Assembly (NCBI GenBank): GCA_001780275.1
Contig: MFGB01000020.1
Span: 104,813 to 168,812, forward strand
Length of the DNA stretch: 64,000 nucleotides
Source: Candidatus Falkowbacteria bacterium RIFOXYA2_FULL_47_19
GTDB taxonomy: Bacteria; Patescibacteriota; Patescibacteriia; Patescibacteriales; UBA12075
Direction: 5' to 3'
The notes below the pieces were generated by a model. It was given only the letters and a program-made list of their open reading frames with translations. It did not search any database and was not told the origin of the DNA. Position numbers and translations under genes: made by a program. This document shows, in pieces, positions 1 to 64,000 of the stretch. Numbering within the stretch: the first letter of the stretch is position 1; each line of letters begins with the position of its first letter.

Positions 1-885
1 CTGCATGATAACGGCAAAACCGTCGTAATTCTTTTCCATCCATCGGGCGGTCATTATAGGCAGAACGATTCCGGCGAACATGAACGGAAATGTTATAAGC
101 ACGTCGATAACTTTATAGGCGGCGCCATAAAGACCAACTTCAGCGATAATGCCGATTTCAGACGGCCTTTTTATAAGCGACAGAAGCAAGGTGTCGGCCT
201 TAAGATAAATAAGGTTAAATACAATGGTTAACGCCAGGGGCCACGACCGGACGATAATATCTTTCCAGACGGTAAAATCGAAAACCAGTTTTATCCTGGA
301 CAGTGAACGGGAAAAAACGTAGTGCAGGCCGAAATTCACGAAACTTGAAAACACCGTAACCAACATAATGCCGAAAAGCCCGCCATCTTGCCGTATGACC
401 AATATAACTCCGAAAAGCAGAACGATCCTGCCGGACACTTCGGCGACGGATACTTTATCCATGCGCAGATGTTTTTGGAATAATCCGACCAATACCTGAT
501 TTAAAGCGATAAATAAAAAAGACAATGAGGTAATGGCCACCCCCGCCTTAATTTCCGGATCATAAGGAAAAAAGAAAACGCTTAGGGGCGCCAGACCGAG
601 AAGAATGACCGCCGATACAAGCCGCAGGGATAAAAGGTTGCCGAGCATCCTGCTTTCGTCTATGCCGGGTCGGCTGATCATCTGCACGGTCACCAGCGTC
701 AGGCCCAGGTCGGCCAGAATCGCGAAAAAGGACAGAAGAGTGATAATAGTGGTATATTGGCCGAAACCGAACTGGCCCAGATAACGGGTGATCATGGCGA
801 TCGCCACCAAACCCAAAACAGTGCCCGCGATCTTGCCGGCGGCCTGGACAACGGTATTGTAAGCGATTTTCCTGGCTAAATGCAT
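1..885 (-). CDS. Wzx/MOP-superfamily polysaccharide (oligosaccharide) flippase-like membrane protein, C-terminal part cut by window edge
   Basis: Absent from the ORF track because it runs off the window. My reverse-complement translation from ATG at 885..883 (MHLARKIAYNTVVQAAGKIAGTVLGLVAIAMITRYLGQFGFGQY...) stays open for 295 codons to base 1. It is multi-TM with a flippase-like N-terminus. Confidence 0.55.
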   Translation of the reverse strand, partial: MHLARKIAYNTVVQAAGKIAGTVLGLVAIAMITRYLGQFGFGQYTTIITLLSFFAILADLGLTLVTVQMISRPGIDESRMLGNLLSLRLVSAVILLGLAPLSVFFFPYDPEIKAGVAITSLSFLFIALNQVLVGLFQKHLRMDKVSVAEVSGRIVLLFGVILVIRQDGGLFGIMLVTVFSSFVNFGLHYVFSRSLSRIKLVFDFTVWKDIIVRSWPLALTIVFNLIYLKADTLLLSLIKRPSEIGIIAEVGLYGAAYKVIDVLITFPFMFAGIVLPIMTARWMEKNYDGFAVIMQ

Positions 886-967
886 AAAATTGTAATCTAG
901 GGATAATTTCTGGTATAATACTATTATCAGTGGTATTTTTTCATAATTCAATTATAACATATCCTTT

Positions 968-1411
968 ATGAAAATTGCTAACAAAAAAATCCTGGTTTTC
1001 GTATTAATATCGTCCGTCCTGAGCGTCATGGCGGCTACCGGGGCTATGGCCGGATCGTTGTGGGACAGCCAACAGGGAATGGGGGCGACTTCCGATGAAA
1101 TCGGGGCCGCCTTCGGACAAACAAGCGGCACTCCTACCGATATCTGGACAACGGTCGCGCTGATCGTAAAGGTCTTTCTTGGATTTTTAGGGATAATATT
1201 CTTCGGCTTGATGCTTTGGGCCGGTTTTAAGTGGATGAGCTCCCGGGGAAATGAGAGCACTATCAACGAGGCTAAGGCGCAAATGAGCGCAGCTGTTATC
1301 GGATTAATAATAATCCTTATGTCTTACGCGATCGCTTCTTTCGTGTCCAGGTGCTTCTTCGATATCTCGACCGGCAACGGATCTTCGGGTAGCTGGATGT
1401 GCGTCTTTTAG
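968..1411 (+). CDS. TrbC/VirB2-like 'T4SS pilin' family small membrane protein (CPR-type)
   Basis: Signal peptide followed by two TM helices around a GFKWMSSRGNES..EAK loop. Same architecture as the paralogs at 3427-3801 and 7509-7919. Confidence 0.6.
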   Translation: MKIANKKILVFVLISSVLSVMAATGAMAGSLWDSQQGMGATSDEIGAAFGQTSGTPTDIWTTVALIVKVFLGFLGIIFFGLMLWAGFKWMSSRGNESTINEAKAQMSAAVIGLIIILMSYAIASFVSRCFFDISTGNGSSGSWMCVF

Positions 1412-1421
1412 AAAAAATAAC

Positions 1422-2411
1422 ATGTTAAGGATATTGAAAAAAATATTCATCGCTCTTATCGTATTTTTGTTCATCGTGTTTATTTTAAGCCGAGGCCGCG
1501 TTTACGGCCGGACGGAATTAGAATACGGGGTGACTTTTTCCAAAAAACAGGCGTTAACCCTAAATTTAGATTGGCGAAAACTATATAGTGATGTTTTGGG
1601 TGATCTGGGAGTACGGCGCCTGCGCTTGCCGGCCTACTGGGATGAGATCGAAAACTTCGACGGACAATATGACTGGACCGACCTGGACTGGCAGATAGAC
1701 GAGGCGGAAAAAGCCGGCGCCGAAGTGATTTTGGCCGTCGGAGGACGGTTGCCACGCTGGCCGGAGTGTCATTTCCCCGTCTGGGCGAAAGCCCTGCCGA
1801 AAGCCGAACGCGAGGCGCGGATACTTTCTTACCTGGAAAAAACTATCTTGCGGTATCTGGACCGCGATATCATCGTCGCCTGGCAGGTGGAAAACGAACC
1901 CTTCTTGTCGCATTTCGGTGACTGTCCGAAACTCGACGAATCATTTTTGGATAAAGAGTTGGCGCTCGTAAAAAAATATGACGACCGGCCTATAGTCGTA
2001 AGCGATTCGGGCGAATTGTCTATCTGGATACCGGCGGCGCGGCGGGCCGATATTTTCGGTACCACCATGTACCGCGATACTTATTCGGAACACCTCAAAA
2101 GATATATTCATTATCCGATAACGCCCGGTTTCTTTCGTCTGAAGAAAAACCTGGCCGGCCTGTTCGCCCATCCTGAAAAATGGATCGTGATCGAATTACA
2201 GGCCGAACCCTGGACGCCGGTTCCGTATCATCTGGCCACGCAAGAAGAACGAGATCGGACCATGAATTTGCAAAAATTCCGGGAGATTCTTGAATTCTCG
2301 CGCCAATCCGGTTTTAGGGAATTTTATCTTTGGGGCGTGGAATGGTGGTATTGGGAAAAAACTATAAACAACAATGACGACTTATGGAATGAAGCCCGCG
2401 GACTCTTTTAA
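1422..2411 (+). CDS. Membrane-anchored glycoside hydrolase, clan GH-A TIM-barrel-like (GH5/GH42-like)
   Basis: N-terminal TM helix. WQVENEP (the NEP acid/base motif of clan GH-A) and LRLPAYWDEIE..YDW resemble beta-glycanases. Confidence 0.4.
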   Translation: MLRILKKIFIALIVFLFIVFILSRGRVYGRTELEYGVTFSKKQALTLNLDWRKLYSDVLGDLGVRRLRLPAYWDEIENFDGQYDWTDLDWQIDEAEKAGAEVILAVGGRLPRWPECHFPVWAKALPKAEREARILSYLEKTILRYLDRDIIVAWQVENEPFLSHFGDCPKLDESFLDKELALVKKYDDRPIVVSDSGELSIWIPAARRADIFGTTMYRDTYSEHLKRYIHYPITPGFFRLKKNLAGLFAHPEKWIVIELQAEPWTPVPYHLATQEERDRTMNLQKFREILEFSRQSGFREFYLWGVEWWYWEKTINNNDDLWNEARGLF

Positions 2412-2450
2412 TCACATGGATAATTTATTAAACCTGCTTATAAACCTTAT

Positions 2451-3314
2451 ATGCCAAACAAAAAATATTCAATAGGAATCGATGTCGGGGGCACTAAAAT
2501 GGCGGCCATACTTTTCGACGGCGGAAAGATCGTCGCGGACAGTATCCTGGCCACGCCCAAAGATAATATCGATCATTTCATGATCATGTTAAAAGCCCTG
2601 ATTGATCCTTTGCTGGATAAAGCCCGCGAGATGAGGGTAAGGGTCGAAAGTATCGGATTGGGCGCGGCTGGCGTGCCTGATTCGGCAAGAAAAAAGATCC
2701 TCCATTCCCCCAACATCCCGATTATCAACGGGGTTGATCTCGTTTCCCGGCTTGAAAGCATCCTGGAATTGCCGGTTCTCATGGATAATGACGCGAGCTG
2801 CTTCGTTCGGGCCGAAGCGATCTTGGGGGCGGGAAAAAAATACAAGAATATTTACGGAATAATCATCGGCACCGGCATCGGCGGCGGATGGTGGTTCAAC
2901 AATGATGTTTACAACGGCGCCCATGGCGGCGGCGGCGAACCGGGCGAAACGGTCATCGATTTTGGCGACGGCGTCAGACTGGAAGAGGCCTACCACAAAC
3001 TGACCCAGAATAATCCGGCGCAATTAGCCGAGGAAGCTTACCGGGGGGATATTCTCGCGGAAAAAACGTTCGCGGAAGTGGGCAGTTTCTTGGGGATCGC
3101 TTTTGCCAATATCGTCAATCTGATCGACCCGGAAGTCATAATCATCGGCGGCGGCGTCGTCGAATCGAGCGATCTTTTTCTCTCGGCCACGAAAAAATCC
3201 ATGCAGAAATATATCGATTCGGCCGAGGCCAGAAAAAAGATAAAAATTATGAAGTCGAAATTAGGCCCGATGGCCGGCGCGATCGGCGCGGCCCTATTAA
3301 CGCATAACGCATAA
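2451..3314 (+). CDS. ROK-family sugar kinase (glucokinase-like)
   Basis: IGIDVGGTK ATP-binding motif, DNDASCF, GIIIGTGIGGG. Confidence 0.8.
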   Translation: MPNKKYSIGIDVGGTKMAAILFDGGKIVADSILATPKDNIDHFMIMLKALIDPLLDKAREMRVRVESIGLGAAGVPDSARKKILHSPNIPIINGVDLVSRLESILELPVLMDNDASCFVRAEAILGAGKKYKNIYGIIIGTGIGGGWWFNNDVYNGAHGGGGEPGETVIDFGDGVRLEEAYHKLTQNNPAQLAEEAYRGDILAEKTFAEVGSFLGIAFANIVNLIDPEVIIIGGGVVESSDLFLSATKKSMQKYIDSAEARKKIKIMKSKLGPMAGAIGAALLTHNA

Positions 3315-3334
3315 CGCATAACGCATAACGCATT
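3299..3334. repeat. Tandem heptamer CGCATAA x4 plus a partial copy, straddling the ROK stop codon
   Basis: Direct reading: aacgcataacgcataacgcataacgcataacgcatt. TAA recurs every 7 nt, so a stop is present in all three frames. Confidence 0.9.
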
Positions 3335-3371
3335 AACGGTTATAAATTTTATCACATTTATTATAATAAAA

Positions 3372-3399
3372 ACCCGTTCGGCTATTCGAACGGTTTTTA
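3372..3399 (+). terminator. Rho-independent terminator after the ROK kinase gene
   Basis: Stem CCGTTCG/CGAACGG (3374-80 / 3387-93) followed by a T-run. Confidence 0.7.
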
Positions 3400-3426
3400 T
3401 TACAGTAAATTAATACTCAATGAATA

Positions 3427-3801
3427 TTATTGCGTAATCCCCAATCCCTCAAAAACGAACCTGACCAAAGCGTAGGCGGAAAATATCACGACCAATCCGA
3501 TCGTGGCCCAGATTAGTATATTCTTGCCTTTCTGGACTTTTTCCGCGCTCCCGGCCGCCAGCATCCAGGTAAAACCGCCGTAAATGAACATGATCAGGGC
3601 CAGAGATCCGACTATACCCAAAAGACCCCTTATGGCTATACCGATCAACTCCTGCGGATTTTCAGCGGTAATTGGAGATTCAAGGCAGACCTGGGTAGCT
3701 CCGTCCTGGCTGGTGCCGGAACAATCCGCTAAAACCGGAACTGCATTTACGAAAAGCGAAAATACCATTATCGATATTATGCTTAATTTAAGAACCTGCA
3801 T
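3427..3801 (-). CDS. TrbC/VirB2-like pilin-family small membrane protein
   Basis: MQVLKLSIISIMVFSLFVNAVPVLA signal peptide. C-terminal LLGIVGSLALIMFIYGGFTWMLAAGSAEKVQKGK... matches the paralogs. I chose the start at 3801 because the longer ORF (to 3885) overlaps the upstream terminator hairpin. Confidence 0.6.
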   Translation of the reverse strand: MQVLKLSIISIMVFSLFVNAVPVLADCSGTSQDGATQVCLESPITAENPQELIGIAIRGLLGIVGSLALIMFIYGGFTWMLAAGSAEKVQKGKNILIWATIGLVVIFSAYALVRFVFEGLGITQ

Positions 3802-3842
3802 ATAGTACTGATGTTTATTATATAAGACTATTATTATTATAA

Positions 3843-3880
3843 CAAAAAAATAAAAAAGGGGGTAGATATGATCTACCCCC
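3843..3880 (-). terminator. Rho-independent terminator after the 3900-5036 gene
   Basis: Stem GGGGGTAGAT/ATCTACCCCC (3858-67 / 3871-80) with a long T-run in minus orientation. Confidence 0.75.
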
Positions 3881-3899
3881 GGCATAGGTTTCCTTAAGC

Positions 3900-5036
3900 C
3901 TATGCTTCTTTAATAAGAACGATTAGTTTTACCGGCTGATCACCGGCTTTTACCTGGAGTTTTCCCGCCCACTCGGATTTCCAGGGTTTTGCGTTATCGA
4001 CCCTCTTCCAGCAGGCGCGGCCGTCGCCCTTGTCGACCCGGTGCTTAAAGACACCGTTAAAGGACACGTATTTCCAGGCCGCTCCGGCTTTGAGGTTATC
4101 AATTTCATATTCCTCGTTGGAAGACAGGGATATTTCCAGCTCTTTCCAGCCGATCTCCTGCGAATGTTGGCCGGCGATTGTCGAAGATGGGGGGGGACTC
4201 GTAAATAAGCCCTTAATTCCGTCAACTGTTGCGGACGCGCCATTGGCCACTTTTCTGGGAAGGGTATTTTCTTTCCGTTCTCTCCTTAATCTATCCAATA
4301 AATCCTTTTCGCCGGAACCCAAAGCCTTCCCGTCTATAATCTTTTCCTCGATCTTTTTCAGGGCATCGGCGTTGTTTGTATCCGTTCTCACGGCCTCAGC
4401 CTCGTCGATATCTGATAGAACCTTTGCTGTTTCGGAAGTGATCATGTGCTCAAACGGGTAAAACGCAATCCAGTTCAAGTACGTTGCCCGGGGAACGCAT
4501 AGCGCGACTCCCACAATTATCGTTCCGACTACGTAAGCATAAGCGATCTTTTTGGCGTACTTGATCTCTAGCTGCCAGGCGATCGACATGAGACCGATGA
4601 TAAAGAGGGAGAAAATTACCAGCGGAAATCCCATCGGAAAAGATTTAACCGGCATCGTGGCCATAAAAACAGAGATCAGATTGAACCATAAGAGTATCTT
4701 TACCATCAGACTGAAATATAAAGAGCTAATATCCCTAATGCCTTGGGTGGCTTTTTTGCCTTCCGGTAAAGCCGCGCCGATTGCCGCTATTTCAGCCAGG
4801 ATCTTAGGACGGGTAGCGGCAAACGCTACGATAAAGCTTACCGCCGCCGCTAAAAAAATAATCCAAAGCCCGCAATTCAAGATATTCAAAATGAATTCGG
4901 CCAGCAGTATCGGCAGGAAAGCCAGTAGGGTTAAGGCGATCTTAAAGTGGATGAATTCCGCCTCTTCCAGAATATCCCGGAAAAGGCCGTTTGGGGAAAA
5001 CGAGTATACGATCAAATTCCAGATATTTCTCATCAC
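3900..5036 (-). CDS. Hypothetical polytopic membrane protein with a soluble C-terminal domain
   Basis: 378-aa ORF with several hydrophobic helices. Its start overlaps the stop of the upstream ORF by 4 bp (5033-5036), suggesting an operon. Confidence 0.5.
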   Translation of the reverse strand: MMRNIWNLIVYSFSPNGLFRDILEEAEFIHFKIALTLLAFLPILLAEFILNILNCGLWIIFLAAAVSFIVAFAATRPKILAEIAAIGAALPEGKKATQGIRDISSLYFSLMVKILLWFNLISVFMATMPVKSFPMGFPLVIFSLFIIGLMSIAWQLEIKYAKKIAYAYVVGTIIVGVALCVPRATYLNWIAFYPFEHMITSETAKVLSDIDEAEAVRTDTNNADALKKIEEKIIDGKALGSGEKDLLDRLRRERKENTLPRKVANGASATVDGIKGLFTSPPPSSTIAGQHSQEIGWKELEISLSSNEEYEIDNLKAGAAWKYVSFNGVFKHRVDKGDGRACWKRVDNAKPWKSEWAGKLQVKAGDQPVKLIVLIKEA

Positions 5037-5722
5037 AGCACCCCCTTATTCTTGAACCAACGGAATAACCCGCCGGTTATCGTTTTATCCCTGTTTGCCC
5101 TTCTTTCAGCCATAATTTCTTTGAGATTACCCCCGTTTACCGAACCGGCCCACTGATCCAGGGGTTTCAGGATTTTATCTCCCAGGTCGAAATCATTCCA
5201 AAGTTCGTAAACAACCCTAATCATCTCGAGGATATTTTTGGATGTCGTGTCAAGAGCGCCAAACCCGGCGAGAAAATTTAAGATCTCCTCATCGGTCATT
5301 TTAGACATGGCGACGATAAGGGCCGCTCCCCGCAAATTCATCTTGAGGGCGATTTCCCGATCCTCTTTCTCCTGTTTTTTATTCTGCCCCTTTTTATACA
5401 TCGAGCTTGTGATGTCGATGACCTGCTCATCGCGGCCGATAATGCTAGTGATCTTGTTGCGCTCTTCCCTGGATAAACTCTTAAAGATATTGGCTATGCG
5501 GATTATATCGGCTGTCGATACGTTAAATTGCGCTTGTGCGATTTGGCATGCCGACAACGACAAGATCTCGTCAGTGGGCCCGAAGCCGCCGAATTTAGCT
5601 TCCAGGGTTTTAGAGATTTTTTCCCTGGTTTTTTCTTTAACTACTCCCCCGGCAGTCTCCATGATTGTTTCCAGGATTTCGCCGAGAACGAATTGCTGAA
5701 CATCTAATCCCATTATTCTCAT
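5033..5722 (-). CDS. Hypothetical protein (first gene of the 5722->3427 operon)
   Basis: 229-aa ORF with GGGGG upstream of the ATG and a promoter at 5832-5860. I recognise no family. Confidence 0.45.
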   Translation of the reverse strand: MRIMGLDVQQFVLGEILETIMETAGGVVKEKTREKISKTLEAKFGGFGPTDEILSLSACQIAQAQFNVSTADIIRIANIFKSLSREERNKITSIIGRDEQVIDITSSMYKKGQNKKQEKEDREIALKMNLRGAALIVAMSKMTDEEILNFLAGFGALDTTSKNILEMIRVVYELWNDFDLGDKILKPLDQWAGSVNGGNLKEIMAERRANRDKTITGGLFRWFKNKGVL

Positions 5723-5831
5723 ACTACCCCCTATATGGATGATTGTTGTTTATTCTATTTTCAATGTGCCAGCAAATACCGCAGCACATAGTCGTAAATT
5801 TTATACCTGTGTACAATTCGGGTATCATAAT

Positions 5832-5860
5832 AATATAGCACAAAAATAAAAAAATGTCAA
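5832..5860 (-). promoter_or_regulatory. Sigma70-type promoter TTGACA-N17-TATATT for the 5722->3427 operon
   Basis: Minus-strand TTGACA is plus tgtcaa at 5855-5860. TATATT is plus aatata at 5832-5837. Spacer is 17 nt. Confidence 0.6.
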
Positions 5861-5948
5861 GGAATATTGACACTTTTGGCTTATTTTAAATAAAAATTAT
5901 TCGTGATTCACGCAAATTTATTATAAATTCAGGGTTTTTCGTCTTTTA

Positions 5949-7397
5949 CTAGAAACTTCCAAGCCCCGTATATTCCTGGATAAGATAAACCGCTTTTTTT
6001 AAACCGCTTTCATCTTTATAAGCGTCATAACCGACCGTATAGTATGATCCGTTGTCGTTATTCCAGATCTTCTCGAAATAACTTTTTATTTCGCGCATAA
6101 GATCGGTGTCTGTCTTTGCCGTAACCTCGATATCCGCCTCAAGATTATAATTTTCAAGATTCCTTCTAGTAAGATTTGCCGACCCCAATATCACGGTTGA
6201 AAGTCCATTCGCTTTTTCGATCAGGGTCATCTTCGCGTGGAACTGTTCTTTATGCGTATCGTACCAGCGGACCTTTAAAAATCCGCCTGATTTTTTTATA
6301 AGTTCGGCCGCTACCGGCTGGTTGGGAACGCCGATCTTCTTATATCCGAAAGCATCCTTGTTGGGGTCCAATATCACGCGGACATCAGCGTTTCTTTTCG
6401 CCGCGGATATAAGAGCTTTAATTATCTTCCGGTCCGCCAAATAGAACTGGGCTATCATTATTCGATCGCCTTGCCCGGCGTCATTAATGCGCCTAAGAAG
6501 CTCTTCCTTTATGGCTTTTTCTGTCAAAAATAGCGCCTTGACCCGTTCTTCGTTGCCCTCGGTCCGGGTTTCCGCCTCCGGCTTGCCGATTGATAGTTTT
6601 CCGTCCGAAAGATCCGCTACGGCCGCTTCGGTCGCGAAAACGTCCGGCCAGATGCCGCCTTTTATGGCCATCGCCACGTTCGAGTGAGCGGAACTGCCGT
6701 CGTGAGGATTTGCCGAAGCGATGATCACGGCCATTTCTTCGCCGGAATCAGCCGCGAATACTTTCCGGTGATTGGCTTTAAAATTAAACATCTCCAGATA
6801 GCTTCTCGCGGTTACCTTGTCGCCGGAACGCGCGAAAGGATGCGGAAGCAGGCCTCGTTCAGAATTACCGAACCACCGGAAGAAAGTCCGCCAAAACGGG
6901 GAATAAAACGGATTGCTGTCGCGCAAGGGTTTTAAATCCGTTACAATGACATTTACGCCGATTTTTTTCAACCCTTCGATTTCCTCGCTTCTGGCGCCGC
7001 CGTAAACCGTGTTGATCGGATCCGTAAGGAAATCGATCTTTATATCCGGTAAAGATCGCTTCTTTTCTATGAGCTTATCAGCCATCTCCGAAGAGAGCCG
7101 CCGATAGGCGGGTTCAGTGCCGGTCAGATAGGAATTAAAGAGAAACGCGTCGATCAGTATATATCGTTTTGCGTCATCGATCAGTTTAAAGATCGAATCG
7201 AATATTTCCTGTTCATATATGATCTCACCGTTAAGATCTTCATAAGTGAGGTCAAAAAGAAAATCTATGCTGTCGACCGGCACGCCCCTTTCCTCGCCCT
7301 TATGCGCCAGACCGGCGGGCAGATCTTTTAACACATGGAATAATCCGACGCCGGTAAACCAGATAATTGCCACTAATATTATTTTGACGATCTTCAT
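5949..7397 (-). CDS. Phospholipase D / cardiolipin synthase-like protein (two HKD motifs), N-terminal TM anchor
   Basis: HRKVFAAD...ASANPHDGS and HAKMTLIEK...GSANLTRRN HKD motifs. Confidence 0.75.
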   Translation of the reverse strand: MKIVKIILVAIIWFTGVGLFHVLKDLPAGLAHKGEERGVPVDSIDFLFDLTYEDLNGEIIYEQEIFDSIFKLIDDAKRYILIDAFLFNSYLTGTEPAYRRLSSEMADKLIEKKRSLPDIKIDFLTDPINTVYGGARSEEIEGLKKIGVNVIVTDLKPLRDSNPFYSPFWRTFFRWFGNSERGLLPHPFARSGDKVTARSYLEMFNFKANHRKVFAADSGEEMAVIIASANPHDGSSAHSNVAMAIKGGIWPDVFATEAAVADLSDGKLSIGKPEAETRTEGNEERVKALFLTEKAIKEELLRRINDAGQGDRIMIAQFYLADRKIIKALISAAKRNADVRVILDPNKDAFGYKKIGVPNQPVAAELIKKSGGFLKVRWYDTHKEQFHAKMTLIEKANGLSTVILGSANLTRRNLENYNLEADIEVTAKTDTDLMREIKSYFEKIWNNDNGSYYTVGYDAYKDESGLKKAVYLIQEYTGLGSF

Positions 7398-7508
7398 AAT
7401 CTATTCCTTATTTAAAATATGGAGATAATTAATGATATTATAACATAAAATTAAAATTACCGCTGTATGATTAAAAAAAGATGAACTTATTGTGAAGAAT
7501 CGATATAT

Positions 7509-7919
7509 ATGAAAAATAAAAAGATCAAATTGTTATTATTCATTATAATTCTAAACGCGGCCGGCTTATTTTTCGGGTCGGCGGCTTTGGCGCAAAGCGA
7601 GGCCGATAATCTTCTCTGGGGCGGATTTGAATCCAATGTACAGGAAACCACCGGACTCGGAAACGAAGATCCGCGAGAGATAGTGGCTCAAGTTATAAAT
7701 ATTCTTTTGGGTTTTTTGGGCATTATCGCGGTCCTGATCATTATTCTGGGCGGTTTCAGGTGGATGCTTTCCGGAGGCGACTCGGAACGGGCCGACGAAT
7801 CCCGGCGAATGATCGTTTCCGGTATTTTGGGCATTCTTCTTATTCTGGCCGCCTTCGCGATCGCCCAATTCGTCCTGAACTCGCTATATAACGCGACAAA
7901 TGCGATAAGCAAGTTATAA
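7509..7919 (+). CDS. TrbC/VirB2-like pilin-family small membrane protein
   Basis: Signal peptide, then ILLGFLGIIAVLIIILGGFRWMLSGGDSERADESRR...ILAAFAIAQFV. Third paralog. Confidence 0.6.
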   Translation: MKNKKIKLLLFIIILNAAGLFFGSAALAQSEADNLLWGGFESNVQETTGLGNEDPREIVAQVINILLGFLGIIAVLIIILGGFRWMLSGGDSERADESRRMIVSGILGILLILAAFAIAQFVLNSLYNATNAISKL

Positions 7920-7927
7920 AATTTAAA

Positions 7928-7950
7928 GGACGGATCATTACGATCCGTCC
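7928..7950. terminator. Hairpin between convergent genes
   Basis: Stem GGACGGATC/GATCCGTCC. Confidence 0.55.
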
Positions 7951-7974
7951 TCTTGTGTTGATATTTAATCGTCT

Positions 7975-9807
7975 TTACTGCGAGTTATTTAAAACCTTTT
8001 CCGAAATAATACGGGATTTCATCTCCCTGATATTATATTTTAATATCTGATCATGAGAAGTCTGTCTTAAGGCCAAAGACAGCCATTGTGCGGCGTTGGC
8101 GGGGGTTAAATAACGGGTGTCGATCGTTGTCCGCGCGAGATAGCTCATTTTCCGGTACAGCTTTTTATCTAACAGCAATTTTAACGCCTTATCTGCCACT
8201 TCATCGGTATTGTTAATAGCTGTAAGAAAACCGGTTTTGCCGTGCTTTATCTGCAGGGGAATGCCGCCCGCCCGGTAAGCGATGACCGGCTTACCCTTCA
8301 TCAGGCATTCAGTAACCTTTATCTCAAAACCTTCCTTGTGGGAAAGTTGAAAGGCGAGATAAGAATCGGCTAACAGCGTATTAAGCAACTGGTCGTTGTG
8401 CGGCAAGCGGGCAAGTTTTACGTCCTCGGCCAGATGGATATAAGTATTAAGACTAAGCATGCGCCGCGTTTCTTCGTATATGGGGGCTCCTTCCGGATCA
8501 TCGATCGAGCCGTTACCGACGATTAACAGCTGTGGGGTCCGCCGATCGGTAAAACCGAGAGCGGCCATCTTCTTGCGCAGTATCCGAAAAGCCTCAAGAA
8601 CATCGGGTATCCCCTTAGAAGGATCGAAGCGGGCGACTTGGATAAGATATGGCCGGTCAGGATCAAGAGGCGCCTGGCCCTCCTGGCGCAAGTGCTCTGA
8701 AAAAACCTGCCAATAATATGCTTTTTGCTCCCGAGTCAGTTTTTTATTAAGGCCGTCAAGGGGATCGGTATTGGCCGGAACATAAACCAGCCGCCGGCGA
8801 TCCACCTCCCCGGGAACGAAACCCGGTATCGGATGTGCCACGAAAAAATCGGCTTGCCGGATGCGCTTCCATAAAAATTTCCAAACCGCGTGCTGCTGTA
8901 CTCGGCAACGATCGATCAGATCGGCCACGATCTGTATATGCGACCGGTATATGATCCCGGAAAACCGGTTATATTCCTTGATGTACGGTATCAGGCCGGC
9001 CGGCTGCGGATCGTCGATTATTACCGCGTCCGTTTTTTTAAAATTATCCTTAAAAAATACGGCGTTAAGTCGCGACCATTCATTATACAAATGCCGATCA
9101 GCGGCCGTCAACCTGGTATCGGCGGGACAAACCGCCTGAAGTATATTGTGGATTTTTTTCTTGGTTACGTTAAAAACATCCGCATCCGGCTTTAAAACCA
9201 ACCAATGGGCATCGACGCCCAAGAGCCGGTAAAATCTTATCAGGGCGTGGCGCATGATGGCAACTCCGCCGCCTGCAGCCGTGGCGTTAACGAATATGAT
9301 CCGAAGTTTTTGCTTTCGGCAACGGTCGGCCAGGTCTAAAAGAATATCAAAATCTTTTTTGGAGGAGAATTTTTTATAAACGGCCAAGCCTGTCAAAGGG
9401 ATGGTTTTTACCTTTCGATCTGCCGTTATCGTTATTTTAGCGCGATGTTCGGGGCTAAATTGGCGGCGGGCGTTTTGACAAAGGCTTCGGGCGGCTGAAG
9501 CGCCTAAACGCCCTACGGGCTTATGGGCGAAAGGAACGATGTCCTGGTTTAGCCACAATCTTTCGCCGATCTTGGGCACGTCTCCGAAACCACCCAGTCC
9601 TACGGCAATGAATTTAAGCCGTTTTTCGGCGGAAAAAGCGCGGAGCCATTTTTCTGCCCGTGTTTCCGGTTTATCATTTTCTAAATTTATAACAATATCA
9701 ATCTTTTTTCCTCCCACAATCTCTAAATTTATAAAAATCTTATTTTTCTCCGCCCATAAACCGGCATAAGCCGGCTTTATGCCGAAATTATCGTGTGTTT
9801 TTTGCAT
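7975..9807 (-). CDS. GT4 glycosyltransferase, trehalose synthase/phosphorylase (TreT)-like, with a ~190-aa N-terminal extension
   Basis: FVNATAAGGGVAIMRHALIRFYRLLGVDAHWLVL...FNVTKKKIHNILQA resembles the TreT N-domain. C-terminal GT4 motif KEGFEIKVTECLMKGKPVIA. Confidence 0.55.
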   Translation of the reverse strand: MQKTHDNFGIKPAYAGLWAEKNKIFINLEIVGGKKIDIVINLENDKPETRAEKWLRAFSAEKRLKFIAVGLGGFGDVPKIGERLWLNQDIVPFAHKPVGRLGASAARSLCQNARRQFSPEHRAKITITADRKVKTIPLTGLAVYKKFSSKKDFDILLDLADRCRKQKLRIIFVNATAAGGGVAIMRHALIRFYRLLGVDAHWLVLKPDADVFNVTKKKIHNILQAVCPADTRLTAADRHLYNEWSRLNAVFFKDNFKKTDAVIIDDPQPAGLIPYIKEYNRFSGIIYRSHIQIVADLIDRCRVQQHAVWKFLWKRIRQADFFVAHPIPGFVPGEVDRRRLVYVPANTDPLDGLNKKLTREQKAYYWQVFSEHLRQEGQAPLDPDRPYLIQVARFDPSKGIPDVLEAFRILRKKMAALGFTDRRTPQLLIVGNGSIDDPEGAPIYEETRRMLSLNTYIHLAEDVKLARLPHNDQLLNTLLADSYLAFQLSHKEGFEIKVTECLMKGKPVIAYRAGGIPLQIKHGKTGFLTAINNTDEVADKALKLLLDKKLYRKMSYLARTTIDTRYLTPANAAQWLSLALRQTSHDQILKYNIREMKSRIISEKVLNNSQ

Positions 9808-9888
9808 ATTTTATCTCTTGATAAATTTGTCATGGTAACTATCTTATTGCTATAATAAAATGGTCGGAATTTTAAAAATAAATTTTTT

Positions 9889-10146
9889 ATGGACAAGCTA
9901 AAATCACTATTATCGGACTCTTCCCTGGCCGATCATGAGCAAAAAGAACTTTTTGAAATATTCGCCAATTTGTCGAAAGATGAGCTGGGCGAATTGAGTG
10001 ATTTTTTGAGTATCCATCCGGAATGGGTGGATGTGCTGTATCGCAATTACGAAAAAAAGAAAAAAGCTGCCGTTTCGATGGACATCAAAAAATGGCGGGA
10101 AATTTTCGATGAAGAGAAAAGAGAACTGGAAAAGCTGGCGGATTAA
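9889..10146 (+). CDS. Small acidic hypothetical protein
   Basis: 85-aa ORF in its own intergenic slot. No family recognised. Confidence 0.35.
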   Translation: MDKLKSLLSDSSLADHEQKELFEIFANLSKDELGELSDFLSIHPEWVDVLYRNYEKKKKAAVSMDIKKWREIFDEEKRELEKLAD

Positions 10147-10151
10147 AAATT

Positions 10152-10856
10152 TTATTTTATAGTTGTCCCGAGGAATCTTTTTCCATCGAGGCATTTTTTC
10201 AGATTATCGATCTTCCGGCCGTTTATTATAATGACCTTTAAACCTGATCTCTCGGCTTGTTTCGAGGCAACCGGATCGAACGGAGCCGACAGACCCGGAT
10301 CCCACTTATTTCCGACGATGCGCCGGAAAGCTGACCAGGAAATCTCTTTTACGGACTTGGCGTCTTTGTGCTTATCCGGATCTTTATCATAAACCAGGTC
10401 AATATTAGAAAGATTGATTATCGTTTTAGCGGAAAACCGTTCAGCTAAAATAACCGAGACATAATCGGTTGACCATCCCGGCCGCCACCCGGCCGCCACC
10501 ATAACACCCTCATCTTTTTTAAAATTCTTCGTTAGATCCTCCTTGGTACGGGGATTTTTATTTATGCGCGGATGCGCCACGTTTCGAAAGATTGTTTTGA
10601 TCAAATGCGCGTTAAGGCGCGTGGCGTGGACGCCAAGCCAATCGCTGTCGTCTCGCGTAAATTTCACTACCCGGTTAGCCGCTTTCTGGTATGATCTGGC
10701 GGTCGAGCCTCCGCCGGTTATTATTACGAAACGGTTTCCTCTTTTTATTTCCTTCAAAATAAGCTCCCTGAATTTTCTTAAAAATTTCCAATCAATACCC
10801 GCTGCCGGAACGATTAAAGAACCGCCCAAAGACAATACGTATATTTTTTTTTCCAT
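10152..10856 (-). CDS. pyrH: UMP kinase, archaeal-type (amino-acid-kinase fold)
   Basis: YVLSLGGSLIVP and FVIITGGGSTAR motifs, ~230 aa. Confidence 0.7.
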   Translation of the reverse strand: MEKKIYVLSLGGSLIVPAAGIDWKFLRKFRELILKEIKRGNRFVIITGGGSTARSYQKAANRVVKFTRDDSDWLGVHATRLNAHLIKTIFRNVAHPRINKNPRTKEDLTKNFKKDEGVMVAAGWRPGWSTDYVSVILAERFSAKTIINLSNIDLVYDKDPDKHKDAKSVKEISWSAFRRIVGNKWDPGLSAPFDPVASKQAERSGLKVIIINGRKIDNLKKCLDGKRFLGTTIK

Positions 10857-11041
10857 ACGAATTTTTATGTTTATGCTTTTACTTTACCACTTTTAAAATA
10901 GAAACGCAAAATACTTTTAATTTTAAAAAAGATAAAATTAGTTGCCCGGAACGACGGACTCAACCTAGGGGATTATAATGATCAAAAACCAACCGATAGG
11001 TGGTCAACCTAAATATCGATCTTAATTCAACAACTGTTCAT

Positions 11042-11073
11042 AAAAAAACAACCCCCCGATCAGTTCGGGGGGT
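11042..11073 (-). terminator. Rho-independent terminator after the LigD-pol gene
   Basis: Stem ACCCCCCGA/TCGGGGGGT followed by a T-run in minus orientation. Confidence 0.75.
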
Positions 11074-11096
11074 ATCGTTAATCTTCAAAAATAAAA

Positions 11097-11987
11097 TTAA
11101 AGATATTTTTCTCTTAGTCTATAAAAAGCGCCCTCAATATCAGTATAATGATCAAATATTCCTTGCCAGGGATCGCCTCGGCGGCCAAGACGGCTAAAGA
11201 TGGTTTTTATGTTGAATTTTTTTGGATCAAGGTCCGGCTTAACTTCCGACCAATCCAAAGGAGTGGAAACGGTGGCCCCCGGTTTGGGGCGAAGTGAATA
11301 AGCGGAAACGATCGTTTGTCCCTTGTTATTCTGCAGATAATCAAAATATATCCGTCCTTGCCCCTCCCCATGCGCCCTCTCCAGACTGACGATATCCGGA
11401 AGTAAATCGCGCGTAACAAGACCGACCAGTTTAGTGAAACGCACAATGCTTTTATAATGGTATTTTGCGCCAAGAGGAATAAAGATATGCAAGCCCTTTC
11501 CGCCGGAGGTCTTACAGAAAGATTTGATTTTAATACTGTCGAGCAGACCCTTAACGACCAGAGCTGTTTTTACGGTTTCTTTGAAATTAATTTTTTCAGG
11601 GTCAAGATCTATAACCGCATAGTCCGGCTTTTCAATGTTATCCTGCCGGGCGTTCCAGGGATAAAATTCGATACAACCGAGATTGACCATATAAAGCAGG
11701 GTGGGCCTGTCCCGGCAGACCATGTAGTTTATATATTTTTCATTGGATACTGAATAAATTTTAGCGATCTCAACCCAGTCCGGAGGCAAATTTCCTACGT
11801 CTTTTTGAAAAAAACTTTTTTTCTTTATCCCGTTGGGATGGCGGTTAAGGTTTTGTGGACGGCAACGCAAATATGGCAGGATATAATCCGCGATCCGATC
11901 ATAATATTCTATAACATCCCCTTTCGTATAGCCCTCTTCCGGCCAAAAAATCTTACTTAAATTACTTAAGCCAGCCTGAGTGTTCAT
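11097..11987 (-). CDS. Standalone LigD-type primase-polymerase domain protein (NHEJ PolDom)
   Basis: LSKIFWPEEGYTKGDVIEYY...RPQNLNRHPNGI..FFQKD, VIDLDP, KTSGGKGLHIFIPL. These are the hallmark LigD PolDom motifs. Confidence 0.8.
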   Translation of the reverse strand: MNTQAGLSNLSKIFWPEEGYTKGDVIEYYDRIADYILPYLRCRPQNLNRHPNGIKKKSFFQKDVGNLPPDWVEIAKIYSVSNEKYINYMVCRDRPTLLYMVNLGCIEFYPWNARQDNIEKPDYAVIDLDPEKINFKETVKTALVVKGLLDSIKIKSFCKTSGGKGLHIFIPLGAKYHYKSIVRFTKLVGLVTRDLLPDIVSLERAHGEGQGRIYFDYLQNNKGQTIVSAYSLRPKPGATVSTPLDWSEVKPDLDPKKFNIKTIFSRLGRRGDPWQGIFDHYTDIEGAFYRLREKYL

Positions 11988-12184
11988 AAATGTTAATTCA
12001 TAATCACTGTTATATTTTAAAAGATATCATTTTACGATTAAGAAAAAATTAATATAAATAAAAGCCAAGATAGCGACTTTATTGTTTTTCAAATATTGTT
12101 AAATATCAATAAAACAGCTGTGTGTTACAAAATTATCAATGATCACAAAAATAATTTAAACATATATAATAATTAAAAAACCGG

Positions 12185-12394
12185 CTATTCGGCCGGTTTA
12201 TCTTTTTTTTCTTTATCTTTTTGATATCCTTCGGCATACCATCCTCCGCCCTTAAGGCGGAAACTGTTCAGGGAAACTATTTTTTTAAAATTTCCGCCGC
12301 ACTCTTCACAGGTCTTTAGCGGCAGATCATCCATTTTTTGCATCACCTCTTTAGTGACGCCGCATTTCTCGCATTGATATTCATAGATCGGCAT
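12185..12394 (-). CDS. FmdB-family zinc-ribbon protein
   Basis: MPIYEYQCEKCG...CEECGG (CxxC...CxxC). Confidence 0.7.
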   Translation of the reverse strand: MPIYEYQCEKCGVTKEVMQKMDDLPLKTCEECGGNFKKIVSLNSFRLKGGGWYAEGYQKDKEKKDKPAE

Positions 12395-12488
12395 TCATCC
12401 CTCCCGAATTCCGCGGACATCGTATTTTACCCCATACGTTTACGGCGGTATACGCGGTGTATATAGATTATTTACTTTCTTTTGTTTG

Positions 12489-12570
12489 TGCGGACGGAGG
12501 GACTTGAACCCACACGGATTTCTCCACTAGCTCCTAAGGCTAGCGTGTCTACCAGTTTCACCACGTCCGC
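12489..12570 (-). tRNA. tRNA-Leu (anticodon TAG)
   Basis: Minus-strand cloverleaf. Acceptor GCGGACG/CGTCCGC, anticodon arm CTAGC-CTTAGGA-GCTAG, long variable arm, T-loop GGTTCAAGTCC. No encoded CCA. Confidence 0.9.
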
Positions 12571-12714
12571 GACTTAATTTAAATTGTATTTCTTATAACT
12601 TTTACCATATTTCAAATAAAAAGTCAACGTGAACTTAAAATTATCATAATAATTCAATTATAACAAGTTTTATGGTATAATAAAATCATAATAATTAACT
12701 AAGAGAAAAAAATT

Positions 12715-13044
12715 ATGTCAGAAGAAATAAAATCCTCCTCGCCGGTGGATAATGATATCGAAAAAAACAAAACCGTCGCCGCTCTTTCTTACGCCTGGAT
12801 ACTGTTTTTGGTGCCGCTACTGAGCAAGCGCCATTCAAAATTCGCGCAATTCCACGCCAAGCAAGGATTGGTTCTTTTTATCGTTGAGCTGGCCGCCGGT
12901 CTTTTTATGTGGTTTCCGTTCTTCGGGCAGCTTCTCATGCTCGCCCTGGTGGTAGTTTCCGTGATGGGAATTATAAAAACCTTAAATGGCGAGTGGTGGA
13001 AAATGCCCTACATCTACGATTGGAGCAAAAAATTCAATCTCTAA
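12715..13044 (+). CDS. DUF4870-like small membrane protein
   Basis: KTVAALSYAWILFLVPLL...FHAKQGLVLFIVE pattern with 3 TM helices. Confidence 0.55.
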   Translation: MSEEIKSSSPVDNDIEKNKTVAALSYAWILFLVPLLSKRHSKFAQFHAKQGLVLFIVELAAGLFMWFPFFGQLLMLALVVVSVMGIIKTLNGEWWKMPYIYDWSKKFNL

Positions 13045-13072
13045 AATATATTTCATCCTATTTAACCCGCGA

Positions 13073-13152
13073 ATTTACAAATCGGATACAAGTTTACAAA
13101 TTCCAATATAACCGCATTATTTAATGTTTGTAAATTTGTAATAGATTTGTAG
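13073..13152. promoter_or_regulatory. Cluster of TTTACAAAT / ATTTGTAAA motifs upstream of ppsA (candidate operator array)
   Basis: Forward copies at 13073-82 and 13092-101. Reverse copies at 13127-34, 13134-41 and 13145-52. Confidence 0.4.
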
Positions 13153-13196
13153 ATCTGTGGGCATTAAAATATACAAATAACTAATATCTTAATACC

Positions 13197-15584
13197 ATGT
13201 CCAACTTCATTAAATTTTTCGATGAACTCGGAATCAAAGATGTGCCTTTGGTCGGCGGAAAAAACGCTTCCCTGGGCGAGATGTACCGAAAATTAACAAA
13301 AAATGGCGTACGCGTGCCGAATGGGTTCGCCACCACGTCCGCGGCTTATAATTTTTTTCTGGAAAGAGCGGGACTTAAAAAAGAATTGCAAAGAATCCTT
13401 AAGGGACTGGATACGCGCAATGTCATGGATCTCGTAAAGCGGGGCGCTCTGGTGCGCAAAACCATTATGGCGGCTAAATTTCCGGAAGAACTGGAGAAAG
13501 AAGTAATTACAGCCTACAAAAAACTATCCCGGGAAAGTAAAACCGCGAACATTGACGTGGCGGTGCGATCATCGGCCACGGCCGAAGACCTGCCCGACGC
13601 TTCTTTCGCCGGCCAGCAGGAAACCTTTTTAAATATCCGCGGAACCGGCAACCTTATAAAGGCGGTGCACAAATGTATTGCCTCTCTCTTTACCAATCGG
13701 GCCATTTCCTACCGCACGGATAAGGGTTTTGACCATTTTAAAATCGCCTTATCGGTCGGTGTCCAAAAAATGGTCAGAAGCGACCTGGCCGCTTCCGGAG
13801 TTATGTTTTCGATTGACACCGAGTCCGGCTTTGCCAACGCGGTTATCATTAACTCTATTTACGGCTTAGGGGAAAATATCGTACAGGGCAAAGTTAATCC
13901 GGATGAATTCTATGTCTTTAAGCCGACCGGGGCGATCATCTCGCGCTCTATCGGACATAAGGCCTTGCGGATGATCTATAACAATAAACCCGGCAAGCCG
14001 GTCAAAGATATAATTGTGTCGGCGGCGGACCAGCAAAAACAATCTATTACGGATGAACAGGTAAAAAAACTCGCCGAGTGGGCCATGATCATAGAAAAGC
14101 ACTATAATCGCCCCATGGACATGGAGTGGGCATTAGACGGCAAAGACGGAAAATTATATATTATCCAGGCCCGCCCGGAAACGGTTCAGAGCCAAAGAAA
14201 CGTTAATGTTTTAGAGGCTTACCGCCTGGAAAAAAAGGGTAAACTCATAGTCAGCGGACAAAGCGTGGGCAATAAGATCGGTGCCGGCAAGGCTAACCGG
14301 ATCATGGGCATAAAAGACCTTAAAAAATTCAAAAAAGGCGAGGTGCTTGTTACCGACATGACCGACCCGGACTGGGAGCCGATCATGAAAATCGCCTCCG
14401 CTATCATTACCGATAAAGGCGGCCGCACCTGCCACGCCGCCATCATCTCCCGGGAAATGGGCATTCCCTGCGTAGTCGGTACGGAAAACGGCAGTCGGAA
14501 AATAAAATCCGGACGCGCCGTTACCGTCAGCTGCGCTGAAGGCGAAGAGGGCTTCGTTTATGAGGGGGTACTGCCGTTCAAGGTCAATAAAACAGATATA
14601 AAAAATCTGAAAAAACCGCGGACGAAAATTATGATGAATGTCGGCGAACCGGATCAGGCCTTCCTGGATTCTTTTATCCCGAACGATGGCGTAGGGCTCG
14701 CCCGGCTGGAATTCATAATCAACAACGCCATTAAGATCCACCCCCTGGCGCTTCTTAATTACGGTAAATTAAAAGACAAAACCGTAAAAAACAAGATTGA
14801 TAAGATCACCTTTGGTTATAGCGATAAAAAGAAATTTTTTATAGACAAGATGGCCGAGGGCGTAGCTATGATCGCGGCCGCTTTTTACCCGAAAGACGTG
14901 ATCATCCGCCTATCGGATTTTAAATCTAACGAATACGCCAATTTGATCGGCGGCAAAGAATACGAACCGGTCGAATCGAACCCGATGATCGGCTGGCGCG
15001 GAGCGAGCCGTTATTACAGCCCGGCCTTCCTGCCCGCCTTTGAACTCGAATGCCAGGCATTTAAAAAAGTGCGCGATGACATGGGATTGACCAATTTAAA
15101 GGTCATGGTTCCTTTCTGCCGCACCGTGGAAGAGGGTAAACGCGTTAAAGAGATCATGGCCAAACACGGTCTCGTCCGGGGCAAAAACGGCCTTGATATT
15201 TACGTGATGGCGGAAATTCCTTCCAACATCATCCTGGCGCATGAATTCGCTAAAGAATTCGACGGTTTCTCTATCGGTTCTAACGATTTAACACAGCTGA
15301 CCCTAGGCATCGATCGCGATGCCGGCGGCACGCTTGAGGTGGCGGGGGTTTCCAACGAGAAGAATGAAGCCGTCCGTACTCTTATTAAATATCTGATCCA
15401 GGTCGGCAAGGAAACAAAAACCAAGGTCGGTATCTGCGGACAGGCGCCTTCGGACTTTCCGGATTTCGCGGCCTGGCTGGTCGAATGCGGCATAGATTCG
15501 ATCTCCCTGATCCCGGACACGGTCGTAAAAACCACTTTAGCGGTCTTGAAAAAAGAGGAAGAATTAATAAAAAAGAAAAAATAA
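13197..15584 (+). CDS. ppsA: Phosphoenolpyruvate synthase (pyruvate, water dikinase)
   Basis: 795 aa. N-terminal VPLVGGKNASLGEMY, phosphohistidine region GGRTCHAAIISRE, C-terminal PEP-utilising domain. Confidence 0.9.
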   Translation: MSNFIKFFDELGIKDVPLVGGKNASLGEMYRKLTKNGVRVPNGFATTSAAYNFFLERAGLKKELQRILKGLDTRNVMDLVKRGALVRKTIMAAKFPEELEKEVITAYKKLSRESKTANIDVAVRSSATAEDLPDASFAGQQETFLNIRGTGNLIKAVHKCIASLFTNRAISYRTDKGFDHFKIALSVGVQKMVRSDLAASGVMFSIDTESGFANAVIINSIYGLGENIVQGKVNPDEFYVFKPTGAIISRSIGHKALRMIYNNKPGKPVKDIIVSAADQQKQSITDEQVKKLAEWAMIIEKHYNRPMDMEWALDGKDGKLYIIQARPETVQSQRNVNVLEAYRLEKKGKLIVSGQSVGNKIGAGKANRIMGIKDLKKFKKGEVLVTDMTDPDWEPIMKIASAIITDKGGRTCHAAIISREMGIPCVVGTENGSRKIKSGRAVTVSCAEGEEGFVYEGVLPFKVNKTDIKNLKKPRTKIMMNVGEPDQAFLDSFIPNDGVGLARLEFIINNAIKIHPLALLNYGKLKDKTVKNKIDKITFGYSDKKKFFIDKMAEGVAMIAAAFYPKDVIIRLSDFKSNEYANLIGGKEYEPVESNPMIGWRGASRYYSPAFLPAFELECQAFKKVRDDMGLTNLKVMVPFCRTVEEGKRVKEIMAKHGLVRGKNGLDIYVMAEIPSNIILAHEFAKEFDGFSIGSNDLTQLTLGIDRDAGGTLEVAGVSNEKNEAVRTLIKYLIQVGKETKTKVGICGQAPSDFPDFAAWLVECGIDSISLIPDTVVKTTLAVLKKEEELIKKKK

Positions 15585-15613
15585 TCCGATATAACCAATA
15601 TACCGAATTCATT

Positions 15614-15641
15614 GTAGAGACGCCCGTCGGGGCGTCTCTAC
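15614..15641 (+). terminator. 12-bp-stem hairpin GTAGAGACGCCC-gtcg-GGGCGTCTCTAC after ppsA
   Basis: Perfect 12-bp stem with a weak T tract (gcgttttg). Related to the hairpin at 21343-21370. Confidence 0.6.
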
Positions 15642-15857
15642 GCGTTTTGCGCATTTTCACGCTCTTTGACACTCGCGTTGCCGATAAATTAATAATGCGT
15701 TAAAATGACAGAAAGACTTTTTAATCTGTGTATAACTAAAAATAAGACCCGCTCATTAAAAAATAATACGGGGGGAACGCCATGATTTCAACTTAAAATT
15801 CTTTATCCGTTTGAATATGACGCAACAAATGACAACCGGGGAATCTGGAGGATAAAA

Positions 15858-16640
15858 ATGAACCTGAAAAAAGAATTTTCGGATCTGATCGAACTTCACA
15901 ATTTTTTTACAGAAACCAAATACGGCCAGACCTTGGCCAAGAATATCCGCTACGGGCGATATAAACCGGAACATTGGACCAATGAAAAATGGGAAGAAAT
16001 TTTAGGGATTGACGTTAATAATCTCAGGCACCTCTTAAACATTCTGATGTTCACGAAAAAATTCGTTGAAACGACGGAGAGGATGTTTTCCGAAAAGACG
16101 AAATTTATCTTAATGTTGTCCGCCGTCACCCACGACTGGGGCGAAGCTGTTGTCGGCGATATTATAACCGACCTCAAGACCGGCGAACAGGAAAAAAAGG
16201 AACTGATCGCTTTCCGTGAAGTCGCCTCGGAAACGCTTTCGCTTTATAAGAAAAAAGAATATTACGCGGCCATCAACTCGATAGAAGAAGTGGTTTTCAA
16301 CGACAGCTTCCTGCATTCTGTTTTTAAAAACGTCGTTGAGGAGTTGGCCGCCTTTAATACCGCCATCAAAGCCTGGCGGGAAGCCAAAAACTATCCGGCC
16401 GAGGCGTCTTGTTTACAATGGATTACCGTCAATGTTTTCGTGTATATCCATAAACCCTTAAAATGGACCGGGTACTTTGAGCTTGTTCCGAAATTCTTTG
16501 CCGCCAACCGGGACCTGATCACGGAAATTTTTACAGCCATGCCCGCTTCTGTTTTTGAGCACTATAATTACGACCTCAAGGAAAAAGCCCAGAAGATCGA
16601 GATGTTCGAAAAAGCCAAAACCCTATGGTTTCAGGCCTAA
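15858..16640 (+). CDS. Hypothetical protein, possibly HD-domain phosphohydrolase-like
   Basis: GGAGG RBS. THDWGEAVVGDI resembles the HD...E..GD motif of YfbR-type nucleotidases. This is weak evidence. Confidence 0.3.
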   Translation: MNLKKEFSDLIELHNFFTETKYGQTLAKNIRYGRYKPEHWTNEKWEEILGIDVNNLRHLLNILMFTKKFVETTERMFSEKTKFILMLSAVTHDWGEAVVGDIITDLKTGEQEKKELIAFREVASETLSLYKKKEYYAAINSIEEVVFNDSFLHSVFKNVVEELAAFNTAIKAWREAKNYPAEASCLQWITVNVFVYIHKPLKWTGYFELVPKFFAANRDLITEIFTAMPASVFEHYNYDLKEKAQKIEMFEKAKTLWFQA

Positions 16641-16729
16641 TACGCTAATTGATTTGAAAAAAATTTTGCCAAAACAAAAAGGCCGCTGTATAATACTAAA
16701 ACAGCGGTTTTTATTTATAAATTTAAATT

Positions 16730-17275
16730 ATGGAATTAATTTTAATACTGGGACCGATGAAAAGCGGCAAATCATTCGAGCTCATAAACTATTTCGCCCC
16801 CTTAAAATATACCGACGAAAAATTCGCCTTATTCCATTCGATAAACAACGTCCGTGATGAAGCGATACAATCGCGTAATAACGTCGTAGCGGAAGCACGA
16901 AAAATAAAAAGTATTAAGGAGATAGTGAACGGCGGCTACGCGGCGGTGGGCATCGACGAGATCCATATGTTTCCGGATACGGACGCGAAATACGTGGCCG
17001 AACTTCTGCGCTGGGGGACACGGGTCGTTATTTCCGGCCTTGATACCGATTATCAGGGTCGGATGTTCAAGATAATTAAGGAGCTCCTGGAATTGGGTCC
17101 TAATACAGTAAACTATAAACGGGCGGTCTGCGACCATTGCCGCCAGCCCGATGCGGTTTATACGCAAGTACTTAAAGATAGTGTTCCGATATTTAAGGGA
17201 CTGCCGCCCTCCATACCGGATGACGGCACCTACGCCTATCGCGCACTCTGCCGGCGCTGTTTTAAAAAATTATAA
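16730..17275 (+). CDS. tdk: Thymidine kinase
   Basis: GPMKSGKSFELI P-loop, GIDEIHMF, C-terminal Cys pairs (CDHC...CRRC). Confidence 0.8.
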   Translation: MELILILGPMKSGKSFELINYFAPLKYTDEKFALFHSINNVRDEAIQSRNNVVAEARKIKSIKEIVNGGYAAVGIDEIHMFPDTDAKYVAELLRWGTRVVISGLDTDYQGRMFKIIKELLELGPNTVNYKRAVCDHCRQPDAVYTQVLKDSVPIFKGLPPSIPDDGTYAYRALCRRCFKKL

Positions 17276-17366
17276 CCCGACCGTCTTGACTTTTTATAAT
17301 AATACACTAATATAGATAAATAAAATAGGCTCTTTTAAACAACGCATCGGCAAAAGGAGAAGAAAG

Positions 17367-18095
17367 ATGCAAAAAAACGATCCGCTCTGGGCAGCAAAAA
17401 TATCTTCTTTTATCGGCTTTTTAATCCTGGCGATTTCCGGCATAATTCTTTTTCCCTCGACCCATGTTACGCCAATTGCCGTGATTATTTTTTTAGGACT
17501 GATAGCCGCGTATGTTTTTTTATACATATTCTATGAGGATCGGTTTGAAAAAAAATACGGAAAAAACTGCTTGTCAGGCGCGTCGTTTTGTATTTCTATG
17601 TTTATCACAACGACGGCGCTTCTTTTGTGGTTTTGGTTTTTCGGCCTTCTTTTTAAATGGGTATCCCCCGATAATGGGGTGGCAATTTTAAAAATGGTCG
17701 CGGTCGCATTTTTCTTATCTTTAATTATCACTGCCGCTTCCGTCCGCCGCGCGAAAAAAGAGGCAAAAAATCATAGGGCGACCGAATATACCAGTGAGTA
17801 CGCGGGAAAATCCATTCTTCGGGGAAAACATGGTGATTTTAATTTAAGTTACAAATTAGTCTGCGTCTACGAATTAAAGAATAGCGACTTCCCGGACCCG
17901 CACCTGTTCATTAGAACCGTTAAAAAAATGTATGAGATCTTAGATAAACTAAATCTAGACCGCTATACCCGAGAACTGCTTCTTGATAGTTCTAAAAAAA
18001 GCCTATCGATCGATCCTCAAATCTTCGTGTCCGGAAATAACCCGTTATTTTATGCGGGACGAATCAATGATCTGACCATCACAAAAATCCAATAA
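17367..18095 (+). CDS. Hypothetical membrane protein
   Basis: 242-aa ORF with about 4 TM helices. No family recognised. Confidence 0.45.
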   Translation: MQKNDPLWAAKISSFIGFLILAISGIILFPSTHVTPIAVIIFLGLIAAYVFLYIFYEDRFEKKYGKNCLSGASFCISMFITTTALLLWFWFFGLLFKWVSPDNGVAILKMVAVAFFLSLIITAASVRRAKKEAKNHRATEYTSEYAGKSILRGKHGDFNLSYKLVCVYELKNSDFPDPHLFIRTVKKMYEILDKLNLDRYTRELLLDSSKKSLSIDPQIFVSGNNPLFYAGRINDLTITKIQ

Positions 18096-18131
18096 AAAAT
18101 AAAGGGCCGTCTATGGTCCTTTTTATAATTC

Positions 18132-18347
18132 CTATTTTTTATTTTTTTGGCCGCGGCCGGAAACCCCTTTGCTGGTTTCGGGGAATCTTCGTATTTCCGC
18201 AATAATTTCTTCGTAAGTACGATATTTGAATCGTTTGTATTTGGGCCGCGGGCGGCGATAACCGAATATACTCGCCATGCCGGCGCCGACAGAAGCCATG
18301 CCGTAAAGGATGTTTCTCCAAAAACCCATTATAGCTCCTTTCTTCAA
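18132..18347 (-). CDS. Small basic hypothetical protein
   Basis: 71-aa ORF in an otherwise empty gap. Weak support. Confidence 0.25.
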   Translation of the reverse strand: MKKGAIMGFWRNILYGMASVGAGMASIFGYRRPRPKYKRFKYRTYEEIIAEIRRFPETSKGVSGRGQKNKK

Positions 18348-18381
18348 CCGCTTATCTAAAAAAATTGCGCCTTAAACGCCG

Positions 18382-19416
18382 TTACTTTAATTCTAAATTA
18401 CAATCCACTTTTAATTTTTCCCAGGGCGTAAAGTTTTTTTTCAGTGCGCGGAAATATCCGGCCGCAGCGACCATGGCCGCGTTATCCGTAGTATATATTA
18501 AATCCGGCATGACAAATGCCGCTTTTAGTTTTTCCTTAACCGCTTTTTCAAGCTGTTTCCGTAATTCCGTATTAGCCGCCACGCCGCCGGCAAGCATGAC
18601 CGTTTTAGCTTTATATTTTTCCGCCGCCTTGATGGTTTTAAAAACAAGCGTATCAACCGCCGCCTGCTGGAATTCATAACAGTATTCCGGAATGCGTTTT
18701 TTCCAATTTTTATCTTTTTTCAACTCATAGAATAAAGCGGTTTTTAATCCGGAAAAAGAAAAATCAAAATCTCCGGAATTAATCATCGGCCGCGGCAAGA
18801 CAATTTTCGAATTTCGAATTTCGAATTTATTTGTGGTTTGGAATTTTTCTGCCTGAGCGGCTATGGCGGGGCCGCCGGGGTAGCCGATTCCCATAAGCTT
18901 CGCCGCTTTATCAAAGGCCTCTCCGGCCGCGTCGTCGCGCGTTTCGCCGATCGTCTTATAGCGGCCGTGCCCGCGCATAAGCACAAGCATGGTGTGTCCA
19001 CCCGACACGGTTAAAATCATGGCCGGAAACTCAACATCCTTTTTTCTATTTATAAAATTAGCATACACATGGCCCTCGATATGGTTAATGCCGATTACCG
19101 GCAATTTTCGCGCATAGGCTAAAACCTTGGCGGTTTCAATACCGACAACCAGCGATGTGATCAGACCCGGTCCGATCGTAACCGAAATCGCGTCGATTTT
19201 CTTTTTTCCGGACTTTTCCAGCGCAGAATCGACCACGGAGAGGATATTTAAAACATGCTCGCGCGCGGCCACTTCCGGCACGACGCCGCCGTATTTTTTA
19301 TGTATCTCTATCTGCGAAGAAACCACGTTAGATAAAATTTTCACGTTTTTCCCTTTGCCCTCGGCGATAGCCGCGGCGGTTTCGTCGCAGGAGGTTTCTA
19401 TTCCTAGCATTATCAT
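18382..19416 (-). CDS. tsaD: tRNA N6-adenosine threonylcarbamoyltransferase
   Basis: LGIETSCDETAAAI, HIEGH, Kae1/Gcp family. Confidence 0.9.
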   Translation of the reverse strand: MIMLGIETSCDETAAAIAEGKGKNVKILSNVVSSQIEIHKKYGGVVPEVAAREHVLNILSVVDSALEKSGKKKIDAISVTIGPGLITSLVVGIETAKVLAYARKLPVIGINHIEGHVYANFINRKKDVEFPAMILTVSGGHTMLVLMRGHGRYKTIGETRDDAAGEAFDKAAKLMGIGYPGGPAIAAQAEKFQTTNKFEIRNSKIVLPRPMINSGDFDFSFSGLKTALFYELKKDKNWKKRIPEYCYEFQQAAVDTLVFKTIKAAEKYKAKTVMLAGGVAANTELRKQLEKAVKEKLKAAFVMPDLIYTTDNAAMVAAAGYFRALKKNFTPWEKLKVDCNLELK

Positions 19417-19539
19417 AGTAATAACAAAAATAACACTAATTTCTTATTTTGTAAAGCGATTATTGACTTTTTTTTATTTTTAGGCTATATTGATTTTAGT
19501 CCTAATTTCCTTATTAAGGACTTTATTTTTTACCATCAA

Positions 19540-19611
19540 GGCGCCATCGTCTAGTGGTTAGGACATGAGGTTTTCATCCTCACAACCGGGGTTCGATTCC
19601 CCGTGGCGTCA
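19540..19611 (+). tRNA. tRNA-Glu (anticodon TTC)
   Basis: Acceptor GGCGCCA/TGGCGTC, anticodon arm TGAGG-TTTTCAT-CCTCA, T-arm CGGGG-TTCGATT-CCCCG. Confidence 0.9.
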
Positions 19612-19619
19612 CAACAAAA

Positions 19620-19644
19620 AACCATACCAATAGTATGGTTTTTG
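19620..19644 (+). terminator. Terminator after tRNA-Glu
   Basis: Stem AACCATAC/GTATGGTT followed by TTT. Confidence 0.65.
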
Positions 19645-19826
19645 CGTACACCTTCGGAAATCAAACCCTTGTATTTTTTTATATATTATAATAAAATTTT
19701 TTAATCTTAGGTCTTTAAAATCACACAAACTCAAATTAGAAAGAAGGTTGTTTAATAAAATACAAATTTTTTGACAAAAACCCATAAAACCTCAAGTATT
19801 TTGTTAAACCTGCAAAGAGGAGAAAA

Positions 19827-20147
19827 ATGAAATTAAAGGTTGTGGCAATTATAATTGAAGATGTCGGTATGTGCGATGTCATGCCAAGATTTCAGCTCAA
19901 AATGGAATCATCCAAACAAAAACCTCCGATTTTATTTCAGCCCATGGGCGATAAATTTATTGATGCGCATGACACCCTCAACAAACTGGATATGTGTCTA
20001 AAACACCGAAAACACAAATTAACTATTGGTATGGAGTGGGGCGCAACAAAACCATCTTATCAGCTACACTGCAATTATTGTGGTTTTAATTTAATTGTAA
20101 AAAAAACAGACGAGACATTTCCGTCTTCACACGAACATAGATTTTAA
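19827..20147 (+). CDS. Hypothetical protein (AT-rich, Cys/His-containing)
   Basis: AGGAG RBS and a terminator at 20163-20197. No family recognised. Confidence 0.45.
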   Translation: MKLKVVAIIIEDVGMCDVMPRFQLKMESSKQKPPILFQPMGDKFIDAHDTLNKLDMCLKHRKHKLTIGMEWGATKPSYQLHCNYCGFNLIVKKTDETFPSSHEHRF

Positions 20148-20162
20148 AATTAACAACAACAA

Positions 20163-20197
20163 GACCTCGAATATTATCGAGGTCATTTTATTTATTT
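20163..20197 (+). terminator. Rho-independent terminator
   Basis: Stem GACCTCGA/TCGAGGTC followed by attttatttattt. Confidence 0.7.
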
Positions 20198-20316
20198 GAA
20201 AATATTTTAATACCATCTTATAATTTCTTTAATTATGGGTTTGGAATACTTGGGTTCACAAACAAAAACACTGCCCTAGGTTGCGGTGTTTTTATTTTTA
20301 TCAAAAATACGGCGGG

Positions 20317-20373
20317 AATAAAAACACCCCGCTTATGAGTCAGCACGTTTTTTGTGCTTTCTCACAAGCGGGG
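20317..20373 (-). terminator. Terminator after the GC-rich gene
   Basis: Stem CCCCGCTT/AAGCGGGG (20327-34 / 20366-73) with an inner hairpin, followed by TGTTTTTATT in minus orientation. Confidence 0.6.
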
Positions 20374-20387
20374 GAAAGTTGTTACTG

Positions 20388-21194
20388 TTAGGCGGTGGCG
20401 GCCAGACGCTCCGCCCGTAGCCTTTTGGATATGGCCGGCGTCCGCCGGAGCAGGTCGGCAAATTCTACTTCGCCGTAGATGGCCCGGCCGAGTCGGATCC
20501 AATCCGGCTCATCCTCGTACACCTCCTCTGCCTTGGCATTATAGCGGAGAAAACGCTCGGCCTGCACCGAAATCTTAGGTACACAACCGCACCACTCTCG
20601 AATCCGGCGGCAAAGTGCCGGAACAAAGGAGTGAAGAAAAGCCGTGCCGTCATTGTCGGCCGTTTGGTGGTACAGGGCGATCAGGCCGTCCAAACCGAAA
20701 ATATCACGGTTGCGGGTCAGCGACTTCTCGACGTACACCTTGGCGGCGAGCATCATCAGCCGCGCCTTTTCCGGCTCATCGAAACGATCGGGGTCGCAAC
20801 CAACCGTCAGGAGAAGCTCGCGGGCGGCCCGACGAATGGCGTTTGGCCCGAGCTCCTTTGCGGTGTAGTCGGTGATAAGATCATCATCCCAATCATCATC
20901 TGGCACTATGCCTACGGCCCATTCCTCGAACGGAACCCAGCGCTTTCCCCGATACTCCGACGGGGAGCCGTAGGCGCGTTCATCCGGGTCCAGGCAATCT
21001 TCGGGCCAGTTATCAATGCTGCCGATGGCGGTGTGTAGTGGAACAATTCCGAGGTATTCGTCGGAGAGTCGGCAACCACAATCATCCTCCCCCCCCATAG
21101 TGCCCTGAAAGTCTTTCTCTTCGATCACAGCTTTTTCCCAGGGAAATTTTACCCTGGCGGACCTGACATTGGGTTTGCGTAAATAACGAGCCAT
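20388..21194 (-). CDS. Hypothetical acidic protein encoded by a strikingly GC-rich gene (likely horizontally acquired)
   Basis: 268-aa ORF with a GGGGGG RBS. Sampled stretches are roughly 60% GC against roughly 30-35% in the flanks. The spurious antisense ORFs here are a typical symptom of high GC. Confidence 0.6.
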   Translation of the reverse strand: MARYLRKPNVRSARVKFPWEKAVIEEKDFQGTMGGEDDCGCRLSDEYLGIVPLHTAIGSIDNWPEDCLDPDERAYGSPSEYRGKRWVPFEEWAVGIVPDDDWDDDLITDYTAKELGPNAIRRAARELLLTVGCDPDRFDEPEKARLMMLAAKVYVEKSLTRNRDIFGLDGLIALYHQTADNDGTAFLHSFVPALCRRIREWCGCVPKISVQAERFLRYNAKAEEVYEDEPDWIRLGRAIYGEVEFADLLRRTPAISKRLRAERLAATA

Positions 21195-21257
21195 AGGTCA
21201 CCCCCCTTTCTATGTGTGGGTTAATTGTAATGTTCAAAAAAATAAAACGTCTTTTTT

Positions 21258-21286
21258 AATATAGCATAATTCAATAAAAAAGTCAA
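21258..21286 (-). promoter_or_regulatory. Sigma70-type promoter TTGACT-N17-TATATT for the GC-rich gene
   Basis: Plus agtcaa at 21281-86 and aatata at 21258-63, spacer 17 nt. Confidence 0.6.
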
Positions 21287-21342
21287 GTACTTTAATTATT
21301 TTTTAACTAATTTTAAACAAATAGTTAATTTATAAATAAACC

Positions 21343-21370
21343 GTAGAGGCGCGATTAATCGCGTCTCTAC
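21343..21370. repeat. Hairpin GTAGAGGCGCGAT-TA-ATCGCGTCTCTAC (same family as 15614-15641)
   Basis: The GTAGAG(A/G)CGC...GCGTCTCTAC arms are shared with the ppsA terminator hairpin. Confidence 0.6.
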
Positions 21371-21372
21371 AC

Positions 21373-21410
21373 AAAAAAATAATAAAAAACCACCCTTTTA
21401 CGCGGTGGTT
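21373..21410 (-). terminator. Terminator after the 21447-21668 gene
   Basis: Stem AACCACC/GGTGGTT with a long T-run in minus orientation. Confidence 0.65.
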
Positions 21411-21446
21411 TCCTGTAGAACTTTGCTTTATTTTTATAATCTGCGC

Positions 21447-21668
21447 TTATTGCTGCTTTCCTTGTCCGGCCAGGCCGTACATCGTAGTCGATCCGCTCGA
21501 CCAGTATTCCAGTAGGCCTTCGGCCACCATCCGATTAATAAGCGGTTTCGCCTCCCGCGGCTTTACACCCAAAATGGCGACCAGATCATTAAAGTAAACC
21601 TTACTCTTGGTTTTAAGTTTTTTCGTCAACTCGTCCACGACCAGTTTTTTCGCGTCCTCGTAATCCAT
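21447..21668 (-). CDS. Small winged-helix-like DNA-binding protein
   Basis: 73 aa. FNDLVAILGVKPREAKPLINRMVAEGLLEY looks like a wHTH. GGGGG RBS. Confidence 0.4.
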   Translation of the reverse strand: MDYEDAKKLVVDELTKKLKTKSKVYFNDLVAILGVKPREAKPLINRMVAEGLLEYWSSGSTTMYGLAGQGKQQ

Positions 21669-21828
21669 CTTTTACCCCCCCTGTTTTTTTTAAAATGTGC
21701 ATTTAATGATTTTTATAATAAAAACAAACAACGCTTTCAATTTAACACGTTTTCCGAAAAAGTCAATCTAAAAACCATTATCCACCAAGAATCCAAACCC
21801 TAAAAGCTATAACCTAAAACCTAAAAAC

Positions 21829-22902
21829 CTATTGGAGCATCTTCTTAAACCAGTCGACATAAGGAATGGCGGCCGGATTAACCTTATAGGCGATACCCAG
21901 ATAATAACTCACCCAGGCTCCCAACTGCAAAAGCTCAAAATTCTGTAATAATTTTTTATCGCCCCTCATCTCATAGGCGATAACGGTTACTTTATTTTTT
22001 TTAACCACCTGTTTGGTAAGCTGGCTCCGTTTCTGTACTCGCGGATTATAAAAAGCTGAATCAAAAAATAAAAACGCCAGGTTTTTTCGATTGCTTGCCG
22101 GATTAACCAGTCCTTCCATTGTATAGTGATTCAGGTCGGGGAGTTCCAAGAAAGAAGCGAACGATTTTGAGCATTCATTGATCTGGTTGCGCGTCGCGTG
22201 TATATTTCCCGTTAAATGTTCAGCCGCGACCAGAACCGGTATGCGCCCGAATATTTTTTGCGCGATCTGTTTCGCCGCGTTTACCCGGGTCGGCGCTTCC
22301 GGCCGAAGGCGCCGGGTCCAGATTTCCAAGGAAGCGATAATATCCTCAATCTCACGCACGTTTATTTTAAACAGTCCGGCTTTGGCGATCATGCTGGCGA
22401 TCCCGAATATAGAATATCCGAGCCCCAGGCGCGGCTGGAGAGACGGGTTGAATTGCGGCTTAAAAATATAACCGGGAATATCATCTCTCATCATTAGTTT
22501 TACCAGTTTACTTTTCGGATCATCCGAGCTTATCGCCATGATCTTCGCGCCGCGTTTTTTCACTTCGCGGTAAACGCTTAATGGCTCTTCGGTGGTGCCG
22601 GAATATGAGGACAAGATATATAAAGTATTCTCATTGACGTGGGCCGGAACGCTGTATCCGGGTGTAATGGTAATAGGCACCTTAATCTTGTCGGCAAAGG
22701 CCGAGCGCAGGATATGCGCGCCGATATTAGAGCCACCCATACCGTTTAACACTATCTGAGAAACGCGGCTGTATTCCGCGGGCACTTTTATCAGCCGCGC
22801 CTCGTCTAAAACCTGCCGCATCTGGTCCGGCAAGGATTCCATAGCCTCGCCGACCCGGCCGGTGTCCAGTTTTTTATAGATTTTAAGATCATCTAGATTC
22901 AT
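21829..22902 (-). CDS. Bifunctional phosphoglucose/phosphomannose isomerase (SIS domain, archaeal type)
   Basis: The N-terminal MESLPDQMRQ pattern, GMGGSNIG, and a size of ~350 aa are all typical of the PGI/PMI family. Confidence 0.65.
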   Translation of the reverse strand: MNLDDLKIYKKLDTGRVGEAMESLPDQMRQVLDEARLIKVPAEYSRVSQIVLNGMGGSNIGAHILRSAFADKIKVPITITPGYSVPAHVNENTLYILSSYSGTTEEPLSVYREVKKRGAKIMAISSDDPKSKLVKLMMRDDIPGYIFKPQFNPSLQPRLGLGYSIFGIASMIAKAGLFKINVREIEDIIASLEIWTRRLRPEAPTRVNAAKQIAQKIFGRIPVLVAAEHLTGNIHATRNQINECSKSFASFLELPDLNHYTMEGLVNPASNRKNLAFLFFDSAFYNPRVQKRSQLTKQVVKKNKVTVIAYEMRGDKKLLQNFELLQLGAWVSYYLGIAYKVNPAAIPYVDWFKKMLQ

Positions 22903-23021
22903 ATTTTTCTTCGCTTAATGATTAACATGTCTTAATTTTACCAATTCTTTCGCTTATTGTCTATAAATACCGGCGAATTTTAAAATAATAAAACCGCCCC
23001 GGATTTGAAGGGCGGTATTTT

Positions 23022-24245
23022 TTATAAACGGAAATATGCTTTTTTCAAGGCTTCTTCCAGATTGGCGATCAGGTCGTCCGGGTGTTCGGCGCCGATAGAT
23101 AAGCGGATAAAACCGGGAGTGATACCGGCTTCTAGTTTATCGCTGTCTCTATAAGAAACGTGGGTGGTGGACCAGGGATGGGTAATCAGGGATTCAAGGT
23201 CGCCTAAACTTACCGAATTGATAAATGCCGTAGCGTGATCTATGAATCTCCACGCTTTTTCCTGTCCCCCTTTAAGCTCGAAAGAAACCATGCCGCCGAA
23301 TTTTCCGTCCATCTGCCTTAAAGCGGTATGATGGCCGGGGTGCTTAGGTAGGCCGGGATAATAGACCCGGTTTACCATTTCCTGTTTCTGTAGCCACTCG
23401 GCGATTTCTTTGGCGCTTTTACAGAACCGCTCCATGCGCAGATGAAGGGATTTTAGTCCGCGCACGATCTCGTGGGCATCCCGGGGGCTTAGCATCGGAC
23501 CGAAGTGGTTCATGTATTCATTTCTGATCTTCTGTAGATCCGAAATATTCCTGCATACGATCGCGCCGGCGGTCACGTCTCCGTGGCCGTTTATGTATTT
23601 TGTGGCCGAGTGGACCACGATGTTAGCGCCCAGATCCAGCGGCCTCAATAAATACGGCGTCGCAAAGGTATTGTCGGTAATCAACGGAATTTTGTGTTTA
23701 TTGGCGATTTCTGCCCAAAAAGAAATATCGATAACATCCAACACCGGGTTTGTAACGGTTTCAGCATAAAGAAACCTGGTTTGATGGTCGATCATTTTTT
23801 CAATGACCGCGGAATTGCCGTAATCTTTCCTGGCGACAAACCTCGCTTTCATGAAATATCTTTTTAGGTCATTATCAAATAAAGCGTGTGTTCCGCCGTA
23901 AGCCGTGGCGCAGGCCACAAAATTATCGCCTGGCCGGAGAAATGTCATAACAGTAGCCGCGATCGCCGCCATGCCGGAAGACGTGGCAATAGCTCCCGTC
24001 CCGTTTTCAAGCAGGGCCAGTCTTTCTTCGAGATCAGTAATATTTGGATTTCCGCCGCAACGAGTGTATACGCAGCTATTTTCAGTTTTTCCACTCATAA
24101 CATCGGAGATCTCTCGAGCGGTTTTAAATTGAAAAGGTGCGCTCGCGTAGATTGGATGAACCAGTGGACCATTTTCCCGTTTTCCAAAATGCGAACCGTG
24201 AACGATTAAAGATTCCGTTTTTAATGATCGTCTTTTGGTTTCCAT
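23022..24245 (-). CDS. Cys/Met-metabolism PLP enzyme (O-acetylhomoserine sulfhydrylase / methionine gamma-lyase family)
   Basis: HSATKYINGHGDV PLP-lysine motif, ~400 aa. Confidence 0.8.
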   Translation of the reverse strand: METKRRSLKTESLIVHGSHFGKRENGPLVHPIYASAPFQFKTAREISDVMSGKTENSCVYTRCGGNPNITDLEERLALLENGTGAIATSSGMAAIAATVMTFLRPGDNFVACATAYGGTHALFDNDLKRYFMKARFVARKDYGNSAVIEKMIDHQTRFLYAETVTNPVLDVIDISFWAEIANKHKIPLITDNTFATPYLLRPLDLGANIVVHSATKYINGHGDVTAGAIVCRNISDLQKIRNEYMNHFGPMLSPRDAHEIVRGLKSLHLRMERFCKSAKEIAEWLQKQEMVNRVYYPGLPKHPGHHTALRQMDGKFGGMVSFELKGGQEKAWRFIDHATAFINSVSLGDLESLITHPWSTTHVSYRDSDKLEAGITPGFIRLSIGAEHPDDLIANLEEALKKAYFRL

Positions 24246-24474
24246 TTTAACCTCGCCGTTTGTTATTAAATTAACCGTACATTGTTAAAGTTCTTTAAAC
24301 TGACTTTACCTTAGCAAAAATGAACGGTTTTGTCAAAGAGCTCCGCTTGCTTTTTTTTTAACTATATGCTAATCTTAAGGGTAAATAATGTTATTAAGAA
24401 ATTATTCTAAACTTACCTTATCTTGGTTCTTGGAATTAGTGATTTTTTCCATTTCTCGGATAAGGAAAAAACCA

Positions 24475-24861
24475 ATGTTAGACAAAAAAATCAAGCAAAA
24501 AATTATCAGCAAGTTTAAGGTGCATGATAACGACACCGGTTCTACCCAGGTGCAGATCGCTATCCTTACCGAAGAGATCAAGGAATTATCCGAACACCTT
24601 AAAAAGCATAAACACGATCATTCTTCCCGCCGCGGTCTTTTAAAAAAAGTCGGCGAGAGAAGAAAACTCTTAAAATATCTCCAAAAGGAAGATGAAAAAT
24701 CATTTGCTGATCTCGCTAAACGGTTAAAATTAAAAATAGCCAAAAAACTTATCGAAGAAGAAGATGAAAGACTAAGATTAGAACAGGAATTAATGGCTAA
24801 AGACGAGATCAAGGTGGAAGAAGAGGAAATCGCGGAAGAAGCCGCTGCTGAAAAAGAATAA
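24475..24861 (+). CDS. rpsO: 30S ribosomal protein S15 with a ~40-aa Glu-rich C-terminal extension
   Basis: MLDKKIKQKIISKFKVHDNDTGSTQVQIAILTEEIKELSEHLKKHKHDHSSRRGLLKKVGERRKLLKYL. AAGGA RBS 9 nt upstream of the ATG at 24475. The track ORF start at 24388 looks like a non-coding extension. Confidence 0.85.
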   Translation: MLDKKIKQKIISKFKVHDNDTGSTQVQIAILTEEIKELSEHLKKHKHDHSSRRGLLKKVGERRKLLKYLQKEDEKSFADLAKRLKLKIAKKLIEEEDERLRLEQELMAKDEIKVEEEEIAEEAAAEKE

Positions 24862-24923
24862 ATTAATTAACGTGCGATTCTGGATACCTTTACTCGGCAT
24901 TCCATGGCTCACTGATATTTAAT

Positions 24924-25427
24924 ATGATAAAACACAAAGACCAACGGGTTGGTATTTTGGTTGATGTATCCAATATGTACCACTCGGCTAAGAATTTATA
25001 TAAATCCAGGGTTAATTATAAAGAGGTTTTAAGGGCGGTGGTAGCCGGGCGAAAACTGATCCGGGCGACTGCTTATGTTATAAAAACCGAGTCAGAGGAA
25101 GAAACTTCATTTTTCGAGGCCTTAAGCCAGCAAGGATTCGAAGTAAAAATGAAAGAGCTGCAGATCTTTGCGGGTGGCGCTAAAAAGGCCGATTGGGACG
25201 TCGGCATCGCCATGGACGCGATCAAGCTTGGGAAAAAACTGGACGTGATCGTGATCGTTTCCGGCGACGGGGATTATGTTCCTTTGGTAAGTTATCTTCA
25301 AAATACCATGGGTTGTCTGGTGGAAATAGCCGCTTTTAAACAAACCGCCTCATCGCGATTAATAGAAGAGTCGGATGATTTCCTGAATTTAAGCGAAGAC
25401 AAAAGATTCCTGTTAAAAACGAATTAA
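24924..25427 (+). CDS. NYN-domain (LabA/DUF88-like) putative RNase
   Basis: VGILVDVSNMYHS...DVGIAMDAI...IVSGDGDYVPLV. Confidence 0.7.
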   Translation: MIKHKDQRVGILVDVSNMYHSAKNLYKSRVNYKEVLRAVVAGRKLIRATAYVIKTESEEETSFFEALSQQGFEVKMKELQIFAGGAKKADWDVGIAMDAIKLGKKLDVIVIVSGDGDYVPLVSYLQNTMGCLVEIAAFKQTASSRLIEESDDFLNLSEDKRFLLKTN

Positions 25428-25572
25428 ATAATAAAAAACTTGGTCATCGGATAGATAGTACTGCGTGGTGATTCACCAGTCCTTTAATCTGGTGGCCAAG
25501 CCTACAGCGATCCCTTATTCCTATGTTATCCGAAACGTAACATATTTTATTGGATTCGCGAAACAAAAAAAC

Positions 25573-27849
25573 ATGAACAACGAAAAAATGTTCTCAACTG
25601 AGTGGCTTGGCCGCACACTCACTCTTAAAACCGGAAGGTTGGCCCGCCAGGCCAATGCCGCCGTAACCGTACAATACGGGGATACGGTGGTTTTAGCAAG
25701 CGTCGTCGAATCAAAAGAAGAACGGGAAGGTATTGATTTCTTCCCACTGATGGTAGATTTCGAGGAACGACTTTACGCCGCCGGCATCATAAAAGGTTCC
25801 CGCTGGATTAAGCGGGAGGGGCGCCCGTCCGATGAAGCTATTCTTACGGGACGGATGATCGATCGTTCGATCCGCCCCTTATTTCCCGAGGGTTCCCGCA
25901 AAGACGTGCAAGTGGTTATTACCGTCCTCTCAACCGACCATGAGAACGATTATGATATCGTTTCCCTTGTAGCCGCTTCAGCCGCCCTGTCTCTTTCCGG
26001 TGTCGCTTGGTCCGGACCGATCGGCGGTATTAGAGTCGGCCGCGTTGAAGGAAAGCTGATCTTTAATCCCACCTATGAAGAACGGACAAAAAGCGATCTG
26101 GATCTGATCGTGGCGGGAACTGAAAAAAAGGTGATCATGATTGAAGCTGGAGGAAGCGAGATAAAAGAGGATGATATGTACGCGGCAATAATAGCCGGCC
26201 AAAAAGAACTTTTAGGCGCTATCGACCTGATCAAAAAAATGGTTTCCGAGGTTGGGGTAAAAAAAATAGACAACAAAAAAAAGAGGGTCAGCGCCGAAGA
26301 AACAGAATCCCAAAAAGAAAAAGAAGTATTGATCAAAACCGCCGAGAAATGGCTTGAAAGCAATATAAATAAAATTCTTTTCGATAAGACCTACTATACC
26401 AAAGGCGAGCGTAAATTAGCGGTGCAGGCGATCAAAGACGGCTTGGACGAATATTTGTTCGACCAGAATATCAGCCGTGATAAACGCGAGTTCGCCATCA
26501 AAAAAACAGTGGAAGCGGCCGTAGACGCGGCTATAACCCGGGAAATAATCGAAAATAAGCGGCGGGTGGACGGCCGGAAACTTGACGAGATCAGACCCCT
26601 TTCAGCTGACGTAGAAATACTTCCCAGAAATCACGGCGCCGGGCTCTTCTCCCGGGGGGAAACCCAAATTATGTCGATTGTGACTTTGGGCGCTCCCGGA
26701 TTGGCACAATCCCTGGAGGGAATCGAGGGTGTTGGTGAAAAAAGATTCATGCATCATTATAATTTTCCCCCGTTTTCAGTTGGCGAAGCTAAACCCATGC
26801 GCGGACCGGGCAGGAGAGAAATCGGGCATGGTGCACTAGCCGAAAAAGCCCTTTTACCCCTTATCCCCTCAAAAGACGATTTTCCTTACACGATCCGGGT
26901 GGTGTCGGAAACGCTGGGCTCTAACGGCTCATCTTCTATGGGTTCAACCTGCGCTATGTCCCTGGCCTTAATGGATGCCGGCGTCCCGATTAAAAAAGCG
27001 GTGGCTGGTATAGCGATCGGCTTGGCTTCGAACGAGGATATGAGCCGCTGGGAGGTATTAACCGATATCCAGGACCTTGAAGATGGTAAAGGAGGCATGG
27101 ACTTTAAGATCACCGGTACAATAGACGGGGTTACCGCTATTCAACTCGACACAAAAACAAACGGCCTCACCGATGAAATAATAAAAGAAGCTCTGGACCG
27201 CGGCCGGACCGCCCGGAAGGAAATACTTAAGGTTATGGCCGGAGCGATCGAGGCTCCGCGTCCGGAATTATCTCCTTACGCGCCGCGCATCATCACTATC
27301 CATATAAATCCGGATAAGATCCGCGATGTGATCGGTGCCGGCGGCAAGGTTATTAACGGTATTATAGCCGAAACCGGCGTTTCGATCGACATTGAAGATG
27401 ACGGTACGGTCTTTATCTGCTCCACCGACGAAGAAAGCAGTAAAAAGGCCCTGAAGATGGTAGAAGATATCACTCGTGAATTCGAGCCAGGCGAAATCTT
27501 TAAAGGCAAGGTCGTCCGCATGCTGGATTTCGGCGCATTTGTGGAGATAGCTCCCGGGCGCGACGGTATGGTGCACGTTTCCAAACTTGCCCCTTACCGC
27601 GTTTCAAAACCGTCTGACTTTTTCGCGGTCGGCGACGAAGTTTACGTAAAAGTGGAAGAAATAGACGATCAGGGACGGCTGAATCTGACCATGGTCGGGC
27701 TTACGGAAAACGAACCGCTTTGGCTCAACCGCAAAGGCGAGCAATCCGGCGGAGGATTCGGCGGCGGAAGGGATAGAGGTGGATTCGGCGGGAATCGTAA
27801 TGGGCGCGACAGGCGCGATAGCGGCGGACGAGGAGGATTTCGAAGATAA
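25573..27849 (+). CDS. pnp: Polyribonucleotide nucleotidyltransferase (PNPase) with a C-terminal RGG-rich tail
   Basis: Two RNase PH domains plus KH and S1 domains. I chose the start at MNNEKMFSTEW (ATG 25573). The track ORF begins at a GTG at 25465. The tail reads GGGFGGGRDRGGFGGNRNGRDRRDSGGRGGFRR. Confidence 0.9.
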   Translation: MNNEKMFSTEWLGRTLTLKTGRLARQANAAVTVQYGDTVVLASVVESKEEREGIDFFPLMVDFEERLYAAGIIKGSRWIKREGRPSDEAILTGRMIDRSIRPLFPEGSRKDVQVVITVLSTDHENDYDIVSLVAASAALSLSGVAWSGPIGGIRVGRVEGKLIFNPTYEERTKSDLDLIVAGTEKKVIMIEAGGSEIKEDDMYAAIIAGQKELLGAIDLIKKMVSEVGVKKIDNKKKRVSAEETESQKEKEVLIKTAEKWLESNINKILFDKTYYTKGERKLAVQAIKDGLDEYLFDQNISRDKREFAIKKTVEAAVDAAITREIIENKRRVDGRKLDEIRPLSADVEILPRNHGAGLFSRGETQIMSIVTLGAPGLAQSLEGIEGVGEKRFMHHYNFPPFSVGEAKPMRGPGRREIGHGALAEKALLPLIPSKDDFPYTIRVVSETLGSNGSSSMGSTCAMSLALMDAGVPIKKAVAGIAIGLASNEDMSRWEVLTDIQDLEDGKGGMDFKITGTIDGVTAIQLDTKTNGLTDEIIKEALDRGRTARKEILKVMAGAIEAPRPELSPYAPRIITIHINPDKIRDVIGAGGKVINGIIAETGVSIDIEDDGTVFICSTDEESSKKALKMVEDITREFEPGEIFKGKVVRMLDFGAFVEIAPGRDGMVHVSKLAPYRVSKPSDFFAVGDEVYVKVEEIDDQGRLNLTMVGLTENEPLWLNRKGEQSGGGFGGGRDRGGFGGNRNGRDRRDSGGRGGFRR

Positions 27850-27870
27850 AAAATAATTTTACATAAAACG

Positions 27871-27899
27871 ATCCCCGGGTGTACCGGGGATTGTTTTTT
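27871..27899 (+). terminator. Terminator after pnp
   Basis: Stem ATCCCCGG/CCGGGGAT followed by TGTTTTTT. Confidence 0.8.
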
Positions 27900-27963
27900 A
27901 TAAAAGTTTTTTATTTTTCCCAAATTTTGTTAAAATAAATATATGACGGACAAATAAATAATT

Positions 27964-29007
27964 ATGCGATTCAAAACAATAAAGCACAACCCGATCCTCA
28001 GGCCGGATCCGAAAAGCGTCTGGCAATCGCTTATGGTCTATAATCCGGGAGTTATACGTAAAAACGGCGTTTACCATCTTTTTTATCGCGCGGTCGGAGC
28101 CGGCTGGATATCAAAGATCGGACACGCGGTATCGGGCGATGGAAAAAAATTCATTTGTGATAAAAAACCGCTTTTATCACCCGAAATGACCATTGAAAAA
28201 AACGGGTTGGAGGATCCGCGCATTGTGGTTATAGATGGCCTTTATTACCTTACCTATACGGCCTATGACGGTTTTTCGGCCCGATTGTGCCTGGCAACAT
28301 CGAAAGATCTTAAAAACTGGATCCGGCACGGCGAGATGATCCCCGATTGGGATTTTAAACGCGCGCATGGTTTTATCGTCCCCTGGGATAGCGCCCAAAA
28401 AACGCCGGCTGCGGCCAAATACTGGTCTAAAGCCGGAGGTATTTTTCCGGAAAAAATCAACAATAAATTTTATATGCTTTTCGGCGACCGCCATATCTGG
28501 CTGGCAAATTCCGATGATGGGTTAAGTTGGCGGCCGACCTATAAACCCTTTTTAAAACCGCGACTTAACTTTTTCGACAGTGCCCATATTGAAATGGGAC
28601 CGCCGCCTTTAAAAACTAAAAAAGGTTGGTTGGTTTTATACCACGGCATAGAGAATAAAAAGGGCCGGATAATTTACCGTCTGGGTTTTGTACTGCTGGA
28701 TTTAAAAAATCCGTCTAAAATTTTATACAGAACCTCAAAGCCGGTTTTTGCGCCGCCAGCCGGACATATTACGTCCGGATTTATTAATATTTTACCGGGC
28801 GGTTTTAAGGCTATGGAAATAATGGAACAAAAAAATTTAAAAAAATTCATAAAAAAAACGGCCCAAAAACGTGAATTGCCGCGTATAATATTTTGCAATG
28901 GAGCGGTTATTGTGGGTGATATTTTAAAAATCTATTACGGAATAAGCGATACAACAATCGGGTCCGCCGCCGTAAAATTAAAAACCCTTTTGAGTATCAA
29001 AAAATAA
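27964..29007 (+). CDS. GH130-family glycoside phosphorylase/hydrolase (DUF377-type beta-propeller)
   Basis: NPGVIRKNGVYHLFYRAVG, EDPRIVVIDGLYYLTYTAYDG, WLVLYHG. Confidence 0.7.
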   Translation: MRFKTIKHNPILRPDPKSVWQSLMVYNPGVIRKNGVYHLFYRAVGAGWISKIGHAVSGDGKKFICDKKPLLSPEMTIEKNGLEDPRIVVIDGLYYLTYTAYDGFSARLCLATSKDLKNWIRHGEMIPDWDFKRAHGFIVPWDSAQKTPAAAKYWSKAGGIFPEKINNKFYMLFGDRHIWLANSDDGLSWRPTYKPFLKPRLNFFDSAHIEMGPPPLKTKKGWLVLYHGIENKKGRIIYRLGFVLLDLKNPSKILYRTSKPVFAPPAGHITSGFINILPGGFKAMEIMEQKNLKKFIKKTAQKRELPRIIFCNGAVIVGDILKIYYGISDTTIGSAAVKLKTLLSIKK

Positions 29008-29024
29008 ATTTCTCCATCCCCGAA

Positions 29025-29049
29025 CGATCCGGCAAGGATCGCTTTTTTA
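29025..29049 (+). terminator. Terminator after the GH130 gene
   Basis: Stem CGATCC/GGATCG followed by TTTTTT. Confidence 0.65.
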
Positions 29050-29177
29050 TTATTATAACTATGTTTTTAATCTTATTTTAAATAAATATTAATAAATCCA
29101 TTTTTTTCTTTCTCTTTAATAATTGCCCTTGATTTGGTATACTTTATATTGTATAGTTATTCTAAATTTACGATTTT

Positions 29178-30107
29178 ATGAAATTTAAATCTGAGATCCG
29201 TAAGGCGTATTTACAGGATAAATACGTAATCATAACCCCCGGCCGGGCTAAACGGCCGCGCGACATTAAAGAAGAAACGGTTATTAAGCGGACAGCGGAG
29301 TGCCCCTTTTGCCCGGGTAACATCAAAAATAATATCCTGAAGGATAAAATTATGAAACCGGATGAAGAAAAAAAATGGCTGGTGGCCTCTATTGATAATA
29401 TTTTCCCGGCGGTAACACTCGACAACAAACGCGCCTATGGCTCCCAGGAAGTGATTATAGAAACGCGGCGGCATACCGATGATCTTGATGATTTAAACAT
29501 TGATGAAATCGAACAGGTTTTAAGGATGTACGCCCGCCGCACAGAGGTGATGAGCAAGATTGATAACATTGATTATGTTCTTTGTTTTAAGAATCAGGGT
29601 TCAAAAGCCGGCGCCTCCATCGTACACGCTCATTCCCAGGTATTCGCCACCGACATCATACCTCCGGAAGTGAACAGTGAGATTGCCGCGGCCCAATCAT
29701 ATAAAATAAAACACGGCACTTGTCCTTATTGCGATATAATAAAAAAAGAAATGCATTCTGAACGTAAAATATTCGAAGATAGGTATGTAGCGGCAATCGC
29801 GCCTTACGCCTCTGAATTCCATTATGAAGCCTGGATTTTCACAAAACGACACATTGATAATATCACTTTAATGAAACCGATGGAGTTCAGGTCTTTTGCG
29901 GCCGCATTAAAAAAAATCCTGGTAAAAATCGGAAGGCTTGATCTGTCTTTTAATTATTTCCTGCATCAGCTTATCTCAAATCATGACCAGCATTTATATT
30001 TAAAGATCCAGCCTCGGGATTCTATCTGGGCCGGCATTGAACTGGGCAGCGGCCTGATCATAAATTCAGTCTCTCCGGAAACCGCCGCCAAATATTACCG
30101 GGAATAA
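29178..30107 (+). CDS. Galactose-1-phosphate uridylyltransferase-like HIT-superfamily nucleotidyltransferase
   Basis: CPFCPGN zinc motif and SIVHAHSQVFA (HxHxQ). Confidence 0.7.
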   Translation: MKFKSEIRKAYLQDKYVIITPGRAKRPRDIKEETVIKRTAECPFCPGNIKNNILKDKIMKPDEEKKWLVASIDNIFPAVTLDNKRAYGSQEVIIETRRHTDDLDDLNIDEIEQVLRMYARRTEVMSKIDNIDYVLCFKNQGSKAGASIVHAHSQVFATDIIPPEVNSEIAAAQSYKIKHGTCPYCDIIKKEMHSERKIFEDRYVAAIAPYASEFHYEAWIFTKRHIDNITLMKPMEFRSFAAALKKILVKIGRLDLSFNYFLHQLISNHDQHLYLKIQPRDSIWAGIELGSGLIINSVSPETAAKYYRE

Positions 30108-30196
30108 TTTAAATTGCCGCAAAAATACCTAAAGATACTTAAATAAAACAAGAGTAAAAAAATTACTTATATAAAATTATTATTCGATTTTCTTAA

Positions 30197-33157
30197 ATGC
30201 CGATTCCGCAAATAAAAAACAAAAGCCAAAGCTGGCGGGCCAACAAGAAAAAATATTACATTAACCGTCCGCAAAAAAATATTCGTCCCGCAAAAAAAAT
30301 TATCCGCAAACAGGAGCGATTCAGTTTTAATTTTAATTATACGGACATAAAAAGAAAAATTATCCTGGCGGCGATAGTTTTATTTTTGGGCGGAGTTTTA
30401 TTTTCTTTAACGGCCGTAGCCTGGATATCGCGCGACCTGCCGGATCCAGACGGCCTCCTGGACCGTCAATTAGCGCAGAGCACGATCATTTATGACCGCA
30501 CCGGGGAACAGGTATTATACGAGATCCACGGCGATCAAAAAAGAACTCTGGTTAATTTAGTTGATTTGCCGGTTTATATCAAACAAGCGACGATCGCCAT
30601 TGAAGACAAAGATTTTTATAACCATGGCGGTGTTAGTTTATGGGGAATATTCCGCGGCGTCGTTTGGCAAAAAATCAAAGGGCGCGACGCGCAGGGCGGA
30701 TCCACGCTAACCCAACAATTTATCAAAAACGCTATTTTAATGTCAGAAAAGAGCCGGTACGTAAGAAAAATAAAAGAATGGGTGTTAGCTTATCGGTTAG
30801 AAAAAAAATACAACAAGGATGAAATATTACAAATGTATTTTAATGAAATACCTTATGGTTCTAACGCATATGGAATTGAAGCTGCAAGTGAAAAATATTT
30901 CGGAAAAAACGCTAAAGACTTAACTTTGGCGGAAGCCGCTGTTTTTGCGGCCCTAACACAATCTCCAAGTAGATACTCTCCTTACGGGCCGAACAAAGAT
31001 ATACTTTTAGGCAGACAGAAGTATATTCTCGATCTGATGGTCAACCAGGGTTATATTACAAAAGAGGAAGCGGAAGTCGCTAAAACTCAAGAAATAGTGT
31101 TTAAGGGGCCGGAGACGAACATAAAAGCGCCGCATTTCGTTATGTATGTCAAGGAAATGCTTTCCGAGAAATACGGCGAAAAAACAGTTGAACAAGGCGG
31201 ATTAAAAATTTATACCACCCTTGATCTATATAAACAAAACATCGCTGAAGAAGTGATCAATGAGATCGCTCCGAAAAATGCAGAAAAATGGAACGCTTCC
31301 AACGCCGCCTTGGTTTCCCTTGATCCTAAAACCGGGCAAATACTGGCTATGGTCGGATCGCGTGATTATTTTAATGATGAAATTGACGGCCAGGTAAATA
31401 TCTGCACCAGCAACCGGCAACCCGGCTCATCACTTAAACCTTTAGTATACGCGACCGCGTTTATCAAGGGTTATACCCCTAACACCATTCTTTATGACGT
31501 TGTAACGAATTTTACACCAGAAGGGGTGAAACAACCTCCTTATGAACCGCATAATTATGACCTACAAGAACATGGTCCGATCACTATGCGCAAAGCCTTA
31601 GCGGGCTCACTCAACATCCCGGCGGTAAAAACCTTATATTTAGCCGGGGTTGATAAAGTAATAGATATCGCCCAACAACTCGGTTATTCAACCTTAAATG
31701 ATCCTAATCGTTATGGATTATCTTTGGTTTTAGGCGGGGGGGAAGTAAAACTCCTGGAACACGCCAACGCTTATAGCGCTTTCGCCCGCGAAGGAATAAT
31801 ACACCCAACGGTTAGTATTTTAAAAGTAGAAGATAAAGATGGGAATATATTGGAAGAATATAAAGAAACGCCGGAAAAAAAGGTTCTTGATCCTAAGATA
31901 TCCCGGATGATCAATGATGTATTATCAGATAACAGTGCGCGGGCCTATGTTTTTGGGGAATCGAATTGGTTGACCTTGGGTTCACGGCCTGTAGCCGCTA
32001 AAACCGGCACCACCAACGATTATCACGATGCCTGGACGATGGGTTATACCCCTTCGCTTGTTACCGGCGTCTGGGTTGGGAATAATGATAACTCAGAGAT
32101 GAAACGGGGGGCTGATGGCAGTGTGGTGGCCGCTCCGATCTGGCATGATTACATGAAAAGAGTTTTGGGCGACACCCCGATCGAAGAATTCAGGAAACCG
32201 GAAATCCCTAAAACCAATAAACCGATATTAGACGGGGAGGCAGGCGCAGCCACAACCGTTAAAATCGATAAAACTACCGGTTTATTGGCCACGGAATTTA
32301 CGCCGCCGGATTCAATTGAGGAAAAAACGTTTTTTGAACCTCATTCAATTTTATATTTCGTTGATAAAGATAACCCCTTAAGCGAGCCGCCGCAAAACCC
32401 GGAAAATGACCCTCAGTTCATTTTATGGGAAAGCCGCGTTTTAGCTTGGGCCGAAAAACAGGCCGCCTCCGGAACTGAGTCGGGCTTAATTATTTCAAGT
32501 TCTACTCCACCTAAGGAATATGACAACCTGCACACCGCCGAAAACCAGCCGCAGATGGAAATTTTAGCTCCGGAAAATAACCAGTTAATCACCAATCCTT
32601 TGTTGATCGGGCGTGTTCGGGCTACGGCGCCTCGCGGAGTTTCCCGGGTTGAATATTATATAAACGGCAATCTGTTTTTTACCAACAATTCCTATCCTTT
32701 TAACCTGCAAAAATCGATCGACTTTCTTAATAATGGTTTTCACAATTTAAAAATACGCGTCTGTGATGATGTTGATAATTGCACCGCCAAAGAGGTGGAA
32801 TTTAATTTAGCTTTAGAAAATAATATTAATATTAACGACCAACAGCCGGAATTATCGCTTATCTCCCCTCGAAGCGGCTTAGCTTTGTCTAATATTGATT
32901 TCCCGTTAACAGTTAAATTTGAAATTAAAAATTCCAATCGGGTATCTAAAATAAACGTATATTCTTTAGGGGAGGGTGGCGCGCCAAAGTTAATATCAGT
33001 AATAGATCCGGCCGGAGAAAATATCGCCGCCGGATTATGGGAGCACACTCCCGCCTCCGGCACTTATAAGATTTACGGTGAAGCGCTTACCTGGGATAAT
33101 AAAATAATTAAAACAGAGGATATTATAATTATTGTTAATAATATCGCGTCTCAATAG
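30197..33157 (+). CDS. Class A penicillin-binding protein (PBP1A: glycosyltransferase plus transpeptidase) with a ~250-aa C-terminal extension
   Basis: GT51 motifs (EDKDFYNHGG, GGSTLTQQ), transpeptidase SxxK (SSLKP) and KTGTT. N-terminal TM helix. Confidence 0.9.
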   Translation: MPIPQIKNKSQSWRANKKKYYINRPQKNIRPAKKIIRKQERFSFNFNYTDIKRKIILAAIVLFLGGVLFSLTAVAWISRDLPDPDGLLDRQLAQSTIIYDRTGEQVLYEIHGDQKRTLVNLVDLPVYIKQATIAIEDKDFYNHGGVSLWGIFRGVVWQKIKGRDAQGGSTLTQQFIKNAILMSEKSRYVRKIKEWVLAYRLEKKYNKDEILQMYFNEIPYGSNAYGIEAASEKYFGKNAKDLTLAEAAVFAALTQSPSRYSPYGPNKDILLGRQKYILDLMVNQGYITKEEAEVAKTQEIVFKGPETNIKAPHFVMYVKEMLSEKYGEKTVEQGGLKIYTTLDLYKQNIAEEVINEIAPKNAEKWNASNAALVSLDPKTGQILAMVGSRDYFNDEIDGQVNICTSNRQPGSSLKPLVYATAFIKGYTPNTILYDVVTNFTPEGVKQPPYEPHNYDLQEHGPITMRKALAGSLNIPAVKTLYLAGVDKVIDIAQQLGYSTLNDPNRYGLSLVLGGGEVKLLEHANAYSAFAREGIIHPTVSILKVEDKDGNILEEYKETPEKKVLDPKISRMINDVLSDNSARAYVFGESNWLTLGSRPVAAKTGTTNDYHDAWTMGYTPSLVTGVWVGNNDNSEMKRGADGSVVAAPIWHDYMKRVLGDTPIEEFRKPEIPKTNKPILDGEAGAATTVKIDKTTGLLATEFTPPDSIEEKTFFEPHSILYFVDKDNPLSEPPQNPENDPQFILWESRVLAWAEKQAASGTESGLIISSSTPPKEYDNLHTAENQPQMEILAPENNQLITNPLLIGRVRATAPRGVSRVEYYINGNLFFTNNSYPFNLQKSIDFLNNGFHNLKIRVCDDVDNCTAKEVEFNLALENNININDQQPELSLISPRSGLALSNIDFPLTVKFEIKNSNRVSKINVYSLGEGGAPKLISVIDPAGENIAAGLWEHTPASGTYKIYGEALTWDNKIIKTEDIIIIVNNIASQ

Positions 33158-33173
33158 ATCATAACCGATTATA

Positions 33174-33206
33174 CAAAAAATCCTCCGTCCGTGGAGGATT
33201 TTTTTA
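33174..33206. terminator. Bidirectional terminator between PBP1A and dnaN
   Basis: Stem AATCCTCC/GGAGGATT flanked by an A-run and a T-run. Confidence 0.8.
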
Positions 33207-33222
33207 TATACACTTAATAAAA

Positions 33223-34362
33223 TTATTGCTTTATCGGCATTATTATATATAAATAATGATCGCCTTTTTTATTTTCATCATACGGCCTTAATACGCAGGG
33301 GGTATTACAATCAATAACCTCGAATTTTATTTTATCCGTGTCGATATTATTAATTCCATCTAAGAGGTAGCGATAATTCACGACAATACCATTGTCTTTA
33401 CCGCTAACATCCGCTTCCAGATCAGTAGTATTCTCTCCCGCTTGACTTGAGGTTGCGGTGATGATTATTTTTTTCTTACCTAAAGGAAAATCAAGATTAA
33501 CATCGTTAATTCCGGTTTTAGAAAATAGAGCAGCCGCCTTTACTGCACGAATGAATTCAGCGCGTTCTATTATGGCGCTGGTTTCATTATTTAAAGGAAT
33601 GATCTGTTTATAATCAGGATATTGCCCTTCAATTAAACGGGAAACTATCTCCGTATTCCCGGCAGCGAACAGCACCTGGTTGTCAGTTATAAAAAAATTA
33701 ATTTCTCCACCTTCTGCGGATAATTCCTCGGCGCGAATAGAACCTAAAACCCTCATTAACTCGGATAGTGTTTTAGCGGGAATAATAATTTTCTTTTCTT
33801 CGTGGGTGTTAGATGTTAATTTAACTTCTTTTTCCGCCAACCGATAACTGTCAGTAGCCGCCATGATTAATTTTTGCGTAGTAAAGTTAAATAATACGCC
33901 GGATAATTCCGCTCTTGTGTCTGAATTAGAAACAGCGAATATTACCTGGGATAGCGATTTCTTAAAATCATCGATTTTTGCTTTATAAAAATTATCCCTC
34001 GGTACCTCCGGTATTAAAGGAAAATCATCAGCTTCCTGCCCCTTAATAACTGTTTTATAATTATCGCTTTTGATAAATAATTTATTTTCCTTTTTTTCTA
34101 AATCTATTTTTTTATTCGGTAACAAAGAAATAAAATCAGTAACTAATTTAGAGTCAATAGTAAACACCCCTTCTTTTTCAATTTTTCCCCTGATTTTAGT
34201 TGTGATTCCTATTTCCAAGTCAGTGGTGGTAAGTTTTATATTACCACCTTCGGTTTCTATTTTTATATTACTTAAAATCGGCAAATTTACGTTTTTACCG
34301 GCGATATGACTTACAATATGCAAGCCGTTCTTTAAATTTTCCTGTAAACTTGATAATTTCAT
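33223..34362 (-). CDS. dnaN: DNA polymerase III beta sliding clamp
   Basis: 379 aa, directly downstream of dnaA. N-terminus MKLSSLQENLKNGLHIVSHIAGKNVNLPILSNIKIE. Confidence 0.9.
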   Translation of the reverse strand: MKLSSLQENLKNGLHIVSHIAGKNVNLPILSNIKIETEGGNIKLTTTDLEIGITTKIRGKIEKEGVFTIDSKLVTDFISLLPNKKIDLEKKENKLFIKSDNYKTVIKGQEADDFPLIPEVPRDNFYKAKIDDFKKSLSQVIFAVSNSDTRAELSGVLFNFTTQKLIMAATDSYRLAEKEVKLTSNTHEEKKIIIPAKTLSELMRVLGSIRAEELSAEGGEINFFITDNQVLFAAGNTEIVSRLIEGQYPDYKQIIPLNNETSAIIERAEFIRAVKAAALFSKTGINDVNLDFPLGKKKIIITATSSQAGENTTDLEADVSGKDNGIVVNYRYLLDGINNIDTDKIKFEVIDCNTPCVLRPYDENKKGDHYLYIIMPIKQ

Positions 34363-34368
34363 ATATAT

Positions 34369-35721
34369 TTACGCGTTACTGTATATCAACTGTTTAATAG
34401 ATTCTATATCCTGCTTGGTTTTTTCATTATCACTTACTTCTTTTAAGATCTTATTGTAAGCATGTATTGCCGTTGTGTGGTCGCGTCCGCCTAATTCATT
34501 ACCGATGGTCGGATATGAATTATTAATTTCTTTACGCATTAAGAACATAGTGATCTGCCGCGGATAAACCAATTCTTTTTTCCGGCTTTTGCCGATTATT
34601 TCCTTATTTGAGATATCGAAAAAACGGGAAACAGCTTCAATTATATCCTTGCCGGTAACCGATTTCGATTGAATATTCATTATTAAGCTATTTAGAATAT
34701 TTTTCGTGGTATCAATAGTGGGGAAAGAATTATTAAATTCATGAAAAGCGATCAAGCGATTCAAAGCGCCTTCTAACTCCCTGATATTATTCTGAACGTT
34801 GTTAGCGATATAATAAAGAACTTCCGAATCAAGGGAATAATTTTTCTCTTTACATTTCGCCTCTAATATCGCCACTCTGGTTTCTATATCGGGTTGTGTG
34901 ATATCGGCGATCATGCCCCACTCAAACCTGGATAATAATCTTTTTTCCAGAGCAGGGATGGATTTCGGCGGGCGATCGGAAGTTAAGATTATTTGTTTAT
35001 TGGTTTGATGCAGCTCGTTAAAAGTATGAAAAAATTCCTCCTGGGTGCCGTCTTTACCGCCCATAAACTGAATATCATCTATTAAAAGCAGATCAACATT
35101 CCGATACCGGTCTTTAAAATCTTTAGCTTGGCCGCTTTTTACCGCCTGAACATAATCATTGGTAAATTTTTCACAAGTAGCGTATAAAATTTTATCTGTA
35201 TTTTTAACAACTTCGTGTCCGATCGCTTGGAGTAAGTGAGTTTTTCCTAATCCTACTCCGCCGTAGATAAATAAAGGATTATAAGCGTTTCCGGGGTTTG
35301 CGGCTACCGCCTGGCAAGCCGCATGGGCTAATTCATTGCCTTTGCCGACTATAAAATTATCAAAAGTATAGCGGGCATTCAAACCGAATCTATTGATTGA
35401 TACCGGTTCTTTATTATTACCGTCTTTTTTAATTTTGATCTTTTTAAGTAGGTCGCCGACCGGATTGGTTTTTCTGGTTTCTATTTTATAAAAAATTTTA
35501 TCTATCTTTTTATTACTGATATTTTGTAAAGCTTCCATTATTTGTTTGTGATATTTCTTTTCCAACCAGGCTTTCGTAAACATATTAGGGACACAGATAA
35601 CCACTTTATCTTCTTCAAAAGAGGAAATGAAGGTGTTTTTAAACCAGGTGGTGAAATTAGCTCTGGATAAACTTAACTCGATCTCCCCTAATACCGCCTG
35701 CCACAATTGTTCATTATTCAT
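34369..35721 (-). CDS. dnaA: Chromosomal replication initiator protein DnaA
   Basis: GGVGLGKTHLLQAIG, LLIDDIQF, C-terminal DNA-binding signature GGRDHTTAIHAYNKI. Confidence 0.95.
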   Translation of the reverse strand: MNNEQLWQAVLGEIELSLSRANFTTWFKNTFISSFEEDKVVICVPNMFTKAWLEKKYHKQIMEALQNISNKKIDKIFYKIETRKTNPVGDLLKKIKIKKDGNNKEPVSINRFGLNARYTFDNFIVGKGNELAHAACQAVAANPGNAYNPLFIYGGVGLGKTHLLQAIGHEVVKNTDKILYATCEKFTNDYVQAVKSGQAKDFKDRYRNVDLLLIDDIQFMGGKDGTQEEFFHTFNELHQTNKQIILTSDRPPKSIPALEKRLLSRFEWGMIADITQPDIETRVAILEAKCKEKNYSLDSEVLYYIANNVQNNIRELEGALNRLIAFHEFNNSFPTIDTTKNILNSLIMNIQSKSVTGKDIIEAVSRFFDISNKEIIGKSRKKELVYPRQITMFLMRKEINNSYPTIGNELGGRDHTTAIHAYNKILKEVSDNEKTKQDIESIKQLIYSNA

Positions 35722-36394
35722 AAATAAAAAATTATTTATATTAAATTTTCACTCTTTTATATACTATAACGTATAGTAAAAAATAAAGATTGTAAACCTG
35801 AAATGGCAAGTTTTGTTTTTAAATTTTGTTTTTAAACAGTAAAAGATCTTTTTTTGTTTAATAGGATTTTAATAATAAAATTATAGCAGTTAATTTAAAA
35901 ACATAAAACCCCTGTAAATTTCTTAATTTTGTTTATAAGGTGTTGATAATAAGTGGGAAAGTAATTTACAGTCTGTAGAGTGATTTTACACAGTAAAATT
36001 TTTTAGGATTTTGATTTTCAAAAAATATAAATTTTATAAAACATTTTTTAGGTGTATAAAAGTCCGCTATATTCATATCTTTAACTAATAATAATAATAA
36101 GACTGTTGGTAAAATCGACTTTTGGTTGTTTTTTATCGATTATAAAATAAAAACCGGGCGGAAAAACTGTGTAAAAAAAAATAAAAACAGTGAGTAAGTA
36201 TATGAGTTATACAGAGCGGTATTCTAAGAGTTAAAAAGAATGAACATATCATCACAATCGATTCCTCCAGTAAAACACATTGTTATAAACAGAGTAGTCA
36301 ACATGTTCTGTGGTTAACTAATTGGTTTATATTGACTTAAAACAAATAAGGTGTTATGTTAGTAATGTTATTTATTATAAATAAAAAATATTAT
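35722..36394. other. Probable oriC (AT-rich dnaA-rpmH intergenic region with degenerate DnaA boxes)
   Basis: Boxes with one mismatch to TTATCCACA: TGTTGATAA (35941-49, reverse) and TGTGGTTAA (36309-17, reverse). TTTTACACA occurs at 35984-92 and, inverted, at 36168-76. TTATACAGA at 36207-15 and TTATAAACA at 36283-91. Classic dnaA/rpmH position. Confidence 0.65.
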
Positions 36395-36532
36395 ATGCCT
36401 AAACGAACTTATCAACCTAATGTAAAGAGAGCTAAAAAGAAGCATGGTTTTATGAAGCGTATGCTCACGAAGGATGGTCGCGACGTAATAAAAAACCGAA
36501 GAGATAAAGGTAGAAAAAAATTAACCAAATAA
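36395..36532 (+). CDS. rpmH: 50S ribosomal protein L34
   Basis: Below the ORF-track size cutoff. My translation is [45 protein letters not shown]. Confidence 0.9.
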
Positions 36533-36534
36533 GA

Positions 36535-36885
36535 ATGTTAAAAAAAATAAACCGGCTGACCAAGAAAAAAGAATTTGAAAATGTTCACAAAAAAGGAAGG
36601 CCAAGTTTTGATAAGATAATGGGAGTAAAAACCGTTGGTAATGAATTAAAGTTAAATCGCTTCGGAATAATAGTCAGTATTAAAATTAGCAAGCAGGCAG
36701 TGATCAGAAATAAAGTAAAAAGACGTTTACGGGAAGCGGTGCGGTTGGAAATTGATGATTTAAAACCAGGAAATGATATTATAATAATCACCCTTCCCTT
36801 GATTAAGAGTTGTGAATTAAAAGATATTAGCGATTCATTGAAGAAGCATTTTTACCGGCTTTATCTCTATAAAACAAAAAGATGA
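36535..36885 (+). CDS. rnpA: Ribonuclease P protein component
   Basis: Follows rpm[22 protein letters not shown] pattern, 116 aa, basic. Confidence 0.85.
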
Positions 36886-37133
36886 AAATCTTTTTTTATT
36901 TACCAAGATCAACAGCTATTTGGATCATTAAGATTTATCAAAAAACCCTCTCCCTGGATCATGGTATCTTGAAATTTTTTTATCCTTATGGATTTTGCCG
37001 TTTTCATCCAACATGCTCACAGTACGCCATTGATGTTATAGAAAAATACGGTATCATTAAAGGTGGTTTTAAGGCGGTTTGGCGTGTTTTAAGATGCAAC
37101 CCCTGGAATAAGGGGGGGTATGATCCTGCTTAG
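36882..37133 (+). CDS. yidD: Membrane protein insertion efficiency factor YidD
   Basis: [19 protein letters not shown]...RVLRCNPW. Confidence 0.85.
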
Positions 37134-37151
37134 TAATTAATTATCAATTTC

Positions 37152-37880
37152 ATGTTCCAAATATTTTTTTATCAACCTATTTTTAATCTGGTTATTTTTT
37201 TGTACAATATTGTTCCCGGGCATGATCTTGGGGTGGTAATAATTTTATTAACCATAATTATAAAATTATTATTATTACCCTTATCAAAGAAAGCGTTAAA
37301 ATCACAAAAAGCCCTCCAGGATCTGCAGCCGCATATTGAAGAGATAAAAAAGAAATACAAAGACCGGAAGGATGAAATGGGAAGGGCGATGATGGAGTTA
37401 TATAAAAATAACAAGGTTAATCCCCTATCATCATGCTTACCGCTTTTAATTCAACTGCCCTTTTTATGGGCGGTTTTCCGGGTTTTTAGCAACGGCTTTG
37501 AAAATCTTGATTTAGTTTATTCATTTATCCAAAAGCCGGAAATAATCAACTATATTTCTTTTGGCTTTATAGATCTTCAGAAGCGCAATATTACTTTTGC
37601 CGTATTAGCGGGTTTGGCGCAATTTTGGCAATCAAAAATGATGATGACTAAACGGCCGGCAGTTAAGTCGTCCGGAGCTCGCGACGAGGATATGATGTCG
37701 ATAATGAATAAGCAAATGCTTTATTTTATGCCGTTCATGACTGTTTTTATTGGCATGTCCTTTCCGGGCGGGCTGGCGCTTTATTGGTTGGTTACCACAT
37801 TATTAACTGGTTTACAACAATTATTTATTTTTAGAAAAAGTAAAGATAAAAACATAATTGAAGGCGAGGTGGTTAAGTAG
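37152..37880 (+). CDS. yidC: Membrane protein insertase YidC (short form)
   Basis: Position after rnpA-yidD. LPLLIQLPFLWAVF and GLALYWLVTTLLTGLQQ. Confidence 0.85.
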   Translation: MFQIFFYQPIFNLVIFLYNIVPGHDLGVVIILLTIIIKLLLLPLSKKALKSQKALQDLQPHIEEIKKKYKDRKDEMGRAMMELYKNNKVNPLSSCLPLLIQLPFLWAVFRVFSNGFENLDLVYSFIQKPEIINYISFGFIDLQKRNITFAVLAGLAQFWQSKMMMTKRPAVKSSGARDEDMMSIMNKQMLYFMPFMTVFIGMSFPGGLALYWLVTTLLTGLQQLFIFRKSKDKNIIEGEVVK

Positions 37881-38006
37881 TATTTAGTAATATTATTTTA
37901 TATTTTAATTTTAGTTCGCTTAAATATAAAATACTATATACTAAATACTTTTTATTTTATAAAATAATAATATAATATATTTATTATTAATTAATTTATT
38001 AAAACC

Positions 38007-38840
38007 ATGATCGGTGTATTTGATTCCGGTTTCGGCGGTTTAACGGTTTTAAGCGGATTGGTGAAAGAATTACCGGAATATAATTATATTTATTTAGGTG
38101 ATAACGCTCGCGCGCCCTACGGCAATAAATCGCTTGATGTAATTTATAATTATACCTGTGAAGCGGTAGATTTTTTATTTAAACATAATTGTGAACTTAT
38201 TATCATTGCTTGTAACACCGTTTCCGCGAAAGCTTTAAGGAAAATTCAGCAGGAATATTTACCGAAAAACTACCCAGGTAAAAGAGTTTTAGGGGTAATA
38301 ATACCGGTTGTGGAAACAGTTATAGAAGAGGCGCGGCAAAATTTAGGAAATAAACCGGTTAAAATCGGACTTATCGGTACAAAGACAACTATAAACTCAA
38401 AAGTATACGACGAGGAAATAAAAAAATTATCAAACGAAAATACGCCTGAAATTTTTTCAGTAAGCACACCCCTTTTAGTTCCGTTAATTGAAGAGGGTTG
38501 GATAAAAAAAATCGAGACGAAAATGATTTTAAGGAAATATTTACGCTCACTTAAAAAAGAGAAGATCGATTATTTAATTCTAGGTTGTACGCATTATCCG
38601 TTTTTACAAAAAGATATCCAGGGTATAGTTGGAAAAAAAATAAAAATCATAAGTACCCCGGCCGCCGCCGCCGTAAAATTAAAAGACTATTTATTAAAAC
38701 ACAACGAAATTGACATAAAATTAATAAAAAATAAACAAAGGCGTTATTTTACCACTGATGATCCGGATAAATTCCGTGAGTTCGGAAACAAATTTTTACC
38801 AGAGCTTAATATAATTAAAATAGATAAAGTAGAATTATAA
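38007..38840 (+). CDS. murI: Glutamate racemase
   Basis: IGVFDSGFGGLTVL, IIACNTVSA, LGCTHYP. Confidence 0.9.
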   Translation: MIGVFDSGFGGLTVLSGLVKELPEYNYIYLGDNARAPYGNKSLDVIYNYTCEAVDFLFKHNCELIIIACNTVSAKALRKIQQEYLPKNYPGKRVLGVIIPVVETVIEEARQNLGNKPVKIGLIGTKTTINSKVYDEEIKKLSNENTPEIFSVSTPLLVPLIEEGWIKKIETKMILRKYLRSLKKEKIDYLILGCTHYPFLQKDIQGIVGKKIKIISTPAAAAVKLKDYLLKHNEIDIKLIKNKQRRYFTTDDPDKFREFGNKFLPELNIIKIDKVEL

Positions 38841-38872
38841 AAAAATTACCCGGATCAAGGGTAATTTTTTTA
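38840..38872. terminator. Bidirectional terminator
   Basis: Stem AATTACCC/GGGTAATT flanked by an A-run and a T-run. Confidence 0.75.
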
Positions 38873-38891
38873 TTGTAGCTTTATTGATTTT

Positions 38892-39671
38892 TTAAAAACT
38901 CCTATTCTTCCCAACAATAAGATTGATTTTTTCATTAGCTATAGTAATATTAACCGGCGTGGTGATTTTTATTGAATTATCTATTAAAACAGAGTGTTTA
39001 GGGTTGGTAATTTTTAATTTTTTAAAAGAAAAAACACTTTGATTTGGTTTACCCGTGCTTATCGGTAGGAATTTTTTAGTGTTCTTGGTTTTTATATAAA
39101 GCTCCAAAACACCATCTTTAGCATTTGATTTTATATTATCGGGCAGATCAACATTGATCGGCAGATTAACAACCCCCACCTCCCCTTTTTCCAGGATTTC
39201 AATTGAATAATTCTTGTCGATCTCGATAGTTGTTCCTTCGGTAGTGATCGTAGCTTGGGTTAGAAAATAATAATTATTAATAAGACCGAGGTCAAGTTTT
39301 TGCACACGGCGAGCCGACAAAATATCACACGCCTCTTCATTAATACTGATACCTAAATGATCAGCTATTTCATTATCCTTATTACCTACCGGAATAAAAC
39401 CGATCGGTATGTTTTTATTAACAGAATTCAGCGCCGTCAGCCTGGCTACGGAGTTTATTACTTGGTTTAAAAGACTATTATTTCCCACAGCGATTATCGT
39501 CTTTGCGCCTTTAATTAATTCATTTTCAATTGAATCATAAAGCGAGCTCATAATCCCTAATCGGATTATTTTTCCGTTTAACCCTAAATCAGTGATCCTG
39601 GTTTCTACCCTGGCAATAATACTATTAAACCTTTTTTCGTTAACGTATGAATCGTATATATAGATATGCAT
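38892..39671 (-). CDS. Diacylglycerol/lipid kinase catalytic-domain-like protein (YegS/NAD-kinase fold)
   Basis: N-terminal IYIYDSY...TIIAVGNNSLLNQV resembles the DAGK_cat GGDG region in degenerate form. Low certainty. Confidence 0.35.
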   Translation of the reverse strand: MHIYIYDSYVNEKRFNSIIARVETRITDLGLNGKIIRLGIMSSLYDSIENELIKGAKTIIAVGNNSLLNQVINSVARLTALNSVNKNIPIGFIPVGNKDNEIADHLGISINEEACDILSARRVQKLDLGLINNYYFLTQATITTEGTTIEIDKNYSIEILEKGEVGVVNLPINVDLPDNIKSNAKDGVLELYIKTKNTKKFLPISTGKPNQSVFSFKKLKITNPKHSVLIDNSIKITTPVNITIANEKINLIVGKNRSF

Positions 39672-39706
39672 ATATTTAAAAGGCCCCTAATAACATCCGG
39701 GAAAGA

Positions 39707-40090
39707 TCATTTTTTCTCCGCCGCTGTTTCACCTTTAGACATTCGGCAGGTGCCGTTTAAGATAGCATTTTTTTCAATAGAAATTTTATTAGCCTCAATA
39801 TCGCCGAAAATTTTAGCGGTTGAAGAAATTTCAAGATAGCCATCGACTTTAATATTACCATGAATCTCCCCTCCGATTTTAGCTTCCTTGGCCTCAATTG
39901 TGGCTGTAACTTTGGCTTTATTACCGATCAATAGAAAATTACTGGTTTTTATGCTACCCTCGACCACACCTTCGATAATAATATTTCCCTGTCCATGAAA
40001 ATTACCCTTAACTTTTATTGATGGACCAATAATAGTTTCCGCTTCTTTGTAATTAATTTCGTTGTTTTCTTTATTAAACATATAAGGCAT
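39707..40090 (-). CDS. Bactofilin (polymer-forming cytoskeletal protein)
   Basis: Repetitive beta-helix pattern: IKVKGNFHGQGNIIIEGVVEGSIKT...AKIGGEIHGNIKVDGYLEISSTAKIFGDIEA. Confidence 0.8.
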   Translation of the reverse strand: MPYMFNKENNEINYKEAETIIGPSIKVKGNFHGQGNIIIEGVVEGSIKTSNFLLIGNKAKVTATIEAKEAKIGGEIHGNIKVDGYLEISSTAKIFGDIEANKISIEKNAILNGTCRMSKGETAAEKK

Positions 40091-40311
40091 ACGAATTAAT
40101 AGTGATAAATACTTATAATTCGTAAATAAATTATTTTTATAAAATATTTAAATATAAAATTAGTTTAGATTTATATTTATACTTTAATATAACTCTTAAT
40201 AAAAAACAAGGAATAAATATTGCCAAATTAGATTATTTATTATATCATGAAAACATATTTGTGCGTTGATATTTTAGGGTTATGGATATTTAGGTTTTAG
40301 TGGTTACATTA

Positions 40312-40383
40312 GCTCTTGTAGTTCAATGGATAGAACGGGGGTTTCCTAAACCCTAAATAGAGGTTCGATTCCTCTCAAGAGCA
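40312..40383 (+). tRNA. tRNA-Arg (anticodon CCT)
   Basis: Acceptor GCTCTTG/CAAGAGC, D-arm GTTC-AATGGATA-GAAC, anticodon loop TTCCTAA, T-arm AGAGG-TTCGATT-CCTCT. Confidence 0.9.
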
Positions 40384-40414
40384 CAAATATTTGCTAATAT
40401 TAAATAAAATATTA

Positions 40415-40488
40415 GGGCCATTAGCTCAGTTGGCTAGAGCGCTTCCATGGCATGGAAGAGGTCAAGGGTTCAAGTCCCTTATGGTCCA
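40415..40488 (+). tRNA. tRNA-Ala (anticodon GGC)
   Basis: Acceptor GGGCCAT/ATGGTCC with the G3:U70 identity pair. Anticodon arm CTTCC-ATGGCAT-GGAAG. T-loop TTCAAGT. Confidence 0.9.
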
Positions 40489-40603
40489 CTAATAAAATTT
40501 AACCCTTTCTTTTTATAGAAAGCTATAGAAAATATTTTAATTAAATATTTATTGTGATTATTTTAAAGTAGGTAAAACCACTATTGGCTAGAGGTGAATA
40601 ATA

Positions 40604-40765
40604 ATGAATCATTTTAAAACCGCTCTCCTTGATCCAGAAATAATTCAAAAATATAAAAACAAACCATTCCATCAAGCTATTTTACATGCTCTTTCAGTAT
40701 ATGTTGAGCAAGGAAATAATATTTCAGATTTACCATGGTTTATTTTTAAAAAATCACAAAAATAA
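40604..40765 (+). CDS. Small ORF (53 aa) with its own RBS and terminator
   Basis: GAGGTG sits 7 nt upstream of the ATG. MNHFKTALLDPEIIQKYKNKPFHQAILHALSVYVEQGNNISDLPWFIFKKSQK*. Terminator 23 nt downstream. Below the ORF-track cutoff. Confidence 0.45.
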   Translation: MNHFKTALLDPEIIQKYKNKPFHQAILHALSVYVEQGNNISDLPWFIFKKSQK

Positions 40766-40787
40766 TTTAATTAAAATTAAAAACACA

Positions 40788-40809
40788 AAACCCTGTTCAG
40801 GGTTTTTTA
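40788..40809 (+). terminator. Rho-independent terminator after the small ORF
   Basis: Stem AACCCT/AGGGTT, loop GTTC, then TTTTTT. Confidence 0.7.
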
Positions 40810-40810
40810 T

Positions 40811-40824
40811 GTTCCACGTAGAAC
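40811..40824. repeat. 14-bp palindromic site GTTCCACGTAGAAC (copy 1 of 3)
   Basis: Half-sites GTTCYAC/GTAGAAC. Related copies at 41294-41307 and 41320-41333. Confidence 0.6.
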
Positions 40825-40896
40825 TGTACAAGGTTTATTTCTAAATCAATTTTTTAAAACCTTTTAAAATTAAAGGGTTTTTAATTGTTTAAAAAA

Positions 40897-41140
40897 TCCA
40901 CCGGCGAATCCGGTCGTCTACGGTTACATGTTGCGGACGAAGTCAGATATGCTCATTATAAGAATAAACGGATTTGAAATATATCGATAGTGGGTTTACT
41001 TGTATAATGGTTGTTGTTTGTTATTCCCGCCTGCCTGCCAACAGGCGGGGGGTTGGCGGGATAAGCTATGTGCTATATGTGGTTGTATGTACGGATCAAT
41101 CCCGGATCCCCGATATACGCCCCGGTCGGATTCGGTGATG
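40897..41140. ncRNA. Candidate structured RNA/DNA element (~240 nt, GC-rich island in AT-rich DNA), class unknown
   Basis: Long-range closing helix CGAATCCG (40905-12) / CGGATTCG (41127-34), extended by CAC/GTG. Internal hairpin CCCGCC..GCCTG-CCAA-CAGGC..GGCGGG (41026-41060). No ORF of 60 aa or more on either strand. Confidence 0.35.
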
Positions 41141-41293
41141 ACAAATTAACTTTTTAAAAAAAGGGCGAAGTCTGTTAATTTATAACCCCACTGACTAAGT
41201 CGGTGTGTAGTTTAATTAAATTACTAATCAATAAATAATGGCTATTTATTTTTAAAGATTGTCCTAAAAACTATTTATTAATTATATACAAAA

Positions 41294-41307
41294 GTTCCAC
41301 AAAGAAC
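41294..41307. repeat. 14-bp site GTTCCACAAAGAAC (copy 2 of 3)
   Basis: Direct reading. Confidence 0.5.
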
Positions 41308-41319
41308 AATTATCAAAAA

Positions 41320-41333
41320 GTTCTGCGTAGAAC
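41320..41333. repeat. 14-bp palindromic site GTTCTGCGTAGAAC (copy 3 of 3)
   Basis: Direct reading. 26 bp start-to-start from copy 2. Confidence 0.6.
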
Positions 41334-41732
41334 AATTTAAATATAACATTTTTATCTAATATTCAAATAACGTTAAAATTATTAAAATTTAAATTAAATT
41401 AAGGCTGACTTAAAAATTGTACAATAAATATTAATACAATTTAATTATTTGTAGGCAAGGCATTATTAATAGAATAAATAGATATTATTTAAAATTTATT
41501 TTTAAAATATCATAAAAAATCAAAAAATAATGACAGTGGAAAAGTCTACAAAAATGTGGACTATTAATTTATATTTATACTAATATTAAATAAAAAATAA
41601 GCAGGGGATAAGATGAGGATAAGCTATTATAATATAAAAATTAAACTTATTTAAATAAAATTGATTATTTTAATATTAGCAAAAAGATAAAAATACTAAA
41701 AATATAAATAACCCAATAATAGAAAAAATATT

Positions 41733-41761
41733 TTGACAGTCTTATTTTTTTATAATATAAT
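41733..41761 (+). promoter_or_regulatory. Consensus sigma70-type promoter TTGACA-N17-TATAAT
   Basis: TTGACA at 41733-38 and TATAAT at 41756-61. Predicts a ~125-nt 5' UTR for the 41893 gene. Confidence 0.6.
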
Positions 41762-41792
41762 ATTAATGTAAGCATTATCAAATAATTTTCCG

Positions 41793-41885
41793 CACCTTTT
41801 TAGCAGTTCGTATCCCACTCCGAAAGCATCCCCTAATACTGTTTCACGGCGGTGTCCCGCCAAACAGTATTAAAGGTGTGGGATA
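41793..41885 (+). promoter_or_regulatory. Nested-hairpin 5' leader (riboswitch-like candidate) ending 7 nt before the start codon
   Basis: Outer stem TATCCCAC (41811-18) / GTGGGATA (41878-85). Inner 10-bp stem AATACTGTTT (41835-44) / AAACAGTATT (41862-71) capped by GGCGG-TGTC-CCGCC. Alternative pairing CACCTTT (41793-99) / AAAGGTG (41872-78). Confidence 0.45.
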
Positions 41886-41892
41886 AAAAAAT

Positions 41893-42354
41893 ATGCGGCA
41901 CGTGGCTCAACAAATCGGACCATCTGTCACATTTTTAAACAGGAACTGGAAATTTTTACGTTTTTGGTTCAAGATCTATACCTTGGCGGTATGGTGTGGT
42001 TTAATTATTGATTTTTTCACTAATTCGCTTACGTTTACCAGTGGACTACTGGTATTTTATTTAGCCTTTCTTTCGTTATATAATGTCAGTAAAGAGGTTG
42101 ATAGATGGCTTACTAATCTTCATAATTGGCGACTCGGTGAAATTTGGGTGGCGGTATGGCTGGTTACTAATTTAGTGATCGGCTATATCTATATGATGCA
42201 CCCCGATGAATTTAAGGGTGGGGCAGAGGCATTAAATCAGATAAGTTCAGTAACGATCGGTGTTCTGGCTAATTTTATCGGATCAGAGGTTTCTAAAAGG
42301 ATTTATAAGATCAAACGGCTTAAAAAAGCGAATCGTATCATTAGAATAATTTAA
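41893..42354 (+). CDS. Hypothetical 4-TM membrane protein
   Basis: 153-aa ORF with a terminator at 42375-97. No family recognised. Confidence 0.5.
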   Translation: MRHVAQQIGPSVTFLNRNWKFLRFWFKIYTLAVWCGLIIDFFTNSLTFTSGLLVFYLAFLSLYNVSKEVDRWLTNLHNWRLGEIWVAVWLVTNLVIGYIYMMHPDEFKGGAEALNQISSVTIGVLANFIGSEVSKRIYKIKRLKKANRIIRII

Positions 42355-42374
42355 ACTAATTGTTACAGATAGTT

Positions 42375-42397
42375 AAATCCCGAATATCGGGATTTTT
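42375..42397 (+). terminator. Rho-independent terminator
   Basis: Stem AAATCCCGA/TCGGGATTT followed by TT. Confidence 0.8.
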
Positions 42398-42463
42398 AGT
42401 TGCGATTTTTCGGTTTATCGGATAAAATAAAATATATTAATTATAAATTGACGTGATAAAAAT

Positions 42464-43420
42464 ATGTATGACCTAATTATAATCGGCGCCGGTCCAGCCG
42501 GCATTACGGCCGGCATATATGCCGTCCGGCGGGAGATGAAAGTTTTAATTATAGGGACCCAGACCGGCGGTCAGGTTGTTTGGGCTTCGGAAATAGAGAA
42601 TTACCCGGGATTTAAAAATATCCAGAGTTACGATTTTATCTCAAAATTGCACGAGCAGATAACCGGCTTAGGCGTAGAGATAAAAAATTTTGAAATTAAA
42701 AGAATTGAAAAAACAACGGACGGCGTCTTTAAACTTTTTACTGAAAAAGAAGAGTTTGAAGCGAAGACCGTGATCATAGCCATGGGGCTGCAGCCGCGTC
42801 GGCTGGCGATACCCGGCGAAGAAAAATTCGGCGGTCGGGGAATTTCTTATTGCGCTAATTGCGACGGCCCTTTTTATAAAAATAAAACAGTGGCTGTGGT
42901 CGGCGGTGGAAATTCCGCTTTAGACGCGGCGGAAGTTCTTTCTAAGATCGCGAGTAAAGTTTATCTTATCCACCATAATCAGAGCCTTAAAGCTTTTGAA
43001 GGACTTGTAGATGAGGTAAAAAGCCGTGAAAATATCGAGATGATGCTGGATAGGGAGGTAAAAGAAATATCCGGCAATGATAAATTAGAGAAAATCAAAA
43101 TTTTAAATTGTCGGACTAAAGAGGAAACAGATCTAATAGTCGACGGCCTTTTTATAGAAATCGGACGAATAGCGCACACCGACCTGGTTAAAGATCTTGT
43201 TAAACGGGATGAACGCGATCAGGTTATAGTTGATGAAAAATGCGCGACTAGCGAACCGGGGATTTTTGCCGCCGGAGACGTTACCCAGGTTCCCTACAAG
43301 CAAATCACGATCGCAACCGGCCAGGCGACGATCGCGGCTTTAGCGGCTTACCAATATTTACAGGTAAAGAGCGGAAAAAAGATCGGATTGGTCATGGATC
43401 GAAGTTTGCCTAAAAAATAA
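42464..43420 (+). CDS. trxB: Thioredoxin-disulfide reductase
   Basis: IIIGAGPAGITAGIY FAD motif, redox-active CANCDG, GGGNSALD NADPH motif. Confidence 0.9.
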   Translation: MYDLIIIGAGPAGITAGIYAVRREMKVLIIGTQTGGQVVWASEIENYPGFKNIQSYDFISKLHEQITGLGVEIKNFEIKRIEKTTDGVFKLFTEKEEFEAKTVIIAMGLQPRRLAIPGEEKFGGRGISYCANCDGPFYKNKTVAVVGGGNSALDAAEVLSKIASKVYLIHHNQSLKAFEGLVDEVKSRENIEMMLDREVKEISGNDKLEKIKILNCRTKEETDLIVDGLFIEIGRIAHTDLVKDLVKRDERDQVIVDEKCATSEPGIFAAGDVTQVPYKQITIATGQATIAALAAYQYLQVKSGKKIGLVMDRSLPKK

Positions 43421-43443
43421 ATTGCAGATTTAATTTGATTATA

Positions 43444-43475
43444 AAACCCGGTTCATTATAACCGGGTTTATTGAT
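43444..43475. terminator. Terminator hairpin between trxB and the convergent gene
   Basis: 10-bp stem AAACCCGGTT/AACCGGGTTT. Confidence 0.75.
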
Positions 43476-43527
43476 TTAAGGGGAGCGCCAACGAACGGCG
43501 GCTGCACGCGTTTAAACAGGGATTAAT

Positions 43528-44070
43528 TTAATCGTTTTCACTTCTTAATTTATCCAGACGCTCTTTTATTTTTTTATTTTCTTCTTCCAGTATTTTTTCT
43601 TTGATGTCTCGCGCCATTCCTAAGCGTAAAGTATAAAAATCGTCGAGGGTTTTATCAAGCTCCATGGAACGTTCTTTGTATTTCTGTTTTGACGATTTTA
43701 ATTCTTCGGTATGGCGGCGCAACTCCAGGTTTTTATTTTCTATGTCGCTATTTAATTTTTTAAGATCCGCTGATTTTCGCATCAAGTCGTATATTAATCG
43801 GTTGTTGATCTTTAAAACCGTTACAACGAAAATAGCGCCAAAGAAAAAAATAACGCTAACCAATAATTCGTTCGTCGTATGGACGGGGGAGTAGATCAGA
43901 CGGGCAAAGAACGCCAGGTAACCGAAAATAAACAAGCAGATCAGAGCCAGTAGGACCCAGTAATGGTTGGCGGCGGTATTGTTTTTTACCGAGTTATTCA
44001 ACTTATAACAAAGCCAGGTTGAATAAAAAAGAATAATCGCGCCGGCGGACACAAGAATCATGTTAAACAT
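43528..44070 (-). CDS. Hypothetical membrane protein with a C-terminal coiled coil
   Basis: 180 aa. About 4 N-terminal TM helices, then a charged heptad-like region. Confidence 0.45.
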   Translation of the reverse strand: MFNMILVSAGAIILFYSTWLCYKLNNSVKNNTAANHYWVLLALICLFIFGYLAFFARLIYSPVHTTNELLVSVIFFFGAIFVVTVLKINNRLIYDLMRKSADLKKLNSDIENKNLELRRHTEELKSSKQKYKERSMELDKTLDDFYTLRLGMARDIKEKILEEENKKIKERLDKLRSEND

Positions 44071-44104
44071 AGAACATTTATTAAATTATAATTTTTTATA
44101 AAAA

Positions 44105-44698
44105 TTATTTTATAATAAAAGAGTCTGAATAAATTATTTCCGGCTCGAAAAGAAGTTGGGCGTTATCGTGCAAATTAAAACTAAACTGGAACGCGAGCCG
44201 GTATTCGCCGCTTTCAATACGCCGGACGACAGACGCTTCGCTAAAACCACCTTCTTTGAATGGGCAAATTTTCTGATCCCAGGCTGTGCTTATTTTTAAA
44301 CCAGTCCCGAGCGCCATAGGCGGAACCTGCTCATAAAGAGCGATGTAGCAACTATCGCCAAGCCGTTCATCGGTTAATTGAAAACCTTCGCGTCCGCCAT
44401 AACCGAATTTTTTCCACTCGCTTTTTTCTAAATATTCTATTTCCCAAACCCTGTCGCCGCCCGGATAATAAAAAATATTTTCTTCCAGGCCGTTTTTAAT
44501 GATGATATTAATTGTTTCGCCGGAGCTGTAAATTTTTTTATCAGTGGAGATGCTTATTTCCGCGGCCGGCGGCGCGGGCAGTAGCGGCGGCGTCGGCGGA
44601 GTGATCTTATTTTGCCGAAAAAACAAAAAAATAAAAATAAAAATCAATAGCGCGATGATAATAATAACAGACAATTTAAATTTTTTATTTTTTGCCAT
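44105..44698 (-). CDS. Hypothetical membrane-anchored/secreted protein with a Pro-rich linker
   Basis: 197 aa. N-terminal TM helix, then PPTPPLLPAPPAAE. Confidence 0.45.
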   Translation of the reverse strand: MAKNKKFKLSVIIIIALLIFIFIFLFFRQNKITPPTPPLLPAPPAAEISISTDKKIYSSGETINIIIKNGLEENIFYYPGGDRVWEIEYLEKSEWKKFGYGGREGFQLTDERLGDSCYIALYEQVPPMALGTGLKISTAWDQKICPFKEGGFSEASVVRRIESGEYRLAFQFSFNLHDNAQLLFEPEIIYSDSFIIK

Positions 44699-44834
44699 AT
44701 TTATTAAATTAAGAATTATTATGTAAAATCAATTTTACGTCTTCTTAAGTCAGTCGGCGGGATTGAGCCGCTTATTGCGGCGTTATATGGTGTAAAAAAT
44801 ACGTATATTTCGTACAACAGCTTCGGGATATCTG

Positions 44835-44899
44835 AAATTCAGTTGGCGTAATCTGCTAAAATTGTGCGAACGCACTAGCAGATTATGGAAACTGAATTT
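44835..44899. repeat. Long imperfect hairpin in the spacer downstream of the 44928 gene
   Basis: AAATTCAGTT/AACTGAATTT (44835-44 / 44890-99), ATCTGCTA/TAGCAGAT (44851-58 / 44876-83), GTGCG-AA-CGCAC (44864-75). Confidence 0.7.
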
Positions 44900-44927
44900 G
44901 GGAAAGCGATCGTCAAAAATAAAATAT

Positions 44928-45476
44928 TTAATCTTTGATCTCGTATTCCCAGCCAGCTCGCCATTTTTTTGCTTTACGCCAATCTTCCTCGATAGCCGTC
45001 TCCCAGGTTTTGTCTCTAAGAACAACATCTAAAGCTAGTTGCGGTGCTTGATGGGCGACGATGGCAACGCGTTTTCCGTTATAATTAATTTTTAAATATT
45101 CACAAAACTCTCTAATACGATTTTCAACATCTTTATAGCTTTCACCGTTTGGAAAAGGAGTATCAACATAGTCATTCATTTTGTTTTTAAAAACTTTCGC
45201 TTCTTTTTGCGTATAGTCGCCATAATTTACTTCTCTGAGTCTTTTGTCGCGAATTATTTCATATTTGTCGCCAAAGGCAAGTTCGGCGGAATTAATGGCG
45301 CGTTGTAAATCGGAACAAAAGACGATGTCATATGCCTGCTTCGCAACTAGCTGTCCAAGGTTTTTGGCCTGCTGTTTTCCTATCTCGGATAATTCACCCG
45401 GTGCCCAACCAGTTGCTAGGTCATGTTCGTTGTCGGTAGTGGTGCCGTGGACAAAGTATGTGATTTTAACACTCAT
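44928..45476 (-). CDS. Histidine phosphatase (phosphoglycerate-mutase-like) family protein
   Basis: MSVKITYFVHGTTTDN (RHG-like motif) and later AIVAHQAPQ. I chose the ATG at 45476. The track ORF starts at a TTG at 45491. Confidence 0.6.
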   Translation of the reverse strand: MSVKITYFVHGTTTDNEHDLATGWAPGELSEIGKQQAKNLGQLVAKQAYDIVFCSDLQRAINSAELAFGDKYEIIRDKRLREVNYGDYTQKEAKVFKNKMNDYVDTPFPNGESYKDVENRIREFCEYLKINYNGKRVAIVAHQAPQLALDVVLRDKTWETAIEEDWRKAKKWRAGWEYEIKD

Positions 45477-45660
45477 AAGATTAGAGATCAAATATTTTAT
45501 TAAGTTCGCTGACCAGATACGCCGTGTTGTATGTAGTAAATTTTTTATCTTTTTGCAGTAGTATTAAATCTTGTCTACTAGTAGAGAAATTTGATTTTTT
45601 GTTTTAAAAAAATAAAAGAGGGGATGTGAAGGGGATGAATTCTTTTTTCAAAACTCCTTA

Positions 45661-46167
45661 TTATTTATTTTTTATCCATTTCTTCGTTTCCTGATAGCTT
45701 ATTTTACACCGAACTTTAAAGTCATCATCTGAAATATGCAAAGCAATATCGTTATTGTAAGTGTTTAAAAAAATATCGTGATCATTTATTATCTTATCTA
45801 TAATTTTTAAAGATTCCAAATAATCTTTTGACTTATAAAGACGTGTCAAAAATTCCTTGCTTAAGTCAATGCTAATTATAAAATAGCGGTACTCATTTAA
45901 AGTCAACTGCTTTTTAAATTCTTCCCATTCTCTGTCTACGCTTAGGTCACAAATAAAAGAAACTCCATTTTCCATAATTTCTTTCAATCTTTCATTACGC
46001 CTTTTAACGTGTTCGTTAGAATCAAATATTCCTAAATCTTCTGTAACTTCGCTACGAATAGCGTCATTGTTAAAAACTGGTAGATTCAGTTTTGTGCTTA
46101 AATAATTTGTAATGGGTGTTTTGGAGCTACCAACAGCTCCTGCAAAAGTAATACAAATTTTATTCAT
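45661..46167 (-). CDS. P-loop kinase/NTPase-like protein (AAA_33/zeta-toxin-like fold)
   Basis: Walker A FAGAVGSSKT near the N-terminus, 168 aa. Confidence 0.45.
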   Translation of the reverse strand: MNKICITFAGAVGSSKTPITNYLSTKLNLPVFNNDAIRSEVTEDLGIFDSNEHVKRRNERLKEIMENGVSFICDLSVDREWEEFKKQLTLNEYRYFIISIDLSKEFLTRLYKSKDYLESLKIIDKIINDHDIFLNTYNNDIALHISDDDFKVRCKISYQETKKWIKNK

Positions 46168-46291
46168 AAATTTAAATTTAATTTGGAGCGAAGCGACTTC
46201 AACTTTCCCCTTTAAATTATTTAAAAAACAAAACTTTCGGTCGTGACTAAATCGTCAAACCTTGAATTCAAGAAAGATAAAAATTTATTTC

Positions 46292-46391
46292 GTCTAACGG
46301 CTTCGGGATAAGCGAAGTCCTGAGAAGTGAAGTGAATCGGGATTTGGGAAAATGCCGAGCCGAGGCATTTTCCGGTTATCACTTGTTAAGC
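46292..46391. repeat. Structured spacer segment bounded by integron-core-like heptamers GTCTAAC ... GTTAAGC
   Basis: GTCTAAC (46292-98) fits RYYYAAC and GTTAAGC (46385-91) fits GTTRRRY. The enclosed imperfect hairpin pairs AAGTGA..GGAAAATGCC with GGCATTTTCC..TCACTT (46330-84) and has a bulge. A side hairpin (46299-320) makes it non-canonical for attC. Confidence 0.3.
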
Positions 46392-46470
46392 GAGGGCTCG
46401 GCTGAATTCTTTATTATTGAGAAGAGTCTGACGTAAGCGCAGCGTCCGTATGAGTTTTTGAAAATAACAT

Positions 46471-46944
46471 TTATAATTTTTGGCTATTTAAATACTCAAA
46501 GAATTCTTTACCCCAAGCCAGAATAATTCCATTCTCTTTAAGAACTTTTAGTGATTTATTTTTGAACTTCAAATAATCATTAAGAAATTTTGCGGCAATG
46601 TCTGGCCAAATATCTCCAATAACACAATCATACTTTTTATCTTCGTCGATATTAAAAAAATCACCAATTATTAATTCGCCAAAAATTTGGCCGGACATTG
46701 CTTTCATTTTTTCTATAACCTCAGGATATTTTTCTACAGTCGTGACAGATTTTACTTTTGGATTTTTTAGCAGGTACTCGGGAAGTAAGCCCAGGCCATA
46801 TCCTGCAACCAAAACATCGCCACATGCACCATCGGCCAATTCTTGCTGAAGCTCTTTTTCTTGCGGAGTGTCCCACATCCAAAGATAGTCATCCAGATAC
46901 ATAAATCTGTGTCCTTTGTGCTGCAAAATTTCTATTTGGGCCAT
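46471..46944 (-). CDS. Class I SAM-dependent methyltransferase / spermidine-synthase-like fold protein
   Basis: VLVAGYGLGLL (GxGxG-like), VEKYPEVI, VIGDIW. Confidence 0.45.
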   Translation of the reverse strand: MAQIEILQHKGHRFMYLDDYLWMWDTPQEKELQQELADGACGDVLVAGYGLGLLPEYLLKNPKVKSVTTVEKYPEVIEKMKAMSGQIFGELIIGDFFNIDEDKKYDCVIGDIWPDIAAKFLNDYLKFKNKSLKVLKENGIILAWGKEFFEYLNSQKL

Positions 46945-47125
46945 AAAATAAATGTTATCTTAAAAATTTCGTATCTTTTAGTTGTGTCTGAAGTTTCTGT
47001 TCCTCTTCTTTTAAAAATTAATAATGAAAAAAGGAATAGAAATTTGGGTCGGAATCCGCCTTGGGCGGATTGAGCCGCTAATCGCGATGTTAGATGATGT
47101 TGGTGTGCGGTCGTGAATATTGCAA

Positions 47126-47506
47126 TTATTTGTTATCTAGATAATCAATTACTTTATCAAGTATCGTATTGCACTTATCAATTTCTTCCCGAGTCGTGAA
47201 TTTACCTTCGCTAAAGCCAAATTTAAATTTTAAAAACTCTTTTACGTCTTTTTTTAATGACTCATCACGGATCATGCCGTCCATTAAAGCACTTTCAAGA
47301 TCGTACTTTAAACCAGAGATGTAATTACCTTGGCACTTGAACATATTGTAACGTGGGTCGTTAGAAGGGATAATATTTCTTACATCTTCTTCTGGTAAAT
47401 CATCAAGGTGTTCATCTCGGAGCCAATGGAAACGCTCCTGATACCATTTTTTATCAAAAAGAGTTTCTTTTTCTTTATTTTTTAAATTTGGCTGTTCGTG
47501 TTTCAT
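47126..47506 (-). CDS. Hypothetical protein (126 aa)
   Basis: Clean ORF in the cassette-like array. No family recognised. Confidence 0.4.
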   Translation of the reverse strand: MKHEQPNLKNKEKETLFDKKWYQERFHWLRDEHLDDLPEEDVRNIIPSNDPRYNMFKCQGNYISGLKYDLESALMDGMIRDESLKKDVKEFLKFKFGFSEGKFTTREEIDKCNTILDKVIDYLDNK

Positions 47507-47675
47507 ACAAAGGAATTTGTTTTTATAGTATTAGCACACCAATTTCACATAACATCGGGCTTTAGGGAAGTTTTTTGCGTAGCAAAAATTTGGGAGAGTG
47601 AAGTGCAACAAGCAAACTATTTAAGCCCCGCTAAATAAGGTAAGGACGAAGTCCGAAAGCGCAACGTCACCTGAG

Positions 47676-48203
47676 TTATTTTTCAGCCCCGTAGAATTCA
47701 TCGAAATACTTCTTTATACCTTCAACAAAAGGTGGTGTGTATATGTCAGGATTTTCAATAATATCTTTTTTTAATTCATCTGCATTAATCCATTTAATTT
47801 TTGAAATTTCTCTTGCATCGGGATTGATACCATCATCAGATTTACCAACAAAAACACAATGCCAAGCTTTATCAAATGTGTCAAAAAACGGATATGTAAA
47901 TAATCTTTTTACATTTGTTGAAATTCCAATTTCCTCTTGCATTTCTTTTTGAATACAATCTTCATAAGATTCATTAGCCACAGTTCCACTAACCGAATAT
48001 GTAAAAAGATTTGGGTACCATTTTTTTGTTGGCGCCCTATGTTGCAAGAGAATTTCGTTTTTTGAATTAAAAAGTATTAAATGAGATGAACGATGAATAT
48101 ATTTCCCTGTATAAAAATCATCTCTTGGCCTTAAGCCAATTTGATTATCGTTTTTATCAACTTCGATATTTTGCTCTACCATTTTTAATTTAAATCCTGA
48201 CAT
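47676..48203 (-). CDS. NUDIX hydrolase (isopentenyl-diphosphate-isomerase-like subfamily)
   Basis: Nudix box GTVANESYEDCIQKEMQEEIGI. N-terminal VDKNDNQIG...HRSSHLILFN resembles IDI-type Nudix proteins. Confidence 0.7.
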   Translation of the reverse strand: MSGFKLKMVEQNIEVDKNDNQIGLRPRDDFYTGKYIHRSSHLILFNSKNEILLQHRAPTKKWYPNLFTYSVSGTVANESYEDCIQKEMQEEIGISTNVKRLFTYPFFDTFDKAWHCVFVGKSDDGINPDAREISKIKWINADELKKDIIENPDIYTPPFVEGIKKYFDEFYGAEK

Positions 48204-48229
48204 ATATATAAATTTATTTCACTGAACGA

Positions 48230-48316
48230 CCTGTCCGCCTCTGGCGGAAGGGTTTGCCCGCGGCTGGAGAGCATTATACGAGCACCGACCCGCCATAGGC
48301 GGGGAGGGCGGAGCGA
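48230..48316. repeat. GC-rich repeat R1a (~87 nt), about 90% identical to 48980-49064
   Basis: CCTGTCCGCCTCTGGCGGAAGGG(T/C)TTGCCCGCGGC...GAGCACCGACCCG(C/T)CAT(A/G)GGCGGGGAGGGCGGAGCGA. Confidence 0.85.
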
Positions 48317-48376
48317 TGGCGGAGGAGTAATAAAAAATTTCGCTCCTTATTTATAATTTTGGCAATTTGTTAATAT

Positions 48377-48781
48377 TTAAGAAGAAACATTAATTTTTCC
48401 ACCCTCTATATTATCTATTGTGTTTTCTAATTTTGATTCAGCTTCATCCAGACCACCGAGAATATCGCTAATTTTTTCATTCTCGAAATTAAAGACTGAT
48501 TTTTTATCAGAAATTCCACGAACTGCATTACCCAATTCTTTTCCCCACCCCTGTTCTTCTTTTGGCACAAAATCATCAATGTTGTCTTCGATTTCTTTCC
48601 AGGTTTTATCTTTAATACTTTTACCATGCCTTTTTATTAACATGTTAAAACCCGATTTCATAACTTTAACGTGATCTAAAGTTTTTTTTGCCTCCTTTAA
48701 TGTTTTTTGCTCTTCGGCTATTTTTCGAGAAAAATTTAGCTCTTTTTCGTTTTTTGGTTGAAAAGTTGTTTCTTTTTCCAT
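48377..48781 (-). CDS. Hypothetical protein (134 aa, charged)
   Basis: Clean ORF. Bracketed by an 18/19 inverted repeat (48353-71 / 48801-19). Confidence 0.4.
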   Translation of the reverse strand: MEKETTFQPKNEKELNFSRKIAEEQKTLKEAKKTLDHVKVMKSGFNMLIKRHGKSIKDKTWKEIEDNIDDFVPKEEQGWGKELGNAVRGISDKKSVFNFENEKISDILGGLDEAESKLENTIDNIEGGKINVSS

Positions 48782-48854
48782 AGATTTGTTATTTGTGACA
48801 AATAAATTGCCAAAATTATTAATTAATATAGTGATTTTTTATTATTGCGTATAA

Positions 48855-49120
48855 CGGGCCGCGGGATTTGCGATGCGCGTGGCTCCGCCTCGCAGGCGGG
48901 GACAGGCGTTTCGCATATCCCGAGTAGGGCGTGTTCGCTCCGGCTGCCCGCAGGGCAGGCGAGCGGCAGCGGCGAACAGCCTGTCCGCCTCTGGCGGAAG
49001 GGCTTGCCCGCGGCCGGAGCATTATGCGAGCACCGACCCGTCATGGGCGGGGAGGGCGGAGCGATTTTTTCCGAACCGTGGTAATATCTGAGGTTTTGTC
49101 ACCTCCTTATTGAATTTATT
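48855..49120 (+). ncRNA. Candidate multi-hairpin structured RNA (~265 nt, very GC-rich), contains repeat R1b (48980-49064); class unknown, strand tentative
   Basis: Long-range GGCCGCGGG (48857-65) / CCCGCGGCC (49007-15). Hairpins: GGGATTTGCG/CGCATATCCC (48863-921) with inner CCGCC-TCGCA-GGCGG; GTTCGC..CTGCCC-GCA-GGGCAG..GCGAAC (48933-77); CCGCC-TCT-GGCGG (48985-97); CCCGTC-ATG-GGCGGG (49037-51). A terminator-like GAGGT-TTTGTC-ACCTC plus a T-rich tail (49090-49120) occurs on the plus strand. Confidence 0.35.
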
Positions 49121-49154
49121 TGGTAATAAAATTTGGGTGAATCCGATTAATTAA

Positions 49155-49607
49155 TTATTTTATTATGTTCTCAAGGTTTCCGTTGATAATAATCGGTTTT
49201 AAATCTTCTAACTCGTCAACATAATGCATTCTTTCACTTCGTTCAGGAATTGGATTATAAAGGTATATTGTTTTCTCATGTCCGTAAGCAAAGCCCATTT
49301 CCATTAAAGTGCTACCACCAATGTAATTATCTATACCTTTCTTTTCCATATTCAGAACAAGTATAGCATCAGAATGTTTTATATAATTCCAATATCTTTT
49401 TATCATATCAACAGGCTCAGCGTTCCTAAGTCCAATATCCCCACCTTCTTCCTTGGCTTTGAGATAATCTTCAAATTTTAGTTTGCCGTCAATCATCTTT
49501 TGAGTAAAAAGTGGGATATTAACCGTCCATCCTTTATCCTCCAATTCTTTTTTAAGCTCGATTATCTTCGGGGAGAAATCGACGCTCGAACATATTGTTA
49601 TAGTCAT
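49155..49607 (-). CDS. Nucleoside 2-deoxyribosyltransferase-like (NDT/DUF4406-like) protein
   Basis: MTITICSSVDF...ILVLNMEKKGIDNYIGGSTLMEMGFAYGHEKTIYLYNPIPE resembles the NDT-like Rossmann family. I chose the start at 49607. The longer track ORF (49682) adds an implausible leader that overlaps the upstream gene. Confidence 0.45.
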   Translation of the reverse strand: MTITICSSVDFSPKIIELKKELEDKGWTVNIPLFTQKMIDGKLKFEDYLKAKEEGGDIGLRNAEPVDMIKRYWNYIKHSDAILVLNMEKKGIDNYIGGSTLMEMGFAYGHEKTIYLYNPIPERSERMHYVDELEDLKPIIINGNLENIIK

Positions 49608-49666
49608 ACTAAATAAAAAAATAATAATCTGGCGTAGCCAGTTATGCCGTGATAGGCGAAGTAATA

Positions 49667-49993
49667 TTAACATTTTCCACAAGTGCCCAGACCAGAATTG
49701 TTAGCTTTTTGGCACACCCATCTGAGTATTCCAGAATATCCTTTTTCGGGCTCTACTTCATCTAAAGAGGCAATTGATTTATCTATTGGCAACCCGCTAT
49801 TTTCGCAGATTCCTTTAAATGGATAACGTTTTTTTGCAGAAATCCGTCCTTTGTTTCTGTGTTTGGTCGCAATTACACCAATTCTCTTTGCAACTGCGAC
49901 AGGATTATGCGCAGAAACAATCGCCTCTTTAATTTGCCCCTGAATGCATTCCGTGAGCCCCTTATCGTGTTGGTCAAGTTTTAATGCTGTCAT
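49667..49993 (-). CDS. Hypothetical protein (108 aa, C-terminal Cys cluster)
   Basis: Clean ORF. Its 5' UTR and its stop-codon region form a 17/18-nt inverted repeat (49663-80 / 49994-50010). Confidence 0.4.
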   Translation of the reverse strand: MTALKLDQHDKGLTECIQGQIKEAIVSAHNPVAVAKRIGVIATKHRNKGRISAKKRYPFKGICENSGLPIDKSIASLDEVEPEKGYSGILRWVCQKANNSGLGTCGKC

Positions 49994-50260
49994 GTGGAAA
50001 TGTTAATATTATTTAGCCTATCAAGTTATATGTGAACTTATTGCGGATTGTTTAAAAATTAGTTAAAATATGTTTATTAACTTCTTAGCATAAGGCTTTA
50101 TGCCGGGAAATATTTATATCCGAGCAAGGATTTCGTGTAGAAATTTTTCAGGGAAATGCGGATTCGTAATTTTAGCGGGAAAACCAGTAGGGCCTATTTG
50201 TATTATAACAGGAATTTATAAGTGATTACAATGCTAAAACCCTCGATGTTCAACTGAATT

Positions 50261-50968
50261 ATGCTTAATCTTAAAGAAGAAGAAAACCTGTTCACACTAG
50301 GATATAGATTCGTTGGCGGACTAGACGAAGCCGGACGCGGGCCTTTGGCCGGACCGGTCGTGGCCGCCTGCGTTATTTGTGAACGCGATCATAAAATCAA
50401 CATGGAGACCCTTAAAGACGTAAAAGACTCGAAGAAGCTCACGGAAAAGAAAAGGGAAAAGCTCTTTGGACTTATCCAGGAGAATGTTTTTGAGGTCGGG
50501 GTCGGGGTTTGCGACCAGGATACCATAGACAGAATAAATATATTCCAGGCTTCTCTCTTGGCCATGAAAAAAGCGATCGGCGCGCTTAAAAATAAGCCGG
50601 AATTCATAATGCTTGACGGAAAATTCCCGATTCCAAATATCAGTCTAAAACAAAGAGCGATCATCGGCGGCGATAACCTCGTCTTTTCCATAGCCGCGGC
50701 TTCAATTATCGCAAAAGTAACCCGCGATCGGATCATGCGCACCCACCATGAAGAATATCCGGAATACGGCTTTGATAAGCATAAGGGCTATGGGACAAAA
50801 TTCCACATAGAACAACTGGCAAAACACGGACCCTGCCGTCTCCACCGGAAAAGCTTTGAGCCAATAAGGAAATTCTATAATAATACGGCCAATATTTTAA
50901 AATCCCCCTTAATCCTTGTTAATAATAAAAAAATTAACTATAATAATAATGTAATCAAGGAGAATTAA
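50261..50968 (+). CDS. rnhB: Ribonuclease HII
   Basis: GLDEAGRGPLAGPVVAACV, DSKKLTEKKRE, HKGYGT. Confidence 0.9.
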   Translation: MLNLKEEENLFTLGYRFVGGLDEAGRGPLAGPVVAACVICERDHKINMETLKDVKDSKKLTEKKREKLFGLIQENVFEVGVGVCDQDTIDRINIFQASLLAMKKAIGALKNKPEFIMLDGKFPIPNISLKQRAIIGGDNLVFSIAAASIIAKVTRDRIMRTHHEEYPEYGFDKHKGYGTKFHIEQLAKHGPCRLHRKSFEPIRKFYNNTANILKSPLILVNNKKINYNNNVIKEN

Positions 50969-50982
50969 CAATCCAAGTTTTT

Positions 50983-51537
50983 ATGCATAATATCACTGGC
51001 GGGGATAAATTATTGGACGTTAAGGTAATTTTAAATAAAGCGGAAATAGGCGAGGGTATGAAAGTGGCCGATTTGGGCTGCGGCTCGACCGGACACTTTG
51101 TTTTTCCGGCTTCCGCTATGGTCGGCGAGAAAGGCCTTGTATACGCGGTCGATATATTAAAAACCGTATTGGAAACCATTAACCGGCGGATAAAGTATGA
51201 GAACGCAAAGAATATAATTACCGTCTGGAGCAATATTGAAATATTCAAAGCCACTAAAATAGAATCCGGAAGCCTTAACGTCGCTCTGTTGGTTAATACT
51301 CTTTATCAGTCGCATAAGCGGGCCGAAATAATCCGCGAATCGGTCCGGATGATAAAAAAGGGCGGTAAACTTATAATCGTAGAATGGAAAAACACGGCTT
51401 TGCCCTTTGGTCCCCCGACAGAGGAACGCGTTAATAAGGATGCTTTAATAAAAAGCGGTCCCCGGCTCGGTCTTGAGTTTGAGGAGGAATTTTTTGCGGG
51501 ACATTATCATTACGGCCTTATTTTTACAAAATCATAA
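50983..51537 (+). CDS. Class I SAM-dependent methyltransferase
   Basis: VADLGCGSTGHF motif I, 184 aa. Confidence 0.65.
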   Translation: MHNITGGDKLLDVKVILNKAEIGEGMKVADLGCGSTGHFVFPASAMVGEKGLVYAVDILKTVLETINRRIKYENAKNIITVWSNIEIFKATKIESGSLNVALLVNTLYQSHKRAEIIRESVRMIKKGGKLIIVEWKNTALPFGPPTEERVNKDALIKSGPRLGLEFEEEFFAGHYHYGLIFTKS

Positions 51538-51559
51538 TTAACCATAATTAATTTAATTT

Positions 51560-51946
51560 ATGAGTAATTTTTTAAGCATTAAGTTCTGGTTGAACACCGG
51601 GCCCGGCGGACTAAGTCCGACCTCCTTTAAAATATTCGTTATTTTTATCGGCGCGATGCTAGTGGGCGCCTTTATTTCCTACCTAATTAAGAATCGAAAA
51701 AAAAGCCTTTACACGAAAATATGGCTGAGGCTTAGTTCGTTTTTTCTGACGAATTTTTTTCTGGGACTGATGTTTTTATTTTTTACTTACGAATTAATAC
51801 CCTTTTTATCGGCCCGGATACTGCTTCTACTCTGGGTAATCGGCGTACTTGTCTGGCTTGTTTTAATTTTGCGCCATGTTTTGACCATTCCGAAGATCAA
51901 AGAAGAAAAAGAAAAAGAACAGGAATTCAAGAAGTATATACCGTAA
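51560..51946 (+). CDS. Hypothetical membrane protein
   Basis: 128 aa, 3-4 TM helices. Confidence 0.45.
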   Translation: MSNFLSIKFWLNTGPGGLSPTSFKIFVIFIGAMLVGAFISYLIKNRKKSLYTKIWLRLSSFFLTNFFLGLMFLFFTYELIPFLSARILLLLWVIGVLVWLVLILRHVLTIPKIKEEKEKEQEFKKYIP

Positions 51947-51974
51947 TATTTTAAGCTCGGAATAAGACTATTTA

Positions 51975-51999
51975 AACAGCAGATCTTTCTGCTGTTTTT
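51975..51999 (+). terminator. Rho-independent terminator
   Basis: Stem AACAGCAG/CTGCTGTT followed by TTT. Confidence 0.7.
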
Positions 52000-52016
52000 A
52001 AAAATCTGGATTGATC

Positions 52017-52391
52017 ATGATTTTATTTATGATGAATTATAAACAAAAAATCGGTCAGTATGGTGAAAATCTGGCCGTTGAATATTTAAATAGAAAAAAT
52101 TATCTGATCATTGGCCGCAACCTCAGGGCCAGTTATCAGGAAATAGATATTATCGCTAAGGTAAAAGAAAAAACCATAATAATAGAGGTAAAAACACGGG
52201 TTTCAAATAGCCCGGGATTGGCGGAAGAAAATTTCAGTCGACGAAAAATAAATAATTTAATGAGAGCCCTTAAATTATACGCCCTTAAAAATGAGATAGA
52301 TCCGGACGAAATTCAACTCGATCTTATCACCATAGATATTAATCGTCTAAATAAAATAGCTAATATAAAGCATTATAAAGACGTATATTAG
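52017..52391 (+). CDS. YraN-family (UPF0102) endonuclease-like protein
   Basis: GQYGENLAVEYLNRKNYLIIGRN...EIDIIA...IIEVKTR. The start is ambiguous: TTG at 52011 or ATG at 52017, 52029 or 52032. Confidence 0.7.
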   Translation: MILFMMNYKQKIGQYGENLAVEYLNRKNYLIIGRNLRASYQEIDIIAKVKEKTIIIEVKTRVSNSPGLAEENFSRRKINNLMRALKLYALKNEIDPDEIQLDLITIDINRLNKIANIKHYKDVY

Positions 52392-52402
52392 TTATCCAGA
52401 GC

Positions 52403-52581
52403 TTGTCAACAGGCCTTAAGTTGATAATATTACTTAAGGGGTGTTAATAAAGAAAAAGATTATTACACAACCTTATCCACTGAAAAATCGGGGTTAAACA
52501 CAGCCTATGAACGGGTTATGTACTTGACCCTAAGTATAGCACGGAGATAAAGTATTAATACCGATTAGGATCGGTTTTTTT
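52403..52581 (+). ncRNA. Candidate small RNA transcription unit (promoter to terminator, ~145-nt transcript)
   Basis: TTGTCA (52403-08) - N16 - TAATAT (52425-30). No ORF. Terminator CCGAT-tagg-ATCGG plus T7 (52561-81). ACTTAAGGGG near the 5' end can pair with CCCTAAGT (~52527). Confidence 0.35.
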
Positions 52582-52614
52582 AATTCAGAACAGGTATAAC
52601 TTCATCAGATTTTT

Positions 52615-52677
52615 GCGCTAGGGTTAAGGGGGCGTTTTGTCGGGTTTTCCTGATTCGTTTCCCCTTAACCCTAGCGC
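52615..52677. repeat. Perfect 17-bp inverted repeat GCGCTAGGGTTAAGGGG / CCCCTTAACCCTAGCGC with a 29-nt loop
   Basis: Arms at 52615-31 and 52661-77. Lies ~70 nt upstream of the 52746 gene. No T-run follows. Confidence 0.85.
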
Positions 52678-52745
52678 GTTATCTTAATATTAAAAGTTTA
52701 AATACAAGATAAGACTAAAAATATATAGAAGGAGGCACGATATTT

Positions 52746-53741
52746 ATGTTGCGATATGGCAAATACTTTATTATTTTAATTTTTTTAGGTTTAAGTCTTT
52801 TTCTGATTAATCCGGTTGAGGCCGCAGATAATAGCGCCGGAGCTGTACCGCCGGCACCAACGCTTATCGGGCCGGACGGTTTTAAAAAAATAGGCCGGGC
52901 CAAACCGAAGATAACCGGTTTAACGAAGAGCGGTACCGCGGTTTATGTTTATATTGACGGGGTATATAACGGCAAGACCGATGTTCTCGCTGACGACTCC
53001 GGTACAGCCGATTTCGCCTATGATCCGTTCCTGAATCTAAGTAAGGGCGAGCACATAGTCTGGGCCGTCGCTAAAGACAGCCAGGGAAACAAGAGCTTTA
53101 TATCAAATACGCTAAAGTTCTCCATAGAGCTTCCATTCCCCGCCCCGACGCTTTTTAAACCAGTGGTTAACAGCGGTACGAATTTTGAAAAACCGTATAT
53201 CGTCGGATTGGCGAAGAATGATTCTAGGGTTAAAATATTTATTGATAAAAAGTTTTTCGGGGAATTTGATGTAAAAAACCATAATTCAGGAACGACCGAT
53301 TTTGCTTATTTGCCGTTCTTGCCGCTTACAGAGGGGCGGCACATGGTTTATAGCGTATCAACCGACAAGGAGGGCAAGGAAAGCGCCTGGTCGAACATTG
53401 TTTATTTTACTGTCGAGCGCCAAAAAGAATCATCCGCTCCTATAGTAGCGGCGGCAGAGTCTGAATTTCCGGATGATTCCGAAAAAACCAATTTCGGAAA
53501 AGTTACCGAAGCGGCCGCGTCCGAAGAAATCGCGGAGATCAAGGCCCTGATCAACCGGGACGCGGAAAATACCGATTCAACGGGGGCGATCAATGAAAAG
53601 GAAGAAAGCCAGGGCAGACTTAATTTAAACTCAATTATATTTATCGTTTTTCTATTGGCTGTGATCAGCTGGATATTCTGGGTTAATCGCGAGCTTATAA
53701 AGGAAAGAAGAGAAGCGGTAAAAAGCGATCCCGGCGATTAA
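52746..53741 (+). CDS. Secreted protein with duplicated Ig-like domains and a C-terminal TM anchor
   Basis: AAGGAGG RBS and a signal peptide. Two homologous modules (PAPTLIGPDG...TADFAYDPFLNLSKGEH and PAPTLFKPVV...TTDFAYLPFLPLTEGRH). C-terminal hydrophobic helix. Confidence 0.55.
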   Translation: MLRYGKYFIILIFLGLSLFLINPVEAADNSAGAVPPAPTLIGPDGFKKIGRAKPKITGLTKSGTAVYVYIDGVYNGKTDVLADDSGTADFAYDPFLNLSKGEHIVWAVAKDSQGNKSFISNTLKFSIELPFPAPTLFKPVVNSGTNFEKPYIVGLAKNDSRVKIFIDKKFFGEFDVKNHNSGTTDFAYLPFLPLTEGRHMVYSVSTDKEGKESAWSNIVYFTVERQKESSAPIVAAAESEFPDDSEKTNFGKVTEAAASEEIAEIKALINRDAENTDSTGAINEKEESQGRLNLNSIIFIVFLLAVISWIFWVNRELIKERREAVKSDPGD

Positions 53742-53784
53742 TAAAAGTTTATATAAAAGCCCAATGGGCCCCTTCTTTAAGCCT

Positions 53785-53817
53785 AAAGGACCCTGTTTCA
53801 ACGGAACAGGGTCCTTT
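53785..53817 (+). terminator. Strong hairpin terminator
   Basis: 13-bp stem AAAGGACCCTGTT/AACAGGGTCCTTT. Confidence 0.75.
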
Positions 53818-53881
53818 GTTATCGGGATTGTCAAAAAGGATAAATAATAGTATGATAATAGAAGATTTTTCTGTAACTATT

Positions 53882-55150
53882 ATGATAAAATTTAAATTAA
53901 AAAAAGCGATCAATTTGATTATAATTTGTTTTTTTCTGTTTGCGGCGTTTAATTCTGTTTTTGCCCAGAACAATAAAGTTTATCTTTATTTTTTTTATGG
54001 CGACGGCTGTCCGCATTGCGCGAAAGAGGAGAAATTTTTAGATAAGATAGAAAAAGATAATTCTAATATCATAATAAAGCGCTATGAAGTCTGGAAAGAT
54101 CGGGATAACGCCAGGCTTTTGTCCGGCATCGCCAAAGAGTTAAATTTATCTGTTTCCGGCGTCCCCCTTCTTATTATCGGCGACGAAACTGTTTCCGGTT
54201 ATTATAGCGATGAAACTACGGGCGCTGAAATTAAGTCGATCGTTTTTGATCATATAAAAAACGGCTGCAACGATATCGTAGCGCCCCTTCTTAACGATGA
54301 ACCCGGTCCGGACAACGGACAGTGTATTCATGGCTGCGACTTGGGAGACACGGAGTGTATACATAACTGCGGCTGCGAGACCGACGCAAAGAAAGAGATC
54401 CCCGACCGGGTCAATATACCGATACTGGGAGAAGTTGAAGTAAAAAATTTGTCTTTGCCGTTTTTAACTTTTATTATCGCCGCCGCCGACGGCTTTAATC
54501 CCTGCGCGATGTGGGTGCTTTTGTTTTTGATCAGCTTGCTTTTGGGAGTGGAAAACAAAAAACGGATGTGGATATTGGGAATAGTCTTTATCGCGGTTTC
54601 CGGGGCGGTTTATTTCCTGTTTTTAGCGGCCTGGCTCAACCTTTTTTTGTTTTTAGGTTTTGTTACATGGATCAGGTCGGTCGTCGGCTTGATAGCCCTC
54701 TTAAGCGGCGGCTATCATCTTTACGATTATTACCGCAACCGGGACGGAACCTGCCGCGTTACCGATAATGAAAAGAGAAAAAAAGTTTTCGATAAATTGC
54801 GGACGATAGTGATGGAAAAGAAATTCATCCTGGCTTTGTCCGGAATTATTTTGCTGGCCGCGGCCGTTAATCTGGTTGAGCTTGTCTGCTCCGCCGGACT
54901 GCCCGCGGTTTATACTCAGGTAATCGCCTTGGCCGGATTGCCGTCCTGGCAATATTACGGATATCTTCTTCTTTATATATTGATTTTCATGCTGGACGAT
55001 CTTTTGATCTTCTTTGTCGCCATGTTCACTCTGCGGATGAAAGCTATAAGTTCGCGCTATACCCGCTGGTCGAACGCGATTGGCGGAATTATTATGCTTA
55101 TTGTCGGATTATTGCTGCTGTTCAAACCCGGGTGGATCATGTTCGGTTAG
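53882..55150 (+). CDS. Thioredoxin-fold (CPHC) domain fused to a CcdA/DsbD-like transmembrane domain
   Basis: Signal peptide MIKFKLKK...VFA, YGDGCPHCAKEE, then membrane helices with DGFNPCAMWVL and ELVCSAGLP. I moved the start from the track's 53816 because that overlaps the terminator. Confidence 0.6.
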   Translation: MIKFKLKKAINLIIICFFLFAAFNSVFAQNNKVYLYFFYGDGCPHCAKEEKFLDKIEKDNSNIIIKRYEVWKDRDNARLLSGIAKELNLSVSGVPLLIIGDETVSGYYSDETTGAEIKSIVFDHIKNGCNDIVAPLLNDEPGPDNGQCIHGCDLGDTECIHNCGCETDAKKEIPDRVNIPILGEVEVKNLSLPFLTFIIAAADGFNPCAMWVLLFLISLLLGVENKKRMWILGIVFIAVSGAVYFLFLAAWLNLFLFLGFVTWIRSVVGLIALLSGGYHLYDYYRNRDGTCRVTDNEKRKKVFDKLRTIVMEKKFILALSGIILLAAAVNLVELVCSAGLPAVYTQVIALAGLPSWQYYGYLLLYILIFMLDDLLIFFVAMFTLRMKAISSRYTRWSNAIGGIIMLIVGLLLLFKPGWIMFG

Positions 55151-55208
55151 CTCCCGGGTTAAATGAAAATTCGGCAAAGCCGCGAAAAAGGGCAGACGTA
55201 AACTTTAT

Positions 55209-56687
55209 ATGAAAATAGTTTTGGAAGTAATTTTATTTATTACCGGAGCCGCCGGCATGATCTTCGAGATCGCGGGCGCGCGGGTATTAGCTCCTTACCT
55301 CGGGACATCGCTCGTCGTTTGGACAAGTCTTATAGGAATAATTTTAGGAAGCCTGAGTTTTGGTTATTTAATCGGCGGAAAGCTGGCCGATAGGCGTCAG
55401 GATATAAAAGTACTGGCGGCGGTCCTGGGGGCCGCGGCTTTTTTTGTCGGATTAACCGCGTCCGGCAAGGATATTTTTCTTGTTTTACTGGATAGCCTGG
55501 CTTTAACGGTCAATTCGGGGAGTATATTGGCGGCGATAGTCCTTTTCGCTCCCGGAAGCGCGTTCCTGGGAATGGCGACGCCTTACGCGGTTAGGCTTAA
55601 ATTGCGGTCGCTAGATAAAAGCGGCGGAGTGGTCGGCCGTTTATACGCGATATCCACCATCGGCAGTATCGCCGGCACTTTCGCGGCCGGTTTTTGGCTT
55701 ATTCCATATTTCGGCACCACTATGGTTCTCTGGGTTCTGGCGCTTATTCTCGCCTTAACCGCTTTAATTATCTCCGGCCGGCGTTTTTGGATAGAAAAAA
55801 TTTCGATACTGGCCGTAGCCTCGATCATATTTTATTCCGGCAGCCTCGCCGTAACCGCTTATCCCGGAATGGCCGATGTTGACACGGCTTATAACCGCTA
55901 CTGGATATATGAGCGTGATTATGAGGGACGGTCGATCCGGGTAATTAAAACCGATCCCTTCGGCACTCAAGCGGCGGTTTATACGGATAATCCGGATGAG
56001 ATAGTTTTTGATTATCTTAAATTTTTTCACGTCGCTGAACATTTTCATCCCCGGGCGGACCGCGCGCTTCTCGTTGGCGGAGGGATATTCACCTTTCCCC
56101 GCGATTACATTTTAAGGAACCCGGATTCGGAAATGGATGTGGTCGAACTTGATGGGAGACTTATAGATCTGGCGCGGGAGCATTTTTATTACCGGGATGA
56201 CCCGAGAATCGGCGTCTTTCACGAAGACGGACGCATATTTTTAAACCGGAATAAAACGGTCTATGATCATATTTATCTTGATGCCTTTAATTCCCATATT
56301 TCGATCCCTTTCCAGCTGACCACGCGGGAGGCGGTACAAAAAATTCACGACTCCTTGTCCGATGACGGCGTGGTTGTTCTAAATTTGATCTCAGCTTTCA
56401 GGGGTGATAAGGGAAAATTCTTGCGGGCGGAGCTAGCGACCTATAAAGAGATTTTTCCGCAGGTTTTTTTGTTTGCCGTGCACAAAGGAAGCGATCCCGC
56501 GGAGCGGCAAAATCTTATTCTCATAGCTACTAAAAAAACGGAGAAAATACTTTTTTATAGCGATGACCAAGAAATCAATGATTCTTTAGAAAATATCTGG
56601 ACGGAAGAGCTTGATTCCGATTTGCCGGTTTTGACCGATGATTACGCGCCAGTCGATTTTTATACCAAAGAGATGATGTTTAAATAA
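55209..56687 (+). CDS. Fused membrane domain plus spermidine-synthase-like (polyamine aminopropyltransferase fold) protein
   Basis: About 7 N-terminal TM helices. C-terminal LLVGGGIFTFPR, VVELDGRLIDLA, HIYLDAFNS. Confidence 0.6.
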   Translation: MKIVLEVILFITGAAGMIFEIAGARVLAPYLGTSLVVWTSLIGIILGSLSFGYLIGGKLADRRQDIKVLAAVLGAAAFFVGLTASGKDIFLVLLDSLALTVNSGSILAAIVLFAPGSAFLGMATPYAVRLKLRSLDKSGGVVGRLYAISTIGSIAGTFAAGFWLIPYFGTTMVLWVLALILALTALIISGRRFWIEKISILAVASIIFYSGSLAVTAYPGMADVDTAYNRYWIYERDYEGRSIRVIKTDPFGTQAAVYTDNPDEIVFDYLKFFHVAEHFHPRADRALLVGGGIFTFPRDYILRNPDSEMDVVELDGRLIDLAREHFYYRDDPRIGVFHEDGRIFLNRNKTVYDHIYLDAFNSHISIPFQLTTREAVQKIHDSLSDDGVVVLNLISAFRGDKGKFLRAELATYKEIFPQVFLFAVHKGSDPAERQNLILIATKKTEKILFYSDDQEINDSLENIWTEELDSDLPVLTDDYAPVDFYTKEMMFK

Positions 56688-56738
56688 CCCCTCAGGACCG
56701 GAGAATAAAGCCGAGATTCTGGACGTTCGGGAGGTGGT

Positions 56739-56927
56739 ATGAAAACTGAGCGTTGTTTTTTTTGCGGAGCGCCGCCGGGCCGGAATCAGGCAGACGCGCG
56801 CAAGCCGCTTCAATGCGAAGACTGCCAAAAAATAATTTGCGGCCGATGCGTCGTCTACGGCCTGGATTGCGTGGCGCGCTGCGAACGCTGCTATTTTAAG
56901 AAGTATAAAAAAGAAACAAAAAAATAA
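56739..56927 (+). CDS. Small Cys-rich zinc-ribbon-like protein
   Basis: 62 aa with CFFCG...CEDC...CGRC...CERC pairs. Confidence 0.4.
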   Translation: MKTERCFFCGAPPGRNQADARKPLQCEDCQKIICGRCVVYGLDCVARCERCYFKKYKKETKK

Positions 56928-56964
56928 TAATAAAACCGCTCCGCGTGAACGGTTTTTTAATAGC

Positions 56965-57016
56965 TTGACAAAAAATATCGATATGATATAATTTAGATAG
57001 TTGTCTAAATATCTAA
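56965..57016 (+). promoter_or_regulatory. Consensus promoter TTGACA-N16-TATAAT with an overlapping inverted-repeat operator
   Basis: TTGACA at 56965-70 and TATAAT at 56987-92. Inverted repeat TTAGATA (56993-99) / TATCTAA (57010-16) just upstream of the ArsR-family gene. Confidence 0.65.
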
Positions 57017-57026
57017 TTATATTAAA

Positions 57027-57290
57027 ATGACATTAAGTAAAACCATGCACGCGTTAGCTGATCCGACCAGGCTTAAGATCCTCGAGATACTTAAAAAGAA
57101 AGATTTGGGCGTTTCTGAGATCGCTAAAAATTTTTCCATTACGTCCCCTTCTTTATCACACCACCTGAACATCCTCAAGCAGGCTGATCTTGTCAGCTTC
57201 CGGCGGGAGGGCCAAAACCTGATATACTCGCTTAATTTAAGCGTGTTTGAGGAGGTGGCGGAAAAGTTAATTAAATTTTTTAAGAAATAA
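57027..57290 (+). CDS. ArsR/SmtB-family (SdpR-like) transcriptional regulator
   Basis: LADPTRLKILEILKKKDLGVSEIAKNFSITSPSLSHHLNILKQADLV. Confidence 0.85.
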   Translation: MTLSKTMHALADPTRLKILEILKKKDLGVSEIAKNFSITSPSLSHHLNILKQADLVSFRREGQNLIYSLNLSVFEEVAEKLIKFFKK

Positions 57291-57295
57291 ATCTT

Positions 57296-57994
57296 ATGAA
57301 TCCGATCAAACCTACCGTTAAAACCGAAGTAATCCCTGTTTTGGGGGTAGCTCTGACCATAATTTCTTCTTTTTATTTTTATGCCCATTTTCCGGAACGC
57401 GTGCCGATGCACTGGAACGTGGCCGGCGAGATTGATAGCTGGGGTCCGCGCTGGGCCGGTGCGTTCATAATACCGGTTGTTATTTTAGGAATATATTTAT
57501 TATTTTTAGGGATCCCCTACCTTGATCCCAAAAAGGACAGATATGAGCAGTTTCGAAAAGTGTACCACGTATTCAAGGGTTTTATCGTGATGTTCATGGC
57601 GATTATTTATTTTCTTACCTCTTTTAGCGCCCTGGGAAGCGATATTAATATCGGATTGTGGGTGCCGGGCATGGTCGGTGTTTTATTTATTCTGCTTGGT
57701 AATTATATGGGCAAGATTAAGCCTAATTGGTTTATGGGCATCCGTACCCCCTGGACGCTCTCCTCGGAAGAGGTCTGGAATAAAACCCACCGGTTCGGAG
57801 GAAAAATATTCATGCTGGCCGGACTGGTTTTTCTGGTAATGAACTGGATGCCGGTTTCCTGGCGCACACCCCTCTTTATGGCCGATATGATCTTTATTTT
57901 ATTGGGGACGGTAGTTTATTCTTATGTTGTTTATCTTTTGGAAAATAAAAAGAACCGGATAAAAAACGATAACAGTACTAAACATAAAGAGTGA
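57296..57994 (+). CDS. SdpI/YhfL-family membrane protein (DUF1648 plus SdpI domains)
   Basis: PERVPMHWNVAGEIDSWG (DUF1648-like) and WFMGIRTPWTLSSEEVWNKTHR (SdpI-like). Confidence 0.7.
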   Translation: MNPIKPTVKTEVIPVLGVALTIISSFYFYAHFPERVPMHWNVAGEIDSWGPRWAGAFIIPVVILGIYLLFLGIPYLDPKKDRYEQFRKVYHVFKGFIVMFMAIIYFLTSFSALGSDINIGLWVPGMVGVLFILLGNYMGKIKPNWFMGIRTPWTLSSEEVWNKTHRFGGKIFMLAGLVFLVMNWMPVSWRTPLFMADMIFILLGTVVYSYVVYLLENKKNRIKNDNSTKHKE

Positions 57995-58001
57995 AGCATA
58001 T

Positions 58002-58775
58002 ATGAGAATTATAAGCGCGCAAAATCCAAAGATCAAAGAAGTTTTGAAATTGCGTAAGGCGGGCAAGAGGAGGGAGGAGGGTCTCATAATAATCGAGGGA
58101 AAAAAAGAAGCGGAAATGGCGCTGGCCGCCGGATTAAAACCTGAAGCGTTTTTTTTCTGTCCGGAATACGGAACAGCGCCGGTTTTTCCGTCCGGAATCA
58201 TACCCCTTGAAACAACCCCGGAAATATTCAAAAAGATTTCTTTGCGCGAAAATCCGGACGGATGGCTTATGCTGGCCAGGCCGGGATATTTAAAACTGGG
58301 TAAGGTCCGGTTATCCGGGAACCCCCTTGTGATCATTCTGGAAACAGTGGAAAAGCCAGGCAACCTGGGCGCGATCCTTCGAACGGCGGATGCCGCCGGA
58401 GCGGACGCGGTCGTAGTAACCGACCCTAAGACCGATATTTACAACCCAAATGTTATCCGCGCCAGCCGGGGAACCGTTTTCGCCGTCCAAACAGCTGTTG
58501 GTACAGCCGATGAGGTTATATCCTGGCTTAGAAAAAATAAAATAAATATTTTAGCCGCCGCGCCCGAGACCGACATGTTCTACACGGAACCGGACTATCG
58601 TGGCCCGACGGCCATAGTCATCGGCGCCGAACACGAAGGCCTGAGCGAAACCTGGCTTAAGGCGGCCGATAAAAAGATAAAAATACCGATGAAAGGTAAA
58701 ATTGATTCACTTAACGCTTCCGTGAGCGCGGCTGTTATAGTTTATGAGGTGGTCAGACAGAGGGATAAAAAGTAA
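58002..58775 (+). CDS. TrmH/SpoU-family RNA 2'-O-methyltransferase
   Basis: EKPGNLGAILRTADAAGADAV and SLNASVSAAVIVYE. Confidence 0.85.
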   Translation: MRIISAQNPKIKEVLKLRKAGKRREEGLIIIEGKKEAEMALAAGLKPEAFFFCPEYGTAPVFPSGIIPLETTPEIFKKISLRENPDGWLMLARPGYLKLGKVRLSGNPLVIILETVEKPGNLGAILRTADAAGADAVVVTDPKTDIYNPNVIRASRGTVFAVQTAVGTADEVISWLRKNKINILAAAPETDMFYTEPDYRGPTAIVIGAEHEGLSETWLKAADKKIKIPMKGKIDSLNASVSAAVIVYEVVRQRDKK

Positions 58776-58792
58776 ATTATATTTAAAATAAA

Positions 58793-58819
58793 AAACCCGC
58801 TCAAAACACGAGCGGGTTT
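58793..58819 (+). terminator. Rho-independent terminator
   Basis: 10-bp stem AAACCCGCTC/GAGCGGGTTT. Confidence 0.7.
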
Positions 58820-58965
58820 ATGATATTATCATTAATCGCTGTTTTCAAGTCTTTTTTGTCTTCCGCACATTTAGTCCGCGGGCGCGGTACTTTTATTATT
58901 TGAGTTTGCCGTACCGACTTAATTATTATATAATTAAGTTATAATTTATTTAATAATTTATTGTT

Positions 58966-61737
58966 ATGGAAAAATTAAATATCGGAAAAACGCATCGATT
59001 ATTGTTCGGAGCGCTGCTAATAGCGGGTTTTTGTCTGGTTATGCCGATATTGCCCGCGAACGCCCAGGATTGTTCTAAAGCTATAACGATTATCGCCCGC
59101 GATACTGACGGGAACTTTATTCCTAACGCGAATTTCAGCGTCTATGAGCAGGCAGTGGATGTTGACGGTAACCCTAAGCCGGGCAAACTCGTGGGATCCG
59201 GAAAAACGGATGCCTTGCTGGGCAAAGGAACGGTAATTTTTCAGAGCCCGGACGCCGTTAATTATGCTTTAAAAATAAACGTTGTCAATAAGGATTTTAC
59301 GTCATTTTATTATTATAACGAGATCAGCCTGGATTGCGGTCAGTCCGCGGAAATCACGAAAGTGCTTTCAGCGCTGAAATTCACGCTACGCAATACCAAC
59401 GGCAACCTGCAAAAGAACCGAAAATTTTCGCTATACACACAGAGGAAGGACGCTGATTCCGAACCTATCAAAGAAAAAGAGGATCTGGTAGCGGTCTTTG
59501 ATTCTTCGGGCGAGGGAATGGTAAAGATCTATCTGCCGAGCGACGATCAGTCGGTAGACGGCAAAACCGGTGGAATATTCGTGTTTGAATCGGGAGACGA
59601 TAAATCCGGCATTTATACCCAATATGATATTTATGCCAGCTTTGAGCACACGACCAACATTAATTATGTCTATAGCGACATGAGGCTGGTTTTCCGCGAC
59701 TCAAATAACGTATTTTTTCCGGCTAACACAAAAATCAATATTTATAAACAGGAAACGGGGGTTAACGACGAAGATAAGATGGGGGCGCTTGTCGGGACAG
59801 TTATTACGAACGACAAGGGTGAGGCCGTTTTTGAATATCCGGCCGGACGGTATATGGCCCGGATCACGGGAACCGATAAACAATATATATACTTCCTTGA
59901 TCTATACATAGCGGACCAGAAACGCAAAACCTATGAATTGACCACCGCCGAGGACCAGGAACTTGGAAGCGGCGCTTGCGCGGCGGCCTCGACGTTTACG
60001 CTTATTACCAAGGACAATCAAAATAATTTGATTCCTGGTCTTAGTTATGAATTATACGAACAGATCGAGGACGCCAACGGAAAATCGGCGGCCGGAACAA
60101 AAATAAAATCCGGTAAAATAGATTCTAACGGCCAGGCTACCGCGGTCTTTAATCCGGATCCGCGCAAATTGTATGCTTTAAAAATCTATGACAAGAACGC
60201 TAATGTCGGCGATTACTGGTTTATGGACGAGATTCGTTTTATCTGCGGCCGGGACAAGGAGGTCGTTAAAAAACTGCCGGTTATTCATGTTATCCTGCGG
60301 AATGCCGACGGTACGCTCAGGAAAAACCAAAAATTTTCCGTCTATACGCAGAAATTCGACGTTGACGGCAATCCGGTTAAAGAAAAAAAAGACCTGGTAA
60401 GTTCAGCTTTAAGCACCTCGGAAGAAGGGAAGGCTGTGGTTTTCGTCGCGCCCGCGCACCCCCACGATAAGAATAAGCGGGGCGTTTACGTATTATCGGT
60501 AAGCGGAGGCGGTAAGGTTGAGTATAATGAATATAATATTATCGTACCCGCTTATCAGGATGTTTATCTGGATTATTATTTAAGCGATATTATCGTTAAG
60601 CTCTCCAGTCCCGCCGGATCGGCCATAAAGAATAAAGCGATCAATTTTTACGAGCAGATCCAGACGCCTTCGGGGGGGAAGTCTTTGGGTAAGTCGTTGG
60701 GCTCGGCCAAAACCAACAATGAGGGCGCGGCCGGTTTCGCCTATCCGGCCGGAAAATACGCCTTCGTAATAGCGGACGATCTTAAGCAGAATATTATTTT
60801 TTGGGATACGGAAATAAAGAACCGACAACGGACGGGAAAAACCCTGACGCCTAATTTAACCCGGATAGGCGCGGTCGGTCCGGACGGCGCGCCCTTGCCG
60901 GCCAACACCACGGTATCGGTTTATACTTTGGAAGCGGATGAAAATAATAATTATTACAAAGGCAAACGCCTGTCAACCGTAAAAACAACGGATAAGGGCT
61001 ACGCGGAAGTGATAATTTCCCCCGGACCTTATTTATTTACGGTTACTTTCAATAAAACGGATTATGGATCGGCGCTTTATATAACCAACGGCGAACTTCA
61101 GAGTTTAACGATTAGAACCGTTAACGAGCAGGTTATTTCCGCCGGGCAGAAATTTTCGCCGGCGAAGCACGTGAGCGCCGGGGGGATGGCGGCTAAACTT
61201 AAAGGCAGGATATTATTACAGGTAGAGTCGAAGGGCGAGGCCTGGTACGTGAGCCCGGATAACGGGAAGAGGTTTTATATGGCCAACGGCACGACAGCCT
61301 ATGAGATAATGCGACGTTTCGGGCTGGGCATTTCGAATGAAAATCTGGCGAAAATCCCGATCGGTCTTGACCGCCGGTTCAACGAAATCGATTCAGATAA
61401 AGACGGCGTAGCCGATAAAATGGAGGAGGCCCTGGCAACAAATCCGGAAGATCCTGATTCGGACGGCGACGGCTACGATGATTATGCCGAGATCATGAAC
61501 GGCTATAATCCGAAGGGATCGGGACAGCTGCCGCCGGATTTCGGATTGAGCGACCGTCTTAAGGGGCGGATCATACTACAGGTAGAGTCGAAGGGCGAGG
61601 CCTGGTACGTGAGCCCGGATGACGGGCGACGCTATTATATGCAAAATGGCGCTTCGGCTTACGAGATCATGCGATTTTTAAGCTTGGGGATAACGAACGA
61701 TGATTTGGGAAAAATCGAAGAAGGAAAGTTGGATTAA
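58966..61737 (+). CDS. Large secreted surface protein: duplicated prealbumin/Cna-B-like modules, TSP3-like Ca-binding repeats and two C-terminal repeat domains
   Basis: Signal peptide. Two ~300-aa homologous modules. DSDKDGVADKMEE...DPDSDGDGYDDYAE. Duplicated LKGRI(L/I)LQVESKGEAWYVSPD(N/D)G(K/R)R(F/Y)YM domain. Confidence 0.7.
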   Translation: MEKLNIGKTHRLLFGALLIAGFCLVMPILPANAQDCSKAITIIARDTDGNFIPNANFSVYEQAVDVDGNPKPGKLVGSGKTDALLGKGTVIFQSPDAVNYALKINVVNKDFTSFYYYNEISLDCGQSAEITKVLSALKFTLRNTNGNLQKNRKFSLYTQRKDADSEPIKEKEDLVAVFDSSGEGMVKIYLPSDDQSVDGKTGGIFVFESGDDKSGIYTQYDIYASFEHTTNINYVYSDMRLVFRDSNNVFFPANTKINIYKQETGVNDEDKMGALVGTVITNDKGEAVFEYPAGRYMARITGTDKQYIYFLDLYIADQKRKTYELTTAEDQELGSGACAAASTFTLITKDNQNNLIPGLSYELYEQIEDANGKSAAGTKIKSGKIDSNGQATAVFNPDPRKLYALKIYDKNANVGDYWFMDEIRFICGRDKEVVKKLPVIHVILRNADGTLRKNQKFSVYTQKFDVDGNPVKEKKDLVSSALSTSEEGKAVVFVAPAHPHDKNKRGVYVLSVSGGGKVEYNEYNIIVPAYQDVYLDYYLSDIIVKLSSPAGSAIKNKAINFYEQIQTPSGGKSLGKSLGSAKTNNEGAAGFAYPAGKYAFVIADDLKQNIIFWDTEIKNRQRTGKTLTPNLTRIGAVGPDGAPLPANTTVSVYTLEADENNNYYKGKRLSTVKTTDKGYAEVIISPGPYLFTVTFNKTDYGSALYITNGELQSLTIRTVNEQVISAGQKFSPAKHVSAGGMAAKLKGRILLQVESKGEAWYVSPDNGKRFYMANGTTAYEIMRRFGLGISNENLAKIPIGLDRRFNEIDSDKDGVADKMEEALATNPEDPDSDGDGYDDYAEIMNGYNPKGSGQLPPDFGLSDRLKGRIILQVESKGEAWYVSPDDGRRYYMQNGASAYEIMRFLSLGITNDDLGKIEEGKLD
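61217..61620 (+). repeat. 44-bp perfectly identical direct repeat inside the surface-protein gene (61217-61260 and 61577-61620, exactly 360 bp apart)
   Basis: acaggtagagtcgaagggcgaggcctggtacgtgagcccggat occurs twice, while the flanking codons of the two domain copies have diverged. Confidence 0.9.
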
Positions 61738-61746
61738 TAAATATCG

Positions 61747-61776
61747 AACCGCGGTCCGCAAGGACCGCGGTTTTTT
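61747..61776 (+). terminator. Strong rho-independent terminator
   Basis: 11-bp stem AACCGCGGTCC/GGACCGCGGTT followed by TTTT. Confidence 0.85.
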
Positions 61777-61871
61777 GTTTAATTCAACGGTGCGGGCCGT
61801 AATCTTTTTTTAATAAATATCCATTAATATCAATAAACCAGCGAAGTTATAATAAATTAAGGAGGTGGGTC

Positions 61872-62300
61872 ATGCTTAAAATAGTTCTTTTGTCATCATT
61901 CGTGGTTCTTTTTGTGTTAACTTCGGAAACGCGGCCGGCTGAATATGTCGTTAAATCGGGGGATACGGTTAAGGGCATCGCTAATAAACTCGGTATCACG
62001 TCAGATGCGATAATACGGATAAACAGCCTGGATAAAAAAAATTATATCCGGACGGGGCAGACGCTTAAATATGTTTCACGGTCAGATCTTCAGGGGGCGC
62101 TTGATTTTTGGAATAAAGAATTCTCCGGAAGACTTAAAAATCCGGATTTGAGCAGGGAGGAAAAAAGAAATCTTGAATATACGGCTCAAGAGATCGAGTT
62201 CTCTATATTTCGTGCTATTAACGGAGAAAAATTTAAGGACGTAGATCATCGTTATGTTTTAGATAAAGAAAAAACAGCCGCCGGCTTGTTTAAAAGGTGA
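61872..62300 (+). CDS. LysM-domain protein
   Basis: GGAGG RBS and a signal/anchor. YVVKSGDTVKGIANKLGITSDAIIRINSL...IRTGQTLKY. Confidence 0.7.
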   Translation: MLKIVLLSSFVVLFVLTSETRPAEYVVKSGDTVKGIANKLGITSDAIIRINSLDKKNYIRTGQTLKYVSRSDLQGALDFWNKEFSGRLKNPDLSREEKRNLEYTAQEIEFSIFRAINGEKFKDVDHRYVLDKEKTAAGLFKR

Positions 62301-62323
62301 AAACAGCCGCAATTCGCTGTCCA

Positions 62324-62347
62324 GGGGAGAAAAATCTCCCCTTTTTG
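62324..62347 (+). terminator. Rho-independent terminator
   Basis: Stem GGGGAGA/TCTCCCC followed by TTTTT. Confidence 0.8.
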
Positions 62348-62431
62348 CTTTTAAAATTTGTCTTTCACGGGTTGTTCATATATAATAAAATAAGCATTAA
62401 TCTTTAATTATTTTAAGTAACCCACACTCGG

Positions 62432-63760
62432 ATGGACTTAATTTCTTTCGGTCAACGACCCGATATTTTTGCAACCAATGAGATAGAGATAACCCCGGAA
62501 TTCCGGCGGGCTTTGGATCTTCTTGAATACACAAAAGAAAATATATTTATTACGGGTAAGGCCGGTACCGGCAAATCCACTCTTTTAAAGCATTTTTGCG
62601 GCAACACGGGAAAGAAAATAGTAGTATTGGCGCCTACCGGCGTCGCCGCCCTAAACGTCGAAGGAGCGACCATTCATTCGTTTTTTCAATTCCATTTCGG
62701 ACTGCTTGAGGGCAGAAACGAAGAGATAAAGCGCCTGGCGCGGAAGTCTGAAATATTCCATAATCTGGACGCGGTCGTGATCGATGAAATTTCGATGGTC
62801 AGGGCAGATCTTATGAACGCTATCGACCTTTCCCTCAGGAAAAATGTCGGCTGTGACAGACCTTTCGGCGGAAAGCAGCTTATAGTCTGCGGCGATCTTT
62901 ACCAACTGCCGCCGGTCGTGGCGTCTGACGAAGAAAAAAATTATCTTTTCGATCGTTATGGCGGAATATATTATTTTTGCGCTCCGGTATTCCGGGAGAT
63001 CGATCTTAAAAAAATCGTTTTAAATAAAATTTTCCGGCAGACGGAAGACGATTATCGGAATATTCTGGAAAAGATCAGGGAAAATTCCCTGTCTCCCGCC
63101 GACCTGGAACGCCTTAATTCGCGTTGCGGCATAGTTCAGCCGTCAGAACCGATCGTTACTCTGGCGACCACCAACGCGATCGTAGAGCGTATAAATACGG
63201 GCAAGCTCAACGAGCTTAACGGCCGGGAAATGGTTTATGACGCCTTAATAAGCGGCGATTTCGGCGCCGGAGATTATCCGGCAGACAAGACGCTTCGTCT
63301 GAAAAAAGGAGCGCAGATAATGATGGTAAAAAATGACAGCGGCGGAGAACGGCGCTGGGCTAACGGCTCTCTGGGAGTAGTTAAAAATTTCGGGGCGGAT
63401 TATGTGGAGGTGGATATAAACGGAGCCTCTTATGTCGTTCTAAGCGCGGAGTGGCAGGTTTTCGATTATACTTACGATCGGCAACGGGAGAAAATAGAGA
63501 AGCGGACCAGGGGTGTTTTTCGCCAATTCCCTCTTAAGCTCGCGTGGGCAGTAACGATCCATAAAAGCCAAGGCAAGACCTTTGACCGGGTAATCGTCGA
63601 TTTCGGCCGCGGTGCCTTCGCTCACGGTCAAGCCTACGTGGCTTTATCACGCGCCAAAACCTTTGACGGTCTTTATCTTAAAACCCCTGTTCAGTATAAG
63701 GATATTATCCTGGACGAGGACATAAAGACCTTTCACGGGGATAAAACCGAAGTTTTTTGA
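62432..63760 (+). CDS. Pif1/RecD-like SF1B DNA helicase
   Basis: GKAGTGKSTLLK (Walker A), VVIDEISMV, GDLYQLPPV, TIHKSQGKTFD. Confidence 0.8.
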   Translation: MDLISFGQRPDIFATNEIEITPEFRRALDLLEYTKENIFITGKAGTGKSTLLKHFCGNTGKKIVVLAPTGVAALNVEGATIHSFFQFHFGLLEGRNEEIKRLARKSEIFHNLDAVVIDEISMVRADLMNAIDLSLRKNVGCDRPFGGKQLIVCGDLYQLPPVVASDEEKNYLFDRYGGIYYFCAPVFREIDLKKIVLNKIFRQTEDDYRNILEKIRENSLSPADLERLNSRCGIVQPSEPIVTLATTNAIVERINTGKLNELNGREMVYDALISGDFGAGDYPADKTLRLKKGAQIMMVKNDSGGERRWANGSLGVVKNFGADYVEVDINGASYVVLSAEWQVFDYTYDRQREKIEKRTRGVFRQFPLKLAWAVTIHKSQGKTFDRVIVDFGRGAFAHGQAYVALSRAKTFDGLYLKTPVQYKDIILDEDIKTFHGDKTEVF

Positions 63761-63835
63761 TCAGAACGCGCTTTAGCGCGCTGTTCATCGGTGCTTTATT
63801 CGTTGTCATTTTTTATTAGAATTATACATAAAAAC

Positions 63836-64000
63836 ATGTCTAAAGAAAAACTCGGCGGTTTTACCGAATCGCCAAAACCGAAAAAAGAAAAAATCTCCCG
63901 TCCCGGAGAGAAATTGAAAGGCTTCCGGGCGGAATTATGGCAACGGGCAAAAAGCGTATTAACTCGCTTAGGCTTCGATCTGTCGGCGAGAGAGACCGTC
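63836..64000 (+). CDS. Hypothetical protein, N-terminal fragment (runs off the window)
   Basis: The ATG at 63836 opens MSKEKLGGFTESPKPKKEKISRPGEKLKGFRAELWQRAK..., which has no stop before the window end. Confidence 0.3.
   Translation, partial: MSKEKLGGFTESPKPKKEKISRPGEKLKGFRAELWQRAKSVLTRLGFDLSARETV

Follow-up and report, generated by a model that had tools for sequence, protein, structure and literature searches.

The GC-rich island at positions 48856–49076 of the window (the whole stretch of 64,000 nucleotides that was analyzed) is a copy of a DNA repeat that is non-coding, contains several hairpins and lies between small accessory genes in a few CPR bacteria, and this repeat looks more like a folded-DNA recombination module or mobile module than like a free-standing RNA gene. 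It is confined to the junctions between small accessory genes (cassettes) in some arrays of Candidatus Falkowbacteria, where some attC-like three-way-junction sites carry it as an insert at their 5' edge, exactly 3' of the AAC of a RYATAAC box, and others lack it. The preliminary description of this DNA had proposed that the island is structured and is either an ncRNA or a DNA site; its view that the island is non-coding and structured is upheld, the structure being conserved among copies, and of its two options the evidence favors a DNA site over an RNA gene. This preference is based upon the occurrence of the repeat at junctions only, its exact AAC| ends and its presence or absence at homologous sites, some of which are empty, and further upon the gain and loss of whole hairpins as modules, the absence of any conserved promoter or terminator in the copies seen, and the attC-like sites that adjoin it.

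The genes among which the element is found, and the inverted repeats surrounding one of them, are the following.

43528–49993, − strand: array of about 11 small accessory genes (NUDIX, histidine phosphatase, P-loop kinase-like gene, ORFans).
48328–48371, no strand assigned: left arm of a 44-nt inverted "frame" around the 134-aa ORFan gene (48377–48781, − strand), 80% complementary.
48801–48844, no strand assigned: right arm of the frame around the 134-aa gene, continuing into the GTATAAC box.
49667–49993, − strand: 108-aa gene.

The array is flanked by trxB (42464–43420, + strand) and RNase HII (50261–50968, + strand). Its cassettes are co-oriented small genes of the − strand with repeats in between, some junctions being without a recognizable site. 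Both copies of the element in the window are located inside this array and none was found elsewhere in the 64 kb. No homologs were detected for the 134-aa gene, which is an ORFan; the frame that surrounds it also brackets an unrelated 116-aa ORF in a Parcubacteria locus (L041), the two proteins giving a BLASTP E value of 0.22.

The full-length copy and its parts are as follows.

48849–48855, + strand: GTATAAC box (RYATAAC), the left boundary.
48856–49076, + strand: full-length GC-rich element, 221 nt, from GGGCCGCGGG to TTTTTTCCGAAC.
48857–48865, + strand: 5' strand of the closing helix P1, GGCCGCGGG, with its partner CCCGCGGCC at 49007–49015.
48863–48921, + strand: hairpin A, GGGATTTGCGA ... 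TCGCATATCCC, with the apex CTCCGCC-TCGCA-GGCGGGG.
48933–48977, + strand: hairpin B, GTTCGC ... GCGAAC, with the apex CTGCCC-GCA-GGGCAG; an optional module.
48978–49004, + strand: hairpin C, AGCCT-G-TCCGCC-TCT-GGCGGA-A-GGGCT; an optional module.
49007–49076, + strand: 3' core domain, CCCGCGGCC .. GCGAGCAC .. apex CCCGTC-ATG-GGCGGG (49037–49051) .. GGCGGAGCGAT .. CCGAAC.

The boundaries of the element were read off a table of the sequences flanking its copies, and an nhmmer search with a profile of eight copies detected the full copy with an E value of 1.9e-50 (48844–49076). As noted in the preliminary description, it stands out as a GC-rich island in AT-rich DNA: the G+C content of 48856–49076 is 68–73% (100-nt windows, 48850–49050) in surroundings of about 30%, the flanks ranging from about 21 to 40%, and the GC skew is positive throughout the element. 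The possibility that the island arose by chance, or is the decayed remnant of a GC-rich protein gene acquired by horizontal transfer, derives from ORFs of 60–79 aa that are open on both strands, the 79-aa ORF being annotated by NCBI as a "hypothetical protein" (A2303_07160). However, this ORF, for which a single frame was searched, matches only itself among 5.8 billion proteins, and the copies of the element differ by whole-hairpin indels and by indels whose length is not divisible by three; any reading frame shared by the two copies in the window is broken by the 2 nt that are inserted or deleted between them. The same exact-ended element is also present at many junctions, and the folding z-scores quoted against a chance island range overall from −4.2 to −7.7 for the element and the junction sites. 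This explanation is thus effectively refuted; the ORFs had been regarded at the outset as artefacts of GC content, and the protein match that was named as contrary evidence, one to a GC-rich gene, did not appear in that one-frame search.

The island folds with an energy far better than that of shuffled sequences. With RNA parameters, the + strand of 48850–49125 folds with −139.3 kcal/mol (z = −4.24) and the − strand with −117.9 kcal/mol (z = −3.38); with DNA parameters, the corresponding values for 48847–49076 are −71.8 kcal/mol (z = −4.43) and −58.0 kcal/mol (z = −1.79). The two strands of the long-range helix P1 are present as originally written, their pairing is seen in the DNA centroid fold, and the 3' strand does not vary among the 10 aligned copies, a C-A mismatch being found in P1 of L022a and L046a. 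In the window's full copy, one additional G separates AAC from GGCCGCGGG, and P1 is followed by GGAG where GTT is expected. Hairpin A (helices 1 and 2) is 98.9% and 90.8% paired across the copies, and in hairpin B (helices 3 and 5; 84% and 81%) there are many G-U replacements and an apex whose sequence varies by lineage while its self-complementarity is kept. Hairpin C behaves as a clean 20-nt indel and is 100% paired in the five copies that possess it. Hairpin A is absent in two copies, and B and C are absent in others. The best conserved part is the 3' core, where the invariant columns are concentrated; its apex (helix 11) covaries (CCCGCC/GGCGGG, CGGCAC/GTGCCG, CCGAGC/GCGAGG), and GCGAGCAC and GGCGGAGCGAT are conserved unpaired stretches. 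The minimum-energy fold of this domain in the window was rejected as the structure of the family, its outer stems (helices 7–8) being only 14–30% paired across copies.

In alignment A1 of the copies, 81.8% of the cells are paired, in comparison to about 40% when the partners are slid. Twelve pairs have changed on both sides, a number equalled in 2 of 500 shuffles, and the covariation score was equalled in none of 500; because a mechanical origin is possible for perfect palindromes, this covariation is no proof of selection. The RNAalifold consensus is −20.2 kcal/mol (42 pairs) for the + strand and −11.1 kcal/mol (33 pairs) for the − strand, and mismatches within the supported helices comprise 46 G-T cells vs. 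13 A-C cells. The pairing therefore favors the + strand, i.e., the strand antisense to the genes, which agrees with the strand preference that had been noted in the window sequence. In mobile integrons, too, the attC strand that is rich in G and the more stable of the two is the bottom strand (PMC5371416).

The second copy in the window consists of two features.

48221–48227, + strand: ACTGAAC box preceding the short copy, in a TTATTTC-N-AAC context as in other junction boxes.
48228–48317, + strand: short copy, consisting of hairpin C and the 3' core, without hairpins A and B and the terminal TTTTGCGGAAC.

This copy was detected by nhmmer with an E value of 7.8e-09 (48239–48317). It had been described as a truncated copy of about 90% identity located 750 bp away, and the identity is confirmed: the 3' part of the element, about 92 nt, is repeated at 48224–48317 in two blocks separated by the 2-nt indel, of which 48224–48269 matches 48974–49019 at 91% and 48269–48317 matches 49017–49065 at 94%. 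The copy does lack hairpins A and B, but it is not a random fragment, as it begins directly after its own ACTGAAC box. Consistent with the early remark that most differences are transitions, all seven substitutions between the two copies are of this kind, including the change at the hairpin apex between CCCGCC-ATA-GGCGGG and CCCGTC-ATG-GGCGGG. Tandem duplication of a 750-bp unit was considered and rejected; homology between the window copies is limited to the element and about 45 nt of its tail.

These structural data bear upon the alternative that the element functions as a structured RNA, either as a small antisense RNA of the + strand or as a cis element of a polycistronic − strand mRNA, where it would act as a block to 3'–5' exonuclease, a processing site or an insulator between cassettes. 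Its strong hairpins, which are conserved and whose changes on the + strand tolerate G-U pairs, are compatible with this, and the conserved unpaired GCGAGCAC and GGCGGAGCGAT could serve for protein binding or tertiary contacts. Further, as the NUDIX gene starts 20 nt past the short copy, transcription of the − strand probably runs through the element, and hairpins of the REP type are known to stabilize upstream mRNA in E. coli. However, searches of the window and 12 loci against Rfam at gathering scores revealed only tRNAs and no match to the element, in accordance with the initial failure to recognize a known RNA family. At relaxed thresholds, the window region gave only chance-level matches (E > 0.4, far below gathering scores), and L025 and L022, which together contain seven copies, gave nothing at E ≤ 1. 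On the + strand, the element is not enclosed by sites resembling a promoter or a terminator, and the − strand, which would be transcribed with the genes, folds worse. Domains A, B, and C are dispensable and the outer stems of the 3' domain are unconserved, which is unusual within one functional RNA, and the unrelated nature of the downstream genes (134-aa ORFan, NUDIX, methyltransferase, kinase) argues against a leader of the riboswitch type. The two + strand stems reported previously, GAGGT/ACCTC after the full copy and GGAGCGA/TCGCTCC after the short copy, do exist, but neither is called by a terminator scan, and the reading of the former as a terminator was rejected, since it forms part of the conserved junction site described below. 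We consider an RNA function for this element unlikely.

Beyond the two window copies, there are about 15 more in related Falkowbacteria contigs; nhmmer counted 14 distinct copies or fragments. They belong to five distinct loci of the Falkowbacteria type (L022/L043, L023, L025, L028, and L046/L011), and some are counted twice, as L025 and L028 overlap; the remaining loci examined contained no copies by nhmmer. A tRNA-like sequence beside the L011 copy was called by neither Rfam nor ARAGORN. The element showed no similarity to any entry in plasmid and phage collections, and nothing relevant to the hairpin sequence, or to integrons or attC sites in Patescibacteria, CPR, Parcubacteria, or Falkowbacteria, emerged from our literature searches. 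All of the copies are intergenic, located between small same-strand genes, and they occur in a single orientation, antisense to the flanking genes. L025 contains four copies within 2.5 kb, one per gene, L022 has three in 3.4 kb, and L046 has four.

The ends of the copies are well defined. In 10 of 11 full copies the left flank ends in AAC directly before GGCCGCGGG, and on the right all copies end in GGCGGAGCGATTTTGC(G/T)GAAC|, the window version being TTTTTTCCGAAC|, after which they continue into at least seven different downstream sequences. The overall pattern is thus ...RYATAAC|GGCCGCGGG ... GC(G/T)GAAC|, and with this terminus AAC| bounds the element on both sides. Junctions without the element are seen in L041 and at site Ja of L046, and empty and filled sites coexist in one Falkowbacteria contig (L046). 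In one pair of sites, AGCTAAC-GTTTAC-CGATGAAGCG-AAGTTTT is empty, whereas AGATAAC[element]GTGCAC-CGATGAAGCG-AAGTTTT is filled. Another site, whose flanks are common to L025 and L028, carries a minimal form in L025 and a long form in L028. The minimal form consists of an attC-like hairpin, AAC-GGCCGC-GGGATATGCG...CGCATATCCC-GCGGCC-GTT, and a conserved core of about 45–60 nt within GTTCCGC...GCGGAAC; the GC hairpin with its boxes (AGATAAC...GTTCCGC) is 85 nt long, and hairpin B is missing from this copy (L025:446–589). Ten contigs of the present strain from different samples are 99.8–100% identical across 48204–49154 (nine over the full 951 nt and one over 866 nt), and they give no sign of ongoing rearrangement.

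The element adjoins one of several attC-like junction sites in the window, which were recognized by eye and with regular expressions on the basis of motifs. Such a site opens with an AAC box and a spacer; the arms L'' and L', which are complementary to one another, follow with two internal hairpins between them, and a second spacer and a GTT box close it. The features of this type are listed below.

49077–49154, + strand: degenerate 5' half of an AT-type junction site, with spacer, ATATCTG, AGGTTTT, GAGGT/ACCTC stem, and AAATTTGGG (49129–49137).
46292–46391, + strand: short 100-nt attC-like site without GC hairpins, GTCTAAC-GGCTTC-GGGATAAGCG ... GGTTATCAC-TT-GTTAAGC.
44812–44835, + strand: junction box and arm, GTACAAC-AGCTTC-GGGATATCTG.
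47040–47095, + strand: 3' half of a junction site, AAATTTGGG, hairpin CCGCC-TTG-GGCGG, then GCCGCTAATCGCGAT-GTTAGAT.
49643–50030, no strand assigned: 33-nt inverted repeat around the 108-aa gene, GTGATAGGCGAAG ... TTTAGCCTATCAA-GTTATAT, 85% complementary.

The sequence at 49077–49154 is homologous to site J0 of L041 (GAACACCGATATCTGAAGTTTT...AAAAATTTGGGT) and to sites of L025 and L046; its stem, at 49090–49105, is homologous to a conserved segment, A(A/G)GTTTT, of the junction site in relatives, and no recognizable L'-GTT half follows the full copy in the window. The GTATAAC box reads GTTATAC on the gene strand and resembles an attC core site. Within the short site, the motif AACGGCTTCGGGATAAGCGA is found at 46296–46315. 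A possible partner of the arm at 44812–44835 is CAGATACGCC-GT-GTTGTAT at about 45515–45535, in the intergenic region 45492–45660 beyond the His_Phos gene, where GGGATATCTG and CAGATACGCC match at 7 of 10 positions and the pairing is therefore weak. The half-site at 47040–47095 has homologs at L022 2094–2040 and in the L011 motif at 6454–6472, and the motif pair GTGATAGGCGAAG / AGCCTATCG is also present in non-coding junction elements of L022 and L046. At least seven pairs of L''/L' arms were found, whose sequences differ among sites while their complementarity is kept, often with one extra G, for example GGGATAAAAG / CTTTTATCCC; GTTGTAAGCG / CGCTTACAAC; CGAT[G]AAGCG / CGCTTATCG; CGAC[G]AAGCG / CGCTTGTCG; GCGTGT[C]ATCTG / CAGATACACGC; and CGAATATGCG / CGCATATCCG. 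In many sites, the one extra G or C lies in the arm adjoining the AAC box, on the strand antisense to the genes; hairpin A, which is of the GC type, has no extra unpaired base of the kind seen in AT-type arms. The junction sites fold as three-way junctions (z −3.5 to −4.9), those of the AT type being about 90–150 nt long, and boxes of the RYYYAAC ... GTTRRRY type are present in the relatives' sites, in 46292–46391, and in the minimal GC element.

A further alternative is that the element is a selfish cluster of palindromes, similar to REP/BIME or PATE sequences, that is mobilized as ssDNA by a Y1 HUH transposase of the RAYT or IS200/IS605 type and inserts 3' of AAC, with no role in moving cassettes. 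The ends of IS200/IS605 elements have hairpins near them, insertion takes place 3' of a short target, and the right end resembles this target. The element is organized similarly: it has neither terminal inverted repeats nor a target duplication, hairpins lie at or near both ends (hairpin A on the left and the 3' domain on the right), and its AAC| right end repeats the short sequence found at the left in 10 of 11 cases. Like REP/BIME mosaics, it is made up of GC-rich, extragenic, imperfect palindromes (hairpins A to D) in variable number that probably fold on one strand, with hairpins B and C being acquired or dropped as complete units. The hairpin C 20-mer is present in 21 genome contigs from at least eight phyla, is multi-copy in some MAGs and lies mostly within larger palindromes; it occurs twice in the window, where none is expected (100 shuffles), and has no exact match in viral contigs. 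A related Parcubacteria contig, L048, also contains a RAYT-like Y1 transposase gene (HUH motif MPNHIHVL) with GC-rich hairpins on both sides in DNA of 39% G+C, these hairpins being different from those of the element. The single orientation of all copies is expected from strand-specific, single-strand transposition, whereas REPs usually occur in both orientations. However, the copies are not dispersed as REPs are: two are found in 64 kb, both in the array, and those of the relatives occupy one precise position at array junctions only. No Y1/HUH motif or RAYT was detected in the window or in any element-carrying locus, and no autonomous partner with matching ends was seen in the loci examined. 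Unlike a PATE, the element has the boundary box of a cassette junction as its target, and hairpin A has a 5' arm with homology to the L''-type arm in ordinary short junction sites (GGGATAAGCG, 46302–46311), which suggests that the element was derived from the site and is not an invader of it. We regard this alternative as unlikely.

Our best explanation, in which we have about even confidence, is that the element is a DNA-level junction or recombination module that is integron/attC-like and CALIN-like. As with attC sites and CALINs, small ORFs that share one orientation, among them many ORFans, are separated singly by the repeats; these are imperfect palindromes, bounded by ...AAC and GTT... 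boxes in the junction sites of relatives, at 46292–46391, and in the minimal element, with two arms that are conserved in their pairing and not in their sequence, as is borne out by the arm pairs described above; many sites have one extra base in an arm, and the terminal part is variable and in some cases branched (cf. the long Vibrio VCRs); and of the two strands, that antisense to the ORFs is rich in G and folds better. That unrelated ORFs are found within the same boundary frame also supports this explanation. One co-oriented ORF per site is the rule here, the exceptions being the siteless junctions and some genes that are enclosed by the L'' and L' arms of a single site, such as the 108-aa gene of the window and, in both L025 and L041, the kinase. 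Elements that enter a cassette recombination site at a fixed position and orientation are known from IS1111-attC and group IIC-attC introns, which target attC sites. The element resembles these in being a foreign module so placed, but they are 1–2 kb in length and encode a transposase or reverse transcriptase, while the element is 145–250 nt long and ORF-less. In terms of mechanism, it would act as DNA: its G-rich + strand, antisense to the genes and probably the template of the lagging strand just right of dnaA, would fold into hairpins once single-stranded, and site-specific recombination of single strands at AA|C boxes may then use these hairpins as its substrate. By analogy with integrons, the element could be a cassette that lacks an ORF, or a second site, of the GC type, on top of an ordinary junction site, with hairpins B and C presumably being palindromic units added to its variable part.

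Several observations speak against this explanation or set the element apart from classical attC sites. In the bottom strand of a canonical attC site, the extrahelical base, which determines the choice of strand, is located on the arm opposite to that which bears the extra base in the AT-type sites. The genes inside sites are not predicted by recombination of folded hairpins, inverted frames of 45–70 nt are found around ORFs, and the window copy is stacked on a second site, with GGAG after P1 and a downstream site missing its L'-GTT half. The attC-like sites were identified by eye and by regular expressions, the palindrome covariation is compatible with a mechanical origin, and the near-identical contigs of the strain reveal no rearrangement in progress. 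The length of the element (221 nt alone and about 330 nt with the AT half-site) exceeds the 57–141 nt of known attC sites (PMC5371416). Lastly, there is no adjacent IntI: the tyrosine recombinase domain PF00589 has no match in any window ORF of 250–450 aa, and neither it nor an integrase is present in the gene tables of L029 and L039–L052 or in the array loci examined in relatives, so that the recombining enzyme is an inferred component of this explanation. Arrays without a nearby integrase are characteristic of CALINs (PMC4889954, PMC5371416).

A broader proposal, which we put forward tentatively and rate well below the explanation above, is that some Patescibacteria (Falkowbacteria/Parcubacteria) with genomes of about 1 Mb possess an undescribed platform for gene cassettes, in which folded single-strand AAC/GTT sites frame every accessory ORF. 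GC-rich, ORF-less modules such as this element would then be independently recombining units, and the recombinase may be one other than a neighboring integron integrase, encoded elsewhere in the genome (a distant IntI, an Xer-like enzyme, or an HUH enzyme). If this proposal is true, integron-like gene capture would extend to ultra-small symbiotic bacteria. The element itself accounts for spurious "hypothetical proteins" in the annotation of CPR genomes, such as the 79-aa ORF A2303_07160, and it provides a marker of accessory-gene islands in metagenome-assembled genomes. If the element does act at the DNA level, it would represent a composite type of site, in which a GC-rich hairpin module is placed atop an AT-rich three-way junction, and structured junction sites of this kind are left unannotated by standard tools and databases. 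Integrons have been reported to be absent from genomes as tiny as that of the host (PMC4889954), and attC-like sites would thus be present in a genome size class regarded as integron-free. The arrays would then reveal the way in which CPR bacteria with reduced genomes maintain a stock of small accessory genes and exchange them, including NUDIX, phosphatase, kinase, and toxin-like genes as well as ORFans.

The island in the window (48856-49076) comprises 221 nt of 68-73% G+C and is surrounded by DNA of about 21-40% G+C. Against dinucleotide shuffles, folding of 48850-49125 as RNA was far more stable (z = -4.24 for the + strand, -3.38 for the - strand), and folding of 48847-49076 as DNA gave z values of -4.43 and -1.79, respectively. 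The GC-rich island noted in the preliminary description is therefore real, and the helix 48857-65 / 49007-15 and the hairpins named there were found in it. The partial copy reported nearby corresponds to the 3' ~92 nt of the island, repeated at 48224-48317 with 91-94% identity and one 2-nt indel; the two copies differ by seven substitutions, and all seven, rather than most, are transitions.

The island matches no known RNA family. With Rfam gathering scores only tRNAs were detected in the whole window and nothing in 12 related loci; relaxed thresholds gave only chance-level matches in the island region, and at E <= 1 no match was seen in L025 and L022, two related loci with seven element copies between them. 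The ORFs over the island had been regarded as artefacts and, in agreement with this, the 79-aa ORF annotated there by NCBI matched only itself among 5.8 billion proteins. In an alignment of the element copies (A1), the differences include whole-hairpin indels and indels whose length is not divisible by three, which together with the homolog-less ORF make a decayed gene remnant very unlikely. Nothing similar was found in plasmid and phage collections. None of the libraries searched contains the island, a genuine, conserved and structured non-coding element.

Related arrays were recovered by exact-word scans and by a protein-anchored walk on a recurrent kinase-like array gene, and an nhmmer profile was built from eight element copies. 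This profile picked out a pair of copies in the window, at 48844-49076 and at 48239-48317, and 14 distinct copies or fragments in five Falkowbacteria-type loci (L022/L043, from RIFOXYC2_FULL_46_15; L046/L011, JAZDLN010000026; L023; L025; and L028), some of them counted twice because L025 and L028 overlap at 100% identity. The other Parcubacteria loci searched contained no copy. All copies lie between genes, on the strand antisense to their neighbours, and in L025 a stretch of 2.5 kb holds four copies with one gene between each pair. In 10 of 11 left flanks ...AAC directly precedes GGCCGCGGG; on the right, the element always finishes with GGCGGAGCGATTTTGC(G/T)GAAC (window variant TTTTTTCCGAAC), after which at least seven different sequences follow. 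On the - strand of L043 (1530-1600), a decayed remnant (CATATCCCGAACAGGGGAGGGTCTTGCCCGCCGCCGGAGAGTATTGTTGTGCGATG) lies beside the stop codon of the kinase gene, and old copies thus seem to erode in place. A tRNA-like sequence (GGAGCCA...GAGGGGTTCAATTCCCCTTGGCTCCA), called by neither Rfam nor ARAGORN, is present at L011 6300-6380, about 190 nt from a copy.

In L041, a related Parcubacteria locus with no GC islands, a well-formed site is present at gene junctions. In the orientation of the element it reads:

5' part: RYATAAC box, 4-6-nt spacer, 9-12-nt arm L'', often with one extra base
Middle: AAGTTTT-hairpin-AAAATTTGGGTG-hairpin
3' part: complementary arm L', 1-4 nt, GTTATGY

A comparison of filled and empty sites (A2) showed the GC element to be inserted after the AAC box and ahead of the spacer/L''. 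Both states are seen on the single contig L046, empty at 2990-3170 and filled at 1490-1870, and L025 and L028, which share the same flanks at one site, carry there the minimal and the long form, respectively. For the window long copy, the flanks on both sides match L041 site J0:

Left flank: AAATAAATTGCCAAAATTATTAAT...TTATTATTGCGTATAA[C/T]
Right flank: GAAC..ATATCTGA[A/G]GTTTT...AAAATTTGGGT

The sequence of the L''/L' arms varies from site to site and their complementarity is kept, as in the following pairs:

GGGATAAAAG / CTTTTATCCC
GTTGTAAGCG / CGCTTACAAC
CGAT[G]AAGCG / CGCTTATCG
CGAC[G]AAGCG / CGCTTGTCG
GCGTGT[C]ATCTG / CAGATACACGC
CGAATATGCG / CGCATATCCG

Folding of the junction sites gave three-way junctions, with z from -3.5 to -4.9. 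The attC sites of integrons recombine in single-stranded form, the bottom strand folding into an imperfect hairpin; conservation is limited to three bases at the cleavage site, and the hairpin includes extrahelical bases, a central spacer that stays unpaired and a terminal structure that varies and may be branched (PMC5371416). An array of attC sites without an integrase is known as a CALIN (PMC4889954). The minimal GC element with its flanks is itself a hairpin of the attC kind, AGATAAC-GGCCGC-GGGATATGCG...CGCATATCCC-GCGGCC-GTTCCGC, followed by a conserved segment of about 45 nt ending in GCGGAAC, the complement of GTTCCGC, which in the integron comparison is the arrangement of a tiny cassette that lacks an ORF, set ahead of an ordinary site. 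Short junction sites have an L'' arm homologous to the 5' arm of hairpin A (GGGAT[A/T]TGCG), for example:

Window 46292-46391: short junction site with hairpin-A-like L'' arm, GTCTAAC-GGCTTC-GGGATAAGCG

However, these arrays differ from a canonical integron in several respects. No integrase was found in the window or in any of the fetched arrays, the element is well above 141 nt in size, the extra base of the junction sites is on the unexpected arm, and some genes lie between L'' and L' of one site, which is not predicted by a simple folded-hairpin recombination site. A 108-aa window gene (49667-49993) lies between the arms of the inverted repeat I4 (49643-49675 / 49998-50030), and a kinase-like gene is inside a site in L025 (1632-2385) and L041 (8333-9188), with the arms GTTGTAAGCG / CGCTTACAAC 738 nt apart. 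The window's own junction sites are partly degenerate; the strict site pattern had no match inside its array, and the two window matches, both outside it, look like low-complexity chance matches.

Within A1, the 3' core (GGGCTTGCCCGCGGCC..GCGAGCAC..GGCGGAGCGAT..GAAC) varies least. Two copies, one of them the window short copy, lack hairpin A, the minimal copy lacks hairpin B, hairpin C differs between copies as a clean 20-nt indel, and the apexes of hairpins B and D are lineage-specific in sequence with self-complementarity kept. When the window fold was counted over A1, 81.8% of the cells paired, as compared with about 40% with slid partners; both partners had changed in 12 pairs, a number attained in 2 of 500 shuffles, and none of 500 shuffles attained the covariation score. 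The outer stems of the window 3' domain, only 14-30% paired, are not conserved. Pairing is better on the plus strand, the RNAalifold consensus being -20.2 kcal/mol (42 pairs) on this strand versus -11.1 kcal/mol (33 pairs, together with C-A mismatches) on the other. The supported helices hold 46 G-T versus 13 A-C cells, a count somewhat biased by the derivation of the structure from the + strand fold. The GC skew is positive across the element. In integron terms, the + strand, antisense to the genes, is the bottom strand and, judging from dnaA/dnaN at 33-35.7 kb with AT-rich DNA on their right, it is probably the lagging-strand template at the element. The + strand bias would be expected of an RNA from the plus strand as well as of a DNA hairpin on the bottom strand, and so does not separate the two.

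The island lies within a series of about 11 small genes on the - strand (43528-49993), among them genes for NUDIX, histidine phosphatase, P-loop kinase-like and methyltransferase-like proteins as well as ORFans; the series is flanked by trxB and RNase HII and located about 8 kb right of dnaN-dnaA. The 134-aa gene beside the island occurs on contig MFGG01000008.1 of the CPR/Patescibacteria MAG Candidatus Falkowbacteria RIFOXYB2_FULL_47_14. Ten same-strain contigs from different samples are 99.8-100% identical over 48204-49154 (nine over the full 951 nt, one over 866 nt). Rightward of the dnaN-dnaA genes (33223-35721, - strand) come two tRNA genes (40312-40488) and DNA that is very rich in AT, its G+C content being 10-20% at 40.05-40.25 kb and at 41.2-41.8 kb. 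The region 33223-41800 is probably the replication-origin region; the array begins about 8 kb to the right of dnaN-dnaA, with its genes head-on to replication. Between the window's two copies lies the 134-aa gene, an ORFan enclosed by an inverted frame of 44 nt (I1), and the same frame surrounds an unrelated 116-aa ORF in L041 (BLASTP E = 0.22 between the proteins):

Window 48328-48371 / 48801-48844: inverted frame, about 50-70 nt
L041 6146-6200 / 6550-6620: inverted frame, about 50-70 nt

The frame (AAATTGCCAAAATTATTAAT..TAAGGAG..TTTTTATTA..GCGYATAAC) extends out to the AAC/GTT boxes. The L043 and L046 arrays have a core flank in common (aminotransferase, asparaginase, glycosyltransferases) and differ in their upstream small genes. 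In L050 (9226-12065), another Parcubacteria genome, kinase-like and Bro-N genes are inserted between scpA and scpB, which suggests that these small genes move as units. The ORFan, the shared frames, the variable small genes and the kinase gene in this other setting fit an accessory-gene island assembled from framed units. A 600-nt atpG-atpD gap in a Parcubacteria ATP synthase operon (L044 8563-9163), with only tiny called ORFs (31 and 55 aa), contains neither a GC island nor a junction motif.

That the element is a cluster of REP/PATE-like palindromes seems unlikely, although a selfish origin of this type is plausible for at least some hairpins. The hairpin C 20-mer (GTCCGCCTCTGGCGGAAGGG; window 48983-49002 and 48233-48252, loci L002-L021), which has no Rfam match and may be a REP/MITE-like unit common to several phyla, has exact matches in 21 genome contigs. 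At least 8 phyla are represented, among them Omnitrophota, Saccharibacteria, Parcubacteria, Delta- and Gammaproteobacteria, Chloroflexi and Bacteroidota; some MAGs hold several copies, and in about 15 of the 21 contigs the 20-mer lies in the same nested palindrome, CCYCCCC-(6-10 nt)-GTCCGCC-TCT-GGCGGA-AGGGGRGG. Further, the Parcubacteria contig L048 (6180-7040, 39% G+C) encodes a 181-aa RAYT/IS200-like Y1 transposase (HUH motif MPNHIHVL) with GC-rich hairpins GCGGCGGAGTCCC-TTTTA-GGAGACTCCGCCGC on both sides; it shares its neighbourhood with the kinase-like gene used for finding the arrays. Copies of the element are not dispersed, however, and the loci that carry it showed no Y1 motif.

Of the structured ncRNA or DNA site suggested earlier, the structured non-coding element stands, and the evidence favours DNA. 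The element is confined to junctions, has exact AAC| ends with many different neighbours, occurs at sites found both filled and empty, and contains dispensable domains. The plus-strand stem described after the long copy belongs to the adjacent junction site, and its reading as a terminator is unsupported, a promoter/terminator scan of the element having revealed no excess. We give a structured RNA only a small chance. The best explanation, held to be about evenly probable, is that the island serves at the DNA level as a junction module within an integron-like (CALIN-like) array of cassettes in a CPR bacterium.
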